Source: an uncultured archaeon (lineage in GTDB: Archaea > Aenigmatarchaeota > Aenigmatarchaeia > PWEA01 > JAGHBM01). Taken from it: a stretch of DNA of 64,000 nucleotides. The stretch lies in assembly GCA_964640225.1 (NCBI GenBank), contig CAZXFI010000001.1, positions 119,321 to 183,320 of the forward strand, given 5' to 3'. The notes below the pieces were generated by a model. The model did no database searches and was not told where the DNA came from. It saw nothing but the letters and a program-made list of their open reading frames with translations. Of the stretch, positions 1 to 64,000 are shown piece after piece. Positions within the stretch are counted from its first letter, which is position 1. Every line of letters starts with the position of its first letter. Both the position numbers and the translations under genes were made by a program.

Positions 1-24
1 ACAGACACGGAGGGCGACTTCAGG

Positions 25-666
25 GTGAGACTGGGAATGTCAAACCCCAATCACGTAAAACCTCTGGCGAGCGACCTGATTGAGCTTTACGGAGACAAAA
101 AAATCTACAAATTCCTTCATTTGCCCCTTCAGAGCGGCTCTAACATAGTATTGAGAGACATGAAAAGACATTATGAGACAGAAGATTTTAAAGAATTGGT
201 TAAAAAATTCAGGAAAGAGCTTCCCTTTGTCACTATCTGGACGGATGTGATAGTGGGTTTTCCGGGTGAGACAGAAAAAGATTTTAAAGAGACAATCAGC
301 CTGCTTAAAGAGACAAAACCCGACTTTGTAAACGCCAGCAAGTACGGCAACAGGCCAGGCACCGAGGCCGAGAAAATGGAACAGGTTCCGGGAGAGGTAA
401 TAAAGTCAAGAAGCAGGGAATTGGGCTGTCTTGTTGAAAAGCTTAACATGGAAAGCAACAAAAGGTGGCTGGGAAAAGAGTGTCAGGTTCTTGTCACTGA
501 AAGGGGACGCGGTAAAAACCAGTACACAGGCAGGAACGAGGCCTACAAGTCGGTTCTTATAGAGACAGAAAGAGACTTGCTGGGTAAGTTTGTCACTGTA
601 AAGATAAACGATTCTGGCAAAAGGCACCTCAAGGGCTTCCTAAAATCCCGTAACCAGCCTGATTAG
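25..666 (+). CDS. C-terminal part of a radical-SAM methylthiotransferase (MiaB/MtaB family, TRAM domain). The 5' end lies outside the window.
   Basis: Translation matches the MiaB-like C-terminal region plus TRAM OB-fold (WTDVIVGFPGETE..., KYGNRPGT...). The ORF runs to the window edge. Confidence 0.6.
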   Translation: MRLGMSNPNHVKPLASDLIELYGDKKIYKFLHLPLQSGSNIVLRDMKRHYETEDFKELVKKFRKELPFVTIWTDVIVGFPGETEKDFKETISLLKETKPDFVNASKYGNRPGTEAEKMEQVPGEVIKSRSRELGCLVEKLNMESNKRWLGKECQVLVTERGRGKNQYTGRNEAYKSVLIETERDLLGKFVTVKINDSGKRHLKGFLKSRNQPD

Positions 667-975
667 CCCGGGAATTCCTATTATTTCCAGGGCAAAGTTT
701 ATGCCGTAAGCCAGCATCCCTATTGTTATGGAGTGCTCCCATGATATTCTTAAAAAAAGCTTTATAAGAATCACCCAAACAAGCACACCAAGTATAATTG
801 AAGAATAAGGCATCGGGATGTAAACCAAAGGAAGGAAGTAGTTGGCCATGGTGGCTAAAAAGGCTACGAGCAAAGACCTGGGATAGTTCGGACTTGACCT
901 TAGCAGGCTTACGGACGCTATGAGAGCTATGGAAGACATTGCAAACGATATAATCAGGTAGAACAGGTCAATCAT
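640..975 (-). CDS. Small hydrophobic membrane protein (111 aa), likely co-transcribed with gatDE
   Basis: Three or four predicted TM helices. Its ATG overlaps the gatE stop by 4 nt (ATGA). Confidence 0.4.
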   Translation of the reverse strand: MIDLFYLIISFAMSSIALIASVSLLRSSPNYPRSLLVAFLATMANYFLPLVYIPMPYSSIILGVLVWVILIKLFLRISWEHSITIGMLAYGINFALEIIGIPGLIRLVTGF

Positions 976-2819
976 AAGTGCTCCCCTATTTTCTTTTTAA
1001 GCCTCTCCGCAACAAGGTTTCCGTCTATTTTTCCCCTTGCCTCGGCCATTACAGGCCCCATTAGCTTATTGAAAGATTTTAATCCTTCTTTTTTGATTAA
1101 TTCCTTGTCCAAAACCTTTTCTATTATTTTATCCAGTTCCTGCACGCTTAAAGACTTTACAGAGCCTAAAGATTTCTTCAAGCTTTTTCCGCTTGACATG
1201 CTCTCCAAAACGTCTGGAATTAACTCCTTTGGGATTTCATCCATCTCTTTGAACATATTTTTCAATTCTGAGTTTTTTATTTTTTCTGTGTTTGCTCCCC
1301 TTCGCTTTAAATCCTTAATAACGTTTAAAAGTATGTCTGCCGCCCTTGCATGGTTTATTTTCATTTCAGCAAGCTCTTCAAACAGCGGCAGGAAGCGGGA
1401 TTTTACCATTTGCCCTGCCAAATCCTGCGAAAGACCCATTTTCACGAACCTTTCTTTCCTTTCCTCAAGAGTTTCCGGTATTCGTATGCTGAGCATTTCT
1501 CCGGTAACGCGAATGGGCTTGACATCTGTCTCCGGGTACATCCTTGCCCTTCCCGGCAGGGGCCTCAGATAAGAGGTTGTGAGGTCCTGATTAGCCATTC
1601 TTGTCTCCTCCGGTACCCCTTCCAGGGTTTTCTCCGCCCTTTCCAGGACTGACATACAAGCTTTCTTTGCCCTTTCCTCTTCCTCTGCGATTATTCCTAC
1701 AACGTCTCTGTCAGTGCAGTCAAAACTCTTCCTGAGCTTCAGGAACTCCCTTGTAAGGTTGTATTTTCCTATATCCTCATCTGAATGGATGAAGCCGCGC
1801 ACCCCATATGGCTTCGCGTAATCGGAAAGCTCCCTACCGAAGGTTTTTTCCAGGCTTATGCTCCTCTTCAGAAGCCCCGCAAAACCCTTCAACTTAAAGG
1901 CAAAAACCTTTTTTTCCTCTTCAAGAAGCTTTGATATCATGGCGTTCCTGGTGTTGCCGAAAAGCAGCGTGACATCCAGTATCTCCTTGTCCACCATGGC
2001 TTGTCTCTCTGCCAGCTCGCTCCTTATTTCAATCAGGCCGGCCTGCCTCTCCACCTCGGCCTCTATGACCTTGTCCATGGTCCTCAGCTCCTGGAGGCCT
2101 TTAATCTCTATCCTTGCCCCATCCTTTATGGAGACGTTTACGTCCTGCCTTATGGTGCCTATTCCCCTCTTGACACTCCCTGTCGCTCTGAGAAGCATGC
2201 CTATTTTCTCCGCGGTCTCCTTTGCATGGGCCGGGCTCTTTATATCGGGCGCCGTGCCCACCTCAATAAGGGGGATGCCCAGCCTGTCAAGCCCGTAAAC
2301 CACCTTGTCGCCTTTTCTTTCAATTATCCTGGCGGCCTCTTCCTCAAGGCACACGTTTGTCACGCCGACCCTTCCCAAGGTCGTGTCCAGGAAACCGTCC
2401 ATGCCGACTACGGCAGTCCTCTGGAAACCGGAGGTATTGGAGCCGTCTATGACCGTTTTCCTCATGAAGTGGATTTCATCCGGTATGTCGCAGTTAAGCA
2501 TCCTGGCCATCTGTATGGCAATCCTGAAGGCCTCCGGATTCACGCCGTGAGGAGGCTCCTCGTCCCCTTCCACCAGGCAGCTCTCCCTGTCGTAAACGTT
2601 GTAAAGGAAAGACTTCTTCCTGAGAGACTCAAAGGCAGCGGCCCTGTCTATTTCCCCTGTTTCCCCGGCAACAGGCCTGAGCCGCCTTTCTATGCGAAAT
2701 ACAGGACTTTCATCCGTCATTCTTGAAATGCATTTGCAGAAAAGCTTCTTTGTATCCAACTGCTGGTGTATTTCAACCCCGGCCTTGAAGCCGAGTTTTT
2801 CAAAATTCAGACCTGTCAT
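972..2819 (-). CDS. gatE: Glutamyl-tRNA(Gln) amidotransferase subunit E
   Basis: 615 aa. N-terminus LGFKAGVEIHQQL is typical of GatE, and the C-terminus is GatB/YqeY-like. It lies next to gatD. Confidence 0.9.
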   Translation of the reverse strand: MTGLNFEKLGFKAGVEIHQQLDTKKLFCKCISRMTDESPVFRIERRLRPVAGETGEIDRAAAFESLRKKSFLYNVYDRESCLVEGDEEPPHGVNPEAFRIAIQMARMLNCDIPDEIHFMRKTVIDGSNTSGFQRTAVVGMDGFLDTTLGRVGVTNVCLEEEAARIIERKGDKVVYGLDRLGIPLIEVGTAPDIKSPAHAKETAEKIGMLLRATGSVKRGIGTIRQDVNVSIKDGARIEIKGLQELRTMDKVIEAEVERQAGLIEIRSELAERQAMVDKEILDVTLLFGNTRNAMISKLLEEEKKVFAFKLKGFAGLLKRSISLEKTFGRELSDYAKPYGVRGFIHSDEDIGKYNLTREFLKLRKSFDCTDRDVVGIIAEEEERAKKACMSVLERAEKTLEGVPEETRMANQDLTTSYLRPLPGRARMYPETDVKPIRVTGEMLSIRIPETLEERKERFVKMGLSQDLAGQMVKSRFLPLFEELAEMKINHARAADILLNVIKDLKRRGANTEKIKNSELKNMFKEMDEIPKELIPDVLESMSSGKSLKKSLGSVKSLSVQELDKIIEKVLDKELIKKEGLKSFNKLMGPVMAEARGKIDGNLVAERLKKKIGEHL

Positions 2820-4116
2820 TTATCTCTCCTCTCAAGTTCTCCCTTAAAAGCCTTTCCGCCTCCTCCCTTTTCTTGTAGTTGCCCAGAAGCCACGCAAGCT
2901 TTATGTAGGCTGTTTCTGCTGTCATATCTTCGCCCGGTATGACTCCCATCTCCTCAAGCTCCCTTCCCGTGGAATAAACGTTCATGTTTATCCTTCCGTT
3001 AAGGCACTGGGAAGTCATCACCACTATTCCTTTCTTCAAAAAAGCCTGAATTCCCTTGTAGAGCTCTTTGGGGACATGTCCTAGCCCGGTTCCCTCCAGA
3101 ACCAGGCCTTTATACCCTTCCTTTACAAAAAAGTTCATTATCTTGGCTTCCATGTCAGGATAAGCCTTTAAAAGAGCTACATTGTCCTCAAAATTGGATT
3201 TTACGTTTAACTTACGCGAAGCGTCTCTTTTTCTATAATCCTCCCTGAAAAACCTTATATTCCCCTCGGGAGACACCAGAGCCCACGGGGTAGAATTAAC
3301 GGACTTGAAAGCGTCCCTCCTGCTCGTGTGCATCTTCCTTGCCTTGCACGCGGGATATACAAGGCAAAAGTCATCGCTTTCCGTGGCATGCATGCACAAC
3401 CCGACTTCCCCGAAATCGGTTTCTGTCAGGAACCTTACCGCGCATATAAGGTTAAACGGGCCGTCGGAAGAGGCGCGGTCGCTGGACCTCTGTGAACCAA
3501 CGAGAACCACGGGCACGGGAAGCTCTTCCAACGCGAAAGCCAGGGCACAGGCCGTGTAATGGAGCGTGTCGGTGCCGTGGGTAACCAGGATGCCGTCGCA
3601 TCCGCTTTCCACCTCTTTCTGTATTTCCTTGGCGAGTTTCTTGTAATCGGAGAATTTCATGTTTTCCGAAAGGATGTTCTCCACCTGCCTTCCGTGAATG
3701 TTGGCCATCTCGGCGAGTTCCGGCACGGAATCCACCAAATCCTCCGCCGTGAAGCTTGGTATAACTCCTCCTGTCTTGTAATCCACTCTGGAGGCTATTG
3801 TTCCCCCCATTGAAAGAATAGAAATTTTTGGCTTGCTTTTATCGTGAACTTGGGGTTTAAAAGGTTTTTTAGGTTCTTTCATGCCCTTTGAAACAAGGGT
3901 GACCCCTACTTCCTTTGAATAAGCCATGCCCACGTTATATCCGTTATCAAGCTTTATAACCAAAGCGTTTCGGTCTCCCATGTCTATCCTTGGCATGAGC
4001 GTGCCTGAATAAACGTTATCTTCTTTTTTCACCTCTACACTATCGCCGATTTCTATTTTCTTCTTTTTCAGCATGTTTTGTATTTCCCTGGAGTACATAT
4101 CTGAAACCCTAATCAT
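2800..4116 (-). CDS. gatD: Glutamyl-tRNA(Gln) amidotransferase subunit D (asparaginase-like)
   Basis: 438 aa. Asparaginase motifs are present (SMGGTIAS, HGTDTL). The gene overlaps gatE by 20 nt. Confidence 0.9.
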   Translation of the reverse strand: MIRVSDMYSREIQNMLKKKKIEIGDSVEVKKEDNVYSGTLMPRIDMGDRNALVIKLDNGYNVGMAYSKEVGVTLVSKGMKEPKKPFKPQVHDKSKPKISILSMGGTIASRVDYKTGGVIPSFTAEDLVDSVPELAEMANIHGRQVENILSENMKFSDYKKLAKEIQKEVESGCDGILVTHGTDTLHYTACALAFALEELPVPVVLVGSQRSSDRASSDGPFNLICAVRFLTETDFGEVGLCMHATESDDFCLVYPACKARKMHTSRRDAFKSVNSTPWALVSPEGNIRFFREDYRKRDASRKLNVKSNFEDNVALLKAYPDMEAKIMNFFVKEGYKGLVLEGTGLGHVPKELYKGIQAFLKKGIVVMTSQCLNGRINMNVYSTGRELEEMGVIPGEDMTAETAYIKLAWLLGNYKKREEAERLLRENLRGEINDRSEF

Positions 4117-4138
4117 ATATCATTTTCTTATTATAAAT

Positions 4139-6814
4139 TTACGTGGTGGCCACACTGACCTTTGTTTTTTCTCCCGAGTATCCCTCGTTCTTTATGAAAA
4201 GGTCGTAGTATCCCCCGGCCCACCTCTCGTCGTTCACTATGTCTATTTTGTCAAAATTGAGTATTATGTTTATCACGTAGCTTATGGCCTCGTACGAGAA
4301 GGCGGGAAAAATCATGTCCCAGAAATCCCCGGAAGCTATGGAGTTTTCCTTTCCCTCCACGTTTGAGCACCCCTCCATACTGAAGGCAAGCAGGACGTCA
4401 TAAAGGGAGGTAATGCTGGCGTTGTAGGAATTGCCGTCCCGGCTATAATTTGAGTAAAGCGGCTCCTGGCCCGCGAAAACCCAGGCCACGAAAAGGTTGT
4501 TGTCCGAATCCTCGGTGCATACCCACCTGTCGCTCTGGTTCGCAAACGAATTACCGGAAAGCGCGAAGTCAAGCCCGTGAGCGGCGTGGTAAAGAACGTG
4601 GCTGCAGTTTACCGTGTAGCTCTCAACCAGAGGATTATGGGAGCCGTTGAGCTCTATCCTTACCTTGAGGTTTTTTCCGGGATTGGTGAATACATGCTCC
4701 TCGCTTTTGTTCACCTCCTCCCAGTCCGTGCCGTTATTTGCGGAGAGGTAGTATCTTATGCCCTGGCCTGTGTCGCTTGCCCATAGAGTAGCTTTTGCTA
4801 TGTTCTGGGTGGAAAAGGTACCGGAAACAGCGTAGCCAGGCCAATGCGTTTCCTCCTCCCCGATTGAATAGTCCGGGGGATTCCCGATTCCCTGCTCCCT
4901 GTAGGCGTCCCTGGAAACCTCTCCGTAGGAGGAGTTGCGGAAAAGGTACACGTAATAGGTTAGGTTCAACCCGGAAATGTCCGTGAAATGCCACCACTCG
5001 CTGATTCTGAAGCCGTTCCAGTTCTCATCCAGCATCCTGATTTTGTTGAAACTGCTCATCTGCGAGGTGTTGGGGAACATGACAGCAAAAGTGTTGTCCG
5101 AATTCATGTCCTCCTTGACGGCGTACCAGTAGCCCCCCAGTTCAGACTTCAGGTAATCCCTGCTGTAACCCGAGGGCAGGCCTGCCTGAGAAGCTCCGCA
5201 CACGTTGGTTATGAGATGGGTGGTGTTTTCAAATGCTATACAGTGGTATCCGTTGCTGGGCCAGTCTACCAGCATGTACCACGAAACATTCACGGAGGGC
5301 GAATCCGTGTCAAACTCGTCCCTTACCTTGTAGTAGGGTTTGTCGTCAAAGAAAATAAAATACCTCGTGTCGCTCACCGAGTCTCCCTCTATAACGCCGC
5401 TCCAGTTTGACTTTATTACCGTGGCCAAGGGCCCCTCGTCCGTTACCTCGTAGCTGTAGGTGGACTGGCCCATTGTGTAGTTGTCCTTTCCAGTGGGGTT
5501 GTTGTTGTAAAGTATGTTTGAGGTCTTGGGAGGCACGTCCTGCCCGTTTGTCACCGAAAGAATATCAGTCGCCTGTGATAAGGGATAACCCACATCCGCC
5601 GAGGTCCCGCCTCCCGTGTATTCAACGTAATAATCGCCTGTTATCTGAAAATAACCGGAGCCCGCGGCCAGGCCCGGAGAGTCTTCGGGATAACCGGGGT
5701 ACTGGGCATAGGAATTGTTGTAATAGACGTAATAGGTTTCCGTGGAGCCGTTTTCTATGCTTACCTCAAACAGCACCCTGGCTTCCTGGCACTTTTCCTG
5801 GTACACCTCCCCGAAAACCTGGGAAGGCATCTCGTTCCCCAGGGAATCCGTGACCCTTATCTCCCTGCTGCAGTTTTCCGCGGAATTCCCGAAATCCAGG
5901 GGCAAGTCCACGGTGTAGTTAGTGAGATTGGAATTCTGGCCGTTGGTTATGTTTATCTCCCTTCTCTTTCCCCAGCTGTAGTTCCACCAGTCAAGCACCA
6001 GGTTTCCGTCCTCTACCGTAGCGTTTACAAGCGTTTCAAAATCGGATTCCGAGTCTATCGGGTTGTAAATCACGGAATATGCCTGCTCGTTCAGGCTTAT
6101 GTCGGCCTTTACAAAGTCTGATTTTGCGCTTAAAACGTAGGTTATGCTGTAATTGAATCCGGAATCCAGCGTAAGGCTCACCTTTATTCTTCCCATGCCA
6201 AGGTGGCTTCCTGAATCCAGAAGTTCGGTGTAGCCCGTGCCTGAAGACGAGTTCTCCATATCCAGTATGCTTACCTGCGAGCCGTTGGGCGTTACGTTGA
6301 AACCGGAATCCTTTATCCACAGCTTTTTGATTAGTTTCCCCGTGTCAAGGCTTTCCGGGCTTGTGATGTTGCCTGTCTTGTTTACTGCAAAAAGCACGCG
6401 GGAGTTTTCCAGGACAAGCTCCTTCTTTCCGTCGCCCGTGACATCGGCCTCGTAAGCCCTCACGTCTGCTCCCGTGGATATCACAATGTCTCCCTCTCTT
6501 TTCCACATGCCTTTGGAAAAAAGCTCGTGCTCGCTTTCCATTTCATAAATCACCGAGTTGTCCGCCGAGGAAACCTTGTATTCCCCCTTGCCCACGGTTA
6601 TGCCTATTTTCCTGGAACTCCCGTTGCCCTCGTAAGAGACCTCTTTCACGGCGGAATTTATCCTGTGCATGGAATTTTTTGCCTCGGAAAAGCTTGAAAA
6701 TTCCTCTGTTTTTTCCAGGAGCGGGCTGCCAACTCTCAGAACCAGAGCTATTGAAGCCATGGAAACAGCGACAATCAGAATCAGGGACATCATGGGGCTT
6801 ATTCCTTTGCGCAT
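4139..6814 (-). CDS. Giant (891 aa) class-III-signal-peptide (prepilin-like) surface glycoprotein
   Basis: N-terminus MRKGISPMMSLILIVAVSMASIALV has a KG|I motif followed by a hydrophobic helix. The protein carries dozens of N-x-S/T sequons. It is the last gene of the pilus-like operon. Confidence 0.6.
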   Translation of the reverse strand: MRKGISPMMSLILIVAVSMASIALVLRVGSPLLEKTEEFSSFSEAKNSMHRINSAVKEVSYEGNGSSRKIGITVGKGEYKVSSADNSVIYEMESEHELFSKGMWKREGDIVISTGADVRAYEADVTGDGKKELVLENSRVLFAVNKTGNITSPESLDTGKLIKKLWIKDSGFNVTPNGSQVSILDMENSSSGTGYTELLDSGSHLGMGRIKVSLTLDSGFNYSITYVLSAKSDFVKADISLNEQAYSVIYNPIDSESDFETLVNATVEDGNLVLDWWNYSWGKRREINITNGQNSNLTNYTVDLPLDFGNSAENCSREIRVTDSLGNEMPSQVFGEVYQEKCQEARVLFEVSIENGSTETYYVYYNNSYAQYPGYPEDSPGLAAGSGYFQITGDYYVEYTGGGTSADVGYPLSQATDILSVTNGQDVPPKTSNILYNNNPTGKDNYTMGQSTYSYEVTDEGPLATVIKSNWSGVIEGDSVSDTRYFIFFDDKPYYKVRDEFDTDSPSVNVSWYMLVDWPSNGYHCIAFENTTHLITNVCGASQAGLPSGYSRDYLKSELGGYWYAVKEDMNSDNTFAVMFPNTSQMSSFNKIRMLDENWNGFRISEWWHFTDISGLNLTYYVYLFRNSSYGEVSRDAYREQGIGNPPDYSIGEEETHWPGYAVSGTFSTQNIAKATLWASDTGQGIRYYLSANNGTDWEEVNKSEEHVFTNPGKNLKVRIELNGSHNPLVESYTVNCSHVLYHAAHGLDFALSGNSFANQSDRWVCTEDSDNNLFVAWVFAGQEPLYSNYSRDGNSYNASITSLYDVLLAFSMEGCSNVEGKENSIASGDFWDMIFPAFSYEAISYVINIILNFDKIDIVNDERWAGGYYDLFIKNEGYSGEKTKVSVATT

Positions 6815-6844
6815 GATAATAATTGGTGGCCAGATATTAAAAAA

Positions 6845-7336
6845 TCAAAGAACGCTGAAAAGGATTTCCGGCCCGCCGCCTGAGGTGCCGTTGTTCTTTA
6901 CAACGAAATTATGGTAACCCGAGGACCATCTTTCATCCGTTGCTATGTCAACGCTCGTGTAGTTAAGCTTTATTCTGACTGTGTGATTGTCAAAAAACTC
7001 CATGAAAAGGTCTCCTTCCGTTAAGGTGCCCGGGGAGAAAAGCTCCTGGTCACTGTTCATTACGAAAAAAACAGAATCCGAGGCCGACGAAATCCTGTAC
7101 TCGCCCCCGCTCACGGAAAAGGAAAGCTTCCTTGAAGAGCCCTCGCCCTCAAAGGCCACCACTCTGATAGCCGAATTTATTGAGTTTAAAACGCCTTTAG
7201 CCTCCGTCACCATGGCATACCCCTCCACCTTCTCGTAAGAGCCGCTCCAGGACCTGAAAACCAGGACGGTTGCCGCCACGGAAATTGCCACAACAAGCAT
7301 GAAGGCTATGAAGGGGCTTATGCCTTTGCTGAACAT
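6845..7336 (-). CDS. Pilin/FlaG-FlaF-like protein with class III signal peptide (163 aa)
   Basis: MFSKGISPFIAFMLVVAISVAATVLVF. Confidence 0.55.
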   Translation of the reverse strand: MFSKGISPFIAFMLVVAISVAATVLVFRSWSGSYEKVEGYAMVTEAKGVLNSINSAIRVVAFEGEGSSRKLSFSVSGGEYRISSASDSVFFVMNSDQELFSPGTLTEGDLFMEFFDNHTVRIKLNYTSVDIATDERWSSGYHNFVVKNNGTSGGGPEILFSVL

Positions 7337-7345
7337 GGAATTACC

Positions 7346-7807
7346 TCAACAGTCATCTATATCCGTGCCCTGAATTTCGTCCCTTGCATCAGTGGGGCAG
7401 GTGCCGGAATAGAATATCACCCTGCTTATCTCGCTGCAGTTTCCAACGTGGGTTTCGTTGTAAAAAACCTCAACGTCCCCGGGAGCCAGCGTGGTGCTGG
7501 GGGCCACCCTGAGAGTTGAAGCGGTGTTGTTGGCGTATATCACGACAACCCTGAAATCCGAAAGGTCTTCGCTGTCTGTGTTTTCCACGATAAAAGAAAG
7601 CTTGGTGCCGGATTCGTTCCAGTCCGCGTCGCTTATCCTCAGGTTGGCATAGGAACACCTTATATCCTCCTCGCCCTTCTGCCTTATTTCCTCGGTCCTT
7701 TCCTTGGAAAAGGATACGAGCCACCCGGATAGAATACCGCCCACTGCTATTACAAAGGCTATGAGAAGTATGGTTGCTATAAGGGGTGATATTCCTTTGG
7801 GGGCCAT
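7346..7807 (-). CDS. Pilin-like protein with class III signal peptide (153 aa)
   Basis: MAPKGISPLIATILLIAFVIAVGGIL. It is a paralog of the next gene. Confidence 0.55.
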   Translation of the reverse strand: MAPKGISPLIATILLIAFVIAVGGILSGWLVSFSKERTEEIRQKGEEDIRCSYANLRISDADWNESGTKLSFIVENTDSEDLSDFRVVVIYANNTASTLRVAPSTTLAPGDVEVFYNETHVGNCSEISRVIFYSGTCPTDARDEIQGTDIDDC

Positions 7808-7835
7808 GAATAATATTTGTAATCCAATAAATAAA

Positions 7836-8303
7836 TTAGCAATTGAACTTTCCCGAAGAGTAAATGCAGGTAAAAATTGACTCCCTGGGGCAGTAAAGGC
7901 TCCTTACCTGCAGCTTTTCCGGGGTGTCCGTGACGTTATAGGCCGTGAAAGTGTGGAAATCCCCTGTCTTGAGGGTTATATTGGCCTCCTCCGGATTCAG
8001 AGTGCTTATGTTTACATCCGAATAGTAAACCAGGAACTGGAACTCGGAAAGGTCCACTTTTCCCATGTTCCACAGCACTGCGACTATCTTCTCATCACTC
8101 TCGTCGTAAACCGCGGTTTCCACCTGCAGGTTCGCATTCTGGCAGTTTGAAGCTATTTCCTCCCCGGCCCTCGTGAACTCCTCGGTCTGCTCCTTGGCAA
8201 AGGAGGTGGACCAGGAGGCCAGGAAAGTGGCCACTGTTATCGTGAAAGCTATCAAAAGAATGGCTGCTATAAGGGGACTTATACCTTTTCTTGACATAAA
8301 CAT
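7836..8303 (-). CDS. Pilin-like protein with class III signal peptide (155 aa)
   Basis: MFMSRKGISPLIAAILLIAFTITVATFLASW. It is a tandem paralog of 7346-7807. Confidence 0.55.
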   Translation of the reverse strand: MFMSRKGISPLIAAILLIAFTITVATFLASWSTSFAKEQTEEFTRAGEEIASNCQNANLQVETAVYDESDEKIVAVLWNMGKVDLSEFQFLVYYSDVNISTLNPEEANITLKTGDFHTFTAYNVTDTPEKLQVRSLYCPRESIFTCIYSSGKFNC

Positions 8304-8343
8304 TTAGTTTTCTCCACCTTTATTTAAATAGGTTTCAAAAAAC

Positions 8344-8931
8344 CTAACCCTTGCCCGAAATCTGGAACCTGTCGCTTATGTAAGAGCCGTCATACTTCAT
8401 TCTGAAGTCGTAAAAAACCGTAACGTATCTTGAAGGACCGGCCCTGGCGCTGAAGGTCCTGTTTGCATCCCCGGACTCGGAGCCGGTGTAGCTTACGTTT
8501 ATTTCAAACATTTCTTCCGCGCCGGGGGAATGGGTGAAATTGACGTAACCGCTTTCCCCCTCGCCCAGTGAACCCGGGGAATCGGTTTCATCGGTAAGGT
8601 TCTGGCTCACCTGCACGTTTTCCATACTCTCGTTAAGGAGGTTTACCAGGGTTATGTTGAGGCTGGTTCCCTTGAAATCCGATATTGAGTAGAAGATATC
8701 CACGTCCCTGTCGCTCTTCAGGAATTCTGAAAACCTGTAAACCGCGCTGTAGTTGTCCTTCCATATCGCTATTTCCCCGGACCTCCTTAGCTCGTTCCTG
8801 ATGTTGTCAAAAATGTTTATGTTGGAAGTATCGGAAAACTCGTAGCTTCCCGTGTAGGACATTTCAACCTTGATAAGGAACAAAACCAAGACCATTATAA
8901 TCGCCGTTATTATCAGAACCTGACCTTTCAT
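8344..8931 (-). CDS. Pilin-like protein (about 195 aa). The start was moved to the internal Met that precedes the TM helix.
   Basis: MKGQVLIITAIIMVLVLFLIKV has a KGQ class-III-like motif. Using this start gives a 4-nt ATGA overlap with the upstream gene. The track ORF extends to 9087. Confidence 0.45.
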   Translation of the reverse strand: MKGQVLIITAIIMVLVLFLIKVEMSYTGSYEFSDTSNINIFDNIRNELRRSGEIAIWKDNYSAVYRFSEFLKSDRDVDIFYSISDFKGTSLNITLVNLLNESMENVQVSQNLTDETDSPGSLGEGESGYVNFTHSPGAEEMFEINVSYTGSESGDANRTFSARAGPSRYVTVFYDFRMKYDGSYISDRFQISGKG

Positions 8932-9311
8932 TGCAACCACATGCTTAACTTGACCTTTAGCGGGTCCGGGTTCACGTCCCCGGCTATAAAATAGCTTGAA
9001 ACTATCACAGTTCGGTTTTCCGGAAGTGACGCCGGCGTGCAGGATGCCCTGCATACCTGGACCGTGTAGTTCATGCCGGCCAGGCACTCCGACAAACCCG
9101 CCTCTATTCCCGAGCTGTCATCACCTAAGGCCATGGGCCTCAAAACCGCGTTTTCATCCAGGGATTTCAGGCAGTAATAACCCCTTTCCGATACGCCTAT
9201 GCTGTAAGTGTCATCTGCAGGCGCCCTGAAGAAAAAAAGCAGGGCCGTGACTACAAGAAGCCCTGCTATAACCGCTTCCAGGGTGAAAGACATTCCCTTA
9301 TTTCCATACAT
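8928..9311 (-). CDS. Pilin-like protein (127 aa)
   Basis: MYGNKGMSFTLEAVIAGLLVVTALLFFF (KG|M followed by a hydrophobic helix). Confidence 0.5.
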   Translation of the reverse strand: MYGNKGMSFTLEAVIAGLLVVTALLFFFRAPADDTYSIGVSERGYYCLKSLDENAVLRPMALGDDSSGIEAGLSECLAGMNYTVQVCRASCTPASLPENRTVIVSSYFIAGDVNPDPLKVKLSMWLQ

Positions 9312-10113
9312 AAGTTACCGCGCTCACGCTCTCTACATGGCCTGTTGAATTCTGAAGAAGCACTTTCTTCCTGTTTACCCCCGTGTTCCTGTCCGTGAGT
9401 TCGTAGCCGTAGTGCCAGGCTCCCCCGGTTTTTTCCACCGCCAGCCTAAAGGGACAGTCAACCCCGAACTTTTCCCTGGCCTCCTTCAGTTCCATGTCGG
9501 CCAGCGCGTTCATCTTTGATGTGGTCAGGCCCGTGTATCTCTGCGGGCTTATCTGGGTTACGTTCAATGTGTTGTTGGTTTCAGGAAGGGATCCGTAGCC
9601 GAAATTTGTCTCGTTGTCCCTTGAATAGAATATGTGAATTATTTTTTCCCCGTAAGAAGGCACGGAAACGTTGAAAGTCACGTTAACTTCATCCAGAAAA
9701 CCGTCCCCGTCCGAGTCCGTCACGTCTTTCAGCTCCGCCTCAAGGGTCTGGTTTCCGTCGTAAACCACTATTGAGCCGTTGTAGGCATTCTCGCCGGTTT
9801 CTATGTAGGCGAATCCCGTGACCCCGCTGTTGTCGGTGCCGTTCCACTCCTCCAGATGGAGGTCAACCCTGTATATACAGGAGCCCAGGCTGGGCTTCAC
9901 GGAATTTCCGGACCACTGCCACTCTTCCGGAATGCCCTGGTCGTTGAAAACCGTGTCGCTGAGCCCCTTTGCCAGGTGCTTGATTTCAAGGGACATACCC
10001 GTGTTCAACACTGGCTGGAGGAAATGGGACGAGTACAGCACGCTCAGGAAAACCACGAACATGGTTATGACCACGGCGAAAACAAGGTCTATCTGGTTGA
10101 AACCTTTCCTCAT
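9298..10113 (-). CDS. Pilin-like protein (271 aa)
   Basis: MRKGFNQIDLVFAVVITMFVVFLSVLY (RKG|F motif). N-glycosylation sequons are present. Confidence 0.5.
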   Translation of the reverse strand: MRKGFNQIDLVFAVVITMFVVFLSVLYSSHFLQPVLNTGMSLEIKHLAKGLSDTVFNDQGIPEEWQWSGNSVKPSLGSCIYRVDLHLEEWNGTDNSGVTGFAYIETGENAYNGSIVVYDGNQTLEAELKDVTDSDGDGFLDEVNVTFNVSVPSYGEKIIHIFYSRDNETNFGYGSLPETNNTLNVTQISPQRYTGLTTSKMNALADMELKEAREKFGVDCPFRLAVEKTGGAWHYGYELTDRNTGVNRKKVLLQNSTGHVESVSAVTYVWK

Positions 10114-10670
10114 AAGAACCTCTCCATTTTTACGTAATCCCTTACATCCCCGTTTTCCATGCCCCTCAGGTAGGAAAGCTTTATCTTGGTGGCCCTTCTC
10201 ACGGAACCGCCTGCCTCAACGGAGACCACGTTATAAATCGGGTAAACGAAAACCGCCGAGGGCTTTCCCTCAGTTTCTATCCTTACGCGGGTGTAGGGCC
10301 TGTCATCCTGGTAGCTTTCCTCGTCCCCCAGGCTTCCATCTATCCAGAGGTCGCCGTGGTTTTCCAGGCTAATGATGTAGTTGTTTCCGGATATGCTTTC
10401 CGGTATGTTCAGGTAAACCTCGGAAAGGGTTGTATTTTTACCTTCTTCCGGCTCGTAATCCGACTGCCTGTAGTTGTCGTAAAGCCTGATAACGCTGTCC
10501 GCCACCCTCTGGGATAGGATTCTGGCTTGGGACTGCTGGGATTCCTCTTTTACGGAAAAATAGTAGTTGTACATCTCAACCGAAACCCCTATCATCACCA
10601 CGAAGAGTATGGCTATCGCTATGACATGGGAAATGAAAACCGAAACTCCCTTTGACGAACATTCCTTCAT
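10110..10670 (-). CDS. Pilin-like protein (186 aa)
   Basis: MKECSSKGVSVFISHVIAIAILFVVMIGV. It overlaps the next gene by 4 nt. Confidence 0.5.
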   Translation of the reverse strand: MKECSSKGVSVFISHVIAIAILFVVMIGVSVEMYNYYFSVKEESQQSQARILSQRVADSVIRLYDNYRQSDYEPEEGKNTTLSEVYLNIPESISGNNYIISLENHGDLWIDGSLGDEESYQDDRPYTRVRIETEGKPSAVFVYPIYNVVSVEAGGSVRRATKIKLSYLRGMENGDVRDYVKMERFL

Positions 10671-10672
10671 TT

Positions 10673-13600
10673 TTACAACCTGAAATAATGTTTTAGGTAG
10701 GAATTATAAGAGCCTTTCGCGGCCGTTATGTTGGCCAGGTATCTCCTGTTTTTCTCCAAATCCGCCTGCAGAATTATAAAATAGGAACCGGAAGAGTCAG
10801 TTGTGTTTGACTGCTCCCCGACCAATTTCTCCCCGTCGTAAATCCTTGCAGTTACCGTGGCCCCAGAAACAGGGGTGGCGTTGTCCCAGAAAAGAATTTT
10901 TCCTGTCAGGTTGTGCAGGATTGACCCGTTGACCGTAACGAAAACGTAGGTGCCGGAAACATTCCAGTTGCCTGACGTGTCGTTGGCGTAGAATTTCCAG
11001 GCAACCGTAGCCCCCACGGTGCTGTTCACGGTCTTGGTAATGTTGGACCAGTCCTCCGTTCCCCCGGAGGGGAAGGCTGACCAGCTGTCGTTCTGCCACC
11101 CCCCGGTGCCAGAAAAAACACTGAAGTTAAGGTCATCGTTGTCGTCGTACGTCCCCGAGCAGCATGTCTGGGCCCCCTCGCATCCGGTCCAGGACTCAAT
11201 GCACCTGACCGAATGGTTGCCTTCAATGCTGTCCACGGCAAAGGTTGCACTCTTGTTCTCAAAGCCCGTGCATGTCTGGCTGCCCGAACCGGAGTTGCAG
11301 TTGCCGTAGGCTATGTTCACCCACCCCGTTCCGTTGCTGTAGGCTATGGAATATTCCGTTCCGGGAGAGTAGCAGCACACATTGCATTTCACTTCCACGA
11401 CATCTCCGAAGACGAACGAAGTGCCGTTTATGTAAATATCCTCCAGGTGCATCCAGTCGTTGCTTGTGCCGTCCTGGCATCCGTCCGCGGTAGCGTCCGT
11501 TCCGTTCTCGTTCTTTCCGCTGCACGCGACCCCGGAGGAGCTTCCCGAGCCGTCCGCGTTGCACGACTTGCTGGTGTAATCTTCATTCCCGGAGGCGCAA
11601 TGCGTCCCGTTCCATGTGCCGTTGCACAGGCTGAACACGTAGCCGTCCAGTCCGCCGTCGGTCCATCTTAAACTAAAAAGCACGGGCTCCCCAGCGTAGG
11701 TGGAATTGGTGGAATGCTCCCAGTACTTCGGAGGCGTGACATCGTAAGTAAAATAAACCGAGGCGTTGAAGCCCATGTCTCCAGAAGAATCGTTGCAGTA
11801 AACGTAAAGGCGGTGGGTTCCCTGAGGAATTGAATCTATGGAGTACCACCAGACTGTTCCTGAGCCGGACATGGTTGTGTTTGAGCCTGTATCGTTTAGG
11901 TTCCAACCGCACCACACCGCGGTTTCATTCGTGGTTATGTTAAGGTCTATGGGCAACGAGTTGTACGTTACGTTCTGCGGGTTCACCACGGTTATTCCCG
12001 GTGGAGCCAGGTTTGCCGTGACGAAGGTGAAATTTTCCGAGGCGTTCCAGTTGTCGCTTGTATCGTTGGCGTAAACTTTCCACCACACGGTGGCCCCGAC
12101 TTCCCCAGTCACTTCCCTGGTGACGTTGGACCAGTCCTCCATGCCTCCTGACGGGAAAGAACTCCACGAGTCGTTAACCCAGGCACCTCCCAAGCAGTCC
12201 TGCTCCTCCCCGAGGGATACGGACTCGGATGAATTGTATTTTGAGACGAAAACCCAGTAAACGTGAAACTCCTGCCAGGAATCGTCGCAACCGTAGTTGC
12301 TTCCCTCCGAGTACAGCTTAAGGTAGCTGGGGCTCCCGCTTACCCAGGCAAACTCGTTCTGCCCGTTGCAGTTGTGTCCCCCAAGCCTGAAAGCCTGGTA
12401 GCGCACGCCCAGTGGGTTTACGTAAAGGTTTGATGATTTCACCAGGCTCCCGTCTGACGCGTCCCACACCCTCAGCCCGGTCTGGGTGGAATTGAAAAAC
12501 TGCTCCATGTTGTAAGTTTCGCTCTCAGTTATCCAGAATCCGGTCCCGTCAACGGCGCTTCCCGTGTCGTTCCTGGCGTAGAACTTGCATTCCGGGTGGG
12601 TCTGATCGGCCCCCCCGTCCGTGTTGGTCCTTGTCCAGTGATTCAGGCTGTTGTTCACATACATGTCCGGCCCGGAGTTGTTGCTCAGCCCCATTGATAT
12701 GGTGTTGTGTGCCCAGTTTCTCGAGTATATGTCATTTATCTTGACTTCCATTATTAGCCTTGCGCTGCCCATTTCCAGCCCCATGTCCCTTGAATAGAAA
12801 TCATCGTTCCCGCTCGCCTCGTAATCCCACTCCCCGTCGGTGTCCGCGGAGAAATCGTCAAAAAGTTCAAAAACCTCGGTGCCGTTGCTTTTTGGCTCCG
12901 CATCCGTGTAGTTGTAGTAAACGGAATAAACCTGTGTGGAGGAGTTGTCCCCCCGGAACCAGACCACGGACTCGCTCGTTTCGTTCCATTCCTCTATCCA
13001 GTAAGGCATTTCCTGGCCGCCCCCGGCGCAGGAGGAGTTCACTATCCTCACGTCAGAGCCGTCGTCGTTTGAAAGGGAGTAGTTGAAGCTGGTCGTGTTA
13101 AGCACGAGCCTGTGCTGGTAGTCGTTCATGGGATTTACCGTTATATTCCTGCACTTCCGGAAAGAGGAGTTCCACCAGCCCTGTGACAGGTATGTCTCGT
13201 TGTACATGCTGAAAACATAGCCGCTCAGTCCGCCGTCAGTCCACCTTAGCCTGAACTCAACAGGCTCTCCCGCGAGCGTGGAGTTGGTTGAGTTGTCCCA
13301 GTACTTCGGAGGCTCTTCGTCCTTTTCCACCTTTATCTCGTGCTCCGAACCCAGGAGTACGGTAAACTGGGAAAGGGTTCCGTTTTCATCCGTTTCCAGT
13401 CCGTAAGTCAGCACGGAATTGTTGTAAACATTGTAATACGTATCGGGGAGCAGCCCGCTGATGTTGTACGTGGCAACAACGCCCTTGCCGCTGATGTTGG
13501 TTTCGTTCCACTGGACAAGAGTCTGGTTTATGTTCAAAAAATCTCTTTCAAGGATGGATGGCTTGTTTACTGTCGTGTTCAGCCAAATTCCGCCCGAGGT

Positions 13601-14422
13601 CTCGTTGTTGTAGCTGAACCACCCGGAAGAATCGGAAAAAAGTACCTGCCTTGATGTGAAGTTGGTGTTCCTGAATGAATTGCCGTGACCGTACTTAACG
13701 TTGTAATCGGAATCGGGATTGAAAAACCTGTCCATCACGGTTCCCCCGCTTACAGAATTGTCTGTGCTGTTTTCAAGGGCAAAAATACTGTTGCCTCCTG
13801 TTATGTTATTGTCTGAAAGTGTGTTGTTGTGAGACTTGAATAACTGGAGACAGCCCTGGTTGTAAACAAAAAAATCGTTGCCCGTTACTTCACTGTTGTT
13901 TACGTTGTTAAGTCTCAGTGCATCTCTTGAGCCGAATTTTACGGTGTTGTTCTCAAACTTGCAGCCTGTTGAGTTAACAAGGGAAATGCCTCCGTAAAAG
14001 AAAGCAACCGTGTTGTTTCTTACCGTAAGATTGAAAACGTTCTGAAAAACCATCGTAGTGGAAAATCCTGTACCAATATAGCCATTGTCCAAAATTCCAC
14101 CGTCTGATGTATTGGAGTAATATATGGCGTAACTGCTGCCAAAGCTGCTCATGTTCACCTCGCAGTTCCTTATCGTGACGTTGTTGAAGCCGGTGTTGTT
14201 TATCCCGTAGGAGCCGTTGCTTTCCAGCTGGTGGCCTGCGCAATCCAGTGTTACGCTAGAGGCATTTATGTAAAGGATTGTTCCGGTGCACCCGGTTATG
14301 TTGTAGCTGAGAACTGTGCTCTCATTCACGTAGCCACCGCAGGCCAAATCCGCCCTTACCAGGCCCGGAAGCAGGGCTATCACAGCCAGCGCCGCAAGAA
14401 CGCAAGTTTTCCCAGACACCAT
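10673..14422 (-). CDS. Secreted 1249-aa right-handed beta-helix (pectin-lyase-fold / NosD-like) surface glycoprotein with internal repeated domains and a C-terminal carboxypeptidase-regulatory-like domain
   Basis: A Sec signal peptide (MVSGKTCVLAALAVIALLPGLVRA) is followed by periodic beta-helix repeats (NNTV..N.S.GGISL...). Sequons are extremely dense. There are two copies of a PPKYW..STNST.AGEPV.F.LRWTDGGL.GYVFS module and two copies of a DSWS.FPSGG.EDWSN.T..V....GATV.WK.YANDTS.NWN module. Confidence 0.6.
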   Translation of the reverse strand: MVSGKTCVLAALAVIALLPGLVRADLACGGYVNESTVLSYNITGCTGTILYINASSVTLDCAGHQLESNGSYGINNTGFNNVTIRNCEVNMSSFGSSYAIYYSNTSDGGILDNGYIGTGFSTTMVFQNVFNLTVRNNTVAFFYGGISLVNSTGCKFENNTVKFGSRDALRLNNVNNSEVTGNDFFVYNQGCLQLFKSHNNTLSDNNITGGNSIFALENSTDNSVSGGTVMDRFFNPDSDYNVKYGHGNSFRNTNFTSRQVLFSDSSGWFSYNNETSGGIWLNTTVNKPSILERDFLNINQTLVQWNETNISGKGVVATYNISGLLPDTYYNVYNNSVLTYGLETDENGTLSQFTVLLGSEHEIKVEKDEEPPKYWDNSTNSTLAGEPVEFRLRWTDGGLSGYVFSMYNETYLSQGWWNSSFRKCRNITVNPMNDYQHRLVLNTTSFNYSLSNDDGSDVRIVNSSCAGGGQEMPYWIEEWNETSESVVWFRGDNSSTQVYSVYYNYTDAEPKSNGTEVFELFDDFSADTDGEWDYEASGNDDFYSRDMGLEMGSARLIMEVKINDIYSRNWAHNTISMGLSNNSGPDMYVNNSLNHWTRTNTDGGADQTHPECKFYARNDTGSAVDGTGFWITESETYNMEQFFNSTQTGLRVWDASDGSLVKSSNLYVNPLGVRYQAFRLGGHNCNGQNEFAWVSGSPSYLKLYSEGSNYGCDDSWQEFHVYWVFVSKYNSSESVSLGEEQDCLGGAWVNDSWSSFPSGGMEDWSNVTREVTGEVGATVWWKVYANDTSDNWNASENFTFVTANLAPPGITVVNPQNVTYNSLPIDLNITTNETAVWCGWNLNDTGSNTTMSGSGTVWWYSIDSIPQGTHRLYVYCNDSSGDMGFNASVYFTYDVTPPKYWEHSTNSTYAGEPVLFSLRWTDGGLDGYVFSLCNGTWNGTHCASGNEDYTSKSCNADGSGSSSGVACSGKNENGTDATADGCQDGTSNDWMHLEDIYINGTSFVFGDVVEVKCNVCCYSPGTEYSIAYSNGTGWVNIAYGNCNSGSGSQTCTGFENKSATFAVDSIEGNHSVRCIESWTGCEGAQTCCSGTYDDNDDLNFSVFSGTGGWQNDSWSAFPSGGTEDWSNITKTVNSTVGATVAWKFYANDTSGNWNVSGTYVFVTVNGSILHNLTGKILFWDNATPVSGATVTARIYDGEKLVGEQSNTTDSSGSYFIILQADLEKNRRYLANITAAKGSYNSYLKHYFRL

Positions 14423-14456
14423 GATTAAATTTTGTATTCAAACAATAAAATCGTTT

Positions 14457-15317
14457 CTAAAGCATTATGGTGAACGCAGTGAAGCCTATCGCAACGAACA
14501 CTATCAGGTGCTTTAGCCCCGCCAGCACCGAGCCTTCGGACATCTTGCCTATGGCCAGCCCCGAGAAAAAGCCCTGTATTATTATCAGGTTCTGGAACAC
14601 GTCCTTGTAGGCAAGCTCCTCCTCCCCCGCTCCTATGCCGAACTCGGTTGCCCCGCCGAAAACCAGGGACGGCATGAGGAATTTCTGCAGGCCTATTATC
14701 ACGGCAAGGAAAACGAAGTATATCACGTAACCGGTGAGTATCTGTGAGTAGACGTGCGATTTCCTTTCTTCCCTTATTTTCTCTATCTCCCTTATGCTCT
14801 CCCCAACAGACTTGAGCACGTCAGCTATGTTCCCCCCGCTCCTGTGGGTCTCTATTATGGTGGACACGGTCCTCTTGAGCACGCGGCTCCCGGTGTCCTT
14901 CGCAAGCGTCCTGAGAACCTGGTCAAAAGGTATGCCCCAGTCTATCTGCCCGGACATCTTCCTGACGTACGGGGAGAGAGCGCCGTAATCATTCTTGGAG
15001 GCCGACTCTATGGCCTGGGGAAGCGTCATTCCGGCCTCCACGCCCCCCACCACGTCGTTGAGGAAATCCGGGAATCTTGACTCTATCTCCTTGGTGCCCG
15101 TGTACTCCCTGTACTTTATGAGCGTGGCCGGCCCCAGCACCAGGGAGGCCCCTACCAGGTTCAGCACCGTGAAAATCTGGACAAGCTCCTGGAAAAAGAA
15201 GAAGTTCACCGAGATTATACTGACCCCTATCACAAGGGAGCCCAGAACGAAGTACTCCCTCTTTCTGGACACCGCCAGCCAGCTTTCCAGTCTCTTTCCA
15301 AGGTTTTTGAAATTCAT
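14457..15317 (-). CDS. FlaJ/TadC-like T2SS-F-domain membrane protein (C-terminal half)
   Basis: 286 aa polytopic membrane protein that resembles a T2SSF domain. It lies immediately downstream of a second T2SSF-like ORF. Confidence 0.6.
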   Translation of the reverse strand: MNFKNLGKRLESWLAVSRKREYFVLGSLVIGVSIISVNFFFFQELVQIFTVLNLVGASLVLGPATLIKYREYTGTKEIESRFPDFLNDVVGGVEAGMTLPQAIESASKNDYGALSPYVRKMSGQIDWGIPFDQVLRTLAKDTGSRVLKRTVSTIIETHRSGGNIADVLKSVGESIREIEKIREERKSHVYSQILTGYVIYFVFLAVIIGLQKFLMPSLVFGGATEFGIGAGEEELAYKDVFQNLIIIQGFFSGLAIGKMSEGSVLAGLKHLIVFVAIGFTAFTIML

Positions 15318-15321
15318 GGTA

Positions 15322-16104
15322 TCACATGTGCTCCGGTTGCGTGAAGTGTATGAACATTATGAAGGCTATGTTGGTGGCCGGTATAACCAAATATATTCCC
15401 AGGCTCATTATGTCCCCTATGGTCATGCCCTCTATCGTGCCGCCGACCACGTTCATTATGGCCAGTATTGAAATAAGGAAAAGCGGCGCCGCTATCATCA
15501 CCGCGGTGTAGAAATCGGCGTAGGTTGAAAGGGCCTGAAGGTGCTCCTCCCTCCTTATCCTGTAAATGAAAAGAGCCTCCCTTGCCTTTATCTGGAGATA
15601 ATTCTTCAGGTTTCCCCCGGTCTTTATCGTGGAAAGTATGCCGTAAAGCAGCTCCCTGAAATCGGTTGAGGGTGTATTGGCGGCCACGTTCTGTATTGCG
15701 GTGGTTATGTCCTGGCCGAAACCCTCCACGTTCCTTATTATCTTGGCGGCTTCCCTGCTTATCTCCCCGTACTCACCGAACTCGGAAAGCAGCTTGAACA
15801 GTATCTTGGGCGGCACGCCGGAGGTGGCTATGGCCGACATGTGGTTTATGGCGAAGGGCAGGTTGAAATCAAGGTTCCTTTTCCTGCTGAAGGCCTTCTG
15901 GTAAGGGTAATAATACAAAAGAGCGAACACGGCTCCCGCGACACCCAGGGAAATAAGGGGAGTCAGGTAAACCAGTATTCCTGGATATATAACGAGGGTT
16001 ATAAAAAAAATCACAGGAAGCGAAGCCACGTAAGAGAGCACGGTAGCCAGGAATATGACGGACACGTAGGTTCTTGAAAGCATTTTCAGTCCGGACTCCC
16101 TCAT
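15322..16104 (-). CDS. FlaJ/TadC-like T2SS-F-domain membrane protein (N-terminal half). The start is uncertain.
   Basis: T2SSF-like topology. The track ORF extends to 16311 and would overlap the FlaH-like gene by 105 nt. Starting at the internal Met (MRESGLKML) removes that overlap. Confidence 0.55.
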   Translation of the reverse strand: MRESGLKMLSRTYVSVIFLATVLSYVASLPVIFFITLVIYPGILVYLTPLISLGVAGAVFALLYYYPYQKAFSRKRNLDFNLPFAINHMSAIATSGVPPKILFKLLSEFGEYGEISREAAKIIRNVEGFGQDITTAIQNVAANTPSTDFRELLYGILSTIKTGGNLKNYLQIKAREALFIYRIRREEHLQALSTYADFYTAVMIAAPLFLISILAIMNVVGGTIEGMTIGDIMSLGIYLVIPATNIAFIMFIHFTQPEHM

Positions 16105-16205
16105 TTTTTTCTTGAGGGGCTCAAAATTTTTTGAATATTTGTCAACGAGCCTGCCGAAAATAATCACGGATATTTTTTTAAAGTTCAAATACGCCAACGA
16201 ATCAC

Positions 16206-16898
16206 CTATACGAAGGACTTGGTCTCTTCCTTCGGATACACCACTATCCCTTTCTCCGTTATGGAGTAGGGGTGTATGTTCTCCGAGTGCGCGGAGCCCC
16301 TCATTTTCCACACGTGTATGGCCCTGGCAAAGCTGGTTTCCCTCGGTATCCTGTATAAAACTATTACGTCATCAGCAACGTGCTCCTCAACCCCGAAAGT
16401 GCTCAGGAGCCTCGGGTTTCCCGTGGGTATTTCCGATGTGAGCACCGAAGTGCAGCCCGACCTCTTGAGCATCCTGCCCACGTTGAATATGGCGGACCTG
16501 AGGTCGGACTGGTTCCTTATGTTCAGACCTAGCCCGGTTATGCTGTCTATGACGACCCGCTCGGCCCCTATCTCATGTATGTTATTTTCTATCAGGCCGT
16601 ATATGTCCTCTATGTGGAGCGGGTCGTACTTCACGAAGGTAATCATGCCCTCCTGCTCGTACTTGTCAAAGTGCCACCCGAAGTTTTTCATGTTCCTCTT
16701 CACGTCCTCGGTCCTCTCCTCAAAGGACACGAAAATTCCCGGGGAATTGAAAAACCTGGCTGAGTTGTAAAGGTACTGGCAGGCCATTATGGTTTTGCCG
16801 GTCCCTGCCATTCCCGTTATCAGGACCAGGTCCGAAGGCAGGAAACCTCCACCCAGTATCTCGTCCAGTCCCGGTATGTTTGTCCTTACTCTCTCCAT
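16206..16898 (-). CDS. FlaH-like KaiC/RecA-superfamily ATPase
   Basis: 230 aa with Walker A GMAGTGKT. The single KaiC-like domain is typical of archaellum FlaH/ArlH. Confidence 0.7.
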   Translation of the reverse strand: MERVRTNIPGLDEILGGGFLPSDLVLITGMAGTGKTIMACQYLYNSARFFNSPGIFVSFEERTEDVKRNMKNFGWHFDKYEQEGMITFVKYDPLHIEDIYGLIENNIHEIGAERVVIDSITGLGLNIRNQSDLRSAIFNVGRMLKRSGCTSVLTSEIPTGNPRLLSTFGVEEHVADDVIVLYRIPRETSFARAIHVWKMRGSAHSENIHPYSITEKGIVVYPKEETKSFV

Positions 16899-16902
16899 AA
16901 AA

Positions 16903-18546
16903 CTAACCTTTCTTCTTTTTCAGCCCGTCGAGCATCTTGCTGACCGCGGGTATGTCCTTCATGACCTCTTTGGGGCTTATGTGGTACTGGGAAACTATCC
17001 TACTTACCTCTTTCCAGTGCACGACATTTTTGTCAACCATCCACCTGAGTATTTTTTCCCTGTTTTTTATCTCCTTTCTTACTTCCTCCAGCGTCATGCC
17101 CCTGAAGCTGGCTATCTTGTTCAGGACGTAGCTTCCCTCTCCCTTGTCAAAGCTGTCCCTGGAGGAAATCCACCTGAAAACAGAGCCCGACCTCACCGAG
17201 CCGCTGGATTCCACGGACTCTATCTCGTCAATGCTCTTTATCCTTCTTGCGGACTTGCCTTTCTCCTTCGCGTGGGTGAGCGTGACCACCAGGTCCAGTA
17301 TCTCCACCAGGCTGGGCGAAAGCTCTATCGGAGGAGACTGTAGCCTCTTTATCACCGTGGAAACCCCCGCGGCGTGCATGGTGCCTATGGATGGGTGGCC
17401 CGAAGCCATTCCCTGGAACATCACCGAGGCCTCCTTGCCTCTTATCTCCCCGACTATCACGTAATCCGGGTTTTGCCTGAAGCTTTCCTTCAGCAGGTCA
17501 AACATGCTCACCTCCCCGTACCTCTCCCCAGTGGGCTCCATGGCACCGAATCCCATCCTTGTTACGGAGGGAATCCAGTTCTCGTGCGGAAGCTGCAGCT
17601 CCCTTGTGTCCTCTATTGAGACTATCTTGAACTCGGGAGGTATGAAAAGGCTTATGGCGTTAAGCATGGTGGTCTTTCCCGTGGCCGTGCCCCCGCATAT
17701 CAGCATGGAGATCCCGGACTCAATGCAGAACCACAGGTATGCCATGGCCTCCACGGAGGAGGTTTCCAGGTTTATCAGGTCTATGGGGGACATGGGCTCG
17801 GAGCTGAATTTCCTTATGGAGAACGTGGGGCCCTTTGTGGTGACATCCTCTGCCAGGGAAGCCTGCACTCTGCTCCCGTCAGGCAGGGCCCCGTCCAGGA
17901 GCGGCTCGGCGTAGCTTATGTACCGGCCGCACCTCTCTGAAAGCTTTACCACGAAGTTCTTTAGCCTGTCATTGTCCTTGAACATAATATTGGTCTCTAT
18001 GGAGCCCAGTTTCTTGTGAACCACGTAGATGGGAATGTTAAGCCCGTCGCAGGAAATGTCCTCTATGTAGGGGTCGTGCATGAGCGGCTCTATATCGTTG
18101 AGCCCCACGAAGTCCCTGTAGATGTAGTACATTATCTTGTTGTAGGAAACGTTGTCCAGCTCTATCTCTATCTCGTCCAGTATCTTCCTTACCTTGTCCT
18201 CCAGGTACTCAAACGCCTTGTCCGCGTTCTTCACGGAGGAAAGGTGTATATCCACAACCTCCACCAGGCTCTCCTTTATCTTTGCGTAAACATCCTGCTC
18301 TTTCTTGCCCAATTTGGGCTCCTTCAGCCTGTAGAGCAGCCCCCCTTCAACGTCGCTCCACTTTATGTGGACGTAAGAAAAAGGCTCCAGAAGGGGGTAC
18401 GTTGTCCTGAATTTCTTTATCTCCTTTATCTTTGGAAAAACTATGAGCTTGTCGGGAACTTTCATTATGAACTTAAGGCCCTCGCTCTTTCCGGGTTTCT
18501 CCCTCAAAGCTCCCCTGAGGCTTTTTATCTTCTCTACAAAATCCAT
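16903..18546 (-). CDS. FlaI/TadA-like type II/IV secretion ATPase (GspE/VirB11 family)
   Basis: 547 aa with Walker A GGTATGKTT and the conserved GspE-family core (SIEDTRELQLPHENW, VGEIRGKEA). Confidence 0.85.
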   Translation of the reverse strand: MDFVEKIKSLRGALREKPGKSEGLKFIMKVPDKLIVFPKIKEIKKFRTTYPLLEPFSYVHIKWSDVEGGLLYRLKEPKLGKKEQDVYAKIKESLVEVVDIHLSSVKNADKAFEYLEDKVRKILDEIEIELDNVSYNKIMYYIYRDFVGLNDIEPLMHDPYIEDISCDGLNIPIYVVHKKLGSIETNIMFKDNDRLKNFVVKLSERCGRYISYAEPLLDGALPDGSRVQASLAEDVTTKGPTFSIRKFSSEPMSPIDLINLETSSVEAMAYLWFCIESGISMLICGGTATGKTTMLNAISLFIPPEFKIVSIEDTRELQLPHENWIPSVTRMGFGAMEPTGERYGEVSMFDLLKESFRQNPDYVIVGEIRGKEASVMFQGMASGHPSIGTMHAAGVSTVIKRLQSPPIELSPSLVEILDLVVTLTHAKEKGKSARRIKSIDEIESVESSGSVRSGSVFRWISSRDSFDKGEGSYVLNKIASFRGMTLEEVRKEIKNREKILRWMVDKNVVHWKEVSRIVSQYHISPKEVMKDIPAVSKMLDGLKKKKG

Positions 18547-18554
18547 CTTAACCC

Positions 18555-18815
18555 CTATCTGCTGCTTCTTTTTACCACGCTGTGAAACCTAGCGCATTTG
18601 GGGCATATGTACTGCTTCTGCTGTATGGTGTGTATGCTCTGCCTGTCCAGCTCCTTCCTCAGCACGGGGTCGGTAATCCTGAACCCCCTTCTCCTGGTTA
18701 TGCACTTCCACCTGGGAACTTTGGAGCCGCAGAGGCTGCACCTTACGGTGGATTCCCTTCCTCTTTCCCTTCCGTGGTCGTAACCTCTCTTGTATGGCGC
18801 TTTTGCTTTTGGAAT
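18555..18815 (-). CDS. rps26e: Ribosomal protein S26e with an apparent non-canonical ATT start
   Basis: The track missed this gene. Translation (M/I)PKAKAPYKRGYDHGRERGRESTVRCSLCGSKVPRWKCITRRRGFRITDPVLRKELDRQSIHTIQQKQYICPKCARFHSVVKRSSR fits the S26e pattern (RC..C..VP..K.I...YIC..CA.H..VV). The frame has no in-frame ATG, GTG or TTG after the upstream stop. A GGAGG Shine-Dalgarno lies 8 nt before the ATT. Confidence 0.5.
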   Translation of the reverse strand: MPKAKAPYKRGYDHGRERGRESTVRCSLCGSKVPRWKCITRRRGFRITDPVLRKELDRQSIHTIQQKQYICPKCARFHSVVKRSSR

Positions 18816-18830
18816 AAATATCCCCTCCTT

Positions 18831-18896
18831 TATAATTAGATAGGGTTATTAAATAAATTATTAGAAAGCATATATACTTTACAAGGCCCGTTTTTC
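18831..18896. promoter_or_regulatory. Divergent promoter region between rps26e (minus) and archease (plus), with a TATATA box at 18871-18876
   Basis: AT-rich 66-nt intergenic region. The TATA element lies about 30 nt from the archease ATG and about 55 nt from the S26e start. The minus strand has a GGAGG Shine-Dalgarno at 18824-18828. Confidence 0.4.
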
Positions 18897-18908
18897 ATGG
18901 GTGTTTTT

Positions 18909-19325
18909 ATGTACGAATTCATAGAAGACCTGACCTCAGACGTGATGTTCGTGGCCGAGGCCCCGGACCTAGCTTCGCTTCTAGAGGAGTCCGCCAGGGC
19001 CCTTTTTGACGTGGTTTGCAACCGCAAGGCCGTAGAACCAAAAGAGAATGTACGGATTGTAGTAGAAGCCGAAACTCCTGAAAAACTCCTGTACGAATGG
19101 TTGTCACGGCTGCTCACCGAGTCTGATTCCAACGAGCTTTTCTTTTCAGAATTTCAAGTCTCTGTTTCGGAGCAGGATGGCAAGCTCGTGGCCAGGGGCG
19201 AGGCTTTGGGAGAACCTTACTCACAAGAGAAAAGCGGAACAGTGGTCAAGGGCATAACCCTGTACGGCTTTGAGGTGGAAAAAACAGAAAAGGGCTACAG
19301 GGCAAGGGTGGCCTGCGATATCTGA
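18909..19325 (+). CDS. Archease (RtcB activator)
   Basis: MYEFIEDLTSDVMFVAEAP...LFDVV matches the archease family. The start was taken at the internal Met of the track ORF (18897). Confidence 0.8.
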   Translation: MYEFIEDLTSDVMFVAEAPDLASLLEESARALFDVVCNRKAVEPKENVRIVVEAETPEKLLYEWLSRLLTESDSNELFFSEFQVSVSEQDGKLVARGEALGEPYSQEKSGTVVKGITLYGFEVEKTEKGYRARVACDI

Positions 19326-19332
19326 TGTTAAT

Positions 19333-20289
19333 TCAAATCACACCGCTTTCATCAATCGAGAACAGGTTATGTTCCGAATCCAGTGAGGCTTCGACGCACA
19401 AAGGAACTGTTATCATCGGGTCAGTATGACCGATATCCACTTCAGTTAGTACAGGAATGTCAATATTTTTCACGTGTTTGGTAATTATTTTCCGAAGTTT
19501 TATCCTTTCTTCTCTGCTGTATCCGTACCCTCTTCCAACTACAAGCCCCTTTATTACGTCAAAAACACCGTGATTTATCAAGTCCGTTATCTCAGAATCA
19601 ACGTACTCCAAAGGCTCTCCTTTCGTGAAATCCTGACCCTCCGGTATATCCAGAAAGAGTATTTTGTTTTTGTAATTAAGTTCAAATTTTGTTCCATTTA
19701 ATTTAATGATGGACGGTAGGCATCCTCCGACTATCTGACCTTTGACCGAACCGGGATTGACCCATACGAATCCGTTATTTGTATTCATTTTTCTTGGCCT
19801 CTTGGTATCTTCTTTTCTGGACCAATCTAAGTTCTCGTCTGTCCACTCCCTTGAAGGTTCTATCCTCCCGACTTCCTGTGAAAGACATCTCAAAAAGTAT
19901 TTCATTGTATAATCAATCGGTCTCGGGAATTCTCCGAACTGGGTCATTGCCGCCGGACCGTAAAATGTCACAAGACCTGCCATTTTATTGAAAGCGTGAT
20001 GAAGTATTGTTATATCAGAATATCCGCAAAATATTTTTGGGTTCTTTCTGATAATACCGTAATCTATACGATTGACAAGCTCATTGGAGGAAAGTCCTCC
20101 TATATTACATACTATAGCTTTGACTTCGGTATCCGAGAAACAATCATGGATATCATCCAGTCTGTTCTGAATTGTCCCTGCTCTTCCGTCTAGAAACGTT
20201 CTTGTAGTTTTAAATTCCCTCGTCTTAAAGCCAAATTCCTTGATAGCTTTTTCGGCATTGTCGATTCTATGCTGAAAAAGTCCGCCCAA
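19333..20289 (-). CDS. LD-carboxypeptidase (peptidase S66, MccF/LdcA family)
   Basis: 318 aa with the S66 fold signature (GYSDITILHHAF, GHTDPMITVP). AT-rich. Confidence 0.7.
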   Translation of the reverse strand: MGGLFQHRIDNAEKAIKEFGFKTREFKTTRTFLDGRAGTIQNRLDDIHDCFSDTEVKAIVCNIGGLSSNELVNRIDYGIIRKNPKIFCGYSDITILHHAFNKMAGLVTFYGPAAMTQFGEFPRPIDYTMKYFLRCLSQEVGRIEPSREWTDENLDWSRKEDTKRPRKMNTNNGFVWVNPGSVKGQIVGGCLPSIIKLNGTKFELNYKNKILFLDIPEGQDFTKGEPLEYVDSEITDLINHGVFDVIKGLVVGRGYGYSREERIKLRKIITKHVKNIDIPVLTEVDIGHTDPMITVPLCVEASLDSEHNLFSIDESGVI

Positions 20290-20396
20290 GCCACTGGAAG
20301 GTGCTATAAAAGCAACAGTATCTCCTTTTTCAAGTTTTTTTGCCTTTAAAATTCAAACCACCTCCATAGATAAATAGAATAAACAAATTAATAACA

Positions 20397-21233
20397 TTAT
20401 TTTTTACCGATTACAAACAAATTGTTTCCTCTTCCAGAGGCATCCTCATTTAAAATCAATTCCTTCTCTATTGAAAAAATTTTTAGGTAGTTTTTGTTTG
20501 AAAGCAGGGTATCTATTTTTTTCGTGGAACCCTTCAATCTGGTCTCTTCGTATCCGGGATATAAAGACACAGGAAACCCGTACACTGATACGTTTTTTAA
20601 CCCGTTCTTTCTATAAATCTCTTTAATTCCGCTTGGTGTAAAAAATTTTATTTCAGGCATATCGTCGCAGAAAACTCCTGTCGATGTTTTAGATATTTTA
20701 TCTGAAGCGGAAATATTACCCTGAGTAAGATTAAAAAAAACTCCATGATACTTGTTAGGTACAACAGATATCAAGTAGCCTCCTTTCTTTAGAACTCTAT
20801 ACATCTCCGAGACAGCCTTCTCTGGGTTACATAAGAATCCCAAAACATTGTATAAATTTATCACGAGATCATATTCGCAATTTCTCTGGTCTATCATATT
20901 TTCAATATTTCCTATCACAATATCTGACCTTTCGTCCAATTTATTATGTTTTATCTTATCTTTTGCCACTCCTGTCATATCTTCCGAAATATCGTATAGA
21001 ATACCTTCGGAATTTTTAAAATTCTCCAAAATTTTAATAAACCACCTTCCCGTCCCGCCACCAGCGTCCAAAAATTTAAATTTTGATGTTTTTCTCATAT
21101 CTTCTAAAGCAAATCTATTTAGCAGGTACCATAGAAGTTTATCAGAAAGATTCCAATATATCTGTTTTTCCACTAGGTCATATTCAGTACACTTTTTTTT
21201 AAAATATTCTATAACATTTTTTTCTGAATACAT
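20397..21233 (-). CDS. Class I SAM-dependent methyltransferase
   Basis: Motif I FLDAGGGTGRWF, with motif II/post-I LYDISEDM. The start was moved to the internal ATG to avoid a 74-nt overlap with the upstream gene. Confidence 0.65.
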   Translation of the reverse strand: MYSEKNVIEYFKKKCTEYDLVEKQIYWNLSDKLLWYLLNRFALEDMRKTSKFKFLDAGGGTGRWFIKILENFKNSEGILYDISEDMTGVAKDKIKHNKLDERSDIVIGNIENMIDQRNCEYDLVINLYNVLGFLCNPEKAVSEMYRVLKKGGYLISVVPNKYHGVFFNLTQGNISASDKISKTSTGVFCDDMPEIKFFTPSGIKEIYRKNGLKNVSVYGFPVSLYPGYEETRLKGSTKKIDTLLSNKNYLKIFSIEKELILNEDASGRGNNLFVIGKK

Positions 21234-21240
21234 AAACCGG

Positions 21241-22377
21241 TTACACCCCCAATTCTTTATGTCCTCTTGGAAATGATGAAACAGACCATATAAAATTAAG
21301 TTTGAGCAAACCATGTATCAGTCTTTCCCAACCCATACCGAATCCTGAAGTTGTTTCGTAGTTGGGCAAAGTTCTGGATATCAAATAGGGTTCATAATCT
21401 TTTCTAGGTAGATTGAAAATTTCAGCTTTATACTCCAGCTCATTTACGGTTCTTACCCTCCGGCCACTGCCAATTATTTCCCTGTATCCCGGCCATATAA
21501 CATCCGCATTCTGGGAAGTTTTTGGGTCTGAACCGTCTACAACAGCGTGATAAAATGAAACCTCTAGTAAAGGGAACTCCTTAATGGCTACGATAGACCC
21601 TAAAATTTCTGTAATCTTTACTTCTTCCCACGGACCAAAATATTTTAAAGTGAATTTTCTGTATTTTTCGTTTCCCGTATGAGTATACAATAAATCCAAT
21701 GCTTCCTTGAAAGTTATTTCCTTTATTTTATTCTTCTTCGACATTGACTTCAATTCAAGCAAATCTTCGTCTGTAATGAAATACAAAAGATCGGGAGAAT
21801 TTTTCTTTATACAGTCCTTTAGAAATTTAGACAAGAGACCCCACAGAATATCCATATTCTGGGACTGATTTACATTGCCTTCATATTCTATGTGATGGAA
21901 TTCAGACAAATGCGTGGAATCTGCCCTTTCCTTTCTAAATGAATTGTAGATGGAAAAAACGTGGCTCAAATTTTTCTGAAGAAGAGTCAGCTCTAGATAA
22001 ATTTGGGAAGATTCGGAAAGAAATACCTTATCGGGCAAGTCGAACCAGTTGAGAGTTATTGGGCAAGTGTCTGTAGTATAATCTATTTTCTCCTTACCAT
22101 AAACAGCGCCTGGAGACGATATCATTCTGGTTGTCAGCGGAAGTGGTACAAATGTAGCACCCATTCCATCGAAATACTCTACCGACGAGATGAACAATCT
22201 ACTGTTTATTCTGGATAAGTGTGACCACACCCCATTTTCTGGAAAATCTTTTACTCTTTTCAGAACTTCGCTTGAGGCCGGATACGAGTAATTTGAAACA
22301 TTCTTTAGAGAATTAAAGATTTTATTTCCCCTGTAAGATATGGTACCGTCATTGTTTGCGGTGTACGGGCCTAACAT
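21241..22377 (-). CDS. Class IIb aaRS catalytic-core paralog (AsnRS/AspRS/AsnA-like) lacking an N-terminal anticodon-binding domain
   Basis: 378 aa. Motif 2-like FRKERADSTHLSEFHHIEYE and motif 3-like TSGFGMGWERL are present. Only about 50 aa precede motif 1, so there is no OB-fold. AT-rich. Confidence 0.6.
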   Translation of the reverse strand: MLGPYTANNDGTISYRGNKIFNSLKNVSNYSYPASSEVLKRVKDFPENGVWSHLSRINSRLFISSVEYFDGMGATFVPLPLTTRMISSPGAVYGKEKIDYTTDTCPITLNWFDLPDKVFLSESSQIYLELTLLQKNLSHVFSIYNSFRKERADSTHLSEFHHIEYEGNVNQSQNMDILWGLLSKFLKDCIKKNSPDLLYFITDEDLLELKSMSKKNKIKEITFKEALDLLYTHTGNEKYRKFTLKYFGPWEEVKITEILGSIVAIKEFPLLEVSFYHAVVDGSDPKTSQNADVIWPGYREIIGSGRRVRTVNELEYKAEIFNLPRKDYEPYLISRTLPNYETTSGFGMGWERLIHGLLKLNFIWSVSSFPRGHKELGV

Positions 22378-22397
22378 ACAATGTGTTAATTTTTATA

Positions 22398-23624
22398 CTA
22401 TAAATTTTCAATTTCAGATATTATGGCGCTTTCTGGAATAGTCTTGCTACTGTTTCCTTTTCTAAAAACGACAGAATTAGTCTCCAATTCCTTATCGCCA
22501 ACTATAATCATTCTGGGAACTCCTATATCATCATATGTCTTGATTTTTTCTCCCATAGTTTTTTTTCTGTCTTCCCAAACGACATCAAATCCGTTGTTTT
22601 TCATTTCTTGGTGTATCTCTCCGCATTTTTTTTCCTGGGCAATTGTATTGTTGACGGAAAACACTACAACGTCATAAGGCACTAATTCATTTGGCCATTT
22701 TATACCAAATCCGCTTCTGTTTTGTTCAGCAACTGAATGTAATATTCTTGAGACACCTAAAGCATAAGTTCCGAGATGAAAGTAATTTTTGTTGAAATTG
22801 CTATCTTGAAACTGCGCGTTAAATTTAAGGGAATACCTGTCGTTCTCTTTCATTATACATCCAAGTTCTATTCCCTGAGATATGATAAATTTTTCGTTGC
22901 ATCCATCACAAAAGTTTTCGTCCCTGTAAATAATTTTCTTGCCGCAGTCGCAAGAACCTATTTTAGTATCTCCCTCGTCAGAAATCGATAGGAATGTTGT
23001 ATAACCATCCCTTTTTTCAAGTGCTATTGTCTCCAAATCCAGACGAGAGAAAATTCTGTCGAATGTTTCAAAAAATAACGAAGAACTTTCGTCCAAACCT
23101 TCCTTACTTGAATCTATACTATAAGATTCCAGCATTCTAAAAACATTTGTCCTAACTATACCATGCTTCGCCCCCTTATCATCTCTAAATTTGTCGGCAA
23201 TCTGATAAAAACGGGTCGGCAACTGTTTATAAGAATGTATTAAATTTTTAGCAATCGTCGTGGCAACTTCTTCGTTTGTGGGAGATAGCACATATCTGGA
23301 ATCTCCTATGCCATATCTACCTTTAGTAAAAATCATCGATTTATTGAATTGTTCGTCTCTGCCGCTTTTTTCCCAGTAGAAATAAGGTTGCAAAGGCGGT
23401 AAATATATTTCCTGTATATCACTCTTTCCCATCTCTTCCCTCATGATTTTTTCCAGTTTGTTGATTATTTTTTGCCCGATTGGAAAATACGAATACATTT
23501 TATGGTCATCGAACGGGTAATTTATAATTGAAATTTTTTCTAAAAGTTCGTATGTAGACGGCTCTTTGATATCGTTTATTTTCTTCTCTGACCAGAGCAT
23601 TCTCGATGCCCTCATATTTACCAT
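22398..23624 (-). CDS. Compact bacterial-type prolyl-tRNA synthetase-like protein (class IIa, no INS editing domain)
   Basis: 408 aa. There is strong collinearity with the bacterial ProRS catalytic domain (LSPTNEEV..., YKQLPTRFYQIADKFRDD, VRTNVFRMLESYS) and a class IIa anticodon-binding C-terminus. AT-rich. Confidence 0.65.
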   Translation of the reverse strand: MVNMRASRMLWSEKKINDIKEPSTYELLEKISIINYPFDDHKMYSYFPIGQKIINKLEKIMREEMGKSDIQEIYLPPLQPYFYWEKSGRDEQFNKSMIFTKGRYGIGDSRYVLSPTNEEVATTIAKNLIHSYKQLPTRFYQIADKFRDDKGAKHGIVRTNVFRMLESYSIDSSKEGLDESSSLFFETFDRIFSRLDLETIALEKRDGYTTFLSISDEGDTKIGSCDCGKKIIYRDENFCDGCNEKFIISQGIELGCIMKENDRYSLKFNAQFQDSNFNKNYFHLGTYALGVSRILHSVAEQNRSGFGIKWPNELVPYDVVVFSVNNTIAQEKKCGEIHQEMKNNGFDVVWEDRKKTMGEKIKTYDDIGVPRMIIVGDKELETNSVVFRKGNSSKTIPESAIISEIENL

Positions 23625-23739
23625 ATAAAAATGATTACAAAATCTATTTATTCTTTAGAAATACTTTATTAGTATCGCGTGTGCCCGGCATTGAGATGCA
23701 AACGGGCGCAGGCTTTTTTCTGCGCTTAGTTTCATGTAG

Positions 23740-25194
23740 GTGATGTTTATGAAAGACAAGATGGAAAAAATCAGCGAAGTCAAGTGGAGAATCCCCAAGA
23801 GCTTCAGGAAGGAAATGCGGACCGACTGCATGGTTTACGGGAACGAATACGTAATAAAGCAGGTGGAGGAGGACGCGCTCCGCCAGCTGACAAACGTGGC
23901 CTGCCTTCCCGGGGTAGTTGAGCCCGTGATAGGTGCCCCGGACATACACTTCGGCTACGGCCTTCCCATGGGGGCCGTGGGGGCCTTTGACAAGGACGAG
24001 GGAGTTATATCTGCCGGATGCACGGGGTTTGACATAAACTGCGGCATTCGCATGATTAAAACAAACCTCACCAAAGATGAGGTCCGGAAAAGGATACGCA
24101 TACTTATAGACGTCCTGTTCCGCAACGTGCCATGCGGAGTCGGGGCAAAGGGAAAGCTCCGCCTCAATTACGACCAGCTGGAAGAGGTGCTTACCCGGGG
24201 TGCCGGGTGGGCCCTGGACAACGGCTACGCGGTAGAGGAGGACCTGGAGCACATGGAGGAGAACGGGTGCATGGAAGGGGCCGACCCGGAGAAGGTAAGC
24301 GACTCCGCCATGAAAAGGGGGCTACCGCAACTGGGAACCTTGGGCGCGGGAAACCACTTCCTTGAGGTACAGGCCGTGGACGAAATCTTCGACGAAGAGA
24401 CTGCCAGGGCCTTCGGCCTGGAAAATCCCGGGCAAGTCGTTATTATGCTCCACTGCGGCTCGCGCGGCTTCGGCCACCAGGTGGCCTCGGACTACCTGAA
24501 GGTTCACGAGAAGGCCGCCAAAAAGTACAAAATCTGGCTGCCGGACCCCCAGCTCGTGTGCGCCCCCACCACCTCAGAGGAGGGCCAGGACTACTATTCC
24601 GCTATGAAATGCGCCGTGAACTACGCCTTCACCAACAGGACCGTGATGACCAAGTGGATAAGGGACTCATTTGAGGAGGTTTTTGACCGGGAGTGGGAGG
24701 ACATGGACATGCGCACGATTTACGACGTGTGCCACAATATATGCAAGAAAGAGAAGCACAAAATTGAGGGCAAGGAAAAGGAGCTTTACGTTCACAGGAA
24801 GGGTTCAACCCGCGCACTTCCTCCGGGCCACCCGCTGAACCCGAAGTCCTACGCAAAAACGGGACACCCGGTGCTTATAGCGGGCTCAATGGGCACCGCA
24901 TCCTACATACTCGTGGGAAGCAACAAGTCCGAGGAAAGTTTTTACAGCACGTGCCACGGCGCGGGCCGCGTCATGTCAAGGCACCAGGCCCTCAAAACGT
25001 TTTTCGGGGAAAAGGTAAAGCAGGAGCTCATGGACAAGCAGAAGATTTACGCAAAGGCCACCCACGGCAAGGTCCTCTCCGAGGAGGCCCCCGGCGTTTA
25101 CAAGAACATAGACCAGGTGATAGAGTCTGTGCACCAAGCCGGAATCTCCCTGAAGGTGGCCAGGATGGTACCCTTGGGAGTGGCCAAGGGATAA
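23740..25194 (+). CDS. rtcB: tRNA-splicing ligase RtcB
   Basis: 484 aa with the conserved RtcB metal and GTP-binding motifs (GFDINCG, HCGSRGFGHQV, NHF). Confidence 0.9.
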   Translation: MMFMKDKMEKISEVKWRIPKSFRKEMRTDCMVYGNEYVIKQVEEDALRQLTNVACLPGVVEPVIGAPDIHFGYGLPMGAVGAFDKDEGVISAGCTGFDINCGIRMIKTNLTKDEVRKRIRILIDVLFRNVPCGVGAKGKLRLNYDQLEEVLTRGAGWALDNGYAVEEDLEHMEENGCMEGADPEKVSDSAMKRGLPQLGTLGAGNHFLEVQAVDEIFDEETARAFGLENPGQVVIMLHCGSRGFGHQVASDYLKVHEKAAKKYKIWLPDPQLVCAPTTSEEGQDYYSAMKCAVNYAFTNRTVMTKWIRDSFEEVFDREWEDMDMRTIYDVCHNICKKEKHKIEGKEKELYVHRKGSTRALPPGHPLNPKSYAKTGHPVLIAGSMGTASYILVGSNKSEESFYSTCHGAGRVMSRHQALKTFFGEKVKQELMDKQKIYAKATHGKVLSEEAPGVYKNIDQVIESVHQAGISLKVARMVPLGVAKG

Positions 25195-25341
25195 ATAAGA
25201 AACGTGTTTAAACTTACTTAAATAAAAGATTAATAGAAACGAACAATTATTTAAGTTTTATAATTTATTATTAAACGAGGTGGTTTTATTAACGACCCGA
25301 GTTATTCATATCAGTTAAATAAAAGAAATGGAAAAGACGTA

Positions 25342-25410
25342 ATGAAAATTTACGGCTCCTTTGAGGGGGGATTTGACGGTTGTGGAAGCCATACACATGG
25401 ATTTAGTTAG
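25342..25410 (+). CDS. Candidate 22-aa Cys/Gly-rich precursor peptide (MKIYGSFEGGFDGCGSHTHGFS)
   Basis: Small ORF found by eye 18 nt upstream of the radical-SAM/SPASM gene on the same strand. There is no homology support. Confidence 0.25.
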   Translation: MKIYGSFEGGFDGCGSHTHGFS

Positions 25411-25428
25411 TTATTTTAAAGTGAACTT

Positions 25429-26769
25429 ATGAATAGTCCGTGGTTTGAAAAAAAATATTCCAAATTAGTTGAAAATGTAATTCCATTAATATTAAAAGTG
25501 AAAAATAAAGATTATAGAGTTTTTTTGGATTCAAGTACAGGAGCTTGGGTTTATTCCTCTTTGAATAAAAATAAAGACAATTTTACTGAAGCTGAAAAGG
25601 AATTTTTGTATAAAAGAGGTATGGTAAAAGATAAAGAAGGTAATTATGTAGAAATAGAAAGACCTAAAATACAAAAATGCTCTCCTTCCAGCTTTGTACT
25701 GAACCTTACTTTAAATTGTAACTTAAGTTGCAAATATTGTTTTGCTGAAGCTTCAACCGATTTTAAAAAACCGAATATTATTAAAGAAGATGTAATAAAA
25801 AGAACCGTGGATGAGATTTCAAAGGTACCGCATAAAAGAGTTAGGTTAGAATTTCAAGGAGGGGAGCCGCTAATCGCAAAGGATAGTCTCTTTTTTGCAT
25901 TAAATTACGCAAAAGAAAAAATAAAAAGCAAATCTATAACGTTCGGAATGGAAACTAATGGTACATTAATTGATGAAGAAACTGTTAAATTATTAGAAAA
26001 ATTTAATTTTACAATTGGTATAAGTATAGATGGTCCTGAGAAAATTCATGACCTAGCCCGTGTATACCCCAACGGAAAGGGTAGCTTTCAAGAAACAGAA
26101 GCTGGATTAGATTTACTTATAAAATCAAAAAAACTCAAAGAAAAACTAGGTTCTATAGTAGTAGTAGGTAAACATAATTGTAATAGACCAAAGGAAGTTG
26201 TTGAATATTTTAATAAAAAAAATATTACATTTAAACCCATACCCGCTAATCCTGCCGGTAGAGCAACAGAAAATATTGTAGCTACTTCAGAAGAATATTA
26301 TAACTTTTTTATAAAAGCGTATGAATATAGTGAAAAATTAAAATTAAAAAATATAATGTCTTATGTTTTCAATATGAATGTTTATACTCCCTTAAGGGAC
26401 TATATATGCCTAAGGTCTCCTTGTGGTATGGGTAATGAGATAATATCAATAAATCCCGATGGTTCTGTAAGACCTTGTGATGGATTTAAATCAAACCCTG
26501 AATTTGAAATTGGTAATATTTTAAATGAAGACCTCTCTGATATATACTCTAAAGAAAAAACCAAAAAATTATCTTCTAGAAGTTTTAAAGATATAGAAAA
26601 ATGCTCAAAATGTAATTTCAAAGGAATGTGTGGTCCTTGTGCGTATGCTTCTTATGGTCTTTTTGGAAGTATATACAGAGAAGATCCAAAATGTCTAGCC
26701 AAAAGAAAAATTTTCATATATTTAATGAAAAGATATATAGAAAGGTCAGAAAATAAAAAACGTGATTAA
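25429..26769 (+). CDS. Radical SAM enzyme with C-terminal SPASM domain and an N-terminal RRE-like extension of about 95 aa
   Basis: CNLSCKYC (CxxxCxxC) at about residue 100. C-terminal Cys cluster CSKCNFKGMCGPCAYAS. AT-rich. Confidence 0.75.
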   Translation: MNSPWFEKKYSKLVENVIPLILKVKNKDYRVFLDSSTGAWVYSSLNKNKDNFTEAEKEFLYKRGMVKDKEGNYVEIERPKIQKCSPSSFVLNLTLNCNLSCKYCFAEASTDFKKPNIIKEDVIKRTVDEISKVPHKRVRLEFQGGEPLIAKDSLFFALNYAKEKIKSKSITFGMETNGTLIDEETVKLLEKFNFTIGISIDGPEKIHDLARVYPNGKGSFQETEAGLDLLIKSKKLKEKLGSIVVVGKHNCNRPKEVVEYFNKKNITFKPIPANPAGRATENIVATSEEYYNFFIKAYEYSEKLKLKNIMSYVFNMNVYTPLRDYICLRSPCGMGNEIISINPDGSVRPCDGFKSNPEFEIGNILNEDLSDIYSKEKTKKLSSRSFKDIEKCSKCNFKGMCGPCAYASYGLFGSIYREDPKCLAKRKIFIYLMKRYIERSENKKRD

Positions 26770-27333
26770 ATGAAGAACACTATTATTTTTGATATGAACT
26801 CTACACTTGATAATGATTCAGAAATGGAGATAAATATAATATCAGAAATCATAAAAAATAAAAATCCAATGAAAATATATGTTGAATTGGTTAGGAACGA
26901 TTTAAAGCATCCCGACTGGGACTACAAGGAAATAGTTGAAAAAACCTTTGAAAAATACGTTGAAGACCCTCAAAAATCCGCTGAATTTTTCATAAAAAAC
27001 AAGAAAGTGCGTGTGAGAAAATTCTTTGTTGACTTTATTAATGAAAATTTTAAAAAATACAGATTTTTTGTGGTGTCAAAAGAAAACGAGGAATTGGTGA
27101 AAGCAAAGCTTAAAGAGGCCGATTTACTGGACAAATTTGAGGGTGTATTTAGAATACAGAAGCCTTCTGTGGAAGGACTTGAAAAAATACTTTTGAAAAA
27201 CAATATAAAACCAAGTGAATGTACGTTCGTTGGGGATGACCCGCTGTTGGATTTATTGCCTGCCAAAGCCCTCGGGATGAAAACCGTTCTCGTAAATTCT
27301 TTCGTTGATGAAACATGGAAAATAGAAAAATAA
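26770..27333 (+). CDS. HAD-superfamily hydrolase-like protein
   Basis: C-terminal FVGDDPLLDLLPAKALGMKTVLV resembles HAD motifs III/IV. 187 aa. Confidence 0.4.
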   Translation: MKNTIIFDMNSTLDNDSEMEINIISEIIKNKNPMKIYVELVRNDLKHPDWDYKEIVEKTFEKYVEDPQKSAEFFIKNKKVRVRKFFVDFINENFKKYRFFVVSKENEELVKAKLKEADLLDKFEGVFRIQKPSVEGLEKILLKNNIKPSECTFVGDDPLLDLLPAKALGMKTVLVNSFVDETWKIEK

Positions 27334-27887
27334 TAATTGAAAAAATCTATACTAATAAATTAAATACATTTATTAAAGGAGATATTTTTTCTGGAAAAAC
27401 TTATTTTTTATCTGAAATACTAGATTATATTCAAGATAAAAAAGAAAGGGTTTTTTATATTGATACTACAACGGAGGAAAATGAAAAATCTCTGATTAAC
27501 CAGAGGGAATTAAAATCCTTAAAAATAACTGATAAAATAAAAGAAAGTGAAATTCTCAACAACATTAACTCAAACTTTATAGACATTTCATATAATCTAG
27601 AAAGAAATTTGGAGTTTTTAGAAAAGGGTGATAATGAAAATGCAGAAAAATATAGAAAAAAACAAAAAACTATTTTAAACAATTTAATTTCAATTTTTAA
27701 TAATCAAGAAAATTTATTTCTATTGTTTGATGAAGTAGATATATCACCATATGATTTATCAAATAAAAATGTGTATATCGCTACTGGGCATAAGGAAACG
27801 GAAAATGAAAAATTTGATATAACATTGGAGCTAGAAAAAACGAAAATAGTTAATGTAAACCAAAATGGTTTGAAGAATCTCGCCTGA
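27315..27887 (+). CDS. Small P-loop NTPase
   Basis: Walker A GDIFSGKT and Walker B LFLLFDEVD. 190 aa. Confidence 0.4.
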   Translation: MENRKIIIEKIYTNKLNTFIKGDIFSGKTYFLSEILDYIQDKKERVFYIDTTTEENEKSLINQRELKSLKITDKIKESEILNNINSNFIDISYNLERNLEFLEKGDNENAEKYRKKQKTILNNLISIFNNQENLFLLFDEVDISPYDLSNKNVYIATGHKETENEKFDITLELEKTKIVNVNQNGLKNLA

Positions 27888-28027
27888 AGTCCTCATCCGT
27901 TGCCGGCCTCATCACTAATCAGATGGTCTTTTGCACGTAGAACCAGTTTTGGCGTCCCCCTAAACCACGATGCCTCTAGATAAAATCAGTTTCTGCTAAG
28001 GTTTAGAGTCTTAAAATCAATTTAGAA

Positions 28028-28790
28028 CTATATCTCTATTTCCAAACCGTCATAAGCCACTTCAAAATTGCCCATTTTCCTGACTTTCTTTCGCAAATCC
28101 GCGTGCCTTTGGTGGTGATTCAAGTGGGTGAGATATGTTTTCCCGGCCCCTATTTCCTTCGCGAATTTAACAGAATTTTTCACCGAGAAATGCCCTTTTG
28201 AATTTCCTTTGTAAAAATCCTTTGTGGAATCTATTATCAGTATGTCCGATTTTTCTATCTTATTCCTTTGCTTCACGCCGCAACAATCTGGGGCGTAGAC
28301 AACTTTCTTTCCTTTCACCTTGAATATGAAACCCAATGTAAAAATTGAATGCTCCGCGGCAAAATAATCTATTTCCAGACCGCCTATCCTCAGGTTTCTC
28401 CTGATGGGCTTGAACTTCAAGACTTTGTCAAACGTCCAGGGATATTTCCCCTTCACCACCCGGAATATCCTTCTCTTTGTATACAAATCAATCCTTTTTT
28501 TTGTTTATTTTATATATCTCATTAAGGTCGTCCAGCCCTCCTATGTGGTCTTCGTGTGCATGCGTTATAAGAATGGCGTCTATCCTGGTCAGGTTTTCCT
28601 TGAGGGCCTGCTGGTGAAAATCCGGAGAAACGTCAACCAGTATGTTCTTTCCTTTGTTCTTTATCAGCAGGGAAGGCCGGGTTCTTGTGTCTTTTCTGTC
28701 CTTGCTTTTGCAAACCCTGCATTTGCACCCTATTCTTGGCAACGGCCATGCAGAACTTGTTCCCAGGAATTTTATTTTGGCCATATTCAA
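28028..28790 (-). pseudogene. Metallo-beta-lactamase-fold hydrolase interrupted by a frameshift in a T8 homopolymer
   Basis: ORF 28488-28790 carries THAHEDHIGG (HxHxDH). ORF 28028-28486 carries the C-terminal MBL motifs (H...DCCG). The frames abut at a run of 8 T at about 28494-28501. Confidence 0.55.
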
Positions 28791-28834
28791 TTATTTTATA
28801 CCAATAGTATAAAAACAGTCTCTTCAACGGAAAA

Positions 28835-29266
28835 TTAGTATATTTTCTCAATTCTACAATTACCAAGATAACTCATCAAACCAGAATAATTATCAGTATA
28901 GACATATGATTGTGGCGGAGTAAAATTAAATTCCGACTTTAATTTGCTCAAGGGTATTCCCTGCTCTAATTTATAAAGGTGATTTATTGGAAAAGCGTAT
29001 TTAGATACTTTTAAACCATTATTAAATTCATAATTTCCTATTCCATTTTCTGGAATCTTTCCCGGATATTTAATTGGGTTTCCAATCTCAATAATATATT
29101 GTAATTCACATATCGGTTGTGTAACGTATATTAAAATTTGTTTTATCGGGTCTTTGGGTACATACTTTCTAAATTCATATGTTTTTTTTCTTGTTGATAT
29201 TAAATTTGCAAACTTGGGTTTCAAACTTAAAATTATTTTCCTTCTTTTTTGTTCAATCATTTTCAA
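28835..29266 (-). CDS. ASCH-domain (PUA-like) protein
   Basis: ILSLKPKFANLISTRKKTYEFRKY matches the ASCH core. Confidence 0.4.
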   Translation of the reverse strand: MKMIEQKRRKIILSLKPKFANLISTRKKTYEFRKYVPKDPIKQILIYVTQPICELQYIIEIGNPIKYPGKIPENGIGNYEFNNGLKVSKYAFPINHLYKLEQGIPLSKLKSEFNFTPPQSYVYTDNYSGLMSYLGNCRIEKIY

Positions 29267-30290
29267 GAACCTCCATAAGGTAATATATTGAATAACTTCT
29301 AAAAAGTTTATATGACTCTTCCAACCATGAAATGGTTTCCATAAAAATTTTCTTCAACCCGTCCTCCCCAAATTTCTTTTTAAACTCACTATAATTAACT
29401 AAATATTGTGGGAGATACTTATATGCATTCTTTTTAACATACAAAGATTTAGATAGTTTAGCACCAGACCAATCTAGAATTAGAGGTGCGTAAACTATTT
29501 GAGGTAACTTATAGGCAGGTATTCCTAAAAGTGATGCTGACCTATAAAGTAGCTGTTCCTGATAGTAACCTGAAAAATCACTTCCAGTTACCCTTATCCA
29601 CTCAAAAGATTTTTTTGAATTTTGATTATCTTTACTATAAACAATAGCTCTTATAAGATTTCTCAAAGGAGTATTATATTCAAACCTCTCTGAATTCTTG
29701 TCGAAAAAAGTTTCAAAAAAACCATGCTTAGGACAATAAGATCTTATTTTATTCTCAAAATATTTGTTTTTAATTCCTCTTTTATCTGTTAAACCACACT
29801 TCGGACAAGCTACTCTCATTCTTAGTAAACCAGTTTGGGGTTGAAGGATCGGGCCAATAGTTTCTCTATGTTTAACTATATTTTTTAAAATCCCAGGTAT
29901 CTCTGATTGAGAATTAAATTTACTTTGTCTTCTAATAGAATAATCAATTCCGGTAAAACCTTTTAACAGCTTTAATAACTCAAAGTATTCTTCAAGATAA
30001 ATATCTACAACTTTATCTCCTCTTAGACTAACTTGATAATACATTCCGTTAACTTTCTTTAATTTGGAGGGAGCCGTGTCTACAATCTCAAAAAATATTT
30101 CAGGTTCAATTTTTGTATCTTCTAAAAATTTCTTTCCTAGAGCGTATGCTAAGCAAAACACTATTAAAGTCCCGAAGTGAGGGGAAGAATTTGGTTGAGC
30201 ACCTATACTTATTCTTACTCTTTTTTTAGAAATATTTTTAGCTAAATACTTTACATAATCTTTCTTAAAAACATATGAACCTGCACCAAG
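29253..30290 (-). CDS. Class I aaRS catalytic-domain paralog (archaeal/eukaryal TrpRS/TyrRS-like). It has no anticodon-binding domain, and its start codon is uncertain.
   Basis: HIGH-region GAQPNSSPHFGTLIVF resembles the archaeal TrpRS signature G.GPSS...H.GHLIPF. KMSKS-like GAKLSKS lies about 55 aa from the C-terminus. A Zn-ribbon-like CPKCG...CPKHG is present. The track ORF starts at an internal GTG (30161). The aaRS-like frame continues upstream to a stop near 30330 with no ATG, GTG or TTG. Confidence 0.5.
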   Translation of the reverse strand, partial: LGAGSYVFKKDYVKYLAKNISKKRVRISIGAQPNSSPHFGTLIVFCLAYALGKKFLEDTKIEPEIFFEIVDTAPSKLKKVNGMYYQVSLRGDKVVDIYLEEYFELLKLLKGFTGIDYSIRRQSKFNSQSEIPGILKNIVKHRETIGPILQPQTGLLRMRVACPKCGLTDKRGIKNKYFENKIRSYCPKHGFFETFFDKNSERFEYNTPLRNLIRAIVYSKDNQNSKKSFEWIRVTGSDFSGYYQEQLLYRSASLLGIPAYKLPQIVYAPLILDWSGAKLSKSLYVKKNAYKYLPQYLVNYSEFKKKFGEDGLKKIFMETISWLEESYKLFRSYSIYYLMEVLEND

Positions 30291-30426
30291 AGGATGATGA
30301 ACTACTCCGTCATGTAATATTTTTTTTTAATTTTTTACCTTTGTTCTCTGACACAATAATTATATAAAAAATTAAACTTATAAAATTAAAAATTACTACA
30401 TTACCTTTCTAAAGTAAAGAATTTGT

Positions 30427-31554
30427 TTAATCCTTCAGCACGAACTTGTCCAGCTTCTTCCTTGCCTTCTCCCTCTTTTCCTGGTGGCCCTTAAGGAAGG
30501 CGTTTATCCTTTCCGTGAGCTCCTTCTTGCAGTCCCCGCAAACCCTTTTGCCTGACCTGCACTCTTTCCGTATCTCTTCAAGCTTTTCATCGTCCTGCTC
30601 AAAAAAGAAGTAGAAATACTTGTAAATGGAGCAAACCTCGTAGTTGCCTCCCTTTTCCTTCTGCTCCTTGAGGCTTCCCCTGCCTCCCGTGAAGGCGTTC
30701 CACACCTTGCTTTTCACGACATCGGGCTTGTCCGTGGTGAAAATGCAGGAGCCGGGCTCCGAGGCCGACATCTTACCTTCCCCGGAAAGGCTTGGTATGA
30801 ACTTGGAGTGTATTATTGAGGGCTTGTAGTACCCGAGCTTCGGCAGGACATCCCTGGCCACCCTGAAGTGCGGGTCCTGGTCTATTGCTAGCGGTATTAA
30901 ACAGGGCACGTTTTTGCCTTTCTTAACAGAGGGTAGGAAAGCGGGAACCGCCTGCATGCTGGTGAAGAATATCTGTCCCACGTTTGACTCGTTTTTGAAG
31001 CCAAATACAGCCTTGGCCGTGGAAAAGGTTATTTTCTTGGCCACGCGAACAGCCTGTGGGTATAGCTCCCCGCAGTAGTCCATATCGGAAAATATGAAAG
31101 TCTTCCCCTCTTTGAAGCCCAGAGCTATCAGGTCCAGGGCGTTCTCGTAAGCAAACCTATTGGCCTCTTCCGGCTCCAGCTTGTCGTTGAACAGGAACTT
31201 CTCGTCGTCCGTAAGCTGGAACCACAGCTCCGTGTCAAACTTGTCCTGAAGCCATTTTGTGAAAATCCAGGGCATTAGATGGCCCAGATGCGTGTGCCCG
31301 GAAGGCCCGCGGCCAGTGTAAAGGTAGAATTCCTTTCCCTTCTCGTGCTGGTCAAGAATCCAGTCAAAATCCCTGTGGCAGAAGAAAATACCCCTTCTCA
31401 GGAAAGGGTGAAGTTCGCCTGTGTGCTTTTCAAGCCTCTGAAGAAGCTTCTTTGAAATGGGTTTGGTGCCAAACTCCTTTATAAGCCTGTCATAATCCAG
31501 CTTCCCCGAGACTTTCCACGGGGTGACTTTCATTTTGCTAGCTTCCGTGCTCAT
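30427..31554 (-). CDS. trpS: Tryptophanyl-tRNA synthetase (archaeal/eukaryal type)
   Basis: VTPWKVSG..., GRGPSGHTHLGHLMPW, KMSASEPGS. 375 aa and GC-rich. Confidence 0.85.
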   Translation of the reverse strand: MSTEASKMKVTPWKVSGKLDYDRLIKEFGTKPISKKLLQRLEKHTGELHPFLRRGIFFCHRDFDWILDQHEKGKEFYLYTGRGPSGHTHLGHLMPWIFTKWLQDKFDTELWFQLTDDEKFLFNDKLEPEEANRFAYENALDLIALGFKEGKTFIFSDMDYCGELYPQAVRVAKKITFSTAKAVFGFKNESNVGQIFFTSMQAVPAFLPSVKKGKNVPCLIPLAIDQDPHFRVARDVLPKLGYYKPSIIHSKFIPSLSGEGKMSASEPGSCIFTTDKPDVVKSKVWNAFTGGRGSLKEQKEKGGNYEVCSIYKYFYFFFEQDDEKLEEIRKECRSGKRVCGDCKKELTERINAFLKGHQEKREKARKKLDKFVLKD

Positions 31555-31614
31555 AAGAAAAATAAGGTGAGAAGAAAATATAAAACGTTATCTGGAGTCA
31601 CATCCTGAATAAAT

Positions 31615-32472
31615 TCAATGTTGGTCTATTTTTTTAATTTCTTCTTTACTCATTTCATAGAATTTGTTTTTAAATCTTTCAAGCCTCTCGTCTTCAAATT
31701 CAAAGCTATCCAATTCATCCAGATAATCGTTTGCCATTTTTTTCGCATATCCCTTTATATCCTTTCCCTTCTGTTTTAGTATCGTAAGGGGCGTAGATGT
31801 TCCATTCTTCATGTCGTCCTTTATATCATCCATATCTTTCCTGATTGTACCTATTGCCCTGTTTTTCCTTCCAACCTCAACTATGTCTTTGCTCTCCTTT
31901 CTCTTCATGTCATAACCCAGGTCAATAAGAGGCAACGTGACAAACGGGTCCATTACTATTGACCTTGTGTCATAAAATTTTTTGGAGTAGCTAAGAATTT
32001 CCTCATCGTTTTTCGCTGTAGTGAGTTTGTGGGACAAGTCAACTTCGGTGCCCCCTATAGTAACCATTTTATCATAGAAATATTTTCCAATTACATCTCT
32101 CTGTTTATCGGACAATTTAAGGTATTTCCCCATTCCCAGTCCAATAGAACAAACTAGAGTTGACATAAAGCCAAATCTGTTTAACTTACTTAGTTCTTCG
32201 TCCAAAAGCTCGTCTATACTCCCAACCATTGAATCGACGACCACAGAAGTCTTTGCAACAGAATCAGGGTACTCGTTTCCCATGGCTTTTCTGACGTCAT
32301 CGGTTCTGGATGTCTTTTCACCGTTATTCCATCTATACCAAATGTCTCCGGCAATATCGTAAGTTTTATAAACAGTATCAATAGAGTCTTCAACACCCAA
32401 GTTTTTGGTTATTTTCAAGGCGCCGGTTCTGTCATCCAAAACTTCTTTATAAATTTGCTGCGAGTTTTTCAT
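31615..32472 (-). CDS. Hypothetical protein with Asp-rich motifs, possibly isoprenoid-related
   Basis: 285 aa. DMDDIKDD and D-rich segments are present. It sits next to the UbiA, IDI and GGPPS genes. No confident family assignment. Confidence 0.3.
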   Translation of the reverse strand: MKNSQQIYKEVLDDRTGALKITKNLGVEDSIDTVYKTYDIAGDIWYRWNNGEKTSRTDDVRKAMGNEYPDSVAKTSVVVDSMVGSIDELLDEELSKLNRFGFMSTLVCSIGLGMGKYLKLSDKQRDVIGKYFYDKMVTIGGTEVDLSHKLTTAKNDEEILSYSKKFYDTRSIVMDPFVTLPLIDLGYDMKRKESKDIVEVGRKNRAIGTIRKDMDDIKDDMKNGTSTPLTILKQKGKDIKGYAKKMANDYLDELDSFEFEDERLERFKNKFYEMSKEEIKKIDQH

Positions 32473-32634
32473 ATAAAACTATAGGTTGTGAAACTATTTA
32501 AAATCATACTATTTTTACTACTGTTTAGTTATTTTTTTACTTACTTTTGAAATATTCACAAATACACGACTTTTGTCGTAGAAAGCCATTTTTAGACTAT
32601 AAAATTTATATCATAATCTCTTAATTATCAAGGT

Positions 32635-33519
32635 ATGGAAAGGTTCTTCTCTAATATTATGAGGAAATATGGAACCAGACTAACTTTTTTAGAAATAACG
32701 AGGCCTTGGAATGCAGTTGCTCCGGGGCTTTTAGGATTTTTGGGTTATTTGCTTGGCGGGGGGAACAATCCTTTTGAAATTGCAATGATTTTCTCTTTGT
32801 TTTTTTTCGCTTACATGGCGGCATCAACCGTGAATGACATATATGATGAATTTATAGACAAAATAAACATGCCTTACCGCCCGCTACAAGAAGGTAGAAT
32901 CAAAAGAAAATCCGCATTCAACTTGTCGTTGGCACTTCATATAATAACCCTTATCATGGGATTTACCTTGGGGTGGAGGGCTTTTTTATTGTCTATATTG
33001 GTTCTTTTACTTAGTTTCATATATTCGGCGCCTCCCATTGCTTTCAGCAGAAGGGGTGTTGCCAGCCAGATAGAACTTTCAATAACCATGTGTTTTATAC
33101 CTTTATTGACCGGTGTAATACTTTCGCTGAATAGCTTTCTTGTACCGCTAAATGTTTTATTTTTCATAGCTTCTTTGACTTCAATTTTTGTTTTTATTTT
33201 TATAATAAAGGATTTTAAGGATGTATTCGGGGATAAAACATATAATAAAAAAACACTATTATTGCAGATAGGGAAGAAAAAAACGAAAATAATTTCCTTA
33301 ACTGGAAGCTTTATAAGTTTTATTTTAATCTTATATTTCTTTTACGAAATTTTTACGTTTAGCTTTATACAATCCTTAATTCTTCTTGTGATATTATCAG
33401 GCATACTATATCAAGAAATTAACGTGGAAAAGGACCCTGAGAAAACCTTTGGCTTGGCAAGGTTATTTGTAATGTTGATGCTACTCTCTCTTATGGCCAC
33501 TCCATTGGGATTTTTCTAA
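32635..33519 (+). CDS. UbiA-family prenyltransferase (for example DGGGP synthase-like)
   Basis: 294 aa polytopic membrane protein with NDIYDEFIDKIN (NDxxDxxxD). Confidence 0.7.
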   Translation: MERFFSNIMRKYGTRLTFLEITRPWNAVAPGLLGFLGYLLGGGNNPFEIAMIFSLFFFAYMAASTVNDIYDEFIDKINMPYRPLQEGRIKRKSAFNLSLALHIITLIMGFTLGWRAFLLSILVLLLSFIYSAPPIAFSRRGVASQIELSITMCFIPLLTGVILSLNSFLVPLNVLFFIASLTSIFVFIFIIKDFKDVFGDKTYNKKTLLLQIGKKKTKIISLTGSFISFILILYFFYEIFTFSFIQSLILLVILSGILYQEINVEKDPEKTFGLARLFVMLMLLSLMATPLGFF

Positions 33520-33520
33520 A

Positions 33521-34171
33521 TCATTCAGGATATTTCAAATATTTTTTAGGGTTGTCACCATAATCCTTTATTATTTTTACCTGTTTTTCTTTCAGTTTTT
33601 CCAAATCAAACAACTGCTCTTCCGTGATTTTGCTAAATTGCGGGTCTTCTCTAAGAATTTTGTTAGAAACGTTCATGAAAAGGCAGTGGTTTCCGTTTTG
33701 TGCGGTGCATTCCAGTTCAATGCCATTCATTAGAACTTCATGAAGCGCTGTACCCCCTCCGGCATTCATTCCCCTTACAAAATGGCAGACTCTAACCTTA
33801 GACGGGTAATAGAGCTTTGCAAGAGGGTTTTCTATATTCTTGAATTTAGAGAATTTCTTCTGTTTGAAACCCAGGGTCTTATAGTCACCGTAACCTATCA
33901 TCTCGGCAACATCCATTATCAGCTTATAGGTTTCTTCAAATTTTTTCAATTTCAAATCTTTCATATAATCCTTTGTGAAACAAAAACCTTCGTGCCACCC
34001 GTACATATAAACCCTTAGAATGCCATTTATGCCTTCCTTTAAGGCATCATCTGTAATGTCTTTCATTGTATGCATGGATATTATAGTTACGTTTTCCCTG
34101 GCGAATTTTATTTCACCCAATTCAAACTTCAGTTTACCTGACAGCAAAAGTTTGGTTAAAAAACCGTACAT
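33521..34171 (-). CDS. Hypothetical protein, possibly V4R-domain-like
   Basis: 216 aa. C-terminal RVCHFVRGMNAGGGTALHEV..ECTAQNGNHC resembles a V4R small-molecule-binding domain. Confidence 0.3.
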   Translation of the reverse strand: MYGFLTKLLLSGKLKFELGEIKFARENVTIISMHTMKDITDDALKEGINGILRVYMYGWHEGFCFTKDYMKDLKLKKFEETYKLIMDVAEMIGYGDYKTLGFKQKKFSKFKNIENPLAKLYYPSKVRVCHFVRGMNAGGGTALHEVLMNGIELECTAQNGNHCLFMNVSNKILREDPQFSKITEEQLFDLEKLKEKQVKIIKDYGDNPKKYLKYPE

Positions 34172-34176
34172 TTACC

Positions 34177-34890
34177 TCACTTCATTAAAACTGACATGCC
34201 CTCTTTCCCTAGTTTAAGACCTTTATCAGTAAACAAAAGTGGATAAAATTCTTTGTTTATTTTTGTTCTTCTCATCTTGCGAATCTGGAGATGGCTTCCT
34301 TCCTGCCCTCCTATTCCCGTGTAATGCAGGCAGACCACGCCGTCAACCACGAACTCCTCCACGCCGAACCTGGAAATGCCGTTATTCTCGGGGGCCTCGG
34401 CCGTGAGCAGGGACGTGGCACCGCTGGCCTTGAGGGCGTTTATCAGCTTGTAGAGCTCCCTCCTTATCTCGTGCGGATCCTTGAAGTACAGGCCCAGAAG
34501 CGAGGTGGAGTCTATGACTACCCGGCTTATCCCGGCCTGCCTTATCTCGTTCTCCAGGCGCGTGGTTATGTCGGTGGCCTGGAACGGGTCCTTGAAAGTG
34601 ATTATGAGCTTGTTTTTTTCCTCGTATTCCTCCAGGTTCCAGCCAAAGACCTTGGCATCCGCCTTTATCTCCTCGGGCAGTTCCTCAAAAGTAATGTACA
34701 TGCATTTTTCCCCGTTCTGCAGGCCCTCCCAGAGGAACTGGCAGCAGAAAATAGTCTTGCCAGTGCCGGTGGAACCCGTGATGAGAACTGAGCTTCCCTT
34801 GACGAAACCTCCCTCTATGAGGCCGTCAAGCCCCGGTACGCCTGTCTTCACCCTATCTGAGGAGGGTGTCACTTTTCTGGGCTTCTGCAT
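34177..34890 (-). CDS. Single-domain KaiC-like (RecA-superfamily) ATPase
   Basis: Walker A GSTGTGKT. 237 aa. About 70% identical to 36710-37435. Confidence 0.7.
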   Translation of the reverse strand: MQKPRKVTPSSDRVKTGVPGLDGLIEGGFVKGSSVLITGSTGTGKTIFCCQFLWEGLQNGEKCMYITFEELPEEIKADAKVFGWNLEEYEEKNKLIITFKDPFQATDITTRLENEIRQAGISRVVIDSTSLLGLYFKDPHEIRRELYKLINALKASGATSLLTAEAPENNGISRFGVEEFVVDGVVCLHYTGIGGQEGSHLQIRKMRRTKINKEFYPLLFTDKGLKLGKEGMSVLMK

Positions 34891-34963
34891 GTTACTTATT
34901 TCGTGTCCCTTCTTTAAATATTTGATAAAGTTGTTTTATAAAAACCGGAGAGAAAAAATAAGT

Positions 34964-35986
34964 ATGAAGCTTGCCCTGGCACTGGTTTTTATACTTGTTC
35001 TTGCCGGCCCGGCCCTGGCCCAGACCATGGAGGAGTACATGGAGGGCGAGGAGGTGGAGAGCAGCTACAACATACAGACTGTTGTCACCAGGGAGAACGC
35101 CTACATAATACTTGTCACGGAGAAGCCCGGGAGCTGCGAGTACGGACTTGAGGAGTTTGATTTCGGGGAGGGAACAAATTTTGAGGAGATAAACGGCACG
35201 CTCCACAGGGCAAAGATAGGTATGGAGGAGGGGAAAAGCTACACCTTCAAGATAAAGTGCCGGGTTGAGGGAAACACGGCAGAGGAAAACATAATATTTT
35301 CCGTGTCCCACATATCCTTCTTCCTGCTGGAAAAACTTGAAGGGCTGAGGCTGGACCTGAGGGATTTCAGGCTGGAAACCGTGGAATACGCGAAAAAGGT
35401 TAACGTGGACAGCCTAAACGCAAGGTTGGTGGAGCTGGAAGAGACAATAAAGGAGGCAGAGAAGTCCATAACCGCGAATGACATAGACGAGCTGAGGCAG
35501 GACATATCGGAAGGCCTGAGGAAAAAAGACGAGATAGAGGGCCTGCTGGCCGTGAAGTCCCTCCAGGTATCCATCCTGGAAAGCTCCAAGTACATCGTAA
35601 TCCTGATAATAGTTGTTTTCCTCATCCTCTACTTTGTCACAAGCCTTGTAGTTCCCTACTTCAGCCTGGAAAACAACATAAAGAGCCTGGAGAGAAAGGA
35701 AAAGGACATGACCAGGCTCAGGCAGAACACCGAGACGCTCTATTTCCGCAGGAAGATAGACGAGGACACTTTCAACAAGATGGTCGTGAAGGAGCAGGAG
35801 GAAGTGATGAGACTCAGGGCAAAGATAGCCAACATGAAGGACAGGAAAAAGACTCTCATGAAGGAGGCGTTCAGCGTGCAGAACGCCATAGACTGGTCTC
35901 TTAAGGAGAAAATACACCTGAGGGACTGGCTAAGGAAAAAATGGGAAAGAATAAAAGGCATGAAGTACAAAATAAATAACAAGTAA
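34964..35986 (+). CDS. Secreted or membrane-anchored coiled-coil protein (340 aa)
   Basis: Signal peptide MKLALALVFILVLAGPALAQ, a long coiled-coil, and a TM segment YIVILIIVVFLILYFVTSLVV. The track ORF (34481) is an upstream read-through in the same frame. Confidence 0.5.
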   Translation: MKLALALVFILVLAGPALAQTMEEYMEGEEVESSYNIQTVVTRENAYIILVTEKPGSCEYGLEEFDFGEGTNFEEINGTLHRAKIGMEEGKSYTFKIKCRVEGNTAEENIIFSVSHISFFLLEKLEGLRLDLRDFRLETVEYAKKVNVDSLNARLVELEETIKEAEKSITANDIDELRQDISEGLRKKDEIEGLLAVKSLQVSILESSKYIVILIIVVFLILYFVTSLVVPYFSLENNIKSLERKEKDMTRLRQNTETLYFRRKIDEDTFNKMVVKEQEEVMRLRAKIANMKDRKKTLMKEAFSVQNAIDWSLKEKIHLRDWLRKKWERIKGMKYKINNK

Positions 35987-35999
35987 GGAGGTATGGAAA

Positions 36000-36713
36000 A
36001 TGAGGATAAACACAGGCTTGATAAACTTTGACGACAAGATGGAAGGAGGATTTGTTGAGGGAAGCGTGAACCTTATAGTGGGCAAGACAGGCACGGGAAA
36101 AACCACTTTTTGCTGCTCTTTCATGTACAGGGGCGCCAAGTCAAACGAGCCCGTGGTTTACCTTACGACCGAGGAAAGGGTGGAGGACATAAAGAAGGAT
36201 ATAGACTCCATGTTCAAGTGGGACATAGACTTACTTGAAAAAAGCGGTATGATAAATTTCCTTTCCATAAAGCCCATGGTGCCCTCGGTGGACATAGAGC
36301 ACACCAACAGGCTGGCCAAGTCCTACGTGTCCGAGCTTCTCAGGAAAATAACCGATTCGCTGGAGAAAACCAAAGCCAAGCGGCTTGTCATAGATTCCGT
36401 GTCCATAATACAGCTGTTCATAAACGACCAGTACCTTTCCCGGGTTATACTTGCCTCACTTATGGACAAGCTGAGGGAGATGGGCGTGACCACGGTTATT
36501 TCGGGGACCATAACCGAGTCCGAGGGAGGGATAGTCGGGGCGGAACTCCTGGAGTCCACTGTGGACTCGGTGATAAAGCTGGATTTCGTTCCGGTCTCGG
36601 AGGACTACAAGAGGACTGTGACAATAAGGAAGATGAGAAGAACCAACCACAGCACGCTTATTTACCCGTTTGAGATAACTCCGAAAGGAATGAAGGTAAT
36701 AAACGTTGACTAG
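36000..36713 (+). CDS. Single-domain KaiC-like ATPase
   Basis: Walker A GKTGTGKT. 237 aa. A GGAGG Shine-Dalgarno lies upstream. Confidence 0.7.
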   Translation: MRINTGLINFDDKMEGGFVEGSVNLIVGKTGTGKTTFCCSFMYRGAKSNEPVVYLTTEERVEDIKKDIDSMFKWDIDLLEKSGMINFLSIKPMVPSVDIEHTNRLAKSYVSELLRKITDSLEKTKAKRLVIDSVSIIQLFINDQYLSRVILASLMDKLREMGVTTVISGTITESEGGIVGAELLESTVDSVIKLDFVPVSEDYKRTVTIRKMRRTNHSTLIYPFEITPKGMKVINVD

Positions 36714-37435
36714 ATTTCTGACTTGTGTATTACCAGGCCCCTGTCAGCGATTTCAAAGGGATGAGTATTCGTCGAGTGCTTCGTGTTTCTCATTTTTCTC
36801 ACCTGCATTGACCTGAAGCCGCTTTCTCCTATTCCGGTGAAGAAGAGTATTATTGAGGCGTCGGCCACGTACTCCTCCACGCCGAACCTGGGCGCAAATT
36901 CCAGGTCTTCCTTGGTTTCGGAGGTAAGCACGGAAGTGGCGTTCGTGGCCTTCAGGGCGCATATAAGCTTGTAGAGCTCGCGCCTTATGTCATGCGACTC
37001 CTTGAAGTAAAGCCCGAGAAGGGAAACCGAGTCCACCACCACGCGTGTTATTTTCTGCCGGATTATCTCGTTCTCCAGGCGCGTGGTTATGTCCGTGGTC
37101 TGGAACGGGTCCTTGTGTGTTATTATGAGCTTGCCTTTTTTCTCGTATTTTTCAAAGTCCCAGCCAAAGGCCAGGGCATCGTGCTTTATCTCCTCCGGTA
37201 TCTCCTCAAAGGTTATGTACATGCAGTTCTCTCCCTTCTGGAGACCCTCCCAGATGAACTGGCAGGAGAAAATGGTCTTGCCCGCCCCGGCGGGGCCGGT
37301 AACAAGAATAGTGTGGCCCTTCAGGAACCCCCCGCCCAGAAGGCTGTCCAGCCCGGGTATCCCTGTCTTTATCCTTTCCGAGTACATCTTTCTGGAATTT
37401 TTCCGGGGAGCATTTGCCATGTTACTTATTTGCAA
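36710..37435 (-). CDS. Single-domain KaiC-like ATPase
   Basis: Walker A GPAGAGKT. 241 aa. Paralog of 34177-34890. Confidence 0.7.
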   Translation of the reverse strand: MQISNMANAPRKNSRKMYSERIKTGIPGLDSLLGGGFLKGHTILVTGPAGAGKTIFSCQFIWEGLQKGENCMYITFEEIPEEIKHDALAFGWDFEKYEKKGKLIITHKDPFQTTDITTRLENEIIRQKITRVVVDSVSLLGLYFKESHDIRRELYKLICALKATNATSVLTSETKEDLEFAPRFGVEEYVADASIILFFTGIGESGFRSMQVRKMRNTKHSTNTHPFEIADRGLVIHKSEI

Positions 37436-37454
37436 TCAATAACTTAAAAAACTA

Positions 37455-37964
37455 TCATAACTCCAGTTCCGGCCTTTCAAGAATTATCCTGAACCACGGG
37501 GTATACTTTTCCGGGTTCTCTTCCACATCCTTCCTCAGTTCTTCCGGGCTTATCCACATGTAGTCCCCAATCTCCTCTGGGTTGGGGTCCGGCTTTCCGT
37601 CATAAGTTCCCACGAAAACATGGTCAAACTCCCACTCCGTGAGCCCGTTGTCAAATCCGGCCCTGTATATGAAGGTGAAAAGCTCCTTAAATTCCGTGTC
37701 AAAGCCGAACTCCTCTTTCAGCCTCCTGTGAGCGGCCTCCCCCGTAACCTCGCCAGGCCTCGGGTGGCTGCAACAGGTGTTGGTCCACAAGCCCCCGCAG
37801 TGGTACTTGGAAAGAGCTCTCTGCTGGAGCAGGAGCTCGCCTTTGGAATTGAAAACGAGTATGGAGAAGCACCGGTGGAGTTTCCCCCCGTTCTGGTGGG
37901 CCTTTAGCTTTTCCTCCGCTCCGATTTGGTTATCGTTTTCATCGACAAGTATCACTTGCTCCAT
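37455..37964 (-). CDS. idi: Isopentenyl-diphosphate delta-isomerase, type 1 (Nudix)
   Basis: 169 aa with conserved Cys (TNTCCSHP) and the type-1 Nudix IDI pattern. Confidence 0.8.
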   Translation of the reverse strand: MEQVILVDENDNQIGAEEKLKAHQNGGKLHRCFSILVFNSKGELLLQQRALSKYHCGGLWTNTCCSHPRPGEVTGEAAHRRLKEEFGFDTEFKELFTFIYRAGFDNGLTEWEFDHVFVGTYDGKPDPNPEEIGDYMWISPEELRKDVEENPEKYTPWFRIILERPELEL

Positions 37965-38146
37965 GTATTTTCTTGTGTACTTGTATTTAAATTTGTTAAA
38001 AGGAAAATACGGGGTTTGTCGTAGTTTTCAAGTATTTAAGCCTTGAAAAAGTTAATATGCAGGTGAAACATGGTACAAACTATTGGAATTGTCGAAGTCA
38101 CATTTAAATGTAATCCAGCCAAAATCTTTGCATTTGAGGTGATTAA

Positions 38147-39217
38147 TTGTCCGAGATTGATATCATAAAGGAGCTGGAAAGCAAGAAAGCTCTGATAAAC
38201 AAGATAATTGAGAAATACGTTCCCAGAAAATACGACAGGGAATCCCTGGTATTCACGCTGGGCAAACCCAGGTTTGAGTACGACGAGGAGGCTTCCACAA
38301 AGGCCATAGCCGAGCCCATCTGGGAGTTCCTGGACAGGGGAGGAAAAAGGTGGAGACCGGCCCTGTTCCTGCTAGTGGTTGAGGCGCTCGGGGGAGACCC
38401 GGAAAAGGTTTACGATTTTGTTCTTATACCGGAGCTTGTGCACAACGGCACGCTCTTCGTGGACGACATAGAGGACAACTCCGAGATGAGGAGGGGGAGA
38501 CCGTGCAGTCATCTTGTATTTGGAACGGACGTGGCAATAAACTGCGGCAACGCCCTGTACTTCATTCCCCTGATTTCTCTGATAAAAAACGGGAAGGAAT
38601 TTGACGACACCATCATAAAGAAAGTTTACGAAATCTACATACAGGAAATGATAAACCTGTCTTTCGGCCAGGCCATGGACATATCATGGCACAAGGGTTT
38701 GGCCAACGCCAACGACCTCACCGAAAAGCAGTACCTGCAGATGTGCGCGTACAAGACGGGCACGCTGGCAAGGATGTCCGCCAAGATGGCGGCCCTGCTT
38801 TCCGGGGCAAGCAACGAGCAGATTGAAACCATGGGCAAGTTCGCGGAGTCCATAGGGGTGGCCTTCCAGATAAAGGATGACGTCATGAACATAGAAGGCG
38901 GGCTTGGTAAGGAGCACGGAGATGACATAAACGAGGGAAAAAGGACGCTCCTGGTGGTTCATACCCTGCGCGTGGCTTCTCAAGAGGACAGGAACAGACT
39001 CATAGAGATACTTGGCATGCACACGAAAGACAAGAAGCTGATAGATGAGGCCATAAAAATACTCAAAAAGTACGACTCGGTGGAATACGCGAAGAACTTT
39101 GCGGTAAAAATGATGAAAGACACGTGGGCCGAGGTGGACGAGGCGCTGCCCGATTCTGATGCCAAGAAGAAGCTGGAGGCCTTCGTGCACTACCTGGCCG
39201 CGGGAAGAAAAAATTAA
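38147..39217 (+). CDS. idsA: Geranylgeranyl diphosphate synthase (trans-polyprenyl synthetase)
   Basis: FARM LFVDDIEDNSEMRRGRP and SARM FQIKDDVMN. Confidence 0.85.
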   Translation: MSEIDIIKELESKKALINKIIEKYVPRKYDRESLVFTLGKPRFEYDEEASTKAIAEPIWEFLDRGGKRWRPALFLLVVEALGGDPEKVYDFVLIPELVHNGTLFVDDIEDNSEMRRGRPCSHLVFGTDVAINCGNALYFIPLISLIKNGKEFDDTIIKKVYEIYIQEMINLSFGQAMDISWHKGLANANDLTEKQYLQMCAYKTGTLARMSAKMAALLSGASNEQIETMGKFAESIGVAFQIKDDVMNIEGGLGKEHGDDINEGKRTLLVVHTLRVASQEDRNRLIEILGMHTKDKKLIDEAIKILKKYDSVEYAKNFAVKMMKDTWAEVDEALPDSDAKKKLEAFVHYLAAGRKN

Positions 39218-39358
39218 AGAGGTGAAAAAATATGGGAAGGATTGGACTTTCAGGCATTGACTATTATAAATCTGACCAGGATTCAGAGATTATAGGTAAA
39301 AAATTAGAAACGTATGAAAACGGCGTCTCATACAGGTTGCCGGTAAACCACAACGGAC

Positions 39359-40006
39359 GTGATACTCTTTAGTGAAAAGTGTTTCATAACGGACGTGGAC
39401 GGGGCAATAGGAGACTGTACCAGGGCCGCGGCCGAGATTAAGCTGGAAAAAGCCTATGAGAGGTACAAGAACAGCCCGGCCAGGATAGTGCTGGAAGAAC
39501 TGCCGGAGATGGGCATGGGGCTCATGAGGACCATGAACTACCTTGCACGAAATTTTGACGTTTATCCCGGGGTAAAGGAAACCCTGGAAACCTTCGGGGA
39601 CAGGGGATACGAGCTCTGCTTCTGCACCGACAATCCCATATTCAGCGTTGAGGAAAACAAGGACGTGCTGCTGGAAAAGGTTCTGGGAAGGAAAGTGGAT
39701 GAGTACGCCAACGAGGTTTTTACCAGTCTCATCGCGGAAAAAGGCCCGGAACCTAAAATAAAAATGAACGGAAGCAAGGTTGAGTATATAGAGAAAAAGC
39801 TCAGGAAGGCTAAAAAGGGCATTCTCGTGGTGGATGACAAGAATGATTTTGAGTCGGCCGCTTACGCGAAGGGCCTCCACAACGTCATGAATATCAAAGT
39901 GAAGAGGAACTGCGCCAGGCTTTTCAACGGCTGCGTTGACCTTTACCTGGATAACTTCTCTGACATAACCAAAAACGAGATTGTAAGCGAAAGATTCCTG
40001 AACTAG
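39359..40006 (+). CDS. HAD-superfamily hydrolase-like protein
   Basis: FITDVDGAIGD (DxDG motif I) and ILVVDDKND (motif IV). The start is uncertain. Confidence 0.4.
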   Translation: MILFSEKCFITDVDGAIGDCTRAAAEIKLEKAYERYKNSPARIVLEELPEMGMGLMRTMNYLARNFDVYPGVKETLETFGDRGYELCFCTDNPIFSVEENKDVLLEKVLGRKVDEYANEVFTSLIAEKGPEPKIKMNGSKVEYIEKKLRKAKKGILVVDDKNDFESAAYAKGLHNVMNIKVKRNCARLFNGCVDLYLDNFSDITKNEIVSERFLN

Positions 40007-41665
40007 CTACATGAAATCCAATTCTTCTATTCCCATAAGTTCCAGGCAGTTTCTCATGACAAGAATAAAAGCCTGTACAAGGGCAAGCCTCTCCTTTTCT
40101 TTTTCGGCCCCCACAACAGGGCAGGACTCGTAGAATTTTGAGAAAAGCGAGGCCAGCTCATAGGCGTAGTTTGCAACAAAGTGGGGTTTGTAGTTTTCCG
40201 CAGCTCTTTTCACGACCTCCGGGAACTTGGCCAGTTTTTTCGCCAGTTCAAACTCTTCGGCCCCGTCTAGTTTTCCAATTTTCGGGGCCTGTTTAGCTTT
40301 TTCCAGAATTTTTTTGGCACGGACCAGCGAGTACTGTAGATAAGGCCCTGTCTCCCCCTCCAGGGAAAGTGACTCCTCCGGCCTGAATACAAAATCCTTG
40401 TACTCGTCATACTTCAAAAGGAAGAATTTTATCGCGGCCAGGGAAATCTTCTCCGCAAGCTCCTTGTCTGCGTTGCCTCTTTTCTTTAACTCCTTTTCAG
40501 CCATTCTCTTTACCTCGTCCATCAGGTCATCCGCATCAACCACGGTTCCCTCCCTTGACTTCATTTTACCGGATGGCAGGCTTATGTAGCCATAGTTTAG
40601 ATGCACATTTTCCTTGGCAAAGCTAAAGCCAAGCTTTCTCAACTCATCAAGAAGCTTGAAAAGCACGTCAAAATGGTAGTTCTGCTCGTTGGAGACCACG
40701 TAAACAGACTTGTCCATCCCGAAATCTTTGTACTTGAGCGCGGCCAGATACAAATCCTGAGTTACGTAAAGCGTGGTTCCGTCCGCCCGGACAAGGAATT
40801 TCTTGTCCAGACCATGCTTGCTGAGGTCAAAGAAAATTGCCCCGGTATCGTCCTTATGGAAAATCCCCTTCTCCAGTCCGTTCATGACCATGTCCTTTCC
40901 CATCTTGTACATCTGACTTTCCCTGTAAACCTTGTCGAAGCGTACGCCAAACCTTTTGAAAGTCTCCTCCATGCCAGACTCTGCCCACTGGTTCATTTTC
41001 TTCCAAATACCCAGGACTTCCTTGTCTCCCCTTTCCCATTTCCTTAGCATTTCCTGGGCTTCCTTCTCAAGCTCCGGATTTTCCTTTGCCTTCTTTGCAA
41101 AAAGAACGTAAAAATCCCCCACAAAATGGTCACTCTTTCCTTCCGGCACCCTTTCCTCCCCCCATTTCTGGTAGGCCAGCATTGACTTGCAGATGTGTAT
41201 GCCACGGTCATTCAGCAGATTGGCCCGGATTACTTTGGAACCGTTCTTTTCAAAAATCCTTGAAATAGACTCCCCGATGGCCATGTTCCTCATGTGCCCG
41301 ACATGCAGAGGCTTGTTCGTATTGGGAGCCGGGTATTCCACCATTATTTTGCCTCCAGCCCTACCGGAGCCGTAATCATTCTTCCTGGCCTCCTTTACCA
41401 CGGCCTCGGAGAACTTGTCCCTGTCAAAAAAGAAGTTAACGTAAGGCCCCACAAACTTTACGTCCGTGAAAACAGAGCCCTTCAGGTCCAACTTGGTCGC
41501 GATTTCCTTGGCCACCTCTACCGGGCTTTTTCCCTCCTTTTTGGCCAGCAAGAAGCAGGGAAATGCGAGGTCCCCCATTTCCGGGTCCGGCGGCTCCTCC
41601 ATCGCCCCGGCGAATCCGGCCTCCTTTAAAATCCGCTGGGCCTCCTTCCTGAAATCATCAAACAT
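40007..41665 (-). CDS. argS: Arginyl-tRNA synthetase
   Basis: 552 aa. HIGH is present as PLHVGHMRN. GKMKSREG is the ArgRS equivalent of KMSKS. Confidence 0.9.
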   Translation of the reverse strand: MFDDFRKEAQRILKEAGFAGAMEEPPDPEMGDLAFPCFLLAKKEGKSPVEVAKEIATKLDLKGSVFTDVKFVGPYVNFFFDRDKFSEAVVKEARKNDYGSGRAGGKIMVEYPAPNTNKPLHVGHMRNMAIGESISRIFEKNGSKVIRANLLNDRGIHICKSMLAYQKWGEERVPEGKSDHFVGDFYVLFAKKAKENPELEKEAQEMLRKWERGDKEVLGIWKKMNQWAESGMEETFKRFGVRFDKVYRESQMYKMGKDMVMNGLEKGIFHKDDTGAIFFDLSKHGLDKKFLVRADGTTLYVTQDLYLAALKYKDFGMDKSVYVVSNEQNYHFDVLFKLLDELRKLGFSFAKENVHLNYGYISLPSGKMKSREGTVVDADDLMDEVKRMAEKELKKRGNADKELAEKISLAAIKFFLLKYDEYKDFVFRPEESLSLEGETGPYLQYSLVRAKKILEKAKQAPKIGKLDGAEEFELAKKLAKFPEVVKRAAENYKPHFVANYAYELASLFSKFYESCPVVGAEKEKERLALVQAFILVMRNCLELMGIEELDFM

Positions 41666-41689
41666 AAGAAGTATTGGTGAAACGAATAG

Positions 41690-42535
41690 TTAAAACTTGT
41701 GGCCCATGTTCTCAAAAACTTGCCTCATTTTTAGCGAGTCTTTTTCCAGAACCGGGCTCTCCGAGATTATGGTTATGTCCTGCTCTGAGGCCAGGATGGC
41801 TTTGCAGACTGTTTCCACCGGAGGGTTTTCCATGGTGTCCTTGAATGTAAGGTGCCGGCGCTCCCCCTTGTCCGTGTACTCTATCTGGGAGAAATGGGAG
41901 TGAAGGTGTTTCAGTTTTTTCACCTTGTTCATAATCTCCCCGTAATCCACGTTGCCCTGATAGCGGGCCCAAATGTGCGCGAAATCCAGGCACAGGGTAC
42001 AGTTTTTATCCCTGATTTCCTTCAGAAGCATTCCAAGCTCGTCCAGGGAACCGAACTGGGAGGCTTTTCCGGTGGTTTCGGGGGCTATCTGCACCTTCCA
42101 GCCCCTTTCACGTATTTTGTCCGTAATCTCCAGAACGCCTGATTTCACGAATTCATAGGTTTCCTGCGGTGTATAACGGCCGTAGAAGCCCGGGTGGAAA
42201 ACAACAGGGCCCGCCCCCATGTAGCTGGCAAGCTCGCATGACCGCAAAATGCGGGACTTGGAGGCTCCTATTTTATCGGGCTCCGCGGAGGCAAGGTTTA
42301 CAAAATAAGGGGCGTGAACCGAAAGCCTTACCCCTGTTTCCTTTGCAACCTCCCCCACTTCCCTGGCTTTCTCCTTTTTTATCTGGATTCCATGAGTGAA
42401 TTCCACTTCCATGGCATCCAGGCCAGTTTCCCTTACTTTTCTTACCCCTGCAGGCGTTCCCTCTCCTTTTGAGCTCAGGGGAATACCCGCGGGTCCCAGA
42501 AGTATTTTCATGATAAGAATATTCAGCGGATTCAA
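41690..42535 (-). CDS. nfo: Endonuclease IV (AP endonuclease family 2)
   Basis: TIM-barrel AP-endonuclease motifs (HAPYFVNLAS, CLDFAHIWA). 281 aa. Confidence 0.75.
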   Translation of the reverse strand: MNPLNILIMKILLGPAGIPLSSKGEGTPAGVRKVRETGLDAMEVEFTHGIQIKKEKAREVGEVAKETGVRLSVHAPYFVNLASAEPDKIGASKSRILRSCELASYMGAGPVVFHPGFYGRYTPQETYEFVKSGVLEITDKIRERGWKVQIAPETTGKASQFGSLDELGMLLKEIRDKNCTLCLDFAHIWARYQGNVDYGEIMNKVKKLKHLHSHFSQIEYTDKGERRHLTFKDTMENPPVETVCKAILASEQDITIISESPVLEKDSLKMRQVFENMGHKF

Positions 42536-42543
42536 TAAATAGC

Positions 42544-42699
42544 TTAGAGGTAAACGTAAAGAAGTATCTCCAGTATTACCAGGCCGGTTATAAGGCCCAC
42601 TACGTGCTCCGGTTTGAGCCTCACGGCTTCCGGGCTTTCGTCAAAATACCTTGTCAGTCCCGCAGTGCTCATGGGCATGCTTTGTTTGTCTTTGGCCAT
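42544..42699 (-). CDS. Preprotein translocase subunit Sec61-beta (SecG, archaeal)
   Basis: The track missed this 51-aa ORF: MAKDKQSMPMSTAGLTRYFDESPEAVRLKPEHVVGLITGLVILEILLYVYL. It has the conserved GL.RYFDE motif and a C-terminal TM helix. Confidence 0.55.
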   Translation of the reverse strand: MAKDKQSMPMSTAGLTRYFDESPEAVRLKPEHVVGLITGLVILEILLYVYL

Positions 42700-42771
42700 T
42701 GTTAAAACTAGCACGCATAAATATAAAAAGTTTATATTTAGGTTTTCCGTAATTAGTCTAGAGGTGAATTA
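42700..42771. promoter_or_regulatory. Divergent promoter region between Sec61-beta (minus) and ORF 42772 (plus)
   Basis: TAAATATAAAAAG and TTTATATTT elements. A GAGGTGA Shine-Dalgarno lies 6 nt before the 42772 ATG. Confidence 0.35.
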
Positions 42772-43068
42772 ATGCCAAAAAAGAAGGGTGTTAAGAAAAA
42801 AACCGCGGAAAATAAAATAAAAGACGCTCCGGAAGACAAGAGATTCTGGCTTTGTGACGGAAGAGTTCTTAAGAACTGCAGGGATTTGGAGCAGGCCTTG
42901 AGGACCATGAGTGACGGTACATATAACTATCATGTAAACGGAAACAAGAACGACTTTCACAACTGGATAAAGTATGTTTTCAAGGATACAAAGCTTGCCA
43001 ACGACGTCAAAAAGTCAAGAAACAGGGTAACCGCGGCCAACAAGCTAAAGAAAAAGCTCCATTTATAG
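42772..43068 (+). CDS. Small basic hypothetical protein
   Basis: 98 aa, Lys-rich at both termini. A GAGGTGA Shine-Dalgarno lies 6 nt upstream. Confidence 0.35.
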   Translation: MPKKKGVKKKTAENKIKDAPEDKRFWLCDGRVLKNCRDLEQALRTMSDGTYNYHVNGNKNDFHNWIKYVFKDTKLANDVKKSRNRVTAANKLKKKLHL

Positions 43069-43101
43069 TTTTGTCTCTTCGCCTCTGATGGAGGAGACTT
43101 T

Positions 43102-44913
43102 ATGGGTTTAAACAAAGTTCTGAAACTTATTGATGTATTATACGAAGTTTCCTACGAGGCGGGAAACCGCATAGGGGGCATACACACAGTCCTGGCTTCC
43201 AAGGCCAAGTACCTCAAGAAAATTTACGGCAACAACTACGTGACGATAGGCTTCTACAACAAGAAAAACGCCGCCATGGAAGTCATAGAGAAGGAGCCCC
43301 CTTCCCACATGAAAAAGGCTTTCGGCGAGCTGGAAAAGGAGGGCATCCGGTGCGTTTACGGCCTCTGGGCTGATGCCCACGATGTGCCCATAATACTGGT
43401 GGACTCCTTGGTGTTCCAGCGGGACAACATAGACACCATAAACAGGATTCTCTGGGAGAAGTACAAAATAGACTCGCTGAATACGTGGAACGACTACAGG
43501 GAGCCTGTGGCCTGGTCTTATGCCGTGGGAAAGCTCCTTGAAAAGCTTGCGAAAAGCCAGCCGAAGAAAAAGGCAGTCGCGCACTTCCACGAATGGCTTT
43601 CCGGTGCCGGGATACTGTATATGAAGATGAAAAAAGTCGGCATGCCCACAGTTTTCACGACCCATGCCACCACGCTGGGCAGAACCATGGCCTCCATGAA
43701 CGATATGTCTTTCATGAGCGGAAAGATAAGCCCCGAGGAGAAAGCCTACCAGTACGGAGTGGCGTCCAAGCACCTCATGGAAAAGGTATCGGCGGCGGAA
43801 GCCGATGTTTTCACCACGGTAAGCGATGTGGTGGGAGAGGAAGTAAAGCTTGTTCTGGAAAAGGAAGCGGATATAATAACCGTTAACGCCCTGGATTTTG
43901 AGGAAATCCCCTCGCAGAACGAGCTCTCCGTTGAGAAAGCCAAGTACAGGAAAAGGATGAACGAGTTCATAAGGGCTTACTTTGCCCCGTACTACCCATT
44001 TGACATCCAGAACTACCCGGTTATGTTTACCGCGGGGAGGTACGAATTTGAGAACAAGGGCTACGATGTTTTCATAGACGCCCTGGGCGAGCTTAACAAA
44101 AGGCTTAAGAACACAAAAAGTTATGTGATAGTTTTCATATGGGTTCCGCGCGGTACCATAGCGCCTAAAGACGAAGTTATAAGCAACCTGCTTCTCTACG
44201 ACAGGCTGAAAGAAATACTGGACTCGGACTGGGAGGACATAAAGGAAAGTATAATTTCAAAGCTGTCCCACGGGGAAGCCATAGAAAAAACCGACATAAT
44301 ATCCAACAAGATTCTTGCCGACATAAAAACCAGCTTCAACAAGATAAGGAGCCGGAAGGGTCTCAATCCCCCCGTGAACGCCTTTGAGCTTTCCTCAAGC
44401 GAGAATGAAGACCCCATAATCAAAAGGCTTAAGGAAAACGGGCTTGAAAACAGGGAAAGTGACCGGGTGAAGATTATCTTCTACCCGGTTTATTTGAACA
44501 GGGAGGACGAGCTCCTGGGGCTTGACTACAAGGAAGCCCTTATATCGTCGGACATCGGGGTAATGCTTTCGCGCTACGAGCCCTGGGGCTACATGGGTCA
44601 CGAAACCGCGGTTTACGGAAACATCTCCCTCACCACGGACTACACGGGCTTCGGCAGGTTCGTCCAGAACAACTACAAGAACGGGGACGTGATAAATCCC
44701 GTGGAAGTTGTTGAAGCGGTGGGCAGGCCCAGGGAAGATGTGGTAAAAAGGGTGGCGAACCTGCTGGAAATCTACATAAGGATGAAAAAGGACGCCAGGA
44801 AAAAGATGCAGCTAAAGGCTTACGATGTAGCGAAGCTGGCATGCTGGGAAGAGCAGATAAAGAACTACATAAACTCATACATTCTTGCCCTGGAGAGGGC
44901 TATTCAGGCCTAG
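43102..44913 (+). CDS. Glycogen (starch) synthase, GT3-like
   Basis: N-terminal EVSYEAGNRIGGIHTVLASKAK resembles the GT3 glycogen synthase signature. 603 aa. Confidence 0.7.
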   Translation: MGLNKVLKLIDVLYEVSYEAGNRIGGIHTVLASKAKYLKKIYGNNYVTIGFYNKKNAAMEVIEKEPPSHMKKAFGELEKEGIRCVYGLWADAHDVPIILVDSLVFQRDNIDTINRILWEKYKIDSLNTWNDYREPVAWSYAVGKLLEKLAKSQPKKKAVAHFHEWLSGAGILYMKMKKVGMPTVFTTHATTLGRTMASMNDMSFMSGKISPEEKAYQYGVASKHLMEKVSAAEADVFTTVSDVVGEEVKLVLEKEADIITVNALDFEEIPSQNELSVEKAKYRKRMNEFIRAYFAPYYPFDIQNYPVMFTAGRYEFENKGYDVFIDALGELNKRLKNTKSYVIVFIWVPRGTIAPKDEVISNLLLYDRLKEILDSDWEDIKESIISKLSHGEAIEKTDIISNKILADIKTSFNKIRSRKGLNPPVNAFELSSSENEDPIIKRLKENGLENRESDRVKIIFYPVYLNREDELLGLDYKEALISSDIGVMLSRYEPWGYMGHETAVYGNISLTTDYTGFGRFVQNNYKNGDVINPVEVVEAVGRPREDVVKRVANLLEIYIRMKKDARKKMQLKAYDVAKLACWEEQIKNYINSYILALERAIQA

Positions 44914-46062
44914 TTCCAGCTTAAGATTTTTTAGAATGTTGATGTAATTTGAGTACGCCTCGTAGGGATTGACATATATGTTGAAATACTTGTGTATGTC
45001 CCCATCGGCAAACCACTTGGTGCACATATAGTAGAAGTGGTCCGAAGTCTGCAGCTTTCTCCAGATGTCTATAAGCTCCCTGTTCCCGGAGCCTGATATG
45101 AGGAGGCCGATTTCCTTCATTCTCTTGAACGCGCTGTCCTGCATCTTGTTGCCAAGCCAGGCGGAAAGGTCCCTGTCTATGTCCGCCCAGGAGAGTATTT
45201 GCGGTATGTCAATCCTGTCCTTCGCCTCCATTTCAACCAGCTCGCTTATCTTTGCCCACTCCAGGTGCGGGTACTTGGCCACTTCCTTCGGCAAGTATTC
45301 CAAAAAGTCAAAAATCCCCGTCTCCTTCCACTGGTGCTCCCCGAAGGTCTCGTAATCCAGGAAAAGGTTTATTGTCTGGCCCTGGGTTGAGGCAAGCCAT
45401 GAAGCGTATTTGTCCGCGGTCAGGGGGTATTCCTTCCAGTCTGCTGTGGAAAAGCGGAAACCTATGTCATCGCTTAGCCTGTAATTCCTCAGGAGGAGCT
45501 TTATGTTGGAAGTTCTGGGCTGGTATATGTAGTTGGGCGACCTCCAGCCGAGAATCTTGTCCCAGCCCTCGCCCACTATTCCTTTGTATCCCATCCTGCC
45601 AACCTTCTCGGCCATTTCATTGGAAAGCATGGCCTCCGTGTTCCTGAAGACCGAGGCATTGTGCCCGAATATGTCCCTTATGAGCTTGGTATGCATTCTC
45701 ACCTGTTCCGTGAATTCCTCCTCGGATATGAGGTAAGCAAGGGAATGGTAGTAAGTTTCGTTGAGAATGTCCATGTTTCCTGTCCTGTAAAGCTCCTGGT
45801 ACATGTCTATAACCTCCGGCTTGTAACGGAGGGCCTGCTCAATAAAAACTCCGGAAAACGAGAAGCTTACCTTGAAATCCGGGTGGTTTTTTACTATCTC
45901 TATGAGCTTCCTTGTGGTCGGTATGTAGCATTTGTTGGCCACTTTTTCAAAAATCTCCCTGTTCTTCCTGTCGTCAAAGTAATCCGAGCCCCTGGAGAAA
46001 TAATTGAAGCTGTTGAGTCTGAAGGGCTGGTGTACCTGAAAGTACATGCATATTTTTGTCAT
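44875..46062 (-). CDS. Glycoside hydrolase family 57 (alpha-amylase / 4-alpha-glucanotransferase-like)
   Basis: N-terminal MYFQVHQPFRL is a GH57 motif. 395 aa. Confidence 0.7.
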   Translation of the reverse strand: MTKICMYFQVHQPFRLNSFNYFSRGSDYFDDRKNREIFEKVANKCYIPTTRKLIEIVKNHPDFKVSFSFSGVFIEQALRYKPEVIDMYQELYRTGNMDILNETYYHSLAYLISEEEFTEQVRMHTKLIRDIFGHNASVFRNTEAMLSNEMAEKVGRMGYKGIVGEGWDKILGWRSPNYIYQPRTSNIKLLLRNYRLSDDIGFRFSTADWKEYPLTADKYASWLASTQGQTINLFLDYETFGEHQWKETGIFDFLEYLPKEVAKYPHLEWAKISELVEMEAKDRIDIPQILSWADIDRDLSAWLGNKMQDSAFKRMKEIGLLISGSGNRELIDIWRKLQTSDHFYYMCTKWFADGDIHKYFNIYVNPYEAYSNYINILKNLKLELGLNSPLQGKNV

Positions 46063-46079
46063 CTTCTCCCCGGTTTATA

Positions 46080-47207
46080 TTATTGTTTTATCAAGGATTT
46101 ATAGAAATCCCTTGTCTGCAGGGCTATATCGTCCCAGGTTATCCTTTTTGCCTCCTCCTTACAGTTGCTTGACATCTCGTCAAACAGGTCCCTGTAATTC
46201 AGAATCTCAAGAATCCTGCTCGCCATCTTCTCGGTGTCCCAGAAGTCCACCTTGAACACGTTGTTGATTACCTCTGCCACCCCGGAGGTCTTTGATATTA
46301 TGGTAGGGGTCCCCGCCGCCATCGCCTCCAGGGCCGTTATCCCGAAAGGCTCAAAAACAGAGGGCATCACGAAAACGTCGGCCCTTGCGTAAAGCCTTTT
46401 CATGTCCTCGTCCGAAACATAGCCCAGAAAAAAAACGTTGTTCTCTATGCCCAGGTCTATGGCCAGCTCCAGCAGCTCTCTGAACTTGTCTCCCTTGCCT
46501 GCTATGACAAACCTGGCATCCGGATGGTGTTCTACGACTATTTTTGCCGCCCTGAGGAGGTGGTCAACTCCCTTGTGGAGCGTCAGCCTGCCCAGGTAAA
46601 GTATCATGTCTTCCCCCGGCTTTAGCTTGACACCGCAGTCAAAGCCTGAGGCGTCTATCGCGTTGTATATTACCCTTATTTTTTTCGGGTCGGCCCCGTA
46701 TTTTTCTATAATCTGGTTTCTTATCCTGTTGCTTACCGCTATTATCCCGTCGGCCTCCTGTATGCCGTACCTCTCTATGTCCATTACCCAGGGGCACGGG
46801 TTGCCTATGGACCTGTCGTATTCCGTGGAATGAATCGTGAAAACAAGGGGTTTCCCGCTTTCCCTCTTGGCGCATATGCCTCCCAGCACCGTCAGCCAGT
46901 CGTGCGCGTGTATCAGGTCAAAATCGGTCTGCTTCGCCATCTTGCAGACCTCCCTTGCGTAGTTCTCCACGCTCTTTATGATTGAATCCGATATGACGGA
47001 GCTGGTGAAGGTGGTGTAGGGGCCGAAGCCAATGGAAACCCTTATTCTCTTTATGTTCATCCACGGGACTCCCAGCTCCCCCCTGTCGGGCATGAAAAAA
47101 ACGACCTTAACGTCTTCAGGCAGTTTTCTGGTTAGTTCGTACGTGTGCGTTCCCAGGCCTCCCGACATATAAGGAGGGAATTCCCACCCTATCATCAAGA
47201 TTTTCAT
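46080..47207 (-). CDS. GT4-family glycosyltransferase
   Basis: GT-B fold. N-terminal MKILMIGWEFPPYMSGGLGTH. The C-terminal E.(7)E region is present. Confidence 0.7.
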   Translation of the reverse strand: MKILMIGWEFPPYMSGGLGTHTYELTRKLPEDVKVVFFMPDRGELGVPWMNIKRIRVSIGFGPYTTFTSSVISDSIIKSVENYAREVCKMAKQTDFDLIHAHDWLTVLGGICAKRESGKPLVFTIHSTEYDRSIGNPCPWVMDIERYGIQEADGIIAVSNRIRNQIIEKYGADPKKIRVIYNAIDASGFDCGVKLKPGEDMILYLGRLTLHKGVDHLLRAAKIVVEHHPDARFVIAGKGDKFRELLELAIDLGIENNVFFLGYVSDEDMKRLYARADVFVMPSVFEPFGITALEAMAAGTPTIISKTSGVAEVINNVFKVDFWDTEKMASRILEILNYRDLFDEMSSNCKEEAKRITWDDIALQTRDFYKSLIKQ

Positions 47208-47309
47208 TTTATCACTGACTAACTACTTATTTAGGTCATAGAAAAATCCCTAAAACATATTAGTAATTGTATCCCGAATTTAAATCTTTTCCCCGGTCGT
47301 TTAAACGTT

Positions 47310-49331
47310 TCACAGCTCCATGAGAAGGGTGTAAGTTTTCTTGGGCTGCAAAACTATAACCCTGTCCTTCTTCTGCCTCCTGTTCAGGAAACATTTTTTG
47401 TAAATGTTGGGTATCTTGGCCTTCACCGGAAGGTTCTTTACCTTCAGCTCAATCTTGTTGTCTTTTCTGGCGTAGGACAGGCTCACCCTCTTGTTTCCTA
47501 TCTTTATTTTCCTGTCAAATTTTTTCAGATAGAACTTTGAAGGATCCAGTATGATTATTTTTTCGGTGAGCTTCGGCCTTATGCCCAGTACGTAGCTGTC
47601 CAGAATGGCCAGCATTCCTGCCATGGACCAGGCCTGGGAGGTGCACCCCCTTGGCCTGAGGTTGTCGGCATTGAATATCTCGTTTATCCCGTTCACGCAC
47701 TGTCTGCCGAAATTTGACATGTTTATTCTCAACAGCCTCTTCACGTTTTCAGTTTTTTCGTAGTTGCACTGGGCCAGGGCGGCAATCATGGTAAGGAACG
47801 GCCAGACGCAACCGGTGTGGTAGCCTCTGGGGTCGTGGCCCGCGTCTGAAGACGGGCGGGACATTATTCCCGCAGGAGTAAGGTAATCAGAACTGAGTAT
47901 GTCAAAGAGGTGCTTTGAAACGTCCCTGGACACGTGCATCAGGGCGAGCTGGAAAAGGAAGTTGGGAGAGGCGAAGTTTTTGCCCAGGTTATCCTTGGGC
48001 ACCGGACCCCAGTATTTCTTTTCTATCTCCTCAAGCATTCGGGAGCTTGTTCTGAAATACTCGCCGGCGTTCTCGTTGTTCGTATGAAGCATCATCCCCC
48101 CGCAATAGAAAGCCCTGCACCACAGGGCCTGGAGGTCTATGGCCTTGTCCCTCTTCACGCTGTCCATCCATGTGTGGCCCTGGTCCGTGACCAGGTTGTC
48201 CTGCAACCTTGACTTGCCGTAATTCAGAACCTCCTTAACCTTTTCAAGCATCTCTTTCCCGAATTTTTCGTCCCCTGTGAAGTCCAGATAATCGTAAAGC
48301 GATATTATCCACAGGGGGGAAGCGTCCGCGGAATCGTAAAAATAGGCCTTTGAGTTTATAAGTCCCGGAGCCTTTCCCTCCTCTATCTTTTTTCCCACCT
48401 CGCGGAGGAATTTTTTAACATGGCCGAACATGCCCAGGTAAAGGTAGGCAGGGACACACCAGCATGCGTCCCTTACCCAAACCTCGTTGAAAAAGGGGTA
48501 ACCTGCTATAAATCCTTTTTCGGATTCAAAAGTCATGAGGCAGCTTATCATCCTGTCAAGGCTTTCCGAGTAACGGGAATCCCTGTACTGGCTCCTGAGC
48601 CTCTTGAAGTCCCTCTCAGATTTTTTCACCCATTCCGTGTATTTCCTGTAGCCCTTTATCTTTTTTTCCGAAAAAAAGAAGGGAACCTCCTTTTCCTCGC
48701 CGGGCTTCAAATCTATTTCCACCCAGTACTCCCCGGGCACGTATTTTGACTGCATTTCCTCGTTCCAGCTCCCCTTGAGGCCGGGTTTGGTCAGGTAGCC
48801 GCAGCTTTCGGCGTAAATCCCTGGGTTGTGCTCCCCGTAACATTCTTTCTTAGCGAATTCCCCTTTTGGAGCCAGGAAGTACAGGCTCCCTATCTCGTTC
48901 TCTATCTCAACCATGCTTCTGTGCGTCTTTACCGAGTATTCGTAACCGTGCCTGTTGGTGTCCCTGTGCCTTATGTTCACCCCCACTTCCAGGTCTATCC
49001 TTGCGCGGGTCCGGGACTGCGAGTTGTTCCTTACCTTCAGGAGGCTGACGAATATGTCCTTACACGGCACGACTTCCTCCGTTATCACAAGGTCTCCCGT
49101 CCTGTGCCTGTGGTTGGCGCACCAGAGCTTGTGCTCAAACTCAAAGCAGTTGTGCATAGAGAGCCACTCCCCGTTTATCCTGTAGGCCCAGTAGTCCAGA
49201 AGCTTCCTGTCAAAGTTCCAGAGACCTGCCCATTTTGACCCGAAGTTCGTGTTAACGAACCTGAAGAGATGCAGGCCTCCGTTGCAAAGAACGTAATTCT
49301 TGAAAAAGTTTTTCTTCGGGTTCACAATCAT
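47310..49331 (-). CDS. Glycogen-debranching-enzyme-like (GDE_C / six-hairpin glycosidase) protein
   Basis: 673 aa. The C-terminal region resembles amylo-alpha-1,6-glucosidase-type (alpha/alpha)6 domains. It lies in the glycogen gene cluster. Confidence 0.55.
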   Translation of the reverse strand: MIVNPKKNFFKNYVLCNGGLHLFRFVNTNFGSKWAGLWNFDRKLLDYWAYRINGEWLSMHNCFEFEHKLWCANHRHRTGDLVITEEVVPCKDIFVSLLKVRNNSQSRTRARIDLEVGVNIRHRDTNRHGYEYSVKTHRSMVEIENEIGSLYFLAPKGEFAKKECYGEHNPGIYAESCGYLTKPGLKGSWNEEMQSKYVPGEYWVEIDLKPGEEKEVPFFFSEKKIKGYRKYTEWVKKSERDFKRLRSQYRDSRYSESLDRMISCLMTFESEKGFIAGYPFFNEVWVRDACWCVPAYLYLGMFGHVKKFLREVGKKIEEGKAPGLINSKAYFYDSADASPLWIISLYDYLDFTGDEKFGKEMLEKVKEVLNYGKSRLQDNLVTDQGHTWMDSVKRDKAIDLQALWCRAFYCGGMMLHTNNENAGEYFRTSSRMLEEIEKKYWGPVPKDNLGKNFASPNFLFQLALMHVSRDVSKHLFDILSSDYLTPAGIMSRPSSDAGHDPRGYHTGCVWPFLTMIAALAQCNYEKTENVKRLLRINMSNFGRQCVNGINEIFNADNLRPRGCTSQAWSMAGMLAILDSYVLGIRPKLTEKIIILDPSKFYLKKFDRKIKIGNKRVSLSYARKDNKIELKVKNLPVKAKIPNIYKKCFLNRRQKKDRVIVLQPKKTYTLLMEL

Positions 49332-49369
49332 GGTTAAGTTTAAGAGAAGGGAATATAAATTAATTCCAC

Positions 49370-50215
49370 TTATAAGCGGGCCGCCCCGTAAAGCTCCGCG
49401 TCCTCTTCCGCGACAAGTATTTTCGGGGGCCTGACTATCACCCTTGACTTCATCTCGTCCCGCGCGGGCCTTGTCAGAAGTGAGCCGCTCCTGCTTATCT
49501 TACCGGAAAGGAATATCGCATCGGGGTCCAGAATGTTTGATATGCTGGCCAGCCCGGTTCCTAGGTATGACCCCGCCTCCCGGTAAACTCTTATTGCCTT
49601 TTTGTTTCCCTTCCTTGCCATGGCCTCTGTTTCTTTGGGGCCCAGCCTTTTCCCGAGATATTTTTTTGCAAGCCTTTCAAATCCTCTTGAAGAGACGTAC
49701 TCCTCCAGGCAACCCCTGTTTCCGCAATGGCACCTGAAGCCGTTTTTTTCTATAACTACGTGGCCCATTTCCCCCGCGTTTCCCTTTCCCCGGTAAATTT
49801 TTCCGTCTGTTACCACGGCCCCGCCCACCCCGGTTCCCAGGGTGAGCAGAACGAAATTTTTGAACTCTGAATTCCTTGCGACATCCAGGGCGGCGCAGTT
49901 GGCGTCGTTTTCCAGGCAAACTTCTGTCCTGAACTCCTTTTCCAGTATTCTTTTCAGCGGCAGGTTCTTCCAAGGCACGTTGGGAGGGTTCAAAACAATT
50001 CCCTTTTTCCTGTCAACAGGTCCCGGAACCCCCACGCCTATCTTGCCTATTTTTTTGTCCGAATAAACCTCGCTTACAATCCGGATTATGTTGTCCAGCA
50101 TGAATTTTTTGCCTTTCCCGGCACAGGTCGGCACCTCTGTCCTTCTGGCAATCCTGTTATCCCTGAAAAGGGCGCACTTGGTGTTCGTGCCGCCGATAAC
50201 GAGTGCTATCCTCAT
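49370..50215 (-). CDS. ROK-family glucokinase
   Basis: CHCGNRGCLE Zn motif and an N-terminal ATP-binding MRIALVIGGTNTKCALF. Confidence 0.8.
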   Translation of the reverse strand: MRIALVIGGTNTKCALFRDNRIARRTEVPTCAGKGKKFMLDNIIRIVSEVYSDKKIGKIGVGVPGPVDRKKGIVLNPPNVPWKNLPLKRILEKEFRTEVCLENDANCAALDVARNSEFKNFVLLTLGTGVGGAVVTDGKIYRGKGNAGEMGHVVIEKNGFRCHCGNRGCLEEYVSSRGFERLAKKYLGKRLGPKETEAMARKGNKKAIRVYREAGSYLGTGLASISNILDPDAIFLSGKISRSGSLLTRPARDEMKSRVIVRPPKILVAEEDAELYGAARL

Positions 50216-50219
50216 TCGT

Positions 50220-51170
50220 TCACTTTCCGCGCTTAAGGCCGTCCTTTATTATTCTTATGTTCTTGGTTTCCGCGGGGTCAACCGCCCTCATATTGGCCAG
50301 GTAATAGCTTACAATATCCCCCAGGTAGATTACATAGAAAAGCCTTGCAAGCAGGCCCCTGCCCCTTGCCTTCACTTCCATAAGCTCTATTTCCCTGGAG
50401 AGGATTTTCCTTGCAAGCTTCATATGAAGCTTTATTCTGGGGTGAACCCTGTTGTCCGTAACTATTACAGCGAATATGTCCTTGTTGTCGCGGAAGTCGC
50501 TGACTATCTCGTTGTGGTTCATCTCGGTGAAGCAGTTGTAGTGAGCGAACTTCTTGCTGTTCTCGTTCAGCTGGGTCTGCCACCTGTAGAGAGAGCACCT
50601 GTACTTTTCCGGGCCGTAAAGCACGGGAGTCCTCCTGAAGAACTTTTTCGCGATTTCCCGGGCCAGGGCGGAATCAAAGGACTTTATGATGCGGGAAACT
50701 TCCCTTACCTCACTTTCCTTGTTTTTCACTATGCCGTTGTCCTGAAGTACCTTCAGTATCGGGAAAAAAAGGTACGGAAGGGCCACCCTTGGAAGAATTC
50801 CCTCGGGTACCTTTATTACGGGGAGTTTTTTCCTGGAAAATTTCCCGCCCGAGGTGACAAGCACCACCTGGCACCCTCTTTTCCTTGCGTCACCGAGCAT
50901 GTGCAGGCTCTCCTCCGTGTTGCCCGAGTAGGAAATCATGAAAACAAGCGTTTTTTTGTCCACGAAGCAGGGCATCTTGAAATCCCTTACCACGAACACG
51001 GGCATTTTTATCTCGTCTTCCAGGTAATTGCGCAGTATGTCGCCGGATATAGCGGAGCCCCCCATTCCGCCCACGACTATCCTGTTTATCCCTTTTTTAA
51101 GTTTTATCTTCGGGGCAAGAGCAAACGCTTTTTTCACGTGGTCCGGATATTCCTTTACAAAATCCAGCAT
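50220..51170 (-). CDS. Bifunctional phosphoglucose/phosphomannose isomerase (SIS domain)
   Basis: VVGGMGGSAISGD and the SIS-fold pattern. 316 aa. Confidence 0.7.
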   Translation of the reverse strand: MLDFVKEYPDHVKKAFALAPKIKLKKGINRIVVGGMGGSAISGDILRNYLEDEIKMPVFVVRDFKMPCFVDKKTLVFMISYSGNTEESLHMLGDARKRGCQVVLVTSGGKFSRKKLPVIKVPEGILPRVALPYLFFPILKVLQDNGIVKNKESEVREVSRIIKSFDSALAREIAKKFFRRTPVLYGPEKYRCSLYRWQTQLNENSKKFAHYNCFTEMNHNEIVSDFRDNKDIFAVIVTDNRVHPRIKLHMKLARKILSREIELMEVKARGRGLLARLFYVIYLGDIVSYYLANMRAVDPAETKNIRIIKDGLKRGK

Positions 51171-51215
51171 TTTTTAGCCTCAATTTTATATACTAACTTC
51201 TATATTAAAAAAACT

Positions 51216-51977
51216 ATGGAGTATTTTAACCTTAAAGGCAAGTTGGCTATCGTCACCGGAGGCAGCAGGGGACTGGGAAAAGCGATGGCTATGGGACTCG
51301 CCGAATGCGGAGCCAGCATAGTCATAGCCGATGTCATTGAGCAGGAATCGCGGCAGGCAGTTGATGAAATAAAGAAGCTCCAGGCAGACGCCATTTTTGT
51401 GAAAACGGACGTGTCCAGGAAAGAAGAGGTTGACAACCTGGTGCAAAAGGCAATGGAGGCCTACGGCAAGATAGACATTCTCGTGAACAACGCGGGGATA
51501 CTGAGAACAAGCCCCGCCGAGGAAACAGGAGAGAAGGAATGGGACCTTGTAATCGGCGTTAACCTCAAGGGGCAATTCCTCTGCGCCCAGGCTGTGGGAA
51601 AAGAAATGATAAAGAAGGGTTCCGGAAAAATAATAAACATCGCGTCCATAGCGGGCAAGTCGGCTTTCAACCAGAGTCTTTGTTACAACGTAAGCAAGGC
51701 CGGAGTGATAATGCTCACCAAAACCCTTGCCTTTGAATGGGGAAAGTACAAGGTGCAGGTGAACGCAATCGCTCCGGGCGTATTCAAAACGCCGATGACG
51801 AAGGGCATGCTTGAAAGCGATACAATGCAGCAAATGATAAAGGGCTTGGTGCCCCTGGGAAGGTACGGCGAGCCAAAAGAGCTCGTAAGCACCGTGCTTT
51901 ACCTGGCTTCCGACGCCTCCAGTTACATTACGGGGGAAACAATAACCGTGGACGGTGGCTGGACTTGTCATCTGTGA
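51216..51977 (+). CDS. Short-chain dehydrogenase/reductase
   Basis: TGGSRGLGKA, NNAG, and S...Y..SK. The track ORF (50088) is an upstream read-through. The true ATG is at 51216, and a TATA-like TTTATATACT lies about 25 nt upstream. Confidence 0.8.
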   Translation: MEYFNLKGKLAIVTGGSRGLGKAMAMGLAECGASIVIADVIEQESRQAVDEIKKLQADAIFVKTDVSRKEEVDNLVQKAMEAYGKIDILVNNAGILRTSPAEETGEKEWDLVIGVNLKGQFLCAQAVGKEMIKKGSGKIINIASIAGKSAFNQSLCYNVSKAGVIMLTKTLAFEWGKYKVQVNAIAPGVFKTPMTKGMLESDTMQQMIKGLVPLGRYGEPKELVSTVLYLASDASSYITGETITVDGGWTCHL

Positions 51978-52777
51978 TAACAAGGGACATCCTGAAGAAA
52001 GTTTACCCGCAAAGGAAAGTGGATGCCCACAAGTACCAGTTCGGCTCGCTCCTTGTGATAGGGGGAAGCAGGCTTTACCACGGCTCCCCGCTTTTCAATT
52101 CTTTAGGCGCATACAAATCCGGGGTGGATCTGGTGATAACGCTTGCACCGGAAAGGGTGGCCAACCTCGTGGCGTCTTACGGCCCTGACCTCATTGCCTA
52201 CCCGCTGCCCGGGGATTATATTGAGGAAAAACATCTGAAGGTAATGGAAGAATTCTTGGAAAAATGCACGGCGGTGGTGATAGGAGGGGGGCTGTGCAGG
52301 GAGAAGAAAACACTGGAAGCGGTCAGAAAATTTCTCGGCAAAACAAAAAAGCCCGCTGTAATAGACGCCGACGCGCTTCATGCGTTAAGGCCGTCCGGCA
52401 TAAAAAGCAACTTCGTGCTTACCCCTCACGCGGGGGAGTTTAGTAAACTTTTCGGCAAGGAGGCCACAAGGAAAAACGTGGAAAAAATGGCCAAGAAACA
52501 CAAGTGCGTGATACTTCTTACCCATTCAAAGGACGTAATATCTGACGGAAAGGAGACGCTGGAAAACTGGACTGGAAACCCCTACATGACCGTCGGGGGA
52601 ACCGGGGACATACTGGCGGGAATATGCGGCTCTCTCCTGGCCCAGGGCGTTCCTCCCATGGAAGCGGCCTGCGCGGCGGCCTACATAAACGGCAGGGCGG
52701 GCGACCTGGCAGCCCGCGTGAAAAGGCACGCACTCATGGCTTCCGACGTCCTGGGCTACATAGAAAAAGTTATCTAA
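51965..52777 (+). CDS. ADP/ATP-dependent NAD(P)H-hydrate dehydratase (YjeF C-terminal / Nnr2)
   Basis: YjeF_C motifs (KYQFGSLLVIGGS, GTGDILAG). The start is probably the GTG at 51974, which overlaps the SDR stop (GTGA). Confidence 0.75.
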   Translation: MSSVITRDILKKVYPQRKVDAHKYQFGSLLVIGGSRLYHGSPLFNSLGAYKSGVDLVITLAPERVANLVASYGPDLIAYPLPGDYIEEKHLKVMEEFLEKCTAVVIGGGLCREKKTLEAVRKFLGKTKKPAVIDADALHALRPSGIKSNFVLTPHAGEFSKLFGKEATRKNVEKMAKKHKCVILLTHSKDVISDGKETLENWTGNPYMTVGGTGDILAGICGSLLAQGVPPMEAACAAAYINGRAGDLAARVKRHALMASDVLGYIEKVI

Positions 52778-53418
52778 ACGCTTGCCAGCTGGTTTATTAT
52801 TTTCTCCGGGTTCTTGGACTTAACTATGGACGAGGACACCACCACTCCCTCGGCTCCGAGCTCTTTGGCCATGGCCACGTCCTCTTTTTTGGAAATACCC
52901 GCGCCACAAAGAAGCTTTATGCCCGAGCCCTTCATTCTTTTCACGAAGTCCCTCAGCTCGTCAGGCTTTTCCCTGGATATGGGCTTGCCCGTGCCTATCA
53001 GCTCCGGTATCTCGTAAGCGATGTAATCCGGCCTGTAGTTTTTCAGGTCCACGGCCTCCGAAATTTCCGAGACGAACACCAGAGTCTTAAGACCCGCCAT
53101 CTTGCACAGGTTTACCGCGTTCTCCACTTCCCATGATTTCATCGGGTGCTCGGAATGGTTGAGCATCACTCCGGAAGCCCCGGCGGCCCTGACGCTCTCC
53201 GGGGTTATGAAGCCCGTGTTCCTTCCCGCCTCCACGGGGTCAGCGTGCTGCGCGAAAACAGGCACATCCAGGGAAGAAACTTTTCTTATGTCCGCGGACT
53301 GCACGGCTATGACTATGTCTTTTCCGGACTTTCTTGCCTTTTCGTGAATCTCGGCCAGCTTAAGCGCCCTGGCCCCGGTCGCCTCGGGGTATGTCTTGAA
53401 ATTTGTCACGAGAATCAT
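52774..53418 (-). CDS. tpiA: Triosephosphate isomerase (archaeal short form)
   Basis: MILVTNFKTYPEATG. 214 aa from the internal Met. A 4-nt overlap with the fba start supports this start. Confidence 0.8.
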   Translation of the reverse strand: MILVTNFKTYPEATGARALKLAEIHEKARKSGKDIVIAVQSADIRKVSSLDVPVFAQHADPVEAGRNTGFITPESVRAAGASGVMLNHSEHPMKSWEVENAVNLCKMAGLKTLVFVSEISEAVDLKNYRPDYIAYEIPELIGTGKPISREKPDELRDFVKRMKGSGIKLLCGAGISKKEDVAMAKELGAEGVVVSSSIVKSKNPEKIINQLASV

Positions 53419-54185
53419 AATTCCTTCACCGCCTCCCCATAGGTGGCCCCCCTGAATATTACTTTTTTCAGGGCCCTGGCCAGTTTTAAAGGGTTTTTGC
53501 TCTGCCATACGTTCCTTCCTATGGCAAGCCCGGCGCACCCGCACTTCATTATATCGCACGTATCCTTAAGCAGCTTTTTCTGGTCCTTCTTCATGCCTCC
53601 CGCAATCACGACCTTTGCCTTTCCCGCAGACCTGACCACCCACTTCAAGTCTGTGGGGTTTCCGTTGTACTTGATTTTTATTATATCCGCCCCCAGCTCC
53701 AGCCCAACCCTTGACGCATAGGCTAGACTTTCCCGGGACAGCTCGTTCTTCACGGCCTTCCCCCTGGGGTACATCCAAGCTACTACCGGAAGGCCTCTGG
53801 CGTGGGCCTCCTCCTCTATCCTGCCGAACTCCCTGAACATTTTCTGCTCGTGCTGGGAGCCCACGTATATTGTATAGCCTACCGCTGCTGCGCCAAGTTT
53901 TATTGCCTCCCTGACGGAGCATACCTGGGAAGAAAGCGGGTCGCCTTTTACGAGGTTTGTTCTTCCGTTAAGCTTGGCTATCAGGGGCACGCCTTTTCTG
54001 TAATACTTCTCCGCCACGCCCTTCTGGAATATCACTCCTGAAAAACTTCCTTTTTTCGCCAAATCCATTATATAGGCAGGGTCCACGTTCCTGTCGTTGA
54101 AGTCCGCGGGGCCGTGCTCCATTCCCTGGTCGTATGCCAGGAAGATCGCCTTGCCTTTGGTCATTATCTTTCCCAGTTCTGTCAT
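53415..54185 (-). CDS. Class I fructose-bisphosphate aldolase (archaeal DhnA/FbaB type)
   Basis: 256 aa TIM barrel matching the DhnA-type aldolase pattern. It lies in the gap-pgk-tpi operon. Confidence 0.7.
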   Translation of the reverse strand: MTELGKIMTKGKAIFLAYDQGMEHGPADFNDRNVDPAYIMDLAKKGSFSGVIFQKGVAEKYYRKGVPLIAKLNGRTNLVKGDPLSSQVCSVREAIKLGAAAVGYTIYVGSQHEQKMFREFGRIEEEAHARGLPVVAWMYPRGKAVKNELSRESLAYASRVGLELGADIIKIKYNGNPTDLKWVVRSAGKAKVVIAGGMKKDQKKLLKDTCDIMKCGCAGLAIGRNVWQSKNPLKLARALKKVIFRGATYGEAVKEL

Positions 54186-55147
54186 AAGAACGCCTCCACC
54201 TTTACTTTGGCGGGCCTTGTTTTTATTTTTTTCAGGGCCTCCCTGTAAGTCAGGAGCTTGTTTTTTGCCCCGTGATGCATGACAACGGACTCCGCGTTGG
54301 CCAGGGCAACTTTCATCGCAAACTCAACGTCATTCTTCTTCATCAGCCCAGCCAGGAAAGCCGAGGCAAAGGCGTCGCCCGCCCCTGTCCTTTCCTTTAT
54401 CCTTATTCTGTGGGGCTTCATGGAATAGAATTTTTCCCCGTCGCAGGCGTAATCCCCGTGAGGCCCGTCCGTGATGCATACCAGCGAAGGCCCCATTTTT
54501 CTCACTTCTTTGGCCTGCCTCCTTACGTCCAATTTTCCCGTGAGAAGCCGGGCCTCCCTCCTGTTGAAGACAAGAACGTCAGTCCTCCCGAGTATGTAAC
54601 CTATGTCGCTCCTTTTTATCTGGTACTCACTGGGATTGTAGGCCAGCTTTATCCTTTTTTTCCTTGCGTGCTCCGCGAGTTTTTTCTGTGCCTGGAAGGA
54701 CCTGTCCATAAGGGAGGAGAAATAAAGCCACTTTGTCCTGATTTTATTCTTTTTTATCTCCTTGAAATCAAGGTGATTGCTCACGCCCTTGTAAGTGAGT
54801 ATTGTCCTGTCATGACCCCTGCTGTCCAGAACCACTGAATAAGCCGTGAAGTCCTCCTTTCCCCTAGCTCCTATGAAGTCCACTTTCTCCCTTTTCAGGG
54901 ACTCCAGTATCCTTCTGGCGCTGTCGTCCGTGCCCATCTTCCCCAGATAGGCGGTTTTCAGTCCCAGCCTGGAAAATGAAACGGCTGTGTTGGTGCCTCC
55001 GCCTCCCGTCATGAAATCAAGCTTCTTTATGAGTATTTTGGAACCTGCCGGGTACGATATAAGTTTTTTCGTTCCGTCCACATCCGGCAGTTCCGTGTAA
55101 ACGAAAACGTCCAGGGTGGCGGAGCCCAGTGTTATCACGTCATACAT
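54182..55147 (-). CDS. PfkB-family carbohydrate kinase, putatively 6-phosphofructokinase
   Basis: ERTGAGDAF is the PfkB signature. It lies between pgk and fba. Confidence 0.7.
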   Translation of the reverse strand: MYDVITLGSATLDVFVYTELPDVDGTKKLISYPAGSKILIKKLDFMTGGGGTNTAVSFSRLGLKTAYLGKMGTDDSARRILESLKREKVDFIGARGKEDFTAYSVVLDSRGHDRTILTYKGVSNHLDFKEIKKNKIRTKWLYFSSLMDRSFQAQKKLAEHARKKRIKLAYNPSEYQIKRSDIGYILGRTDVLVFNRREARLLTGKLDVRRQAKEVRKMGPSLVCITDGPHGDYACDGEKFYSMKPHRIRIKERTGAGDAFASAFLAGLMKKNDVEFAMKVALANAESVVMHHGAKNKLLTYREALKKIKTRPAKVKVEAFL

Positions 55148-55149
55148 TT

Positions 55150-56304
55150 TTACACCTTCAAAACCTCAAGTCCGGGAAGCTTTTCCCCTGCAAGGTACGC
55201 TATCAGCGCCCCTCCGGCAAGGCTTATATGAGAAAATTTGTCTTTTTTCAAAGAAAAAGATTCTATCACGTGGGAGGAGTGCCCTCCGCCTATCAGAGAG
55301 AAACAACCGCTTTCTTCTATGGCCCTGAGCAGTCCCAGCGTGCCTTTTGAAAAATTCTTTTCCTCAAACTTTCCCGCGGGACCTTTGAAGAAGACTGCCT
55401 CGGTCTTTTTTATAAACCCGGTGTATTTTTTCACGGTCTTTTTTCCTATATCCAGTATTTCCTTTTCCACGGGCAATTCCTCTATTCCTATCTCTTTTCT
55501 CCCTTTGTCATCAATCGCAAGGTCAACCGGTGTCTCTATCCTTTCCGCGCGCTTCGCTATTTCATCTACAAGGCTTTCCTTATCTTTCAGCAGTTTGTCT
55601 TCCAGCCCCAGGATGTAGCCCCTGGCCTTCAGGCAGAGCAGGGAAAAAATCCCGGTGGACAGGACTTTCTCCGCCCTCCCGCTCTCAAGGAGAAGCAGGT
55701 TGTCCTCGGGCTTGGCCCCTCCAAGAATGTAAACCATTTTCCTGCTCCGCAGGTTTTCCAAGGCGGAAATCTCCCTTTCCATCAGCCTGCCTAAGCAGGA
55801 AGGCAGAACCAGGGGGAATCCCGTCACCGATGCATGGTCCCTGTGCGCCACGGAAAAAGCGTCGTTCACGAACAAATCAAAAAGAGGGGAAAGGGTTCTG
55901 ACTATAAGGTTGCTGGGGGAAGACTCAAACTCCTCCTCCATTGACCTCACATTCTTGAGCAGGATAACCTGTCCGGGCTTCATATTTCCTATTTCCTGGA
56001 GGGCTCTGTCTCCTGTTAAATCATCCACGTAACCGGTTTTCACGATTTTGGAAAGAAGCTTTGCATGCTGCTCCATGCTCTCAAGAAAATCGGATCCGGG
56101 CCTTCCCTGGTGGGCAACTGCAACCACTTTCGCTCCTTTCTCTGAAATTTTCTTCAGCGTCAGCGCATGTTGTTTTATCCTTTCGTTCATCTGCACCTTT
56201 CCGCCTGACAGCGGGGAATTGAGGTCAACCCTCACAAGAACTCTCTTTCCTTTAAGTTCAAAATCTTCCAGGGTGAGGAAGTTTCCTGTTTCGCTTTCAA
56301 GCAT
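55150..56304 (-). CDS. pgk: Phosphoglycerate kinase
   Basis: 384 aa. KRVLVRVDLNSP and a Gly-rich ATP-binding region. Confidence 0.9.
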   Translation of the reverse strand: MLESETGNFLTLEDFELKGKRVLVRVDLNSPLSGGKVQMNERIKQHALTLKKISEKGAKVVAVAHQGRPGSDFLESMEQHAKLLSKIVKTGYVDDLTGDRALQEIGNMKPGQVILLKNVRSMEEEFESSPSNLIVRTLSPLFDLFVNDAFSVAHRDHASVTGFPLVLPSCLGRLMEREISALENLRSRKMVYILGGAKPEDNLLLLESGRAEKVLSTGIFSLLCLKARGYILGLEDKLLKDKESLVDEIAKRAERIETPVDLAIDDKGRKEIGIEELPVEKEILDIGKKTVKKYTGFIKKTEAVFFKGPAGKFEEKNFSKGTLGLLRAIEESGCFSLIGGGHSSHVIESFSLKKDKFSHISLAGGALIAYLAGEKLPGLEVLKV

Positions 56305-56331
56305 ACAAAATAGAATTAGTCCGGGTCTAAT

Positions 56332-57321
56332 TTAAAGATTCCTGGCCATTTTTTTCACAATATCAATCATCCTGTTTGAGTAGCCGTACTCGTTGTCGTA
56401 CCAGCCCAGAATCTTGGCCATTTTTCCGCTGGCCGTCGTGCTCAGCCCGTCTATCACGCACGAATGCGGGTTGCCTATTATGTCCGCCGATACCAGCTCC
56501 TCCTCTGTATACTCCATTACCCCTTTCATTTTTCCTTTTGAGGCCTTTCTGAAGGCTGTGTTCACCTGCTCCGCTGTCACGCTTTTCTTCAGGTTTACCG
56601 TAAAGTCAACCACGGAGCCGTCCGCCACCGGGACCCTCATTGCCATCGCATCCAGCCTGCCCTTCATTTTGGGCAGCACCTCGCACGTGGCCTTCGCGGC
56701 CCCCGTGGTGGTGGGGACCACGGACATGGCAGCCGCCCGGCCCCTTCTCCATTTTTTGCTGGGGCCGTCCAGTATCCTCTGGTTGCTTGTGTAAGCGTGA
56801 ATCGTGGTCATCAGTCCCCTGTCTACACCGAAGGCCTCGTCCAAGACCTTCACTATGGGAGCGAAGCAGTTCGTGGTGCAGGAGGCGTTGCTCACTATTT
56901 TCTGGTTTTTCAGCCTACTGTCATTAACACCTTTGACCACTGTTATGTCCGGGTTTTTCGCGGGAGCGGAAATGAGAACGCGCCTGGCCCCGGCCTTCAG
57001 GTGCTTTGAAGCCCCGGCCCTGTCCGTAAAGAAGCCCGTGCACTCCACAACTATGCCCGCCTTCATTTTTTTCCAGGGTAGCTTTTCCGGGTCCTTCTCG
57101 CTGTAAACAGGATAGCTCCTGCCATCAACCACAAGCCTTTTGCTCCTAGTGGAAACTCTCCTTCCGTAACGGCCGTAGACCGTGTCATATTTCAGCAAAT
57201 AGGCCAGGTTCTCCACTCCGGTCAAGTCGTTTATGGCCACCACTTTTACTCCCTTCTCAAGAGCCAGCTTGAACACGGCGCGGCCAATCCTCCCGAAGCC
57301 GTTTATGGCAATCCTCACCAT
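56332..57321 (-). CDS. gap: Glyceraldehyde-3-phosphate dehydrogenase, bacterial/eukaryal (type I) form
   Basis: INGFGRIGR and SNASCTTNCFAP. The start was taken at the internal ATG (MVRIAING). The track ORF starts 3 codons upstream at a TTG. Confidence 0.85.
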   Translation of the reverse strand: MVRIAINGFGRIGRAVFKLALEKGVKVVAINDLTGVENLAYLLKYDTVYGRYGRRVSTRSKRLVVDGRSYPVYSEKDPEKLPWKKMKAGIVVECTGFFTDRAGASKHLKAGARRVLISAPAKNPDITVVKGVNDSRLKNQKIVSNASCTTNCFAPIVKVLDEAFGVDRGLMTTIHAYTSNQRILDGPSKKWRRGRAAAMSVVPTTTGAAKATCEVLPKMKGRLDAMAMRVPVADGSVVDFTVNLKKSVTAEQVNTAFRKASKGKMKGVMEYTEEELVSADIIGNPHSCVIDGLSTTASGKMAKILGWYDNEYGYSNRMIDIVKKMARNL

Positions 57322-57357
57322 TAGAACCAATAATAGTTGGTCAGGGCTATATAAAAA

Positions 57358-57786
57358 TTATTTCCTTATTGAAGGCTTCTTGAAAGCATCCCTGAAAAAC
57401 CTTTTTACGTATCTTGCATCCTTTCCTGTGAAGGGATAAAATTTCTCTCCCTCTATTTCATGTACAGCTTCTATAAGACGGTAGTCATCGTCAACCTTGT
57501 GTACATCTACTCTGGAACCCTGCCTTACGTGAAAAACATCAAACTCGTAGTCGCTTCCTATGTAGAATATCACGTTTTCGCCTACAAGCCTGTTTATTTC
57601 TTTCAGCGTTTTCTTGCGGACCTCTCTCACCTTTAACAATGAAGAATCCATTAGTTCCTCGCTTATATACTTGTCTATCTCCTTTCCGGACCTGTCCTCC
57701 TCCCTGATTAGGCATAGAGAAAGCTTGCTCGGCATAAGATGGATATGATAAACCTTCTCAATCCCTTCCATGTGGTCTCCGCTCAT
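57358..57786 (-). CDS. Hypothetical protein
   Basis: 142-aa ORF, no recognised family. Confidence 0.3.
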   Translation of the reverse strand: MSGDHMEGIEKVYHIHLMPSKLSLCLIREEDRSGKEIDKYISEELMDSSLLKVREVRKKTLKEINRLVGENVIFYIGSDYEFDVFHVRQGSRVDVHKVDDDYRLIEAVHEIEGEKFYPFTGKDARYVKRFFRDAFKKPSIRK

Positions 57787-57834
57787 GCAAACACCCTAAT
57801 TTATATAATACGAAATGTTAAATGCTTAAAAATA

Positions 57835-58212
57835 GCGGTGTGTTGGGTTAGCCCGTCTTCTGTAAGCCCATCACCATCCGAGATGGCTCACCTGAAGGCT
57901 TTTTGGCATTCGTCTGCGCCCCGGCGCTCGGCCGGTTTAGCGACCTACCCGCCTCTCTCTCATCATCAAGGCCTACTTGGTCTTGCACCACACGGGCCGG
58001 TCCGTTTCACCCGCCGCGCCAAACATCAATTAGTATCATCTTTTAACAGCGAAGCGGTACCGTTTCTGATACCGACCTGAGCATCTCTGCCCAGGAGCTT
58101 GCGCCCCCGTGATTCGTCGGTGGACGGAGCTTCCTCGGTTTTTAGAAAACCCCATGCTTTGAACAAAAGGTTTTCATCCGTATAACCGGTAGCCAATTCT
58201 CCAACACACCAA
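57835..58212 (-). ncRNA. rnpB: RNase P RNA (type A)
   Basis: The minus-strand transcript contains GGGUGAAACGG, GUGCAAGACCAAGUAGG (compare CCGGAGCAAGGCCAAAUAGGG), a J18/2-like ACAGAAGACGGGCUAACC, and GAGGAAGCUCCG in place of AGGAAAGUCCGG. P1 pairs 5' GGUGUGUUGG (58201-58210) with 3' CCAACACACC (57837-57846). There is a P3 hairpin GAAAACC...GGUUUUC. Confidence 0.6.
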
Positions 58213-58377
58213 TAAAACTATGAATAAGCGAGGTATTTAAAAGTTTTCAAAGCGCTTCAGATTCCAAGCAATCCGAAATAGTACGCCGCGGCCGCGAGTA
58301 TTGCTATTATTATCAAACCTACCACAAGCCTTGATTTTTTCATAATAATTCTTGGTGAGATTCAATTAAAAGCTTAA

Positions 58378-58671
58378 CTAAAGATAGTTCTGGACTGCGT
58401 AGTGTCTCAACACGGTGTAAAGCCCTTTCATGACCGGAATAACCCAGAAGTAAGGAACGTGTAATCCTGTTAGAATAATTATTCCCGTGACCATATCGAC
58501 TGCTCCCATCCAGTCAAGCCAGTAGTTGTTTAGGACAGAAGAACCGAAAGAATAAAATCCCTTGATTAAAACCGCTATTGCTATGTAAAAGAGTATGGAA
58601 AAAAACATTCCCGGGTAAAGCAGTGAAATACCTGCAATTACATCCAGCAAACCAAGCAAAAGCAAAATCAT
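58378..58671 (-). CDS. Hypothetical small membrane protein
   Basis: 97 aa with three TM helices. Confidence 0.3.
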   Translation of the reverse strand: MILLLLGLLDVIAGISLLYPGMFFSILFYIAIAVLIKGFYSFGSSVLNNYWLDWMGAVDMVTGIIILTGLHVPYFWVIPVMKGLYTVLRHYAVQNYL

Positions 58672-58720
58672 TCATACACCTATACTGAAGACTGTTTGAA
58701 AATATTTAAAGAAATGGAAA

Positions 58721-58746
58721 GACCGTCACAAGCCGAGAAAACTCTA
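58721..58746. repeat. 3' arm of the 23S rRNA processing stem. It forms a perfect 24-bp inverted repeat with 62746-62769.
   Basis: gaccgtcacaagccgagaaaactc (58721-58744) is the exact reverse complement of gagttttctcggcttgtgacggtc (62746-62769). The two arms flank the 23S gene. Confidence 0.6.
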
Positions 58747-59708
58747 GATTTAAACCGAAACCTCACGGTCCCGGTCCTTGAAACCTGGATACAGGAACCC
58801 CAAAAATGGCGGTTAGTACTCGTGGACTGAACTGGTCGCCGAAGCTTCCGGCTTACATCCCGAGCCTATCAAACCCGTCGTGTACGGGAACCTAGGTTGT
58901 CTCTTTTTGGGAGCCGCTTCGAGCTTAGATGCCTTCAGCTCTTATCGGCGTAGGGCGTAGCTACTCGGCAGTGCCCTGCCGGACAACCGATACACCAGAG
59001 GCCCCAGGAGGATGTTCCTTTCGTACTGATCCTCCTTTCCCCTCAGACAACCAACACTCCTAGTAGATATTGACCAAACTGGCTCACGCCGTTCTGAACC
59101 CAGCTAACGTACCTTTTTGATGAGTGAACACCTCTACCCTTGGCCGCTTCCAGAACCCCCTCCCGCTTTAAGCGGAAGATGATTTTTCGTAAACGTTTTG
59201 CACGTTTACCTGTGCAAAAGGTTTTGCTGCACAGCCAGGAGAAGGTGAGCCGACAACGATGTAACAACACGCGGCGTCAATAGGGGCTTTCGGCCGCTAC
59301 GATCCGGTTATCCCTGAGGTAGCTTTTCTGACATCCCTGAGCCTTAAATCGACCGACGCAACGCATTGCGTCAAGTTATCAATAAGCTTCAGGATTTCGC
59401 TAGGTCAGGCTTTCGCCTCTGAATCCCTCGATGTTCAGGATTCAGTCAAGCTAGCTTTTGCCCTTACACTCTATTTCGGATTTCTGACCCGAATGAGCTA
59501 ACCTTTGAGCGCCTTTGATACCATTTCAAAGGCGTACCGCCCCAGTCAAACTGTCCACCTGATGTTGTCCAGGTTTCCCTGTAAGCAATACGTTTTCGAA
59601 AGAGTAGTGTTACATTGGCGACTACACACAAACTTGCGTCTGTGCTTTAACGTCTCCTACTTACGCTATACAATCAAAACCATATCACAGCATCAAGCTA
59701 CAGTAAAG

Positions 59709-60372
59709 CTAACCGCTGAAAGAAAGAGCAATCCTCATCCTTTCTTTTGTAGTAAGATGAGGCGGACAATAACCAAGATTTTTGAAAAGCATAATTTTAG
59801 ACAAATGTTTTTCATTTAAAAAACCTATTTTTTCCATCCATTTATTCAACATTTCCTTGCCGTAAATCCTTATTCTATAGTCTCTGAAACCTCTTTGATA
59901 GGCTTCTTCGCTGGAAACTTTGAAGCCAAGGTAATTTAACTTTTTCAAGGCAAAATCATGGATTATTTCATTGCTTGTGAAGAATTCAATTCTTGGCTCA
60001 TTGTGAATTCCTTTTCTGTTTTTCTTAAAGGTGACCGTAAAATCAGCATCTGCCAGACCTCTTAAAAAGTGATTTCTTTTAGTTTTGATTTACTTCCTAC
60101 CGGCAAACCTAAACCGATTTTCCTTTCCACCGCATCTTTAGAATTCAAATGAACTACTATTGTGTTTTCGTTTTTTCTGAAATAGACACATGGGTCCCTT
60201 CTGTAAAGTTTCTTCAATATTTGAGGTACCAAAATTCCATAGAATTTTTTGTCATCAATTGAATGCCCAGAGTATATTACTCTGTACACATTGTTTTTCC
60301 TGTCCAATTGCAAGGATCCGTCTCCTAAATGGAGTCCCGTCTCGTACGCTAAAAGTTCTTTTTAATTTTCAT
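59709..60372 (-). pseudogene. Intron-encoded LAGLIDADG homing endonuclease, disrupted by two +/-1 frameshifts
   Basis: Frame A reads MKIKKNF*. Frame B reads KELLAYETGLHLGDGS(L)QLDRKNNVYRVIYSGHS...KLKEITF* and contains LAGLIDADG motif 1. Frame C reads ...NHFLRGLADADFTVTFKKNRKGIHNEP...LKKLNYLGF...EMLNKWMEKIGFL...SFSG* and contains motif 2. The frame switches fall in A/T homopolymers at about 60359-60366 and 60064-60090. Confidence 0.6.
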
Positions 60373-60394
60373 GGTTTTATTGTTCGTGAAGCGG
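59721..60394 (-). other. Archaeal rRNA intron in 23S domain IV (H69-H71 region, about E. coli 1950). Boundaries are approximate.
   Basis: An AT-rich block lies between exon sequence GGGACGAAAG (60395-60404, rc) and UCAGCGGUUAGCUUUACUGUAGC (rc of 59701-59720). Conserved 23S sequence resumes on both sides. Confidence 0.6.
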
Positions 60395-62745
60395 ACTTAT
60401 CTAACTTTCGTCCCGCAAGGCGAAAGGGAGAATATGTCCGCTGAACAATAAGCATGTCGTATCCTTCTTCCATCTACGGGGACTCTACTTCCCACTAGGA
60501 GTCTCAGGCCCATTCCCCTGAATAGCAAGTTCGCTGAACTCCAACTTGGGACAGCAGGGACCTCGTTAAGCCCTTCATGCAGGTCGACATTCAATCGACA
60601 AGGGATTGCGCGAGCCTTTCTTTCTTGGAAGAAAGAAACCCTCGGGAAAAAAAGAACCTTAAGTTAAACTCAAAAGTTTTTCTTTTCCACAAGTGCTTTT
60701 CTTTTTCTAAAAGAAAAGGCCTTTTACGCTACCTTAAGACGATCAGAGTTATCGCCGCCGTTTACCGGTGCTTAGCCCCGTTGAAACGAGGTTTAACATA
60801 CCGGCACTGGGCAGACCTCACCGGCTATACGCAAGATTTCTCTCTAGCAGCCGGCTATGTTTTTGTTAAACAGTCGGGCCCCCTTTGTCACTGCGACCTG
60901 CGCTTCCCAGTAAAGAGAGCGCAGGCATCCCTCCTACCAAGGATACGGGACTAGATTGCCGAATTCCCTAAGTTGGGTTGTTTCAACACCTTCGCCTTCT
61001 AAGCGAGAGTACCTGTGTCGGTTTTGAGTACGGACACCAAAGGATAGTTCAGCAGCCTTTTCTTGGGATCCAGGAATGAACCAAACTTCCCATACAGGAA
61101 GCCTTGTAAGGTTCGCCTCCTTCTATTCCTTACGAATTTCCGAAGGCTTCTCTTACTTGATGAGGCGACGGCCTCACTTGGCCTATCCCGAACCGTCAGC
61201 CGCTGATAGTGGCCTCTGGTGGCACAGGAATATTAACCTATTTCCCTTTCGCCAAGCTAGGTTAGCGCTTGGCTTAGGACCGGCTTACCCCCGGCTGATA
61301 ATCATGGCCGGGGAACCCTTACTCTTCCGGTGGTCGGGAATCTCACCCGACTTTGCTGCTACTAATAACAGGATATTCATTTCCATGCGGTCCACAGGAC
61401 CTTACAGCCCTGCTTCTGCCCTCACGGAACGCCTTCCTACTATCTTTCAATCCGGGGTATCGGTAGTTGACTTACTCCCGTCCATTTTCAGCGCCTTCAA
61501 CCTAGACGGGTGAGCTTTTACGCTTTCTTTGAAGGATGGCTGCTTCTAAGCCAACCTCCCCGCTGTTTATGGTTGGAGACAACCTTTGTGACTTAGTCAA
61601 CATTTGGGGACCTTAACCCCGGTCTGGGTTGTTCCCCTTTCGGATACAGAACTTAATCCATGCACCCGCACTCCGGCCTTCTACGGCGATGACAGATTAT
61701 GAGTTTGACAGCGAAGCTGGGGCTTTCGCCCCTTGACTCCCCAATCAGTGCTTTACCCTGTCATCTGCCTCAGGTCGGGCTGAACTGAGATTCATTTCGG
61801 AAGGAACCGGCTATCACCCAACTCGATTGGTTTTTCGCCCCTATACCCGGGTCACCCGAGCGCGTTGGAACAGCTCCGGTAACAGGCCTCCATCGGGGTT
61901 TCCCCCGACTTCACCTTACCCAGGAATAGATCGTCGGGCTTCCGGTCTTATCCCCATGACTTCCCGCACTTTCGTACGGCGCCCCTCCACAAGAGTGTGT
62001 GGGCTTGTTGCTTTCGCTGTGGCTACGGCATTACTGCCTTAACCTCGCCATGAAGATAAACTCCCTGTCTCGTTCTTCGAAACGAACAGCACGACACTAG
62101 TCCACCTCCCTCGTACTAATGCGTCACCGCATATTCCTTCGGGAGGGTTCCTTCCTTCCATGCCGTGCCTGACTGTAACCGACTAGATTCAAGCTCTTTT
62201 CAATCCCTGTTACGGGTTCTTTTCAGCTTTCTGTCACCATACTAGTTCGCTATCGGACTTTGGTAATATTTAGAGTTGGGAGTGGATACCTCCCACATTC
62301 CTGCCCCATATCCGAGGGACAGTACTCTCCTGCCTGGAAACTACCTTCCTGTTTTCTTTTACGGGACTTTCACCCTCTGCGGTGCTCCGTTCCAGGAGAC
62401 TTCAAATCGGCTGGTTAGGCATTACCAGACACCACATCTACCCTGCGTTTCCGCAGGGAATTCGGTTTGCTCTGTGCCGCTTTCGATCGCCTTTACTCAC
62501 GGCATCGCGGTTGCTTTCTTTTCCTCCGCCTACTAAGATGCTTCAATTCAGCGGGTTGTGCTTCCTAAAAAGGAATGTCTTCCGAAGAAGACGCGAAGTC
62601 GCATTGAGCAATCCCGGGTTCTACGGCTGCATGCACCTCGCCCGGGCTTATCGTAGCTTGCCACGACCTTCTTCCTTACCAAAGCCAAGCTATCCCCTAG
62701 CCGGCTTATGCGAATGGTGTTCCTGACTCCAGTTGGTCAGGCCTG

Positions 62746-62769
62746 AGTTTTCTCGGCTTGTGACGGTCT
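62746..62769. repeat. 5' arm of the 23S rRNA processing stem (partner of 58721-58744)
   Basis: See the partner feature. Confidence 0.6.
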
Positions 62770-63037
62770 CATAATCAAAAGGTCTCAGTGATTACATTTC
62801 ATCATAGCGCGCCAGCGCTCAAATGGTGTTCACTTAATCATTGCCTTTTGCTTGACCACGGTCCCCTACCCCCTATGATAGAGAACCGCATATACGCGTG
62901 TCTTGGAAAAATTTCAGGGCAGAAACATCTGTTTATTTCCTTTCAAAAGCCCTGCGTTAATTCATAATAGACACCTAATAAAGCAGTATATAATAGGCAG
63001 AATCATGTATTTAAAGGTTTCTACATAAGCACAACGT

Positions 63038-63649
63038 ATGAATTCACATGAATTCTGCTCAGTTTTACATGAGGAAATAAAGAGCGGGGAGCCTGATATA
63101 GAAAAAATATACGACTGCCTGGAAGCCTACGGAAAAACAAAGGACAGGAGATATTTCAAGTCTTTCCTGGGGGAAATGAATGTCCCGGACGAGTGGGAAA
63201 TAATAGTAAGAAAACCCCACCCGAATTACGGAGACTGCGTGGACTTTATCTACAGCAAAGACGAGGAGGAGGGTAGCAAGAGATTCCCCTGCCTTATGAA
63301 CGAGAACTCGCTTTACGACATGATACGAAACGTGCAATGCAACAGGGAAAAGGTATACGGGGAGCGTGGCTGGATTTCCCCGGCAATACTCGTGAAAGGG
63401 AAGGGAGAAATTTCCAAAGCCTGCTTTGAGCTTGTTGTAGACAATTACATGCACACGCTGTCGCTTAATTTAACGGATGTGGACGTGAACAAAAAGAAGA
63501 TTGAAACGTTCCCCGCCTATATGCACAAATGGGACAAAGAAATGGAAAATGTCTCAGAGAACCTGGGGAACAACTTGTATGAAGTGGGGGACCTAGAAGT
63601 GATTCGCGCCATGGTCGCGGATTTGGACGAGAGGATAAAGAATCGCTGA
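63038..63649 (+). CDS. Hypothetical protein
   Basis: 203-aa ORF. A TATA-like TATTTAAA lies about 25 nt upstream of the ATG, which suggests a leaderless transcript. Confidence 0.4.
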   Translation: MNSHEFCSVLHEEIKSGEPDIEKIYDCLEAYGKTKDRRYFKSFLGEMNVPDEWEIIVRKPHPNYGDCVDFIYSKDEEEGSKRFPCLMNENSLYDMIRNVQCNREKVYGERGWISPAILVKGKGEISKACFELVVDNYMHTLSLNLTDVDVNKKKIETFPAYMHKWDKEMENVSENLGNNLYEVGDLEVIRAMVADLDERIKNR

Positions 63650-63688
63650 AAACATTTATATTCCTGTAACAATCATTTAACTTAAAAT

Positions 63689-63804
63689 GGGCCGGTAGAT
63701 CAGTGGAAGATCGCCTGCTTTGCAATACGAAATAAGAATTTCGATGTTTCGTTTCGTAACGAAACAGCAGGAGGCCATGGGTTCAAATCCCATCCGGTCC
63801 ACCA
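63689..63804 (+). tRNA. tRNA-Ala(UGC) with a 41-nt canonical-position intron (63725-63765). The 3' CCA is encoded.
   Basis: Acceptor stem GGGCCGG/CCGGUCC includes the G3:U70 alanine identity pair. D-arm GAUC AGUGGAA GAUC. Anticodon stem CCUGC/GCAGG with loop UUUGCA|intron|A. T-arm AUGGG UUCAAAU CCCAU. The discriminator is A, followed by CCA. Confidence 0.8.
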
Positions 63805-64000
63805 CTAAAGCTTAAATATCTTTTGCCACTAATTAGTGGTATGTTTACGTCCGGAACGTATCCTTTAAACATAGGCTGGCTGGAGGAAGACGACTCCGGT
63901 GACTCCGATATAGCATGGTATAAGGCCTTGAACTCCTTCTTTTGCCCAATCTGTGAAAAAAGTTCCCAGCTGTCTGATGAAACGCACAGGAAAGAGTACA

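Follow-up and report, generated by a model that had tools for sequence, protein, structure and literature searches.

The window, that is, the whole 64,000-nucleotide stretch of archaeal DNA that we analysed, very probably holds a local, minimal copy of a RiPP-type cassette that occurs in both archaea and bacteria and of which we found no description. The form present in the window is a minimal one with four genes, encoding a short peptide, a radical-SAM (rSAM)/SPASM enzyme, a HAD-fold protein, and a small P-loop ATPase; these genes are adjacent (25342–27887), and the rSAM enzyme, the ATPase, and the HAD protein keep the residues that are invariant in the family. Judged from their sequences, the three enzymes look intact; the leader of the precursor peptide is just 10 residues long.

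The precursor gene is a 22-codon ORF on the forward strand (25342–25410, stop TAG). Its 22-residue product, MKIYGSFEGGFDGCGSHTHGFS, can be laid out as MKIYGSFEG-G followed by FDGCGSHTH-GFS and includes the family core G-[Y/F]-[D/E/N]-G-[C/F]-G-x-H-x-H. As the first-pass annotation had noted, the ORF ends 18 nt upstream of the rSAM gene on the same strand (rSAM ATG at 25429). An ORF of 22 codons is not significant by itself, because 121 ORFs of at least 20 aa overlap the 22–31 kb interval of the window; as judged by sequence comparison, it is conservation that gives the ORF its reality. The check on conservation and frame that the annotation had proposed came out in its favor, in that archaeal and bacterial relatives alike retain the ORF in frame.

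A small ORF with the core motif is found in 37 of the 39 non-redundant rSAM-anchored loci that have usable flanking sequence (34 of 36 from the genome scan, plus L002, L046, and L047). The core, typically GYDGCGTHTHK and ending in H-x-H-[K/Q], is usually located at the C-terminus of the peptide or a few residues from it; an invariant Gly precedes the presumed cleavage site, and only this −1 Gly is conserved, that is, there is no Gly-Gly pair. The ten residues of the core are almost unchanged from archaea to gut bacteria, being nearly invariant across archaea, CPR, Firmicutes, and Bacteroidota-labelled MAGs, whereas the leaders diverge completely. In one subfamily, the core is located near the N-terminus of a conserved 144-aa protein. 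In Micrarchaeota, the core Cys is replaced by Phe; the Cys is thus not universal, which weakens any model with a single chemistry. The thioether product that the first-pass annotation had envisaged is unproven. Every conserved core residue shows synonymous codon variation (e.g., His, 18 CAC and 19 CAT; Cys, 19 TGT and 16 TGC), and the 15 core codons of the window differ from those of the closest relative (L002) by eight synonymous and two non-synonymous changes; within the compared sequences, these codon data show protein-level selection on the peptide.

Six-frame translation of 589 kb (the window and the loci) confines the motif to these peptide sites, and the linkage is kept even in two loci (L006 and L008) whose peptide gene lies at the distal end of the cluster and on the other strand. 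In the reverse test, metagenomes were searched with the DNA pattern of the core alone; the 43 stretches obtained are all small ORFs, 31 with an rSAM gene in the retrieved stretch, six with other cassette genes, three at contig edges, and three orphans, which lack an adjacent rSAM gene. The peptide motif by itself thus recovers the same gene cluster. Taken in both directions, these genomic comparisons show a peptide that is genetically locked to one clade of rSAM/SPASM enzymes with its own N-terminal domain, so the precursor–maturase pair first proposed from the window is supported by this two-way linkage and by conservation; the modification itself is predicted. Five family peptides were scanned against Pfam and NCBIfam without a match, even at E = 10; the core motif strings are absent from the full text of some 8 million searchable papers, and a topic search that combined DPANN/CPR with RiPP/SPASM found nothing relevant.

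The rSAM gene (25429–26769, forward strand) encodes a predicted peptide maturase of 446 aa with a family-specific N-terminal domain (aa 1–88, nt 25429–25692), a Radical_SAM domain (PF04055, 2.1e−19, aa 92–257), and a SPASM domain (PF13186, 1.2e−11, aa 332–396). The CxxxCxxC motif and C-terminal SPASM cluster recognized in the first-pass annotation are both real: C97, C101, and C104 (nt 25717–25740) lie within the Radical_SAM domain and are invariant in the family, and the SPASM cysteine set (aa 327–422, nt 26407–26694) is invariant at C327, C332, C350, C392, C395, C401, and C404 and nearly so at C422 in the 30-member family alignment. The spacing is C332-x12-G-x4-C350, C392-x2-C395-x5-C401-x2-C404, and C422, plus C327, so the last spacing is x2 where x3 is usual; the seven-Cys set is that for two auxiliary [4Fe-4S] clusters. 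Together with a co-encoded precursor that is the putative substrate, these features place the protein among the rSAM/SPASM peptide-modifying enzymes. All 63 invariant columns of the family alignment are retained by the window protein. We collected 894 homologues, the best of which are 37–57% identical over the full length; the best 120 family members fall in this range, beyond which identity drops to ~30%, and the family forms its own clade.

No named maturase family in NCBIfam, including anSME and HxsB, claims the enzyme at its cut-off. The best matches are all peptide maturases plus anSME: HxsB (TIGR03978) scores highest (185.4 bits, cut-off 370), and the better matches include PapB (NF047865; 163.5, cut-off 340), anSME (TIGR03942; 162.1, cut-off 349.45), and QhpD (120.9, cut-off 453). 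The models for YhhB, GrrM/OscB, AmcB, and FxsB score 123, 101, 90, and 88 bits (cut-offs 445, 310, 425, and 370). With respect to the question of whether this is an anSME or a cofactor maturase, which the first-pass annotation had named among its refuting outcomes, the enzyme falls outside anSME and every curated cofactor-maturase model, with scores well below cut-off. The AF2 model (pLDDT 84.7, pTM 0.86) finds its best fold matches in CteB, anSME, ChlB, TigE, and SuiB; CteB is the top match with ~460 aligned columns, ~75 more than with anSME. By sequence, the best solved structure is anSME (4k36, 107 bits), with CteB at 105 bits. On these grounds of sequence and fold, the enzyme is a SPASM rSAM protein of the peptide-maturase type.

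The 88-residue N-terminal domain is predicted by AF2 to contain four strands and a helix, and it seems to be what the CteB alignment covers in its ~75 columns beyond that of anSME. The first-pass annotation had compared this extension with a RiPP recognition element (RRE). The domain is conserved and predicted to fold; a match to PqqD/RRE models in Pfam was not obtained, nor did a profile search retrieve any PDB chain even at E = 10, so the term RRE stays a structural analogy for this domain.

Downstream of the rSAM gene, the HAD-fold protein (187 aa, 26770–27333, forward strand; Pfam HAD_2, 1.2e−13) keeps the nucleophilic Asp (FDMN) and the KP and DD motifs of its superfamily; the general acid at Asp+2 is replaced (N, S, G, or V across the family). 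The last gene (27315–27887, forward strand) encodes, by cluster analysis and alignment, a small ASCE-type P-loop NTPase of 190 aa with Walker A at G27-K28 and Walker B at D139-E140; the window copy also has all of the family motifs (D50, K58-S59, and D90..L95-E96). Its AF2 model (pLDDT 73) matches generic P-loop folds only (RecA/KaiC/Rho/VirB4-like, TM about 0.45–0.5), so no specific function can be assigned. The ATPase family is very small, with 107 clusters among 1.84 billion representatives, and no Pfam or NCBIfam model recognizes it; used as a single sequence in a word-indexed search, the window ATPase retrieved only itself, and it took an alignment-based search and a full HMMER scan to collect its relatives.

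Across 37 non-redundant rSAM-anchored loci, including the window, the rSAM gene (37) is accompanied by the ATPase in 32 and the HAD protein in 30; the first-pass annotation was thus right to look to these two downstream genes, which are part of the system, and wrong about a third, the split MBL hydrolase gene that adjoins the cassette and was read as a remnant of tailoring or export, since it has no counterpart in any other locus. In the same loci we find a C39-like peptidase with a CGxxC motif (29 of 37), HelD (26 of 37), and a CbiH-like methylase (9 of 37); none of the three gives a tblastn match at E ≤ 0.01 in the window. Several ATPases are fused to the C39-like peptidase. The cassette occurs in several different gene orders, that of the window (peptide, rSAM, HAD, ATPase) being shared with L003 (Pacearchaeota) and L046. 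Conserved genes for export, transport, or immunity are absent from all 37 loci, and neither a partner oxidoreductase nor any other cofactor-using enzyme is conserved in the neighborhood. The remaining low-GC neighbors in the window, namely an S66 (MccF-like) peptidase, a methyltransferase, AsnRS-like, ProRS-like, and KLSKS-containing ORFs, MBL fragments, and a 143-aa ORF, were considered as members of the system and rejected; none recurs beside any rSAM homologue.

We propose the following mechanism for the family. The N-terminal domain of the enzyme would bind a β-strand-like segment of the leader directly before the core, K-[I/V]-x-x-S-[F/Y]; one of the core residues would lose a hydrogen to the rSAM active site, and an intramolecular cross-link inside the ten-residue core would form with the help of the SPASM clusters; the two likeliest candidates for this cross-link are a cyclophane-type link in His-x-His and a link from Cys (or Phe) to Asp. 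The ATPase–peptidase pair, where present, would cut off the leader after the invariant Gly. The product would be a modified peptide of roughly 10–13 residues with a Cys/His2 triad that resembles a metal-binding site, and it would probably act inside the cell, given that no exporter is conserved.

Several known systems share parts of this scheme. Triceptide synthases (HaaB, YhhB, HtkB, and ChlB), which belong to the SPASM rSAM enzymes, join an aromatic residue (His included, through C2) to the β-carbon of the residue two positions on, in motifs such as HAA, HNR, HTK, and YDR (PMC11499958). ChlB ranks with the best matches of the window enzyme by both sequence and fold, and the core contains [Y/F]-[D/E/N]-G and an invariant H-x-H; the latter could, from its sequence, act as an aromatic-X-X cyclophane motif (PMC11499958). 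In contrast, the Y-D-G of the core cannot make the canonical link because Gly has no β-carbon; the scores for YhhB, GrrM/OscB, AmcB, and FxsB are far below cut-off, the motif occurs once and is not repeated, and the cassette includes the ATPase, HAD, and HelD. PapB (ranthipeptides) and QhpD, again SPASM rSAM enzymes, connect the sulfur of Cys to side-chain carbons of Asp or Glu. Their models are among the better matches, and the core has an acidic or amide residue two positions ahead of its Cys; however, both scores are below cut-off, there is one Cys with Asp at −2 and there are no CX3D repeats, and Micrarchaeota have Phe in place of the Cys. The His-Xaa-Ser system (HxsA, HxsB/HxsC, and HxsD) provides the highest-scoring model, HxsB, in an alignment (aa 41–443) that takes in the N-terminal region, and both systems have a His-rich target peptide; the score is half of the cut-off, the cassette contains no second rSAM (HxsC) or HxsD, and the peptide has a single H-x-H and no His-Xaa-Ser repeats.

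CteB and other SCIFF-type maturases, as well as anSME, have the same SPASM architecture with two auxiliary clusters, and CteB, unlike anSME, has an N-terminal peptide-binding domain; however, identity to the window enzyme is 19–24%, the precursor has one Cys rather than six, and there is no sulfatase substrate. The processing genes recall PCATs, in that a C39-like cysteine peptidase (CGxxC) is coupled, and at times fused, to an ATPase and an invariant Gly precedes the presumed cut. Unlike PCATs, they have neither a membrane domain nor an ABC signature; the ATPase has a minimal RecA/KaiC-like ASCE fold, just the −1 Gly is conserved instead of Gly-Gly, and the window lacks the peptidase.

Within the best explanation, there is nearly an even chance that the family makes a cofactor derived from a peptide, or an intracellular effector, in the manner of mycofactocin or PQQ, rather than a secreted antimicrobial. 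A near-invariant core with diverging leaders is the pattern of PqqA and MftA, unlike that of bacteriocins; no transporter or immunity gene is conserved in the 37 loci; the cassette is frequent in reduced-genome lineages; and the subfamily in which the core is part of a 144-aa protein points the same way. Mycofactocin (MftA/MftB/MftC) is an analogue for such a product: it also has a short precursor with an invariant C-terminal motif and an otherwise variable sequence, a SPASM rSAM partner, and no exporter, and the C-terminus of MftA, IDGXCGVY (PMC5264612), has DG(x)CG in common with YDGCGTHTH. This likeness to the DGCG of the core amounts to four residues only, however, and the systems are distinct in other respects: the core ends without the terminal Val-Tyr of the GVY end, the putative peptide-binding domain is fused to the enzyme whereas MftB is a separate protein, MftC is not in the top 25 NCBIfam matches, the conserved neighbors are the P-loop ATPase, HAD, C39-like peptidase, and HelD with no MftB or MftD/E/F among them, and the taxa differ. 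The missing partner oxidoreductase, the linkage to HelD (for which a cofactor offers no obvious role), and the bacteriocin-like processing logic of an ATPase with a C39-like peptidase also weigh against a cofactor. Still, from the sequences compared, a bacteriocin agrees less well with the nearly invariant core and the lack of an exporter than does a cofactor-like or intracellular product.

The genomic setting of the window copy bears on its present state. The cassette has a GC content of 23–32%, compared with 50–57% in the flanking RtcB and TrpRS genes, and lies in a low-GC mosaic of genes within an archaeal genome of roughly 50% GC; this difference suggests that a DPANN-like archaeon was probably the donor in a horizontal transfer. 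Closest to the window copy are L002 (57% identity, 33.5% GC) and a Pacearchaeota MAG (45% identity, 29% GC), the latter with the same gene order; a second (Logan) assembly shows identical junctions. The cassette is common in lineages with reduced genomes (Pacearchaeota, Micrarchaeota, Paceibacterota, and Tenericutes-like Bacilli).

If the ATG at 25342 is taken as the start, the window precursor has 10 residues ahead of the aromatic residue of the core. The median in the family is 34, and the window leader falls short of the about 25–50 residues expected of the family; with so short a leader, the copy may be impaired. Direct reading of the sequence upstream (25256–25341, forward strand) finds the frame of the peptide ORF open from 25264, a TATA-like TTTTATAA at 25256–25263, a Shine-Dalgarno-like GAGGTGG at 25277–25283, and a second TATA-like TTAAATAAAA at 25315–25324 that precedes the ATG at 25342. 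In the alignment with L002, no ATG, GTG, or TTG is found at the window position that aligns with the start codons of the relatives; the codon there is ATT (25288), and a hypothetical start at this codon would give a peptide of 40 aa, the length found in relatives. The 25256–25341 segment may be a remnant of the ancestral leader.

These features give some credence, though clearly short of an even chance, to the cassette being a decaying remnant of a horizontally acquired element whose precursor, having lost its leader and start codon, would no longer be produced or processed by the enzyme. The window copy may even be inactive, considering the short leader, the lack of an upstream ATG, GTG, or TTG where a TATA-like box and GAGGTGG are placed for a start at 25288, the lack of the C39-like peptidase, HelD, and methylase, and the split MBL neighbor in a patchwork of low-GC genes. 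However, all three enzyme ORFs (rSAM, HAD, and ATPase) have their full length, and each retains every family-invariant residue; the core and the K-I-x-G-S-F strand that precedes it are intact in the peptide, with mostly synonymous differences from L002; the TATA-like element ahead of the ATG at 25342 has the spacing seen in other apparently leaderless genes of the window; and three loci (L003, L012, and L046) are also without the peptidase yet have full leaders.

HelD raises another possibility for the family, that of an antimicrobial RiPP directed at RNA polymerase, with the HelD of the cluster providing self-protection and the archaeal and CPR copies lacking HelD because their polymerases are not targets; we regard this as unlikely. 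In Firmicutes and relatives, HelD scores above the NCBIfam equivalog cut-off (508.7 against 419) and lies inside or beside the cluster in at least three arrangements, and it is present in 18 of the 43 metagenome loci anchored on the motif as well as in the 26 of 37 rSAM-anchored loci; HelD/HelR proteins shield RNA polymerase from rifamycins (bioRxiv 10.1101/2021.05.10.443488; PMC12802891). However, HelD is widespread as a housekeeping protein, and Firmicutes and Bacteroidia have several paralogues of it (PMC8655204), so that its linkage to the cluster could reflect regulation or operon structure; a secreted antimicrobial would sit poorly with a core that is near-invariant and not diversifying and with the absence of a conserved exporter in the 37 loci.

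Anti-phage defence, with the rSAM enzyme as effector alongside the ATPase and, in bacteria, the helicase, is very improbable: the weak PADLOC matches (pVip for the rSAM enzyme, 4.5e−20; mad8 for the ATPase, 5e−05; GajB/UvrD-like for the helicase) are at the generic superfamily level and the helicase is specifically HelD, and although the window copy lies in a variable, foreign-looking region, DPANN genomes carry the cassette among housekeeping genes, an obligatory conserved peptide substrate is a RiPP hallmark, and 2.9 million viral contigs in IMG/VR contain no true homologue (two weak matches, 22% identity). That the enzyme is instead an anSME or another protein or cofactor maturase beside a chance ORF is hardly credible, for although anSME is the best sequence match among solved structures and near the top by fold, and chance 22-codon ORFs are abundant, its model score is less than half the cut-off, CteB matches equally well, no sulfatase domain occurs among the ORFs scanned at 19–35 kb (in keeping with the first-pass annotation) or as a conserved neighbor in the 37 loci, and, as far as sequence comparison goes, this reading is already contradicted by a peptide conserved across domains under codon-level selection and linked in both directions to the enzyme.

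Ribosomal peptides modified by rSAM enzymes are a known kind of system; the present family appears to be undescribed, considering that neither the peptide nor the ATPase has a Pfam or NCBIfam model, that all maturase scores are below cut-off, and that the motif strings are absent from the searchable literature. A core that is frozen across both prokaryotic domains while the leaders vary freely is a cofactor-like signature, not that of a bacteriocin. The family is unusual in having no conserved exporter, a minimal ATPase that is sometimes fused to the leader peptidase, and a HAD protein without the usual general acid; in bacteria, it is tightly linked to HelD, a motor that recycles RNA polymerase. 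We offer, as a tentative and on balance doubtful synthesis, that the product is an ancient, peptide-derived intracellular small molecule made by new rSAM chemistry in both domains, with a core, GYDGCGTHTH, that has stayed the same in DPANN archaea and gut Firmicutes. A peptidase coupled to the ATPase and the atypical HAD protein would take part in its synthesis; its role would be that of a metal-binding cofactor or, in view of the linkage to HelD in bacteria, of a ligand of the transcription machinery, and it would have been kept preferentially by ultra-small symbionts, one of which would have passed it to the archaeon of the window.

The family could reveal new rSAM chemistry on a Cys/His-rich decapeptide, carried in precursors of 41–44 aa. 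Its enrichment in genome-reduced lineages (DPANN, CPR, and Tenericutes-like Bacilli), where a cluster of four to six genes is retained, implies an important role. In the window, the cassette is a compact foreign insertion between native archaeal genes, consistent with gene flow from a DPANN-type symbiont to its host.

The peptide ORF (25342-25410, +; 22 codons, MKIYGSFEGGFDGCGSHTHGFS) stops 18 nt before the ATG of a gene on the same strand that encodes a 446-aa radical-SAM/SPASM enzyme (rSAM; 25429-26769, +). The coordinates, the Pfam Radical_SAM and SPASM matches and the cysteine motifs (CxxxCxxC as C97/C101/C104, and a complete SPASM set) show that the first-pass annotation described this arrangement accurately. 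Genes for a HAD-fold protein (26770-27333, +) and a small P-loop protein (27315-27887, +) follow on the rSAM strand without a gap, the second overlapping the first. However, 121 ORFs of at least 20 aa overlap the 22-31 kb region of the window, so a 22-codon ORF alone is no proof of anything. The DNA is archaeal, containing archaeal LSU rRNA, archaeal RNase P RNA and an intron-sized tRNA. The LSU rRNA match (58793-62721, −) spans 3929 nt vs the 2987 positions of the model, implying ~940 nt of insertions or introns; the 113-nt tRNA (63689-63801, +) was found by Rfam and missed by ARAGORN.

The rSAM has 894 homologues (E ≤ 1e-10); the best 112 share 37-57% identity over 80-100% of the query, the N-terminal 88 residues included, and past these identity falls to ~30%. 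In the two nearest relatives with retrievable DNA, L002 (...KVRGSFEKGFNGCGSHTHQMI) and a Pacearchaeota MAG (...KWSYYGFEGCGNHSHKD), a called small gene lies directly 5' of the rSAM gene. Scanning GTDB with each species represented by a single genome gave 38 rSAM loci, one of them a weak, unrelated rSAM. A six-frame motif search of the remaining 37 identified a small ORF with the core G-[Y/F]-[D/E/N]-G-[C/F]-G-x-H-x-H in all but three (a typical peptide, ...KIKISFGNKIGLGYDGCGTHTHK, has 44 aa); among the exceptions, the L014 contig begins at the rSAM, the L040 rSAM is a fragment, and L038 does contain a core ORF. Three more metagenome loci agree, each with a core-bearing small ORF, and in L006 and L008 the peptide gene is kept even though it lies at the distal end of the cluster and on the opposite strand. 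The conserved core residues are each encoded by several synonymous codons (three or four for Gly; CAC/CAT 18/19 for His; TGT/TGC 19/16 for Cys), and over 15 core codons the window and L002 differ by 8 synonymous and only 2 non-synonymous changes; this synonymous variation shows selection on the peptide at the protein level. The conservation of the small ORF and its pairing with the rSAM, proposed earlier as a check, are borne out.

The reverse search gave the same picture. When back-translated GYDGCGTHTH was scanned against 241 million metagenome records, 43 stretches matched, and in all 43 the motif is inside a small ORF, usually a few residues from its end. An rSAM homologue is present in 31 of these stretches; in six, other cassette genes are seen before the contig or stretch runs out, and in three the contig stops at the peptide. 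The peptide-rSAM linkage therefore holds in both directions. The last three are genuine orphans (L056:5522-5662, L067:5736-5876 and L086:1290-1424), with no rSAM or cassette gene nearby, perhaps because the partner is encoded at a distant site of the genome or the cluster is gone.

We clustered the ORFs within 5 kb of the rSAM across the 37 loci, including the window. In addition to the rSAM (37/37), the recurring neighbors are a P-loop protein of ~200 aa (32/37), a HAD-fold protein (30/37), a CGxxC-containing protein of ~180 aa that weakly matches Peptidase_C39 (29/37), a ~690-aa protein scoring above the NCBIfam equivalog cut-off for HelD (508.7 vs 419; 26/37), and a CbiH-like TP_methylase (9/37). 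The order is peptide-rSAM-ATPase-HelD-C39-HAD(-CbiH) in Bacilli/Tenericutes-like loci and rSAM-C39-HAD-ATPase in CPR, with the peptide on the opposite strand; in Clostridia, HelD is upstream and divergent; in DPANN archaea, the order is peptide-rSAM-HAD-ATPase. Because gene order varies among lineages, the linkage is argued to be functional, not merely inherited. The window matches the minimal DPANN-type arrangement exactly, as do L003 (Pacearchaeota) and L046; the C39-like, HelD and CbiH-like genes were found nowhere in its 64 kb. No arrangement in the 37 loci includes a conserved exporter or immunity gene. The downstream HAD and P-loop genes, suggested earlier as tailoring or export remnants, are thus members of the system; the metallo-β-lactamase-fold (MBL) fragments, included in the same suggestion, are unrelated to it. 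The MBL gene (28028-28790, −) is split into adjacent ORFs of 100 and 152 aa, shows the same two gene calls in the Logan assembly, and is probably a pseudogene or a shared sequencing error.

The NCBIfam matches to the window rSAM are to peptide maturases and anSME only, all far under cut-off (HxsB, 185 bits vs 370; DynA, 181 vs 450; PapB, 163.5 vs 340; anSME, 162 vs 349). By sequence, anSME (107 bits) and CteB (105 bits) tie among solved structures; for the confident AlphaFold2 model (pLDDT 84.7, pTM 0.86), the best fold match is CteB (~460 columns), followed by anSME, the triceptide synthase ChlB, TigE and SuiB. The N-terminal extension, likened earlier to a RiPP recognition element (RRE), is conserved and predicted to fold (four strands and a helix, residues 10-68); however, its profile gave no PDB match at E ≤ 10, and a Pfam scan placed it in no PqqD/RRE family, so RRE is an analogy. 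In Bacilli/Tenericutes-type rSAMs (L017-L039; e.g., L022:7737-9320; 518-541 aa), this ~75-aa domain is tandemly duplicated.

The leaders differ between lineages, sharing only a β-strand-like K-[I/V]-x-x-S-[F/Y] just N-terminal to the core, whereas the core is essentially fixed. This pattern, the opposite of that usual for bacteriocins, matches peptide-derived cofactors; the C-terminal end of mycofactocin MftA is an invariant IDGXCGVY (PMC5264612) that resembles the DGCG of the family core. The proposed precursor-maturase pair is supported, but not a generic thioether product: Phe replaces the core Cys in three Micrarchaeota loci, which rules out a Cys thioether as the chemistry common to all members. 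(In these precursors, L007:138-278, L012:7849-7980 and L047:313-456, the core reads GYDGFG[Y/S]HSH and the C-terminal tail is longer.) The H-x-H element, which never varies, is reminiscent of triceptide motifs in which His takes part in a three-residue cyclophane (HAA, HNR and HTK; PMC11499958), and [D/E/N]-G-C recalls the Cys-Asp thioethers of PapB/QhpD; by these analogies, both bonds are candidates. In one archaeal subfamily (L005:7224-7658, L044:4656-5090), the core (GYDGCGAHTHK) lies early in a conserved protein of 144 aa, ~25 residues from its N-terminus, instead of at the peptide end; the cluster also encodes a C39-like peptidase and a methyltransferase.

The P-loop ATPase belongs to no Pfam or NCBIfam family; it is predicted to have a generic RecA/KaiC/Rho/VirB4-like ASCE fold, and the alignment shows Walker A, Walker B and several private motifs, all kept in the window copy. 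The family is tiny (107 clusters at E ≤ 0.001 among 1.84 billion representatives). About fifteen clusters are 340-390 aa long, and the four long members that we read (P0151, P0163, P0176, P0195) are natural fusions to a C39-like cysteine peptidase, which would tie ATP hydrolysis to leader processing. In the HAD protein, the nucleophile Asp, the Lys and acidic motif IV are all kept, but the general acid at Asp+2 is replaced by N, S, G or V, which sets the protein apart from standard phosphatases.

Bona fide HelD, an RNA polymerase recycling motor, is in or adjoins the bacterial clusters in several gene orders (L017-L039; e.g., L022:9949-12018), followed in nine loci by the CbiH-like gene. HelD/HelR remove stalled RNA polymerase and shield it from rifamycins (bioRxiv 10.1101/2021.05.10.443488; PMC12802891; PMC8655204); its presence in most bacterial clusters suggests, as a lead only, that the product or system touches transcription. 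However, HelD is a common housekeeping gene, and neither the archaeal clusters (the window's among them) nor those of CPR contain it.

The four cassette genes have 23-32% GC (29-34% in the nearest relatives) in a window of mostly ~50% GC, and lie between RtcB (23740-25194, 56.6%) and, further on, TrpRS (30427-31554, 50.9%); the RtcB/rSAM junction is also in a second assembly (Logan, SRR7048225). The simplest reading of the sequence is that the cassette was acquired from a DPANN-like donor. The surrounding ~15 kb (19300-34200) is a mosaic of low-GC (23-40%) and host-like genes, the latter including a KaiC-like gene from 34177. Its low-GC patch (19333-23624 and 29253-30161, all −) encodes several tRNA-synthetase-like paralogues: an AsnRS/AsnA-like catalytic core that lacks the anticodon domain (21241-22377), a ProRS-like protein of bacterial type (22398-23624; 408 aa) and a 302-aa ORF with a KLSKS motif and no family match (29253-30161). 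Genes for an S66 LD-carboxypeptidase (MccF-like family; 19333-20289) and a methyltransferase (20397-21314) lie alongside. These genes may confer resistance to an aminoacyl-nucleotide-type compound or take part in making one; none of the synthetase-like, S66 and methyltransferase genes recurs beside rSAM homologues elsewhere. As listed, the methyltransferase ORF shares 74 nt with the end of the AsnRS-like ORF, so the methyltransferase probably begins further downstream; its exact 305-aa sequence has no entry in the protein collection.

The window rSAM, HAD and ATPase are full length and keep every family-invariant residue. The precursor is the outlier, with 10 residues from ATG 25342 to the core aromatic vs a family median of 34. 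Three readings follow from its short leader and upstream signals. The 22-mer may be expressed from 25342, which is preceded by a second TATA-like element spaced as at other apparently leaderless genes in the window. Alternatively, a 40-mer similar to the relatives' peptides may be made from 25288: the frame is open as far upstream as 25264, and a TATA-like box (25256-25263) and GAGGTGG (25277-25283) are positioned for this start, but its codon is ATT, a rare start, and the open frame upstream of 25342 has no ATG, GTG or TTG. That the precursor gene is crippled is a possibility we hold somewhat doubtful.

The precursor-maturase interpretation is thus supported and refined. The system forms a family of its own with members in both archaea and bacteria, distinct from a generic thioether RiPP, and neither Pfam, NCBIfam nor the literature that could be searched yielded a description of it. 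What is new in it is a core frozen in sequence, a module of ATPase and peptidase, an atypical HAD protein, the lack of an exporter and the association with HelD.

Follow-up and report, generated by a model that had tools for sequence, protein, structure and literature searches.

Results

The 23S rRNA gene and the boundaries of its intron

The window analysed here, a stretch of 64,000 nt from an archaeal contig, carries on its minus strand a 23S rRNA gene of 3929 nt, compared with the 2987 positions of the archaeal Rfam model. We found that this gene is interrupted by an insertion with a GC content of 35.6%, against 51.8% in the exons, in agreement with a preliminary description of an AT-rich insertion in a minus-strand archaeal 23S gene. 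That description had named alignment to an archaeal 23S reference as the comparison that could disprove it, and in the alignment to RF02540 the insertion is present relative to the consensus. Within it lie the coding remains of a LAGLIDADG homing endonuclease, spread over three minus-strand frames, together with two deletion scars and a conserved leader hairpin (Table 1). The same 23S gene contains a second intron, of 118 nt and without an ORF.

Table 1. Window coordinates of the 23S rRNA gene, its intron and the elements described in the text
Feature	Position	Strand	Basis
23S rRNA gene, intron host	58793-62721	minus	Rfam RF02540 LSU_rRNA_archaea, 2393.5 bits, model positions 1-2987
Archaeal bulge-helix-bulge intron, 763 nt	60473-59711	minus	Exon ends from Rfam alignments
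Outer helix, 5' strand AGUAGAGU, exon 1	60482-60489	minus	RNAfold of exon+intron+exon; pairs with 59709-59702
Central 4-bp helix, 5' strand CCGU, exon 1	60476-60479	minus	100% paired in 14 sequences
5' bulge AGA, contains 5' splice site	60473-60475	minus	RNAfold and covariation
Inner helix, 5' strand UGGAAGAAGGA, intron, 11 bp	60462-60472	minus	Covariation
Conserved leader hairpin, 66 nt, upstream of endonuclease ATG	60382-60447	minus	Covariance model R1
Endonuclease remnant A, ATG and 7 codons (MKIKKNF), then stop	60372-60349	minus
28-nt deletion scar	60360-60361	minus	DNA alignment with L001 and L005
Endonuclease remnant B, 99 open codons, motif 1 LAYETGLHLGDGS (60352-60314), TAA end	60062-60361	minus	Protein alignment A1
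31-nt deletion scar, single copy of direct repeat AAATC kept	60071-60075	minus	DNA alignment with L001 and L005
Endonuclease remnant C, 126 open codons, motif 2 FLRGLADADF (60068-60039)	59709-60089	minus
Inner helix, 3' strand UCUUUCUUUCA, intron, within last ORF codons	59717-59727	minus	RNAfold and covariation
Central helix, 3' strand GCGG	59713-59716	minus	RNAfold and covariation
3' bulge UUA, contains 3' splice site	59710-59712	minus	RNAfold
Outer helix, 3' strand GCUUUACU, exon 2	59702-59709	minus	RNAfold of exon+intron+exon

The insertion had been placed at 60395-59709 with a length of about 675 nt. The Rfam alignment corrects this to 763 nt, the 5' boundary having been off by 78 nt. Exon 1 ends in ...GUCCCCGUAG at position 60474, aligned to the Rfam consensus ...GAAGACCCcgUGGAgCUUUACuG, and the true 5' exon terminus reads ...GAGUCCCCGUAG. 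The sequence GGGACGAAAG (60414-60405), previously taken for the exon end, is located inside the intron and forms the tip of the leader hairpin. The cuts fall at 60474/60473 on the 5' side and at 59711/59710 on the 3' side; as each is followed by an A, both may shift by a single base. Apart from this ambiguity the cut sites are fixed by the bulge-helix-bulge, contrary to the earlier view that, with TTAG at both junctions, they could not be fixed by eye; the repeated TTAG was an artefact that arose because the 5' boundary was wrong.

The Rfam alignments stop at ...CCCCGUAG(A) and resume at (A)GCUUUACUG, so that removal of the intron restores the conserved mature 23S sequence. The uninterrupted sequence CCCCGUGGAGCUCUGC is present in the related locus L032, and the intron site is also occupied in 13 other loci. 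BLAST-derived 5' positions in L004, L006 and L032 marked an adjoining intron about 20 nt upstream, and the junctions of these loci were re-derived. The site had been assigned to the H69-H71 region of domain IV; in our own numbering it lies in domain V, at what we take to be E. coli G2070/A2071, adjoining the peptidyl-transferase loop. In literature searches of incomplete coverage, LSU 2070/2071 was not named as an archaeal intron site by any paper, and we do not claim the site as unreported.

Splice structure

Folding of the junction region, a check already proposed in the preliminary description, gave a 3-4-3 bulge-helix-bulge in the unconstrained minimum-free-energy fold of exon, intron and exon. 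The 23S intron has two marks of its class, namely insertion in a conserved gene and two 3-nt bulges with a 4-bp helix. Comparison of 14 loci supports the pairing: paired cells make up 95.7% of the total and no more than 57% when the partners are slid, and none of 500 shuffles reached the covariation score. Compensatory double changes were observed in seven of the eight inner-helix pairs tested, and the U-G of the central helix is replaced by U-A in 4 of the 14 sequences. At the 3' splice site the motif is somewhat looser (a 3x2 internal loop), because the UUA bulge is opposite two unpaired C (60481-60480) and is not directly flanked by the outer helix, which has just 3-4 bp in most related loci.

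In the precursor rRNA, the exon 1 CCGU would pair with the GCGG at the end of the intron, and the start of the intron with the stretch just upstream of GCGG, so that each splice site would be presented in a 3-nt bulge. The tRNA-splicing endonuclease (EndA) would then cut both bulges, and an RNA ligase would join the exons to give ...CCCCGUAGAGCUUUAC... in the mature 23S; the predicted exon-exon junction reads ...CCCCGUAG joined to AGCUUUACUG, with GUAG and AGCUUUAC on its two sides. An intron-bearing tRNA is found at 63689-63801, 3 kb from the 23S intron, and implies that the host probably possesses the splicing machinery.

Fragmented rRNAs occur in other lineages, and in this sense the intervening sequence could also be excised without religation, leaving a fragmented 23S, or be retained as an expansion segment. 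We consider both outcomes quite improbable, since the exon sequence over the junction is perfectly conserved in the Rfam alignment and in the related loci, and the structure is that of a splicing-endonuclease substrate, whose products are normally ligated. Furthermore, the insert interrupts a universally conserved strand near G2061-C2063, where 763 nt of AT-rich sequence would be hard to reconcile with function.

The endonuclease gene and its family

As reported from the first inspection, both LAGLIDADG motifs are encoded on the minus strand over three frames, and MKIKKNF is out of frame with motif 1. The frame that begins with the ATG ends after seven codons, neither motif is preceded by an in-frame start codon, and the UAG stop of remnant C straddles the 3' splice site. 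The motifs read GLHLGDG and GLADADF, with D18/D27 and D111/D130 as invariant columns (alignments A1 and A4), and both catalytic Asp residues are retained in the window copy. MKIKKNF was considered as the original N-terminus, which holds in part: relatives start with MKIKNF, but NF here is ELLA (GAACTTTTAGCG) read out of frame after the deletion.

We found 33 homologues, the best of them with 75% identity (245 aa). The frame-repaired translation, and this one only, passes the Pfam LAGLIDADG_3 cut-off by a narrow margin (23.6 against 22.5 bits). Because a PDB sequence search with the repaired protein returned a single irrelevant match (E 0.69), a structure model was needed to establish the link to I-DmoI, and the fold was tested on the intact homologue P0001 instead of the window copy. 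The P0001 model from AF2 (pLDDT 94.3) shows two repeats of a helix and four strands, and has the pseudo-dimeric alpha-beta-beta-alpha-beta-beta-alpha fold. Its best PDB matches in Foldseek are I-Tsp061I, PI-PfuI and I-DmoI, with E 7e-11 to 2dch, 3e-9 to I-DmoI and target-normalised TM of 0.70-0.76, while identity to I-Tsp061I and I-DmoI in the structural alignment is about 19%. The proposed I-DmoI-like character is therefore confirmed for the fold and does not extend to the sequence. The intron gene is of the single-chain, two-motif LAGLIDADG type with the I-DmoI/I-Tsp061I fold. The window copy lacks the uninterrupted frame of a LAGLIDADG homing endonuclease and is a pseudogene of this two-motif family.

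Deletions in the window copy

The two frame switches had been correctly located, at about 60360 and 60070. Their interpretation as changes in homopolymer length did not hold: compared with intact relatives, which are about 80% identical to the window copy, they are deletions of 28 and 31 nt. The first removes approximately residues 5-14 of the intact protein and the second removes PSWIKGNLVN, residues 111-120 of P0001. Each costs about 10 conserved residues, the invariant P111 among them. All 13 other introns at the same site carry a single open frame of 227-251 aa, against a maximum of 126 aa in the window copy.

Both breaks lie within A/T-rich runs and the addition of one base would repair each, as expected if homopolymer sequencing or assembly errors were hiding an intact enzyme, the alternative raised by the preliminary description. 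In this form it is refuted, since the window is short of L001 and L005 by 28 and 31 nt and not by one base, and the protein alignment lacks about 10 residues per site. In addition, an independent Logan assembly of run SRR7048225 has the identical sequence; the contig (SRR7048225_13178) was reached through two other window genes and differs from the window by 2 mismatches in 10,758 nt, while a look-up of the window-read PGK product for independent copies returned nothing. The neighbouring genes are also intact: seven of the eight large ORFs scanned matched Pfam, with most or the whole of the profile covered in the case of GatE, ArgRS and glycogen synthase. A decaying gene in an archaeal rRNA intron, the other option of the preliminary description, is thus the one that the data support.

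At 0.10-0.14, the dN/dS of the endonuclease points to purifying selection in the past, and no stop occurs in the 225 codons that are left, compared with a mean of 18 in shuffled sequences. Both results indicate that the inactivation is recent. The low dN/dS and the lack of any further lesion would also suit a shortened gene that continues to be expressed by way of two programmed -1 ribosomal frameshifts (A-AAA-AAG near 60360 and U-UUU-UAA at 60068-60062), as a 221-aa enzyme without about 20 residues; a -1 shift is what both breaks need, both fall on runs that look slippery, with a stop codon immediately after the second, and the catalytic Asp residues are kept. We find this hardly credible, as frameshifting is used by none of the 13 relatives, neither a stimulatory structure nor a precedent accompanies it, and the second deletion takes the conserved IPxWI linker together with the first turn of the second LAGLIDADG helix. 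Recent inactivation accounts equally well for the low dN/dS and the open frames.

The leader hairpin

The hairpin upstream of the ATG is supported by covariance model R1 (80.2 bits, E 6e-18) and by a consensus fold with covariation. No Rfam family corresponds to it, permissive searches of the intron and of its 5' part giving chance matches and the LSU model only. A K-turn or loop E reading was rejected by eye, as the required G-A/A-G positions are absent. The hairpin and a following MKIKNF leader, with the ATG at a fixed distance downstream, are common to diverse endonuclease genes: the hairpin precedes LAGLIDADG genes whose sequences clearly differ, it occurs at no fewer than five 23S sites, one copy is antisense to the rRNA, and copies within one genome are nearly identical. 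In the window, the 28-nt deletion clipped the 3' edge of this hairpin/MKIKNF unit.

A possible explanation, which we put forward tentatively and at less than even odds, is that hairpin, fixed-distance ATG and MKIKNF codons form an undescribed expression module of DPANN homing endonuclease genes. Its features suggest a 5' leader with a defined structure, perhaps combined with a BRE/TATA-like promoter that would give rise to a near-leaderless mRNA. They also suggest that the module passes from intron to intron on its own, without the rest of the intron or the enzyme body. It is the only element of this locus that might lead to something new.

Discussion

With a probability of about 90%, we consider that the insertion is a 763-nt bulge-helix-bulge intron in domain V of the 23S rRNA of an Aenigmatarchaeota-related DPANN archaeon, with a decayed endonuclease gene, immobile and yet splice-competent. 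In intact relatives, the endonuclease presumably cuts intron-less 23S rDNA at the site, the presumed target being GAGTCCCCGTAGAGCTTTACTGTAGC, and the intron would then be copied in. The window gene has been frameshifted by the deletions of 28 and 31 nt, each of which lies between short direct repeats and probably arose by strand slippage, so that the intron would now be immobile but still able to splice. It may thus represent a late stage of the homing-endonuclease life cycle.

The intron is of an ordinary and already known kind, of which it is a new member. DPANN rRNA genes are known as intron-rich, and knowledge of LAGLIDADG-bearing introns in archaeal rRNA genes dates from the 1980s-90s, the crenarchaeal examples including the Desulfurococcus mobilis 23S intron with I-DmoI and the Thermoproteus 16S intron with I-Tsp061I. 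The window intron resembles these in the bulge-helix-bulge at its exon-intron junctions, in its insertion in a highly conserved rRNA stretch, in a LAGLIDADG gene, single-chain and with two motifs, that takes up most of the intron, and in a family fold, as modelled, that matches the 2dch and I-DmoI chains. It differs from them in its position, by our own numbering about 2070/2071 in domain V, in its host, a mesophilic-looking DPANN lineage, in the inactivation of its gene, and in having no detectable sequence similarity to solved LAGLIDADG proteins, with the identity in structural alignment as low as noted above.

Nawrocki, Jones and Eddy (2018; PMC6125680) described DPANN rRNA genes with a mixture of group I and bulge-helix-bulge introns. 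The host lineages coincide (Aenigmarchaeota, Micrarchaeota and Woesearchaeota), several introns per 23S gene and many LAGLIDADG genes are found in both studies, and the related locus L012 is their contig MNVE01000016.1; the text of that report gives no coordinates for its bulge-helix-bulge introns. DPANN 23S genes are known to harbour LAGLIDADG-bearing group I introns, in some cases next to a bulge-helix-bulge intron (PMC6125680). A self-splicing intron of group I or group II is an alternative here, but an extremely improbable one: Rfam covariance models gave no RF00028 (group I core, P3-P8) or other intron family at E<=10 over 59700-60480 or at gathering score over the whole window, the non-coding RNA amounts to about 100 nt on the 5' side and almost nothing on the 3' side, too little for a ribozyme core, the junctions carry a covarying bulge-helix-bulge, and the site is absent from those catalogued there for group I introns (LSU 1923, 1931, 2500 and 2593).

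For Thermoproteales 16S rRNA genes, Jay and Inskeep (2015; PMC4496867) distinguished endonuclease-encoding, remnant and short hairpin introns, all retaining the bulge-helix-bulge. The freshly inactivated gene of the 763-nt intron and the 118-nt ORF-less intron are counterparts of these categories within one 23S gene. Unlike those cases, the rest of the window endonuclease gene is still undamaged, and the inactivating events can be read exactly because intact sister copies exist.

The value of this annotation, of the dated inactivation and of the mapped site is modest. The true intron boundary differs from the intuitive one, and both the 763-nt and the 118-nt insert must be removed before this 23S is used in phylogeny or structure modelling. 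The locus shows cleanly the state of a homing endonuclease gene shortly after its inactivation, which is useful for the study of the gain-decay-loss cycle, and its intron family marks a homing site by the peptidyl-transferase loop, occupied in several phyla of archaea.

Insertion site and splice motif

We found that the minus-strand 23S rRNA gene, spanning 3929 nt against 2987 positions of the Rfam model, is interrupted by an insert that, judged from sequence and folding, is a bulge-helix-bulge intron, the endonuclease gene of which is dead by standard decoding. The preliminary description had claimed an AT-rich insertion here, and the claim holds: the stretch it flagged has 35.6% GC versus 51.8% in the exons, and the insertion is seen in the Rfam alignment. 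Rfam alignments set the end of exon 1 at ...GGGAAGUAGAGUCCCCGUAGA (window 60473/60474), in agreement with the consensus ...GgAGcGAAGACCCcgUGGAgCUUUACuG, and, in sub-range alignments, the start of exon 2 at (A)GCUUUACUGUAGC (59710/59709), so that the insert measures 763 nt. The 5' exon proposed earlier, GGGACGAAAG (60414-60405), actually lies 60 nt inside the intron; as that 5' end was wrong, the TTAG described at both junctions is an artefact. The assignment to H69-H71 of domain IV also falls. With E. coli GGAAAGACCCCGUGAACCUUUAC numbered from A2058, G2061-C2063 and m7G2069 as anchors, we take the insertion to lie between G2070 and A2071, in the domain V strand that presumably comes directly after (3' to) the nucleotides of the peptidyl-transferase central loop. 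Introns at LSU 2070/2071 are plainly many in public genomes, and no paper naming one was found in a literature search of incomplete coverage.

Folding of the junctions, which had been proposed since the cut sites could not be fixed by eye, recovered the bulge-helix-bulge in an unconstrained RNAfold run on the whole intron with 60 nt of exon on each side. Cuts after bulge nucleotide 2 (equally 3) on both strands yield ...CCCCGUAGAGCUUUAC..., the conserved mature sequence. The motif departs from the textbook form in being slightly relaxed on its 3' side: two unpaired C face the 3' bulge, and most relatives have a short outer helix. Species-representative genomes were scanned with the protein family, which gave 62 loci, and an intron occupies exactly the same position in 13 other loci (one a Logan contig), the hosts being Aenigmatarchaeota, a Micrarchaeota contig (MNVE01000016.1), Bathyarchaeia and a Freyarchaeota bin. 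When the 14 junction pairs were aligned in register, 95.7% of cells were paired, versus at most 57% with partners slid; the central helix was 100% paired, U-G to U-A changes included, compensatory double changes occurred in 7 of 8 inner-helix pairs, and the observed covariation score was reached by 0/500 shuffles. In these lineages a group I intron has to be considered a genuine alternative (PMC6125680), but group I and group II models do not match the intron even at E<=10 and only about 100 nt of it are non-coding, so a group I identity is not supported.

The endonuclease frame passes through the 3' strand of the motif (59709-59727, minus), and the 3' splice site falls within its UAG stop. 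In L001, a related locus on a Logan contig, a 1-nt difference lets the frame continue into exon 2; in a circularised intron it would extend into the leader as far as the UAA within AGAUAAG.

Features of the window, elements of the predicted splice motif, and introns and hairpin copies in related loci (L numbers)
Feature	Position	Strand	Remark
Archaeal LSU rRNA gene	58793-62721	minus	Rfam, 2393 bits, full model
Archaeal RNase P RNA	57838-58209	minus	directly downstream of 23S gene, same strand
tRNA	63689-63801	plus	Rfam, 58.7 bits; flanks 23S gene on other side
Main intron	60473-59711	minus	
Outer helix			AGUAGAGU/GCUUUACU; exon 1 pairs with exon 2 (RNAfold)
5' bulge			AGA; contains 5' splice site (RNAfold)
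Central helix			CCGU/GCGG; 4 bp (RNAfold)
Unpaired CC			opposite 3' bulge (RNAfold)
Inner helix			UGGAAGAAGGA/UCUUUCUUUCA; 11 bp (RNAfold)
3' bulge			UUA; contains 3' splice site (RNAfold)
Leader hairpin	60382-60447	minus	irregular, 66 nt, covarying stems; in 100-nt leader of main intron
Second insert	60723-60606	minus	118 nt, no ORF; between ...GGUAGCGUAA and UCCCUUG
Extra introns of relatives	L005:3896-4663, 4937-5896; L001:31-590; L004:about 1991-2854		
Hairpin copies	L001:893-958; L002:259-325, 1502-1568; L003:2894-2956, 4261-4337; L004:1991-2058, 2871-2947; L005:2891-2956, 4967-5044, 4573-4638(-)		
Hairpin copies	L006, L029 (two), L032, L047, L038, L031, L026, L060		

Host and neighbouring introns

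The host is a DPANN archaeon near Aenigmatarchaeota. Its ArgRS matches a protein on a 220-kb NCBI contig, present in Logan too, at 100% identity; it has 82% identity to the counterpart in CP070662.1 (832,879-bp chromosome, archaeon isolate bin779) and 64-66% to proteins named Candidatus Aenigmarchaeota, and its 23S exons have 84-96% identity to CP070662.1, except for one divergent segment at 74%. The window has neither a 16S nor a 5S gene, so that the rRNA genes do not appear to be linked. The neighbouring tRNA, not found by ARAGORN, is probably tRNA-Ala(UGC) (loop CUUUGC) and has an anticodon-loop insert of about 43 nt, from which we infer that the host must have a splicing endonuclease and a ligase.

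The second insert of the 23S gene, at a site that we take to be E. coli about 1936-1938, sits in the domain IV region named in the preliminary description. Its predicted fold is a long hairpin containing a relaxed bulge-helix-bulge, and runs of A leave up to 2 nt of ambiguity at its boundaries. None of the 63 related loci, L001 and L005 (in CP070662.1) included, has this insert, which we regard as a probable remnant mini-intron. In relatives, a single 23S gene can carry as many as three or four introns with endonuclease genes, at sites empty in the window, and another of their intron sites is only about 20 nt upstream of that of the main intron. One endonuclease ORF in L005 (4564-3911) is opposite in strand to the rRNA.

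Just upstream of the main intron, the exon reads GUAGAGUCCCC (60480-60490, minus), as do L001 (846-856) and L005 at the same position, in three independent assemblies, versus GAGAAGACCCC in other archaea, 11 related loci among them. In E. coli numbering as above, positions 2058, 2059 and 2062 would then be A, G and U rather than G, A and A. Nucleotides at the tunnel entrance and the peptidyl-transferase centre normally vary very little, and a change in them is unusual; in the precursor it extends the outer helix to 8 bp.

Endonuclease-bearing bulge-helix-bulge introns are classical in archaeal rRNA, and the main intron is another case of this known kind. Remnant and hairpin-only introns retaining the motif have been catalogued in Thermoproteales 16S genes (PMC4496867), and DPANN rRNA genes are intron-rich (PMC6125680).

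Decay of the endonuclease gene

As described earlier, the minus strand encodes LAYETGLHLGDGS in one frame, FLRGLADADF in another and an ATG-led MKIKKNF plus stop in a third, out of frame with both motifs; in its own frame, each motif lacks a start codon. Repair of both breaks gives a 221-aa product with 33 homologues in a large protein collection (best 75% identity over 98% of the length), mostly intact at 213-270 aa, and scores 23.6 bits with Pfam LAGLIDADG_3, just above the 22.5 cut-off. For P0001, the closest intact homologue, AlphaFold gave a model from a 30-sequence alignment (pLDDT 94.3) with a duplicated helix-plus-four-strand architecture. Foldseek matched it best to I-Tsp061I (2dch), an archaeal intron enzyme, to the intein enzyme PI-PfuI and to many chains of I-DmoI, with target-normalised TM of 0.70-0.76 at about 19% identity. 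The earlier label 'I-DmoI-like' is thus right for fold and architecture but not for sequence, since a PDB sequence search with the repaired protein returned no similar chain.

The breaks had been ascribed either to decay or to homopolymer sequencing errors. In the protein alignment about 10 residues are missing at each, NFQINNLKEE near the N-terminus and PSWIKGNLVN, with its invariant Pro, just before the second LAGLIDADG helix. Aligned as DNA with the two closest introns (L001 and L005), the window sequence has two clean gaps of 28 and 31 nt, each a multiple of three plus one base, bounded by short direct repeats (TAAAA; AAATC). Logan's independent assembly of run SRR7048225, with 2 mismatches to the window in 10,758 positions, contains an exact copy of window 59651-60550, and the window's GatE, ArgRS and glycogen synthase cover their Pfam profiles wholly or for the most part. 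Miscalled homopolymers are refuted by these gaps, the identical copy and the neighbouring profiles; the deletions are real. A single open frame of 227-251 aa is present in 13 of the 14 same-site introns, that is, in 13/13 relatives, versus at most 126 aa in the window copy.

Reading of the gene through two -1 frameshifts is very improbable. Both breaks do require -1, the second at U-UUU-UAA, and low dN/dS and stop-free codons leave a small opening, but no relative uses such recoding and a conserved structural segment was lost with the second deletion. As to the age of the decay, Nei-Gojobori dN/dS of the window copy is 0.139 against L001 and 0.097 against L005, with 0.088 between these two intact copies, and no stop occurs among the 99 + 126 codons that remain (shuffles of matched composition: mean 18.4, zero never reached in 20,000 trials). 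Purifying selection therefore acted over nearly all of the divergence, and the inactivation is recent.

Leader hairpin

The hairpin in the leader matches no Rfam family. Searching the window and 14 loci with a covariance model gave 20 copies on the sense strand, 6 of them outside the model-building set, with sizes of 66-80 nt and invariant AUAUUCU and AGAUAAG; copies from a single genome are almost the same. In 13/20 an ATG lies exactly 8 nt past the model end, and the ORFs that follow start MKIKNF-like even where the remaining LAGLIDADG protein is unrelated. At several 23S sites the hairpin stands upstream of LAGLIDADG genes that belong to different sequence families. In L005 one copy runs antisense to the rRNA, ahead of an antisense endonuclease ORF. 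By its distribution, it behaves as a module moving with the endonuclease gene, not with the intron. Our guess is that it could act as a structured leader and/or promoter for a near-leaderless mRNA, and such a leader or promoter module may be swapped among endonuclease genes.
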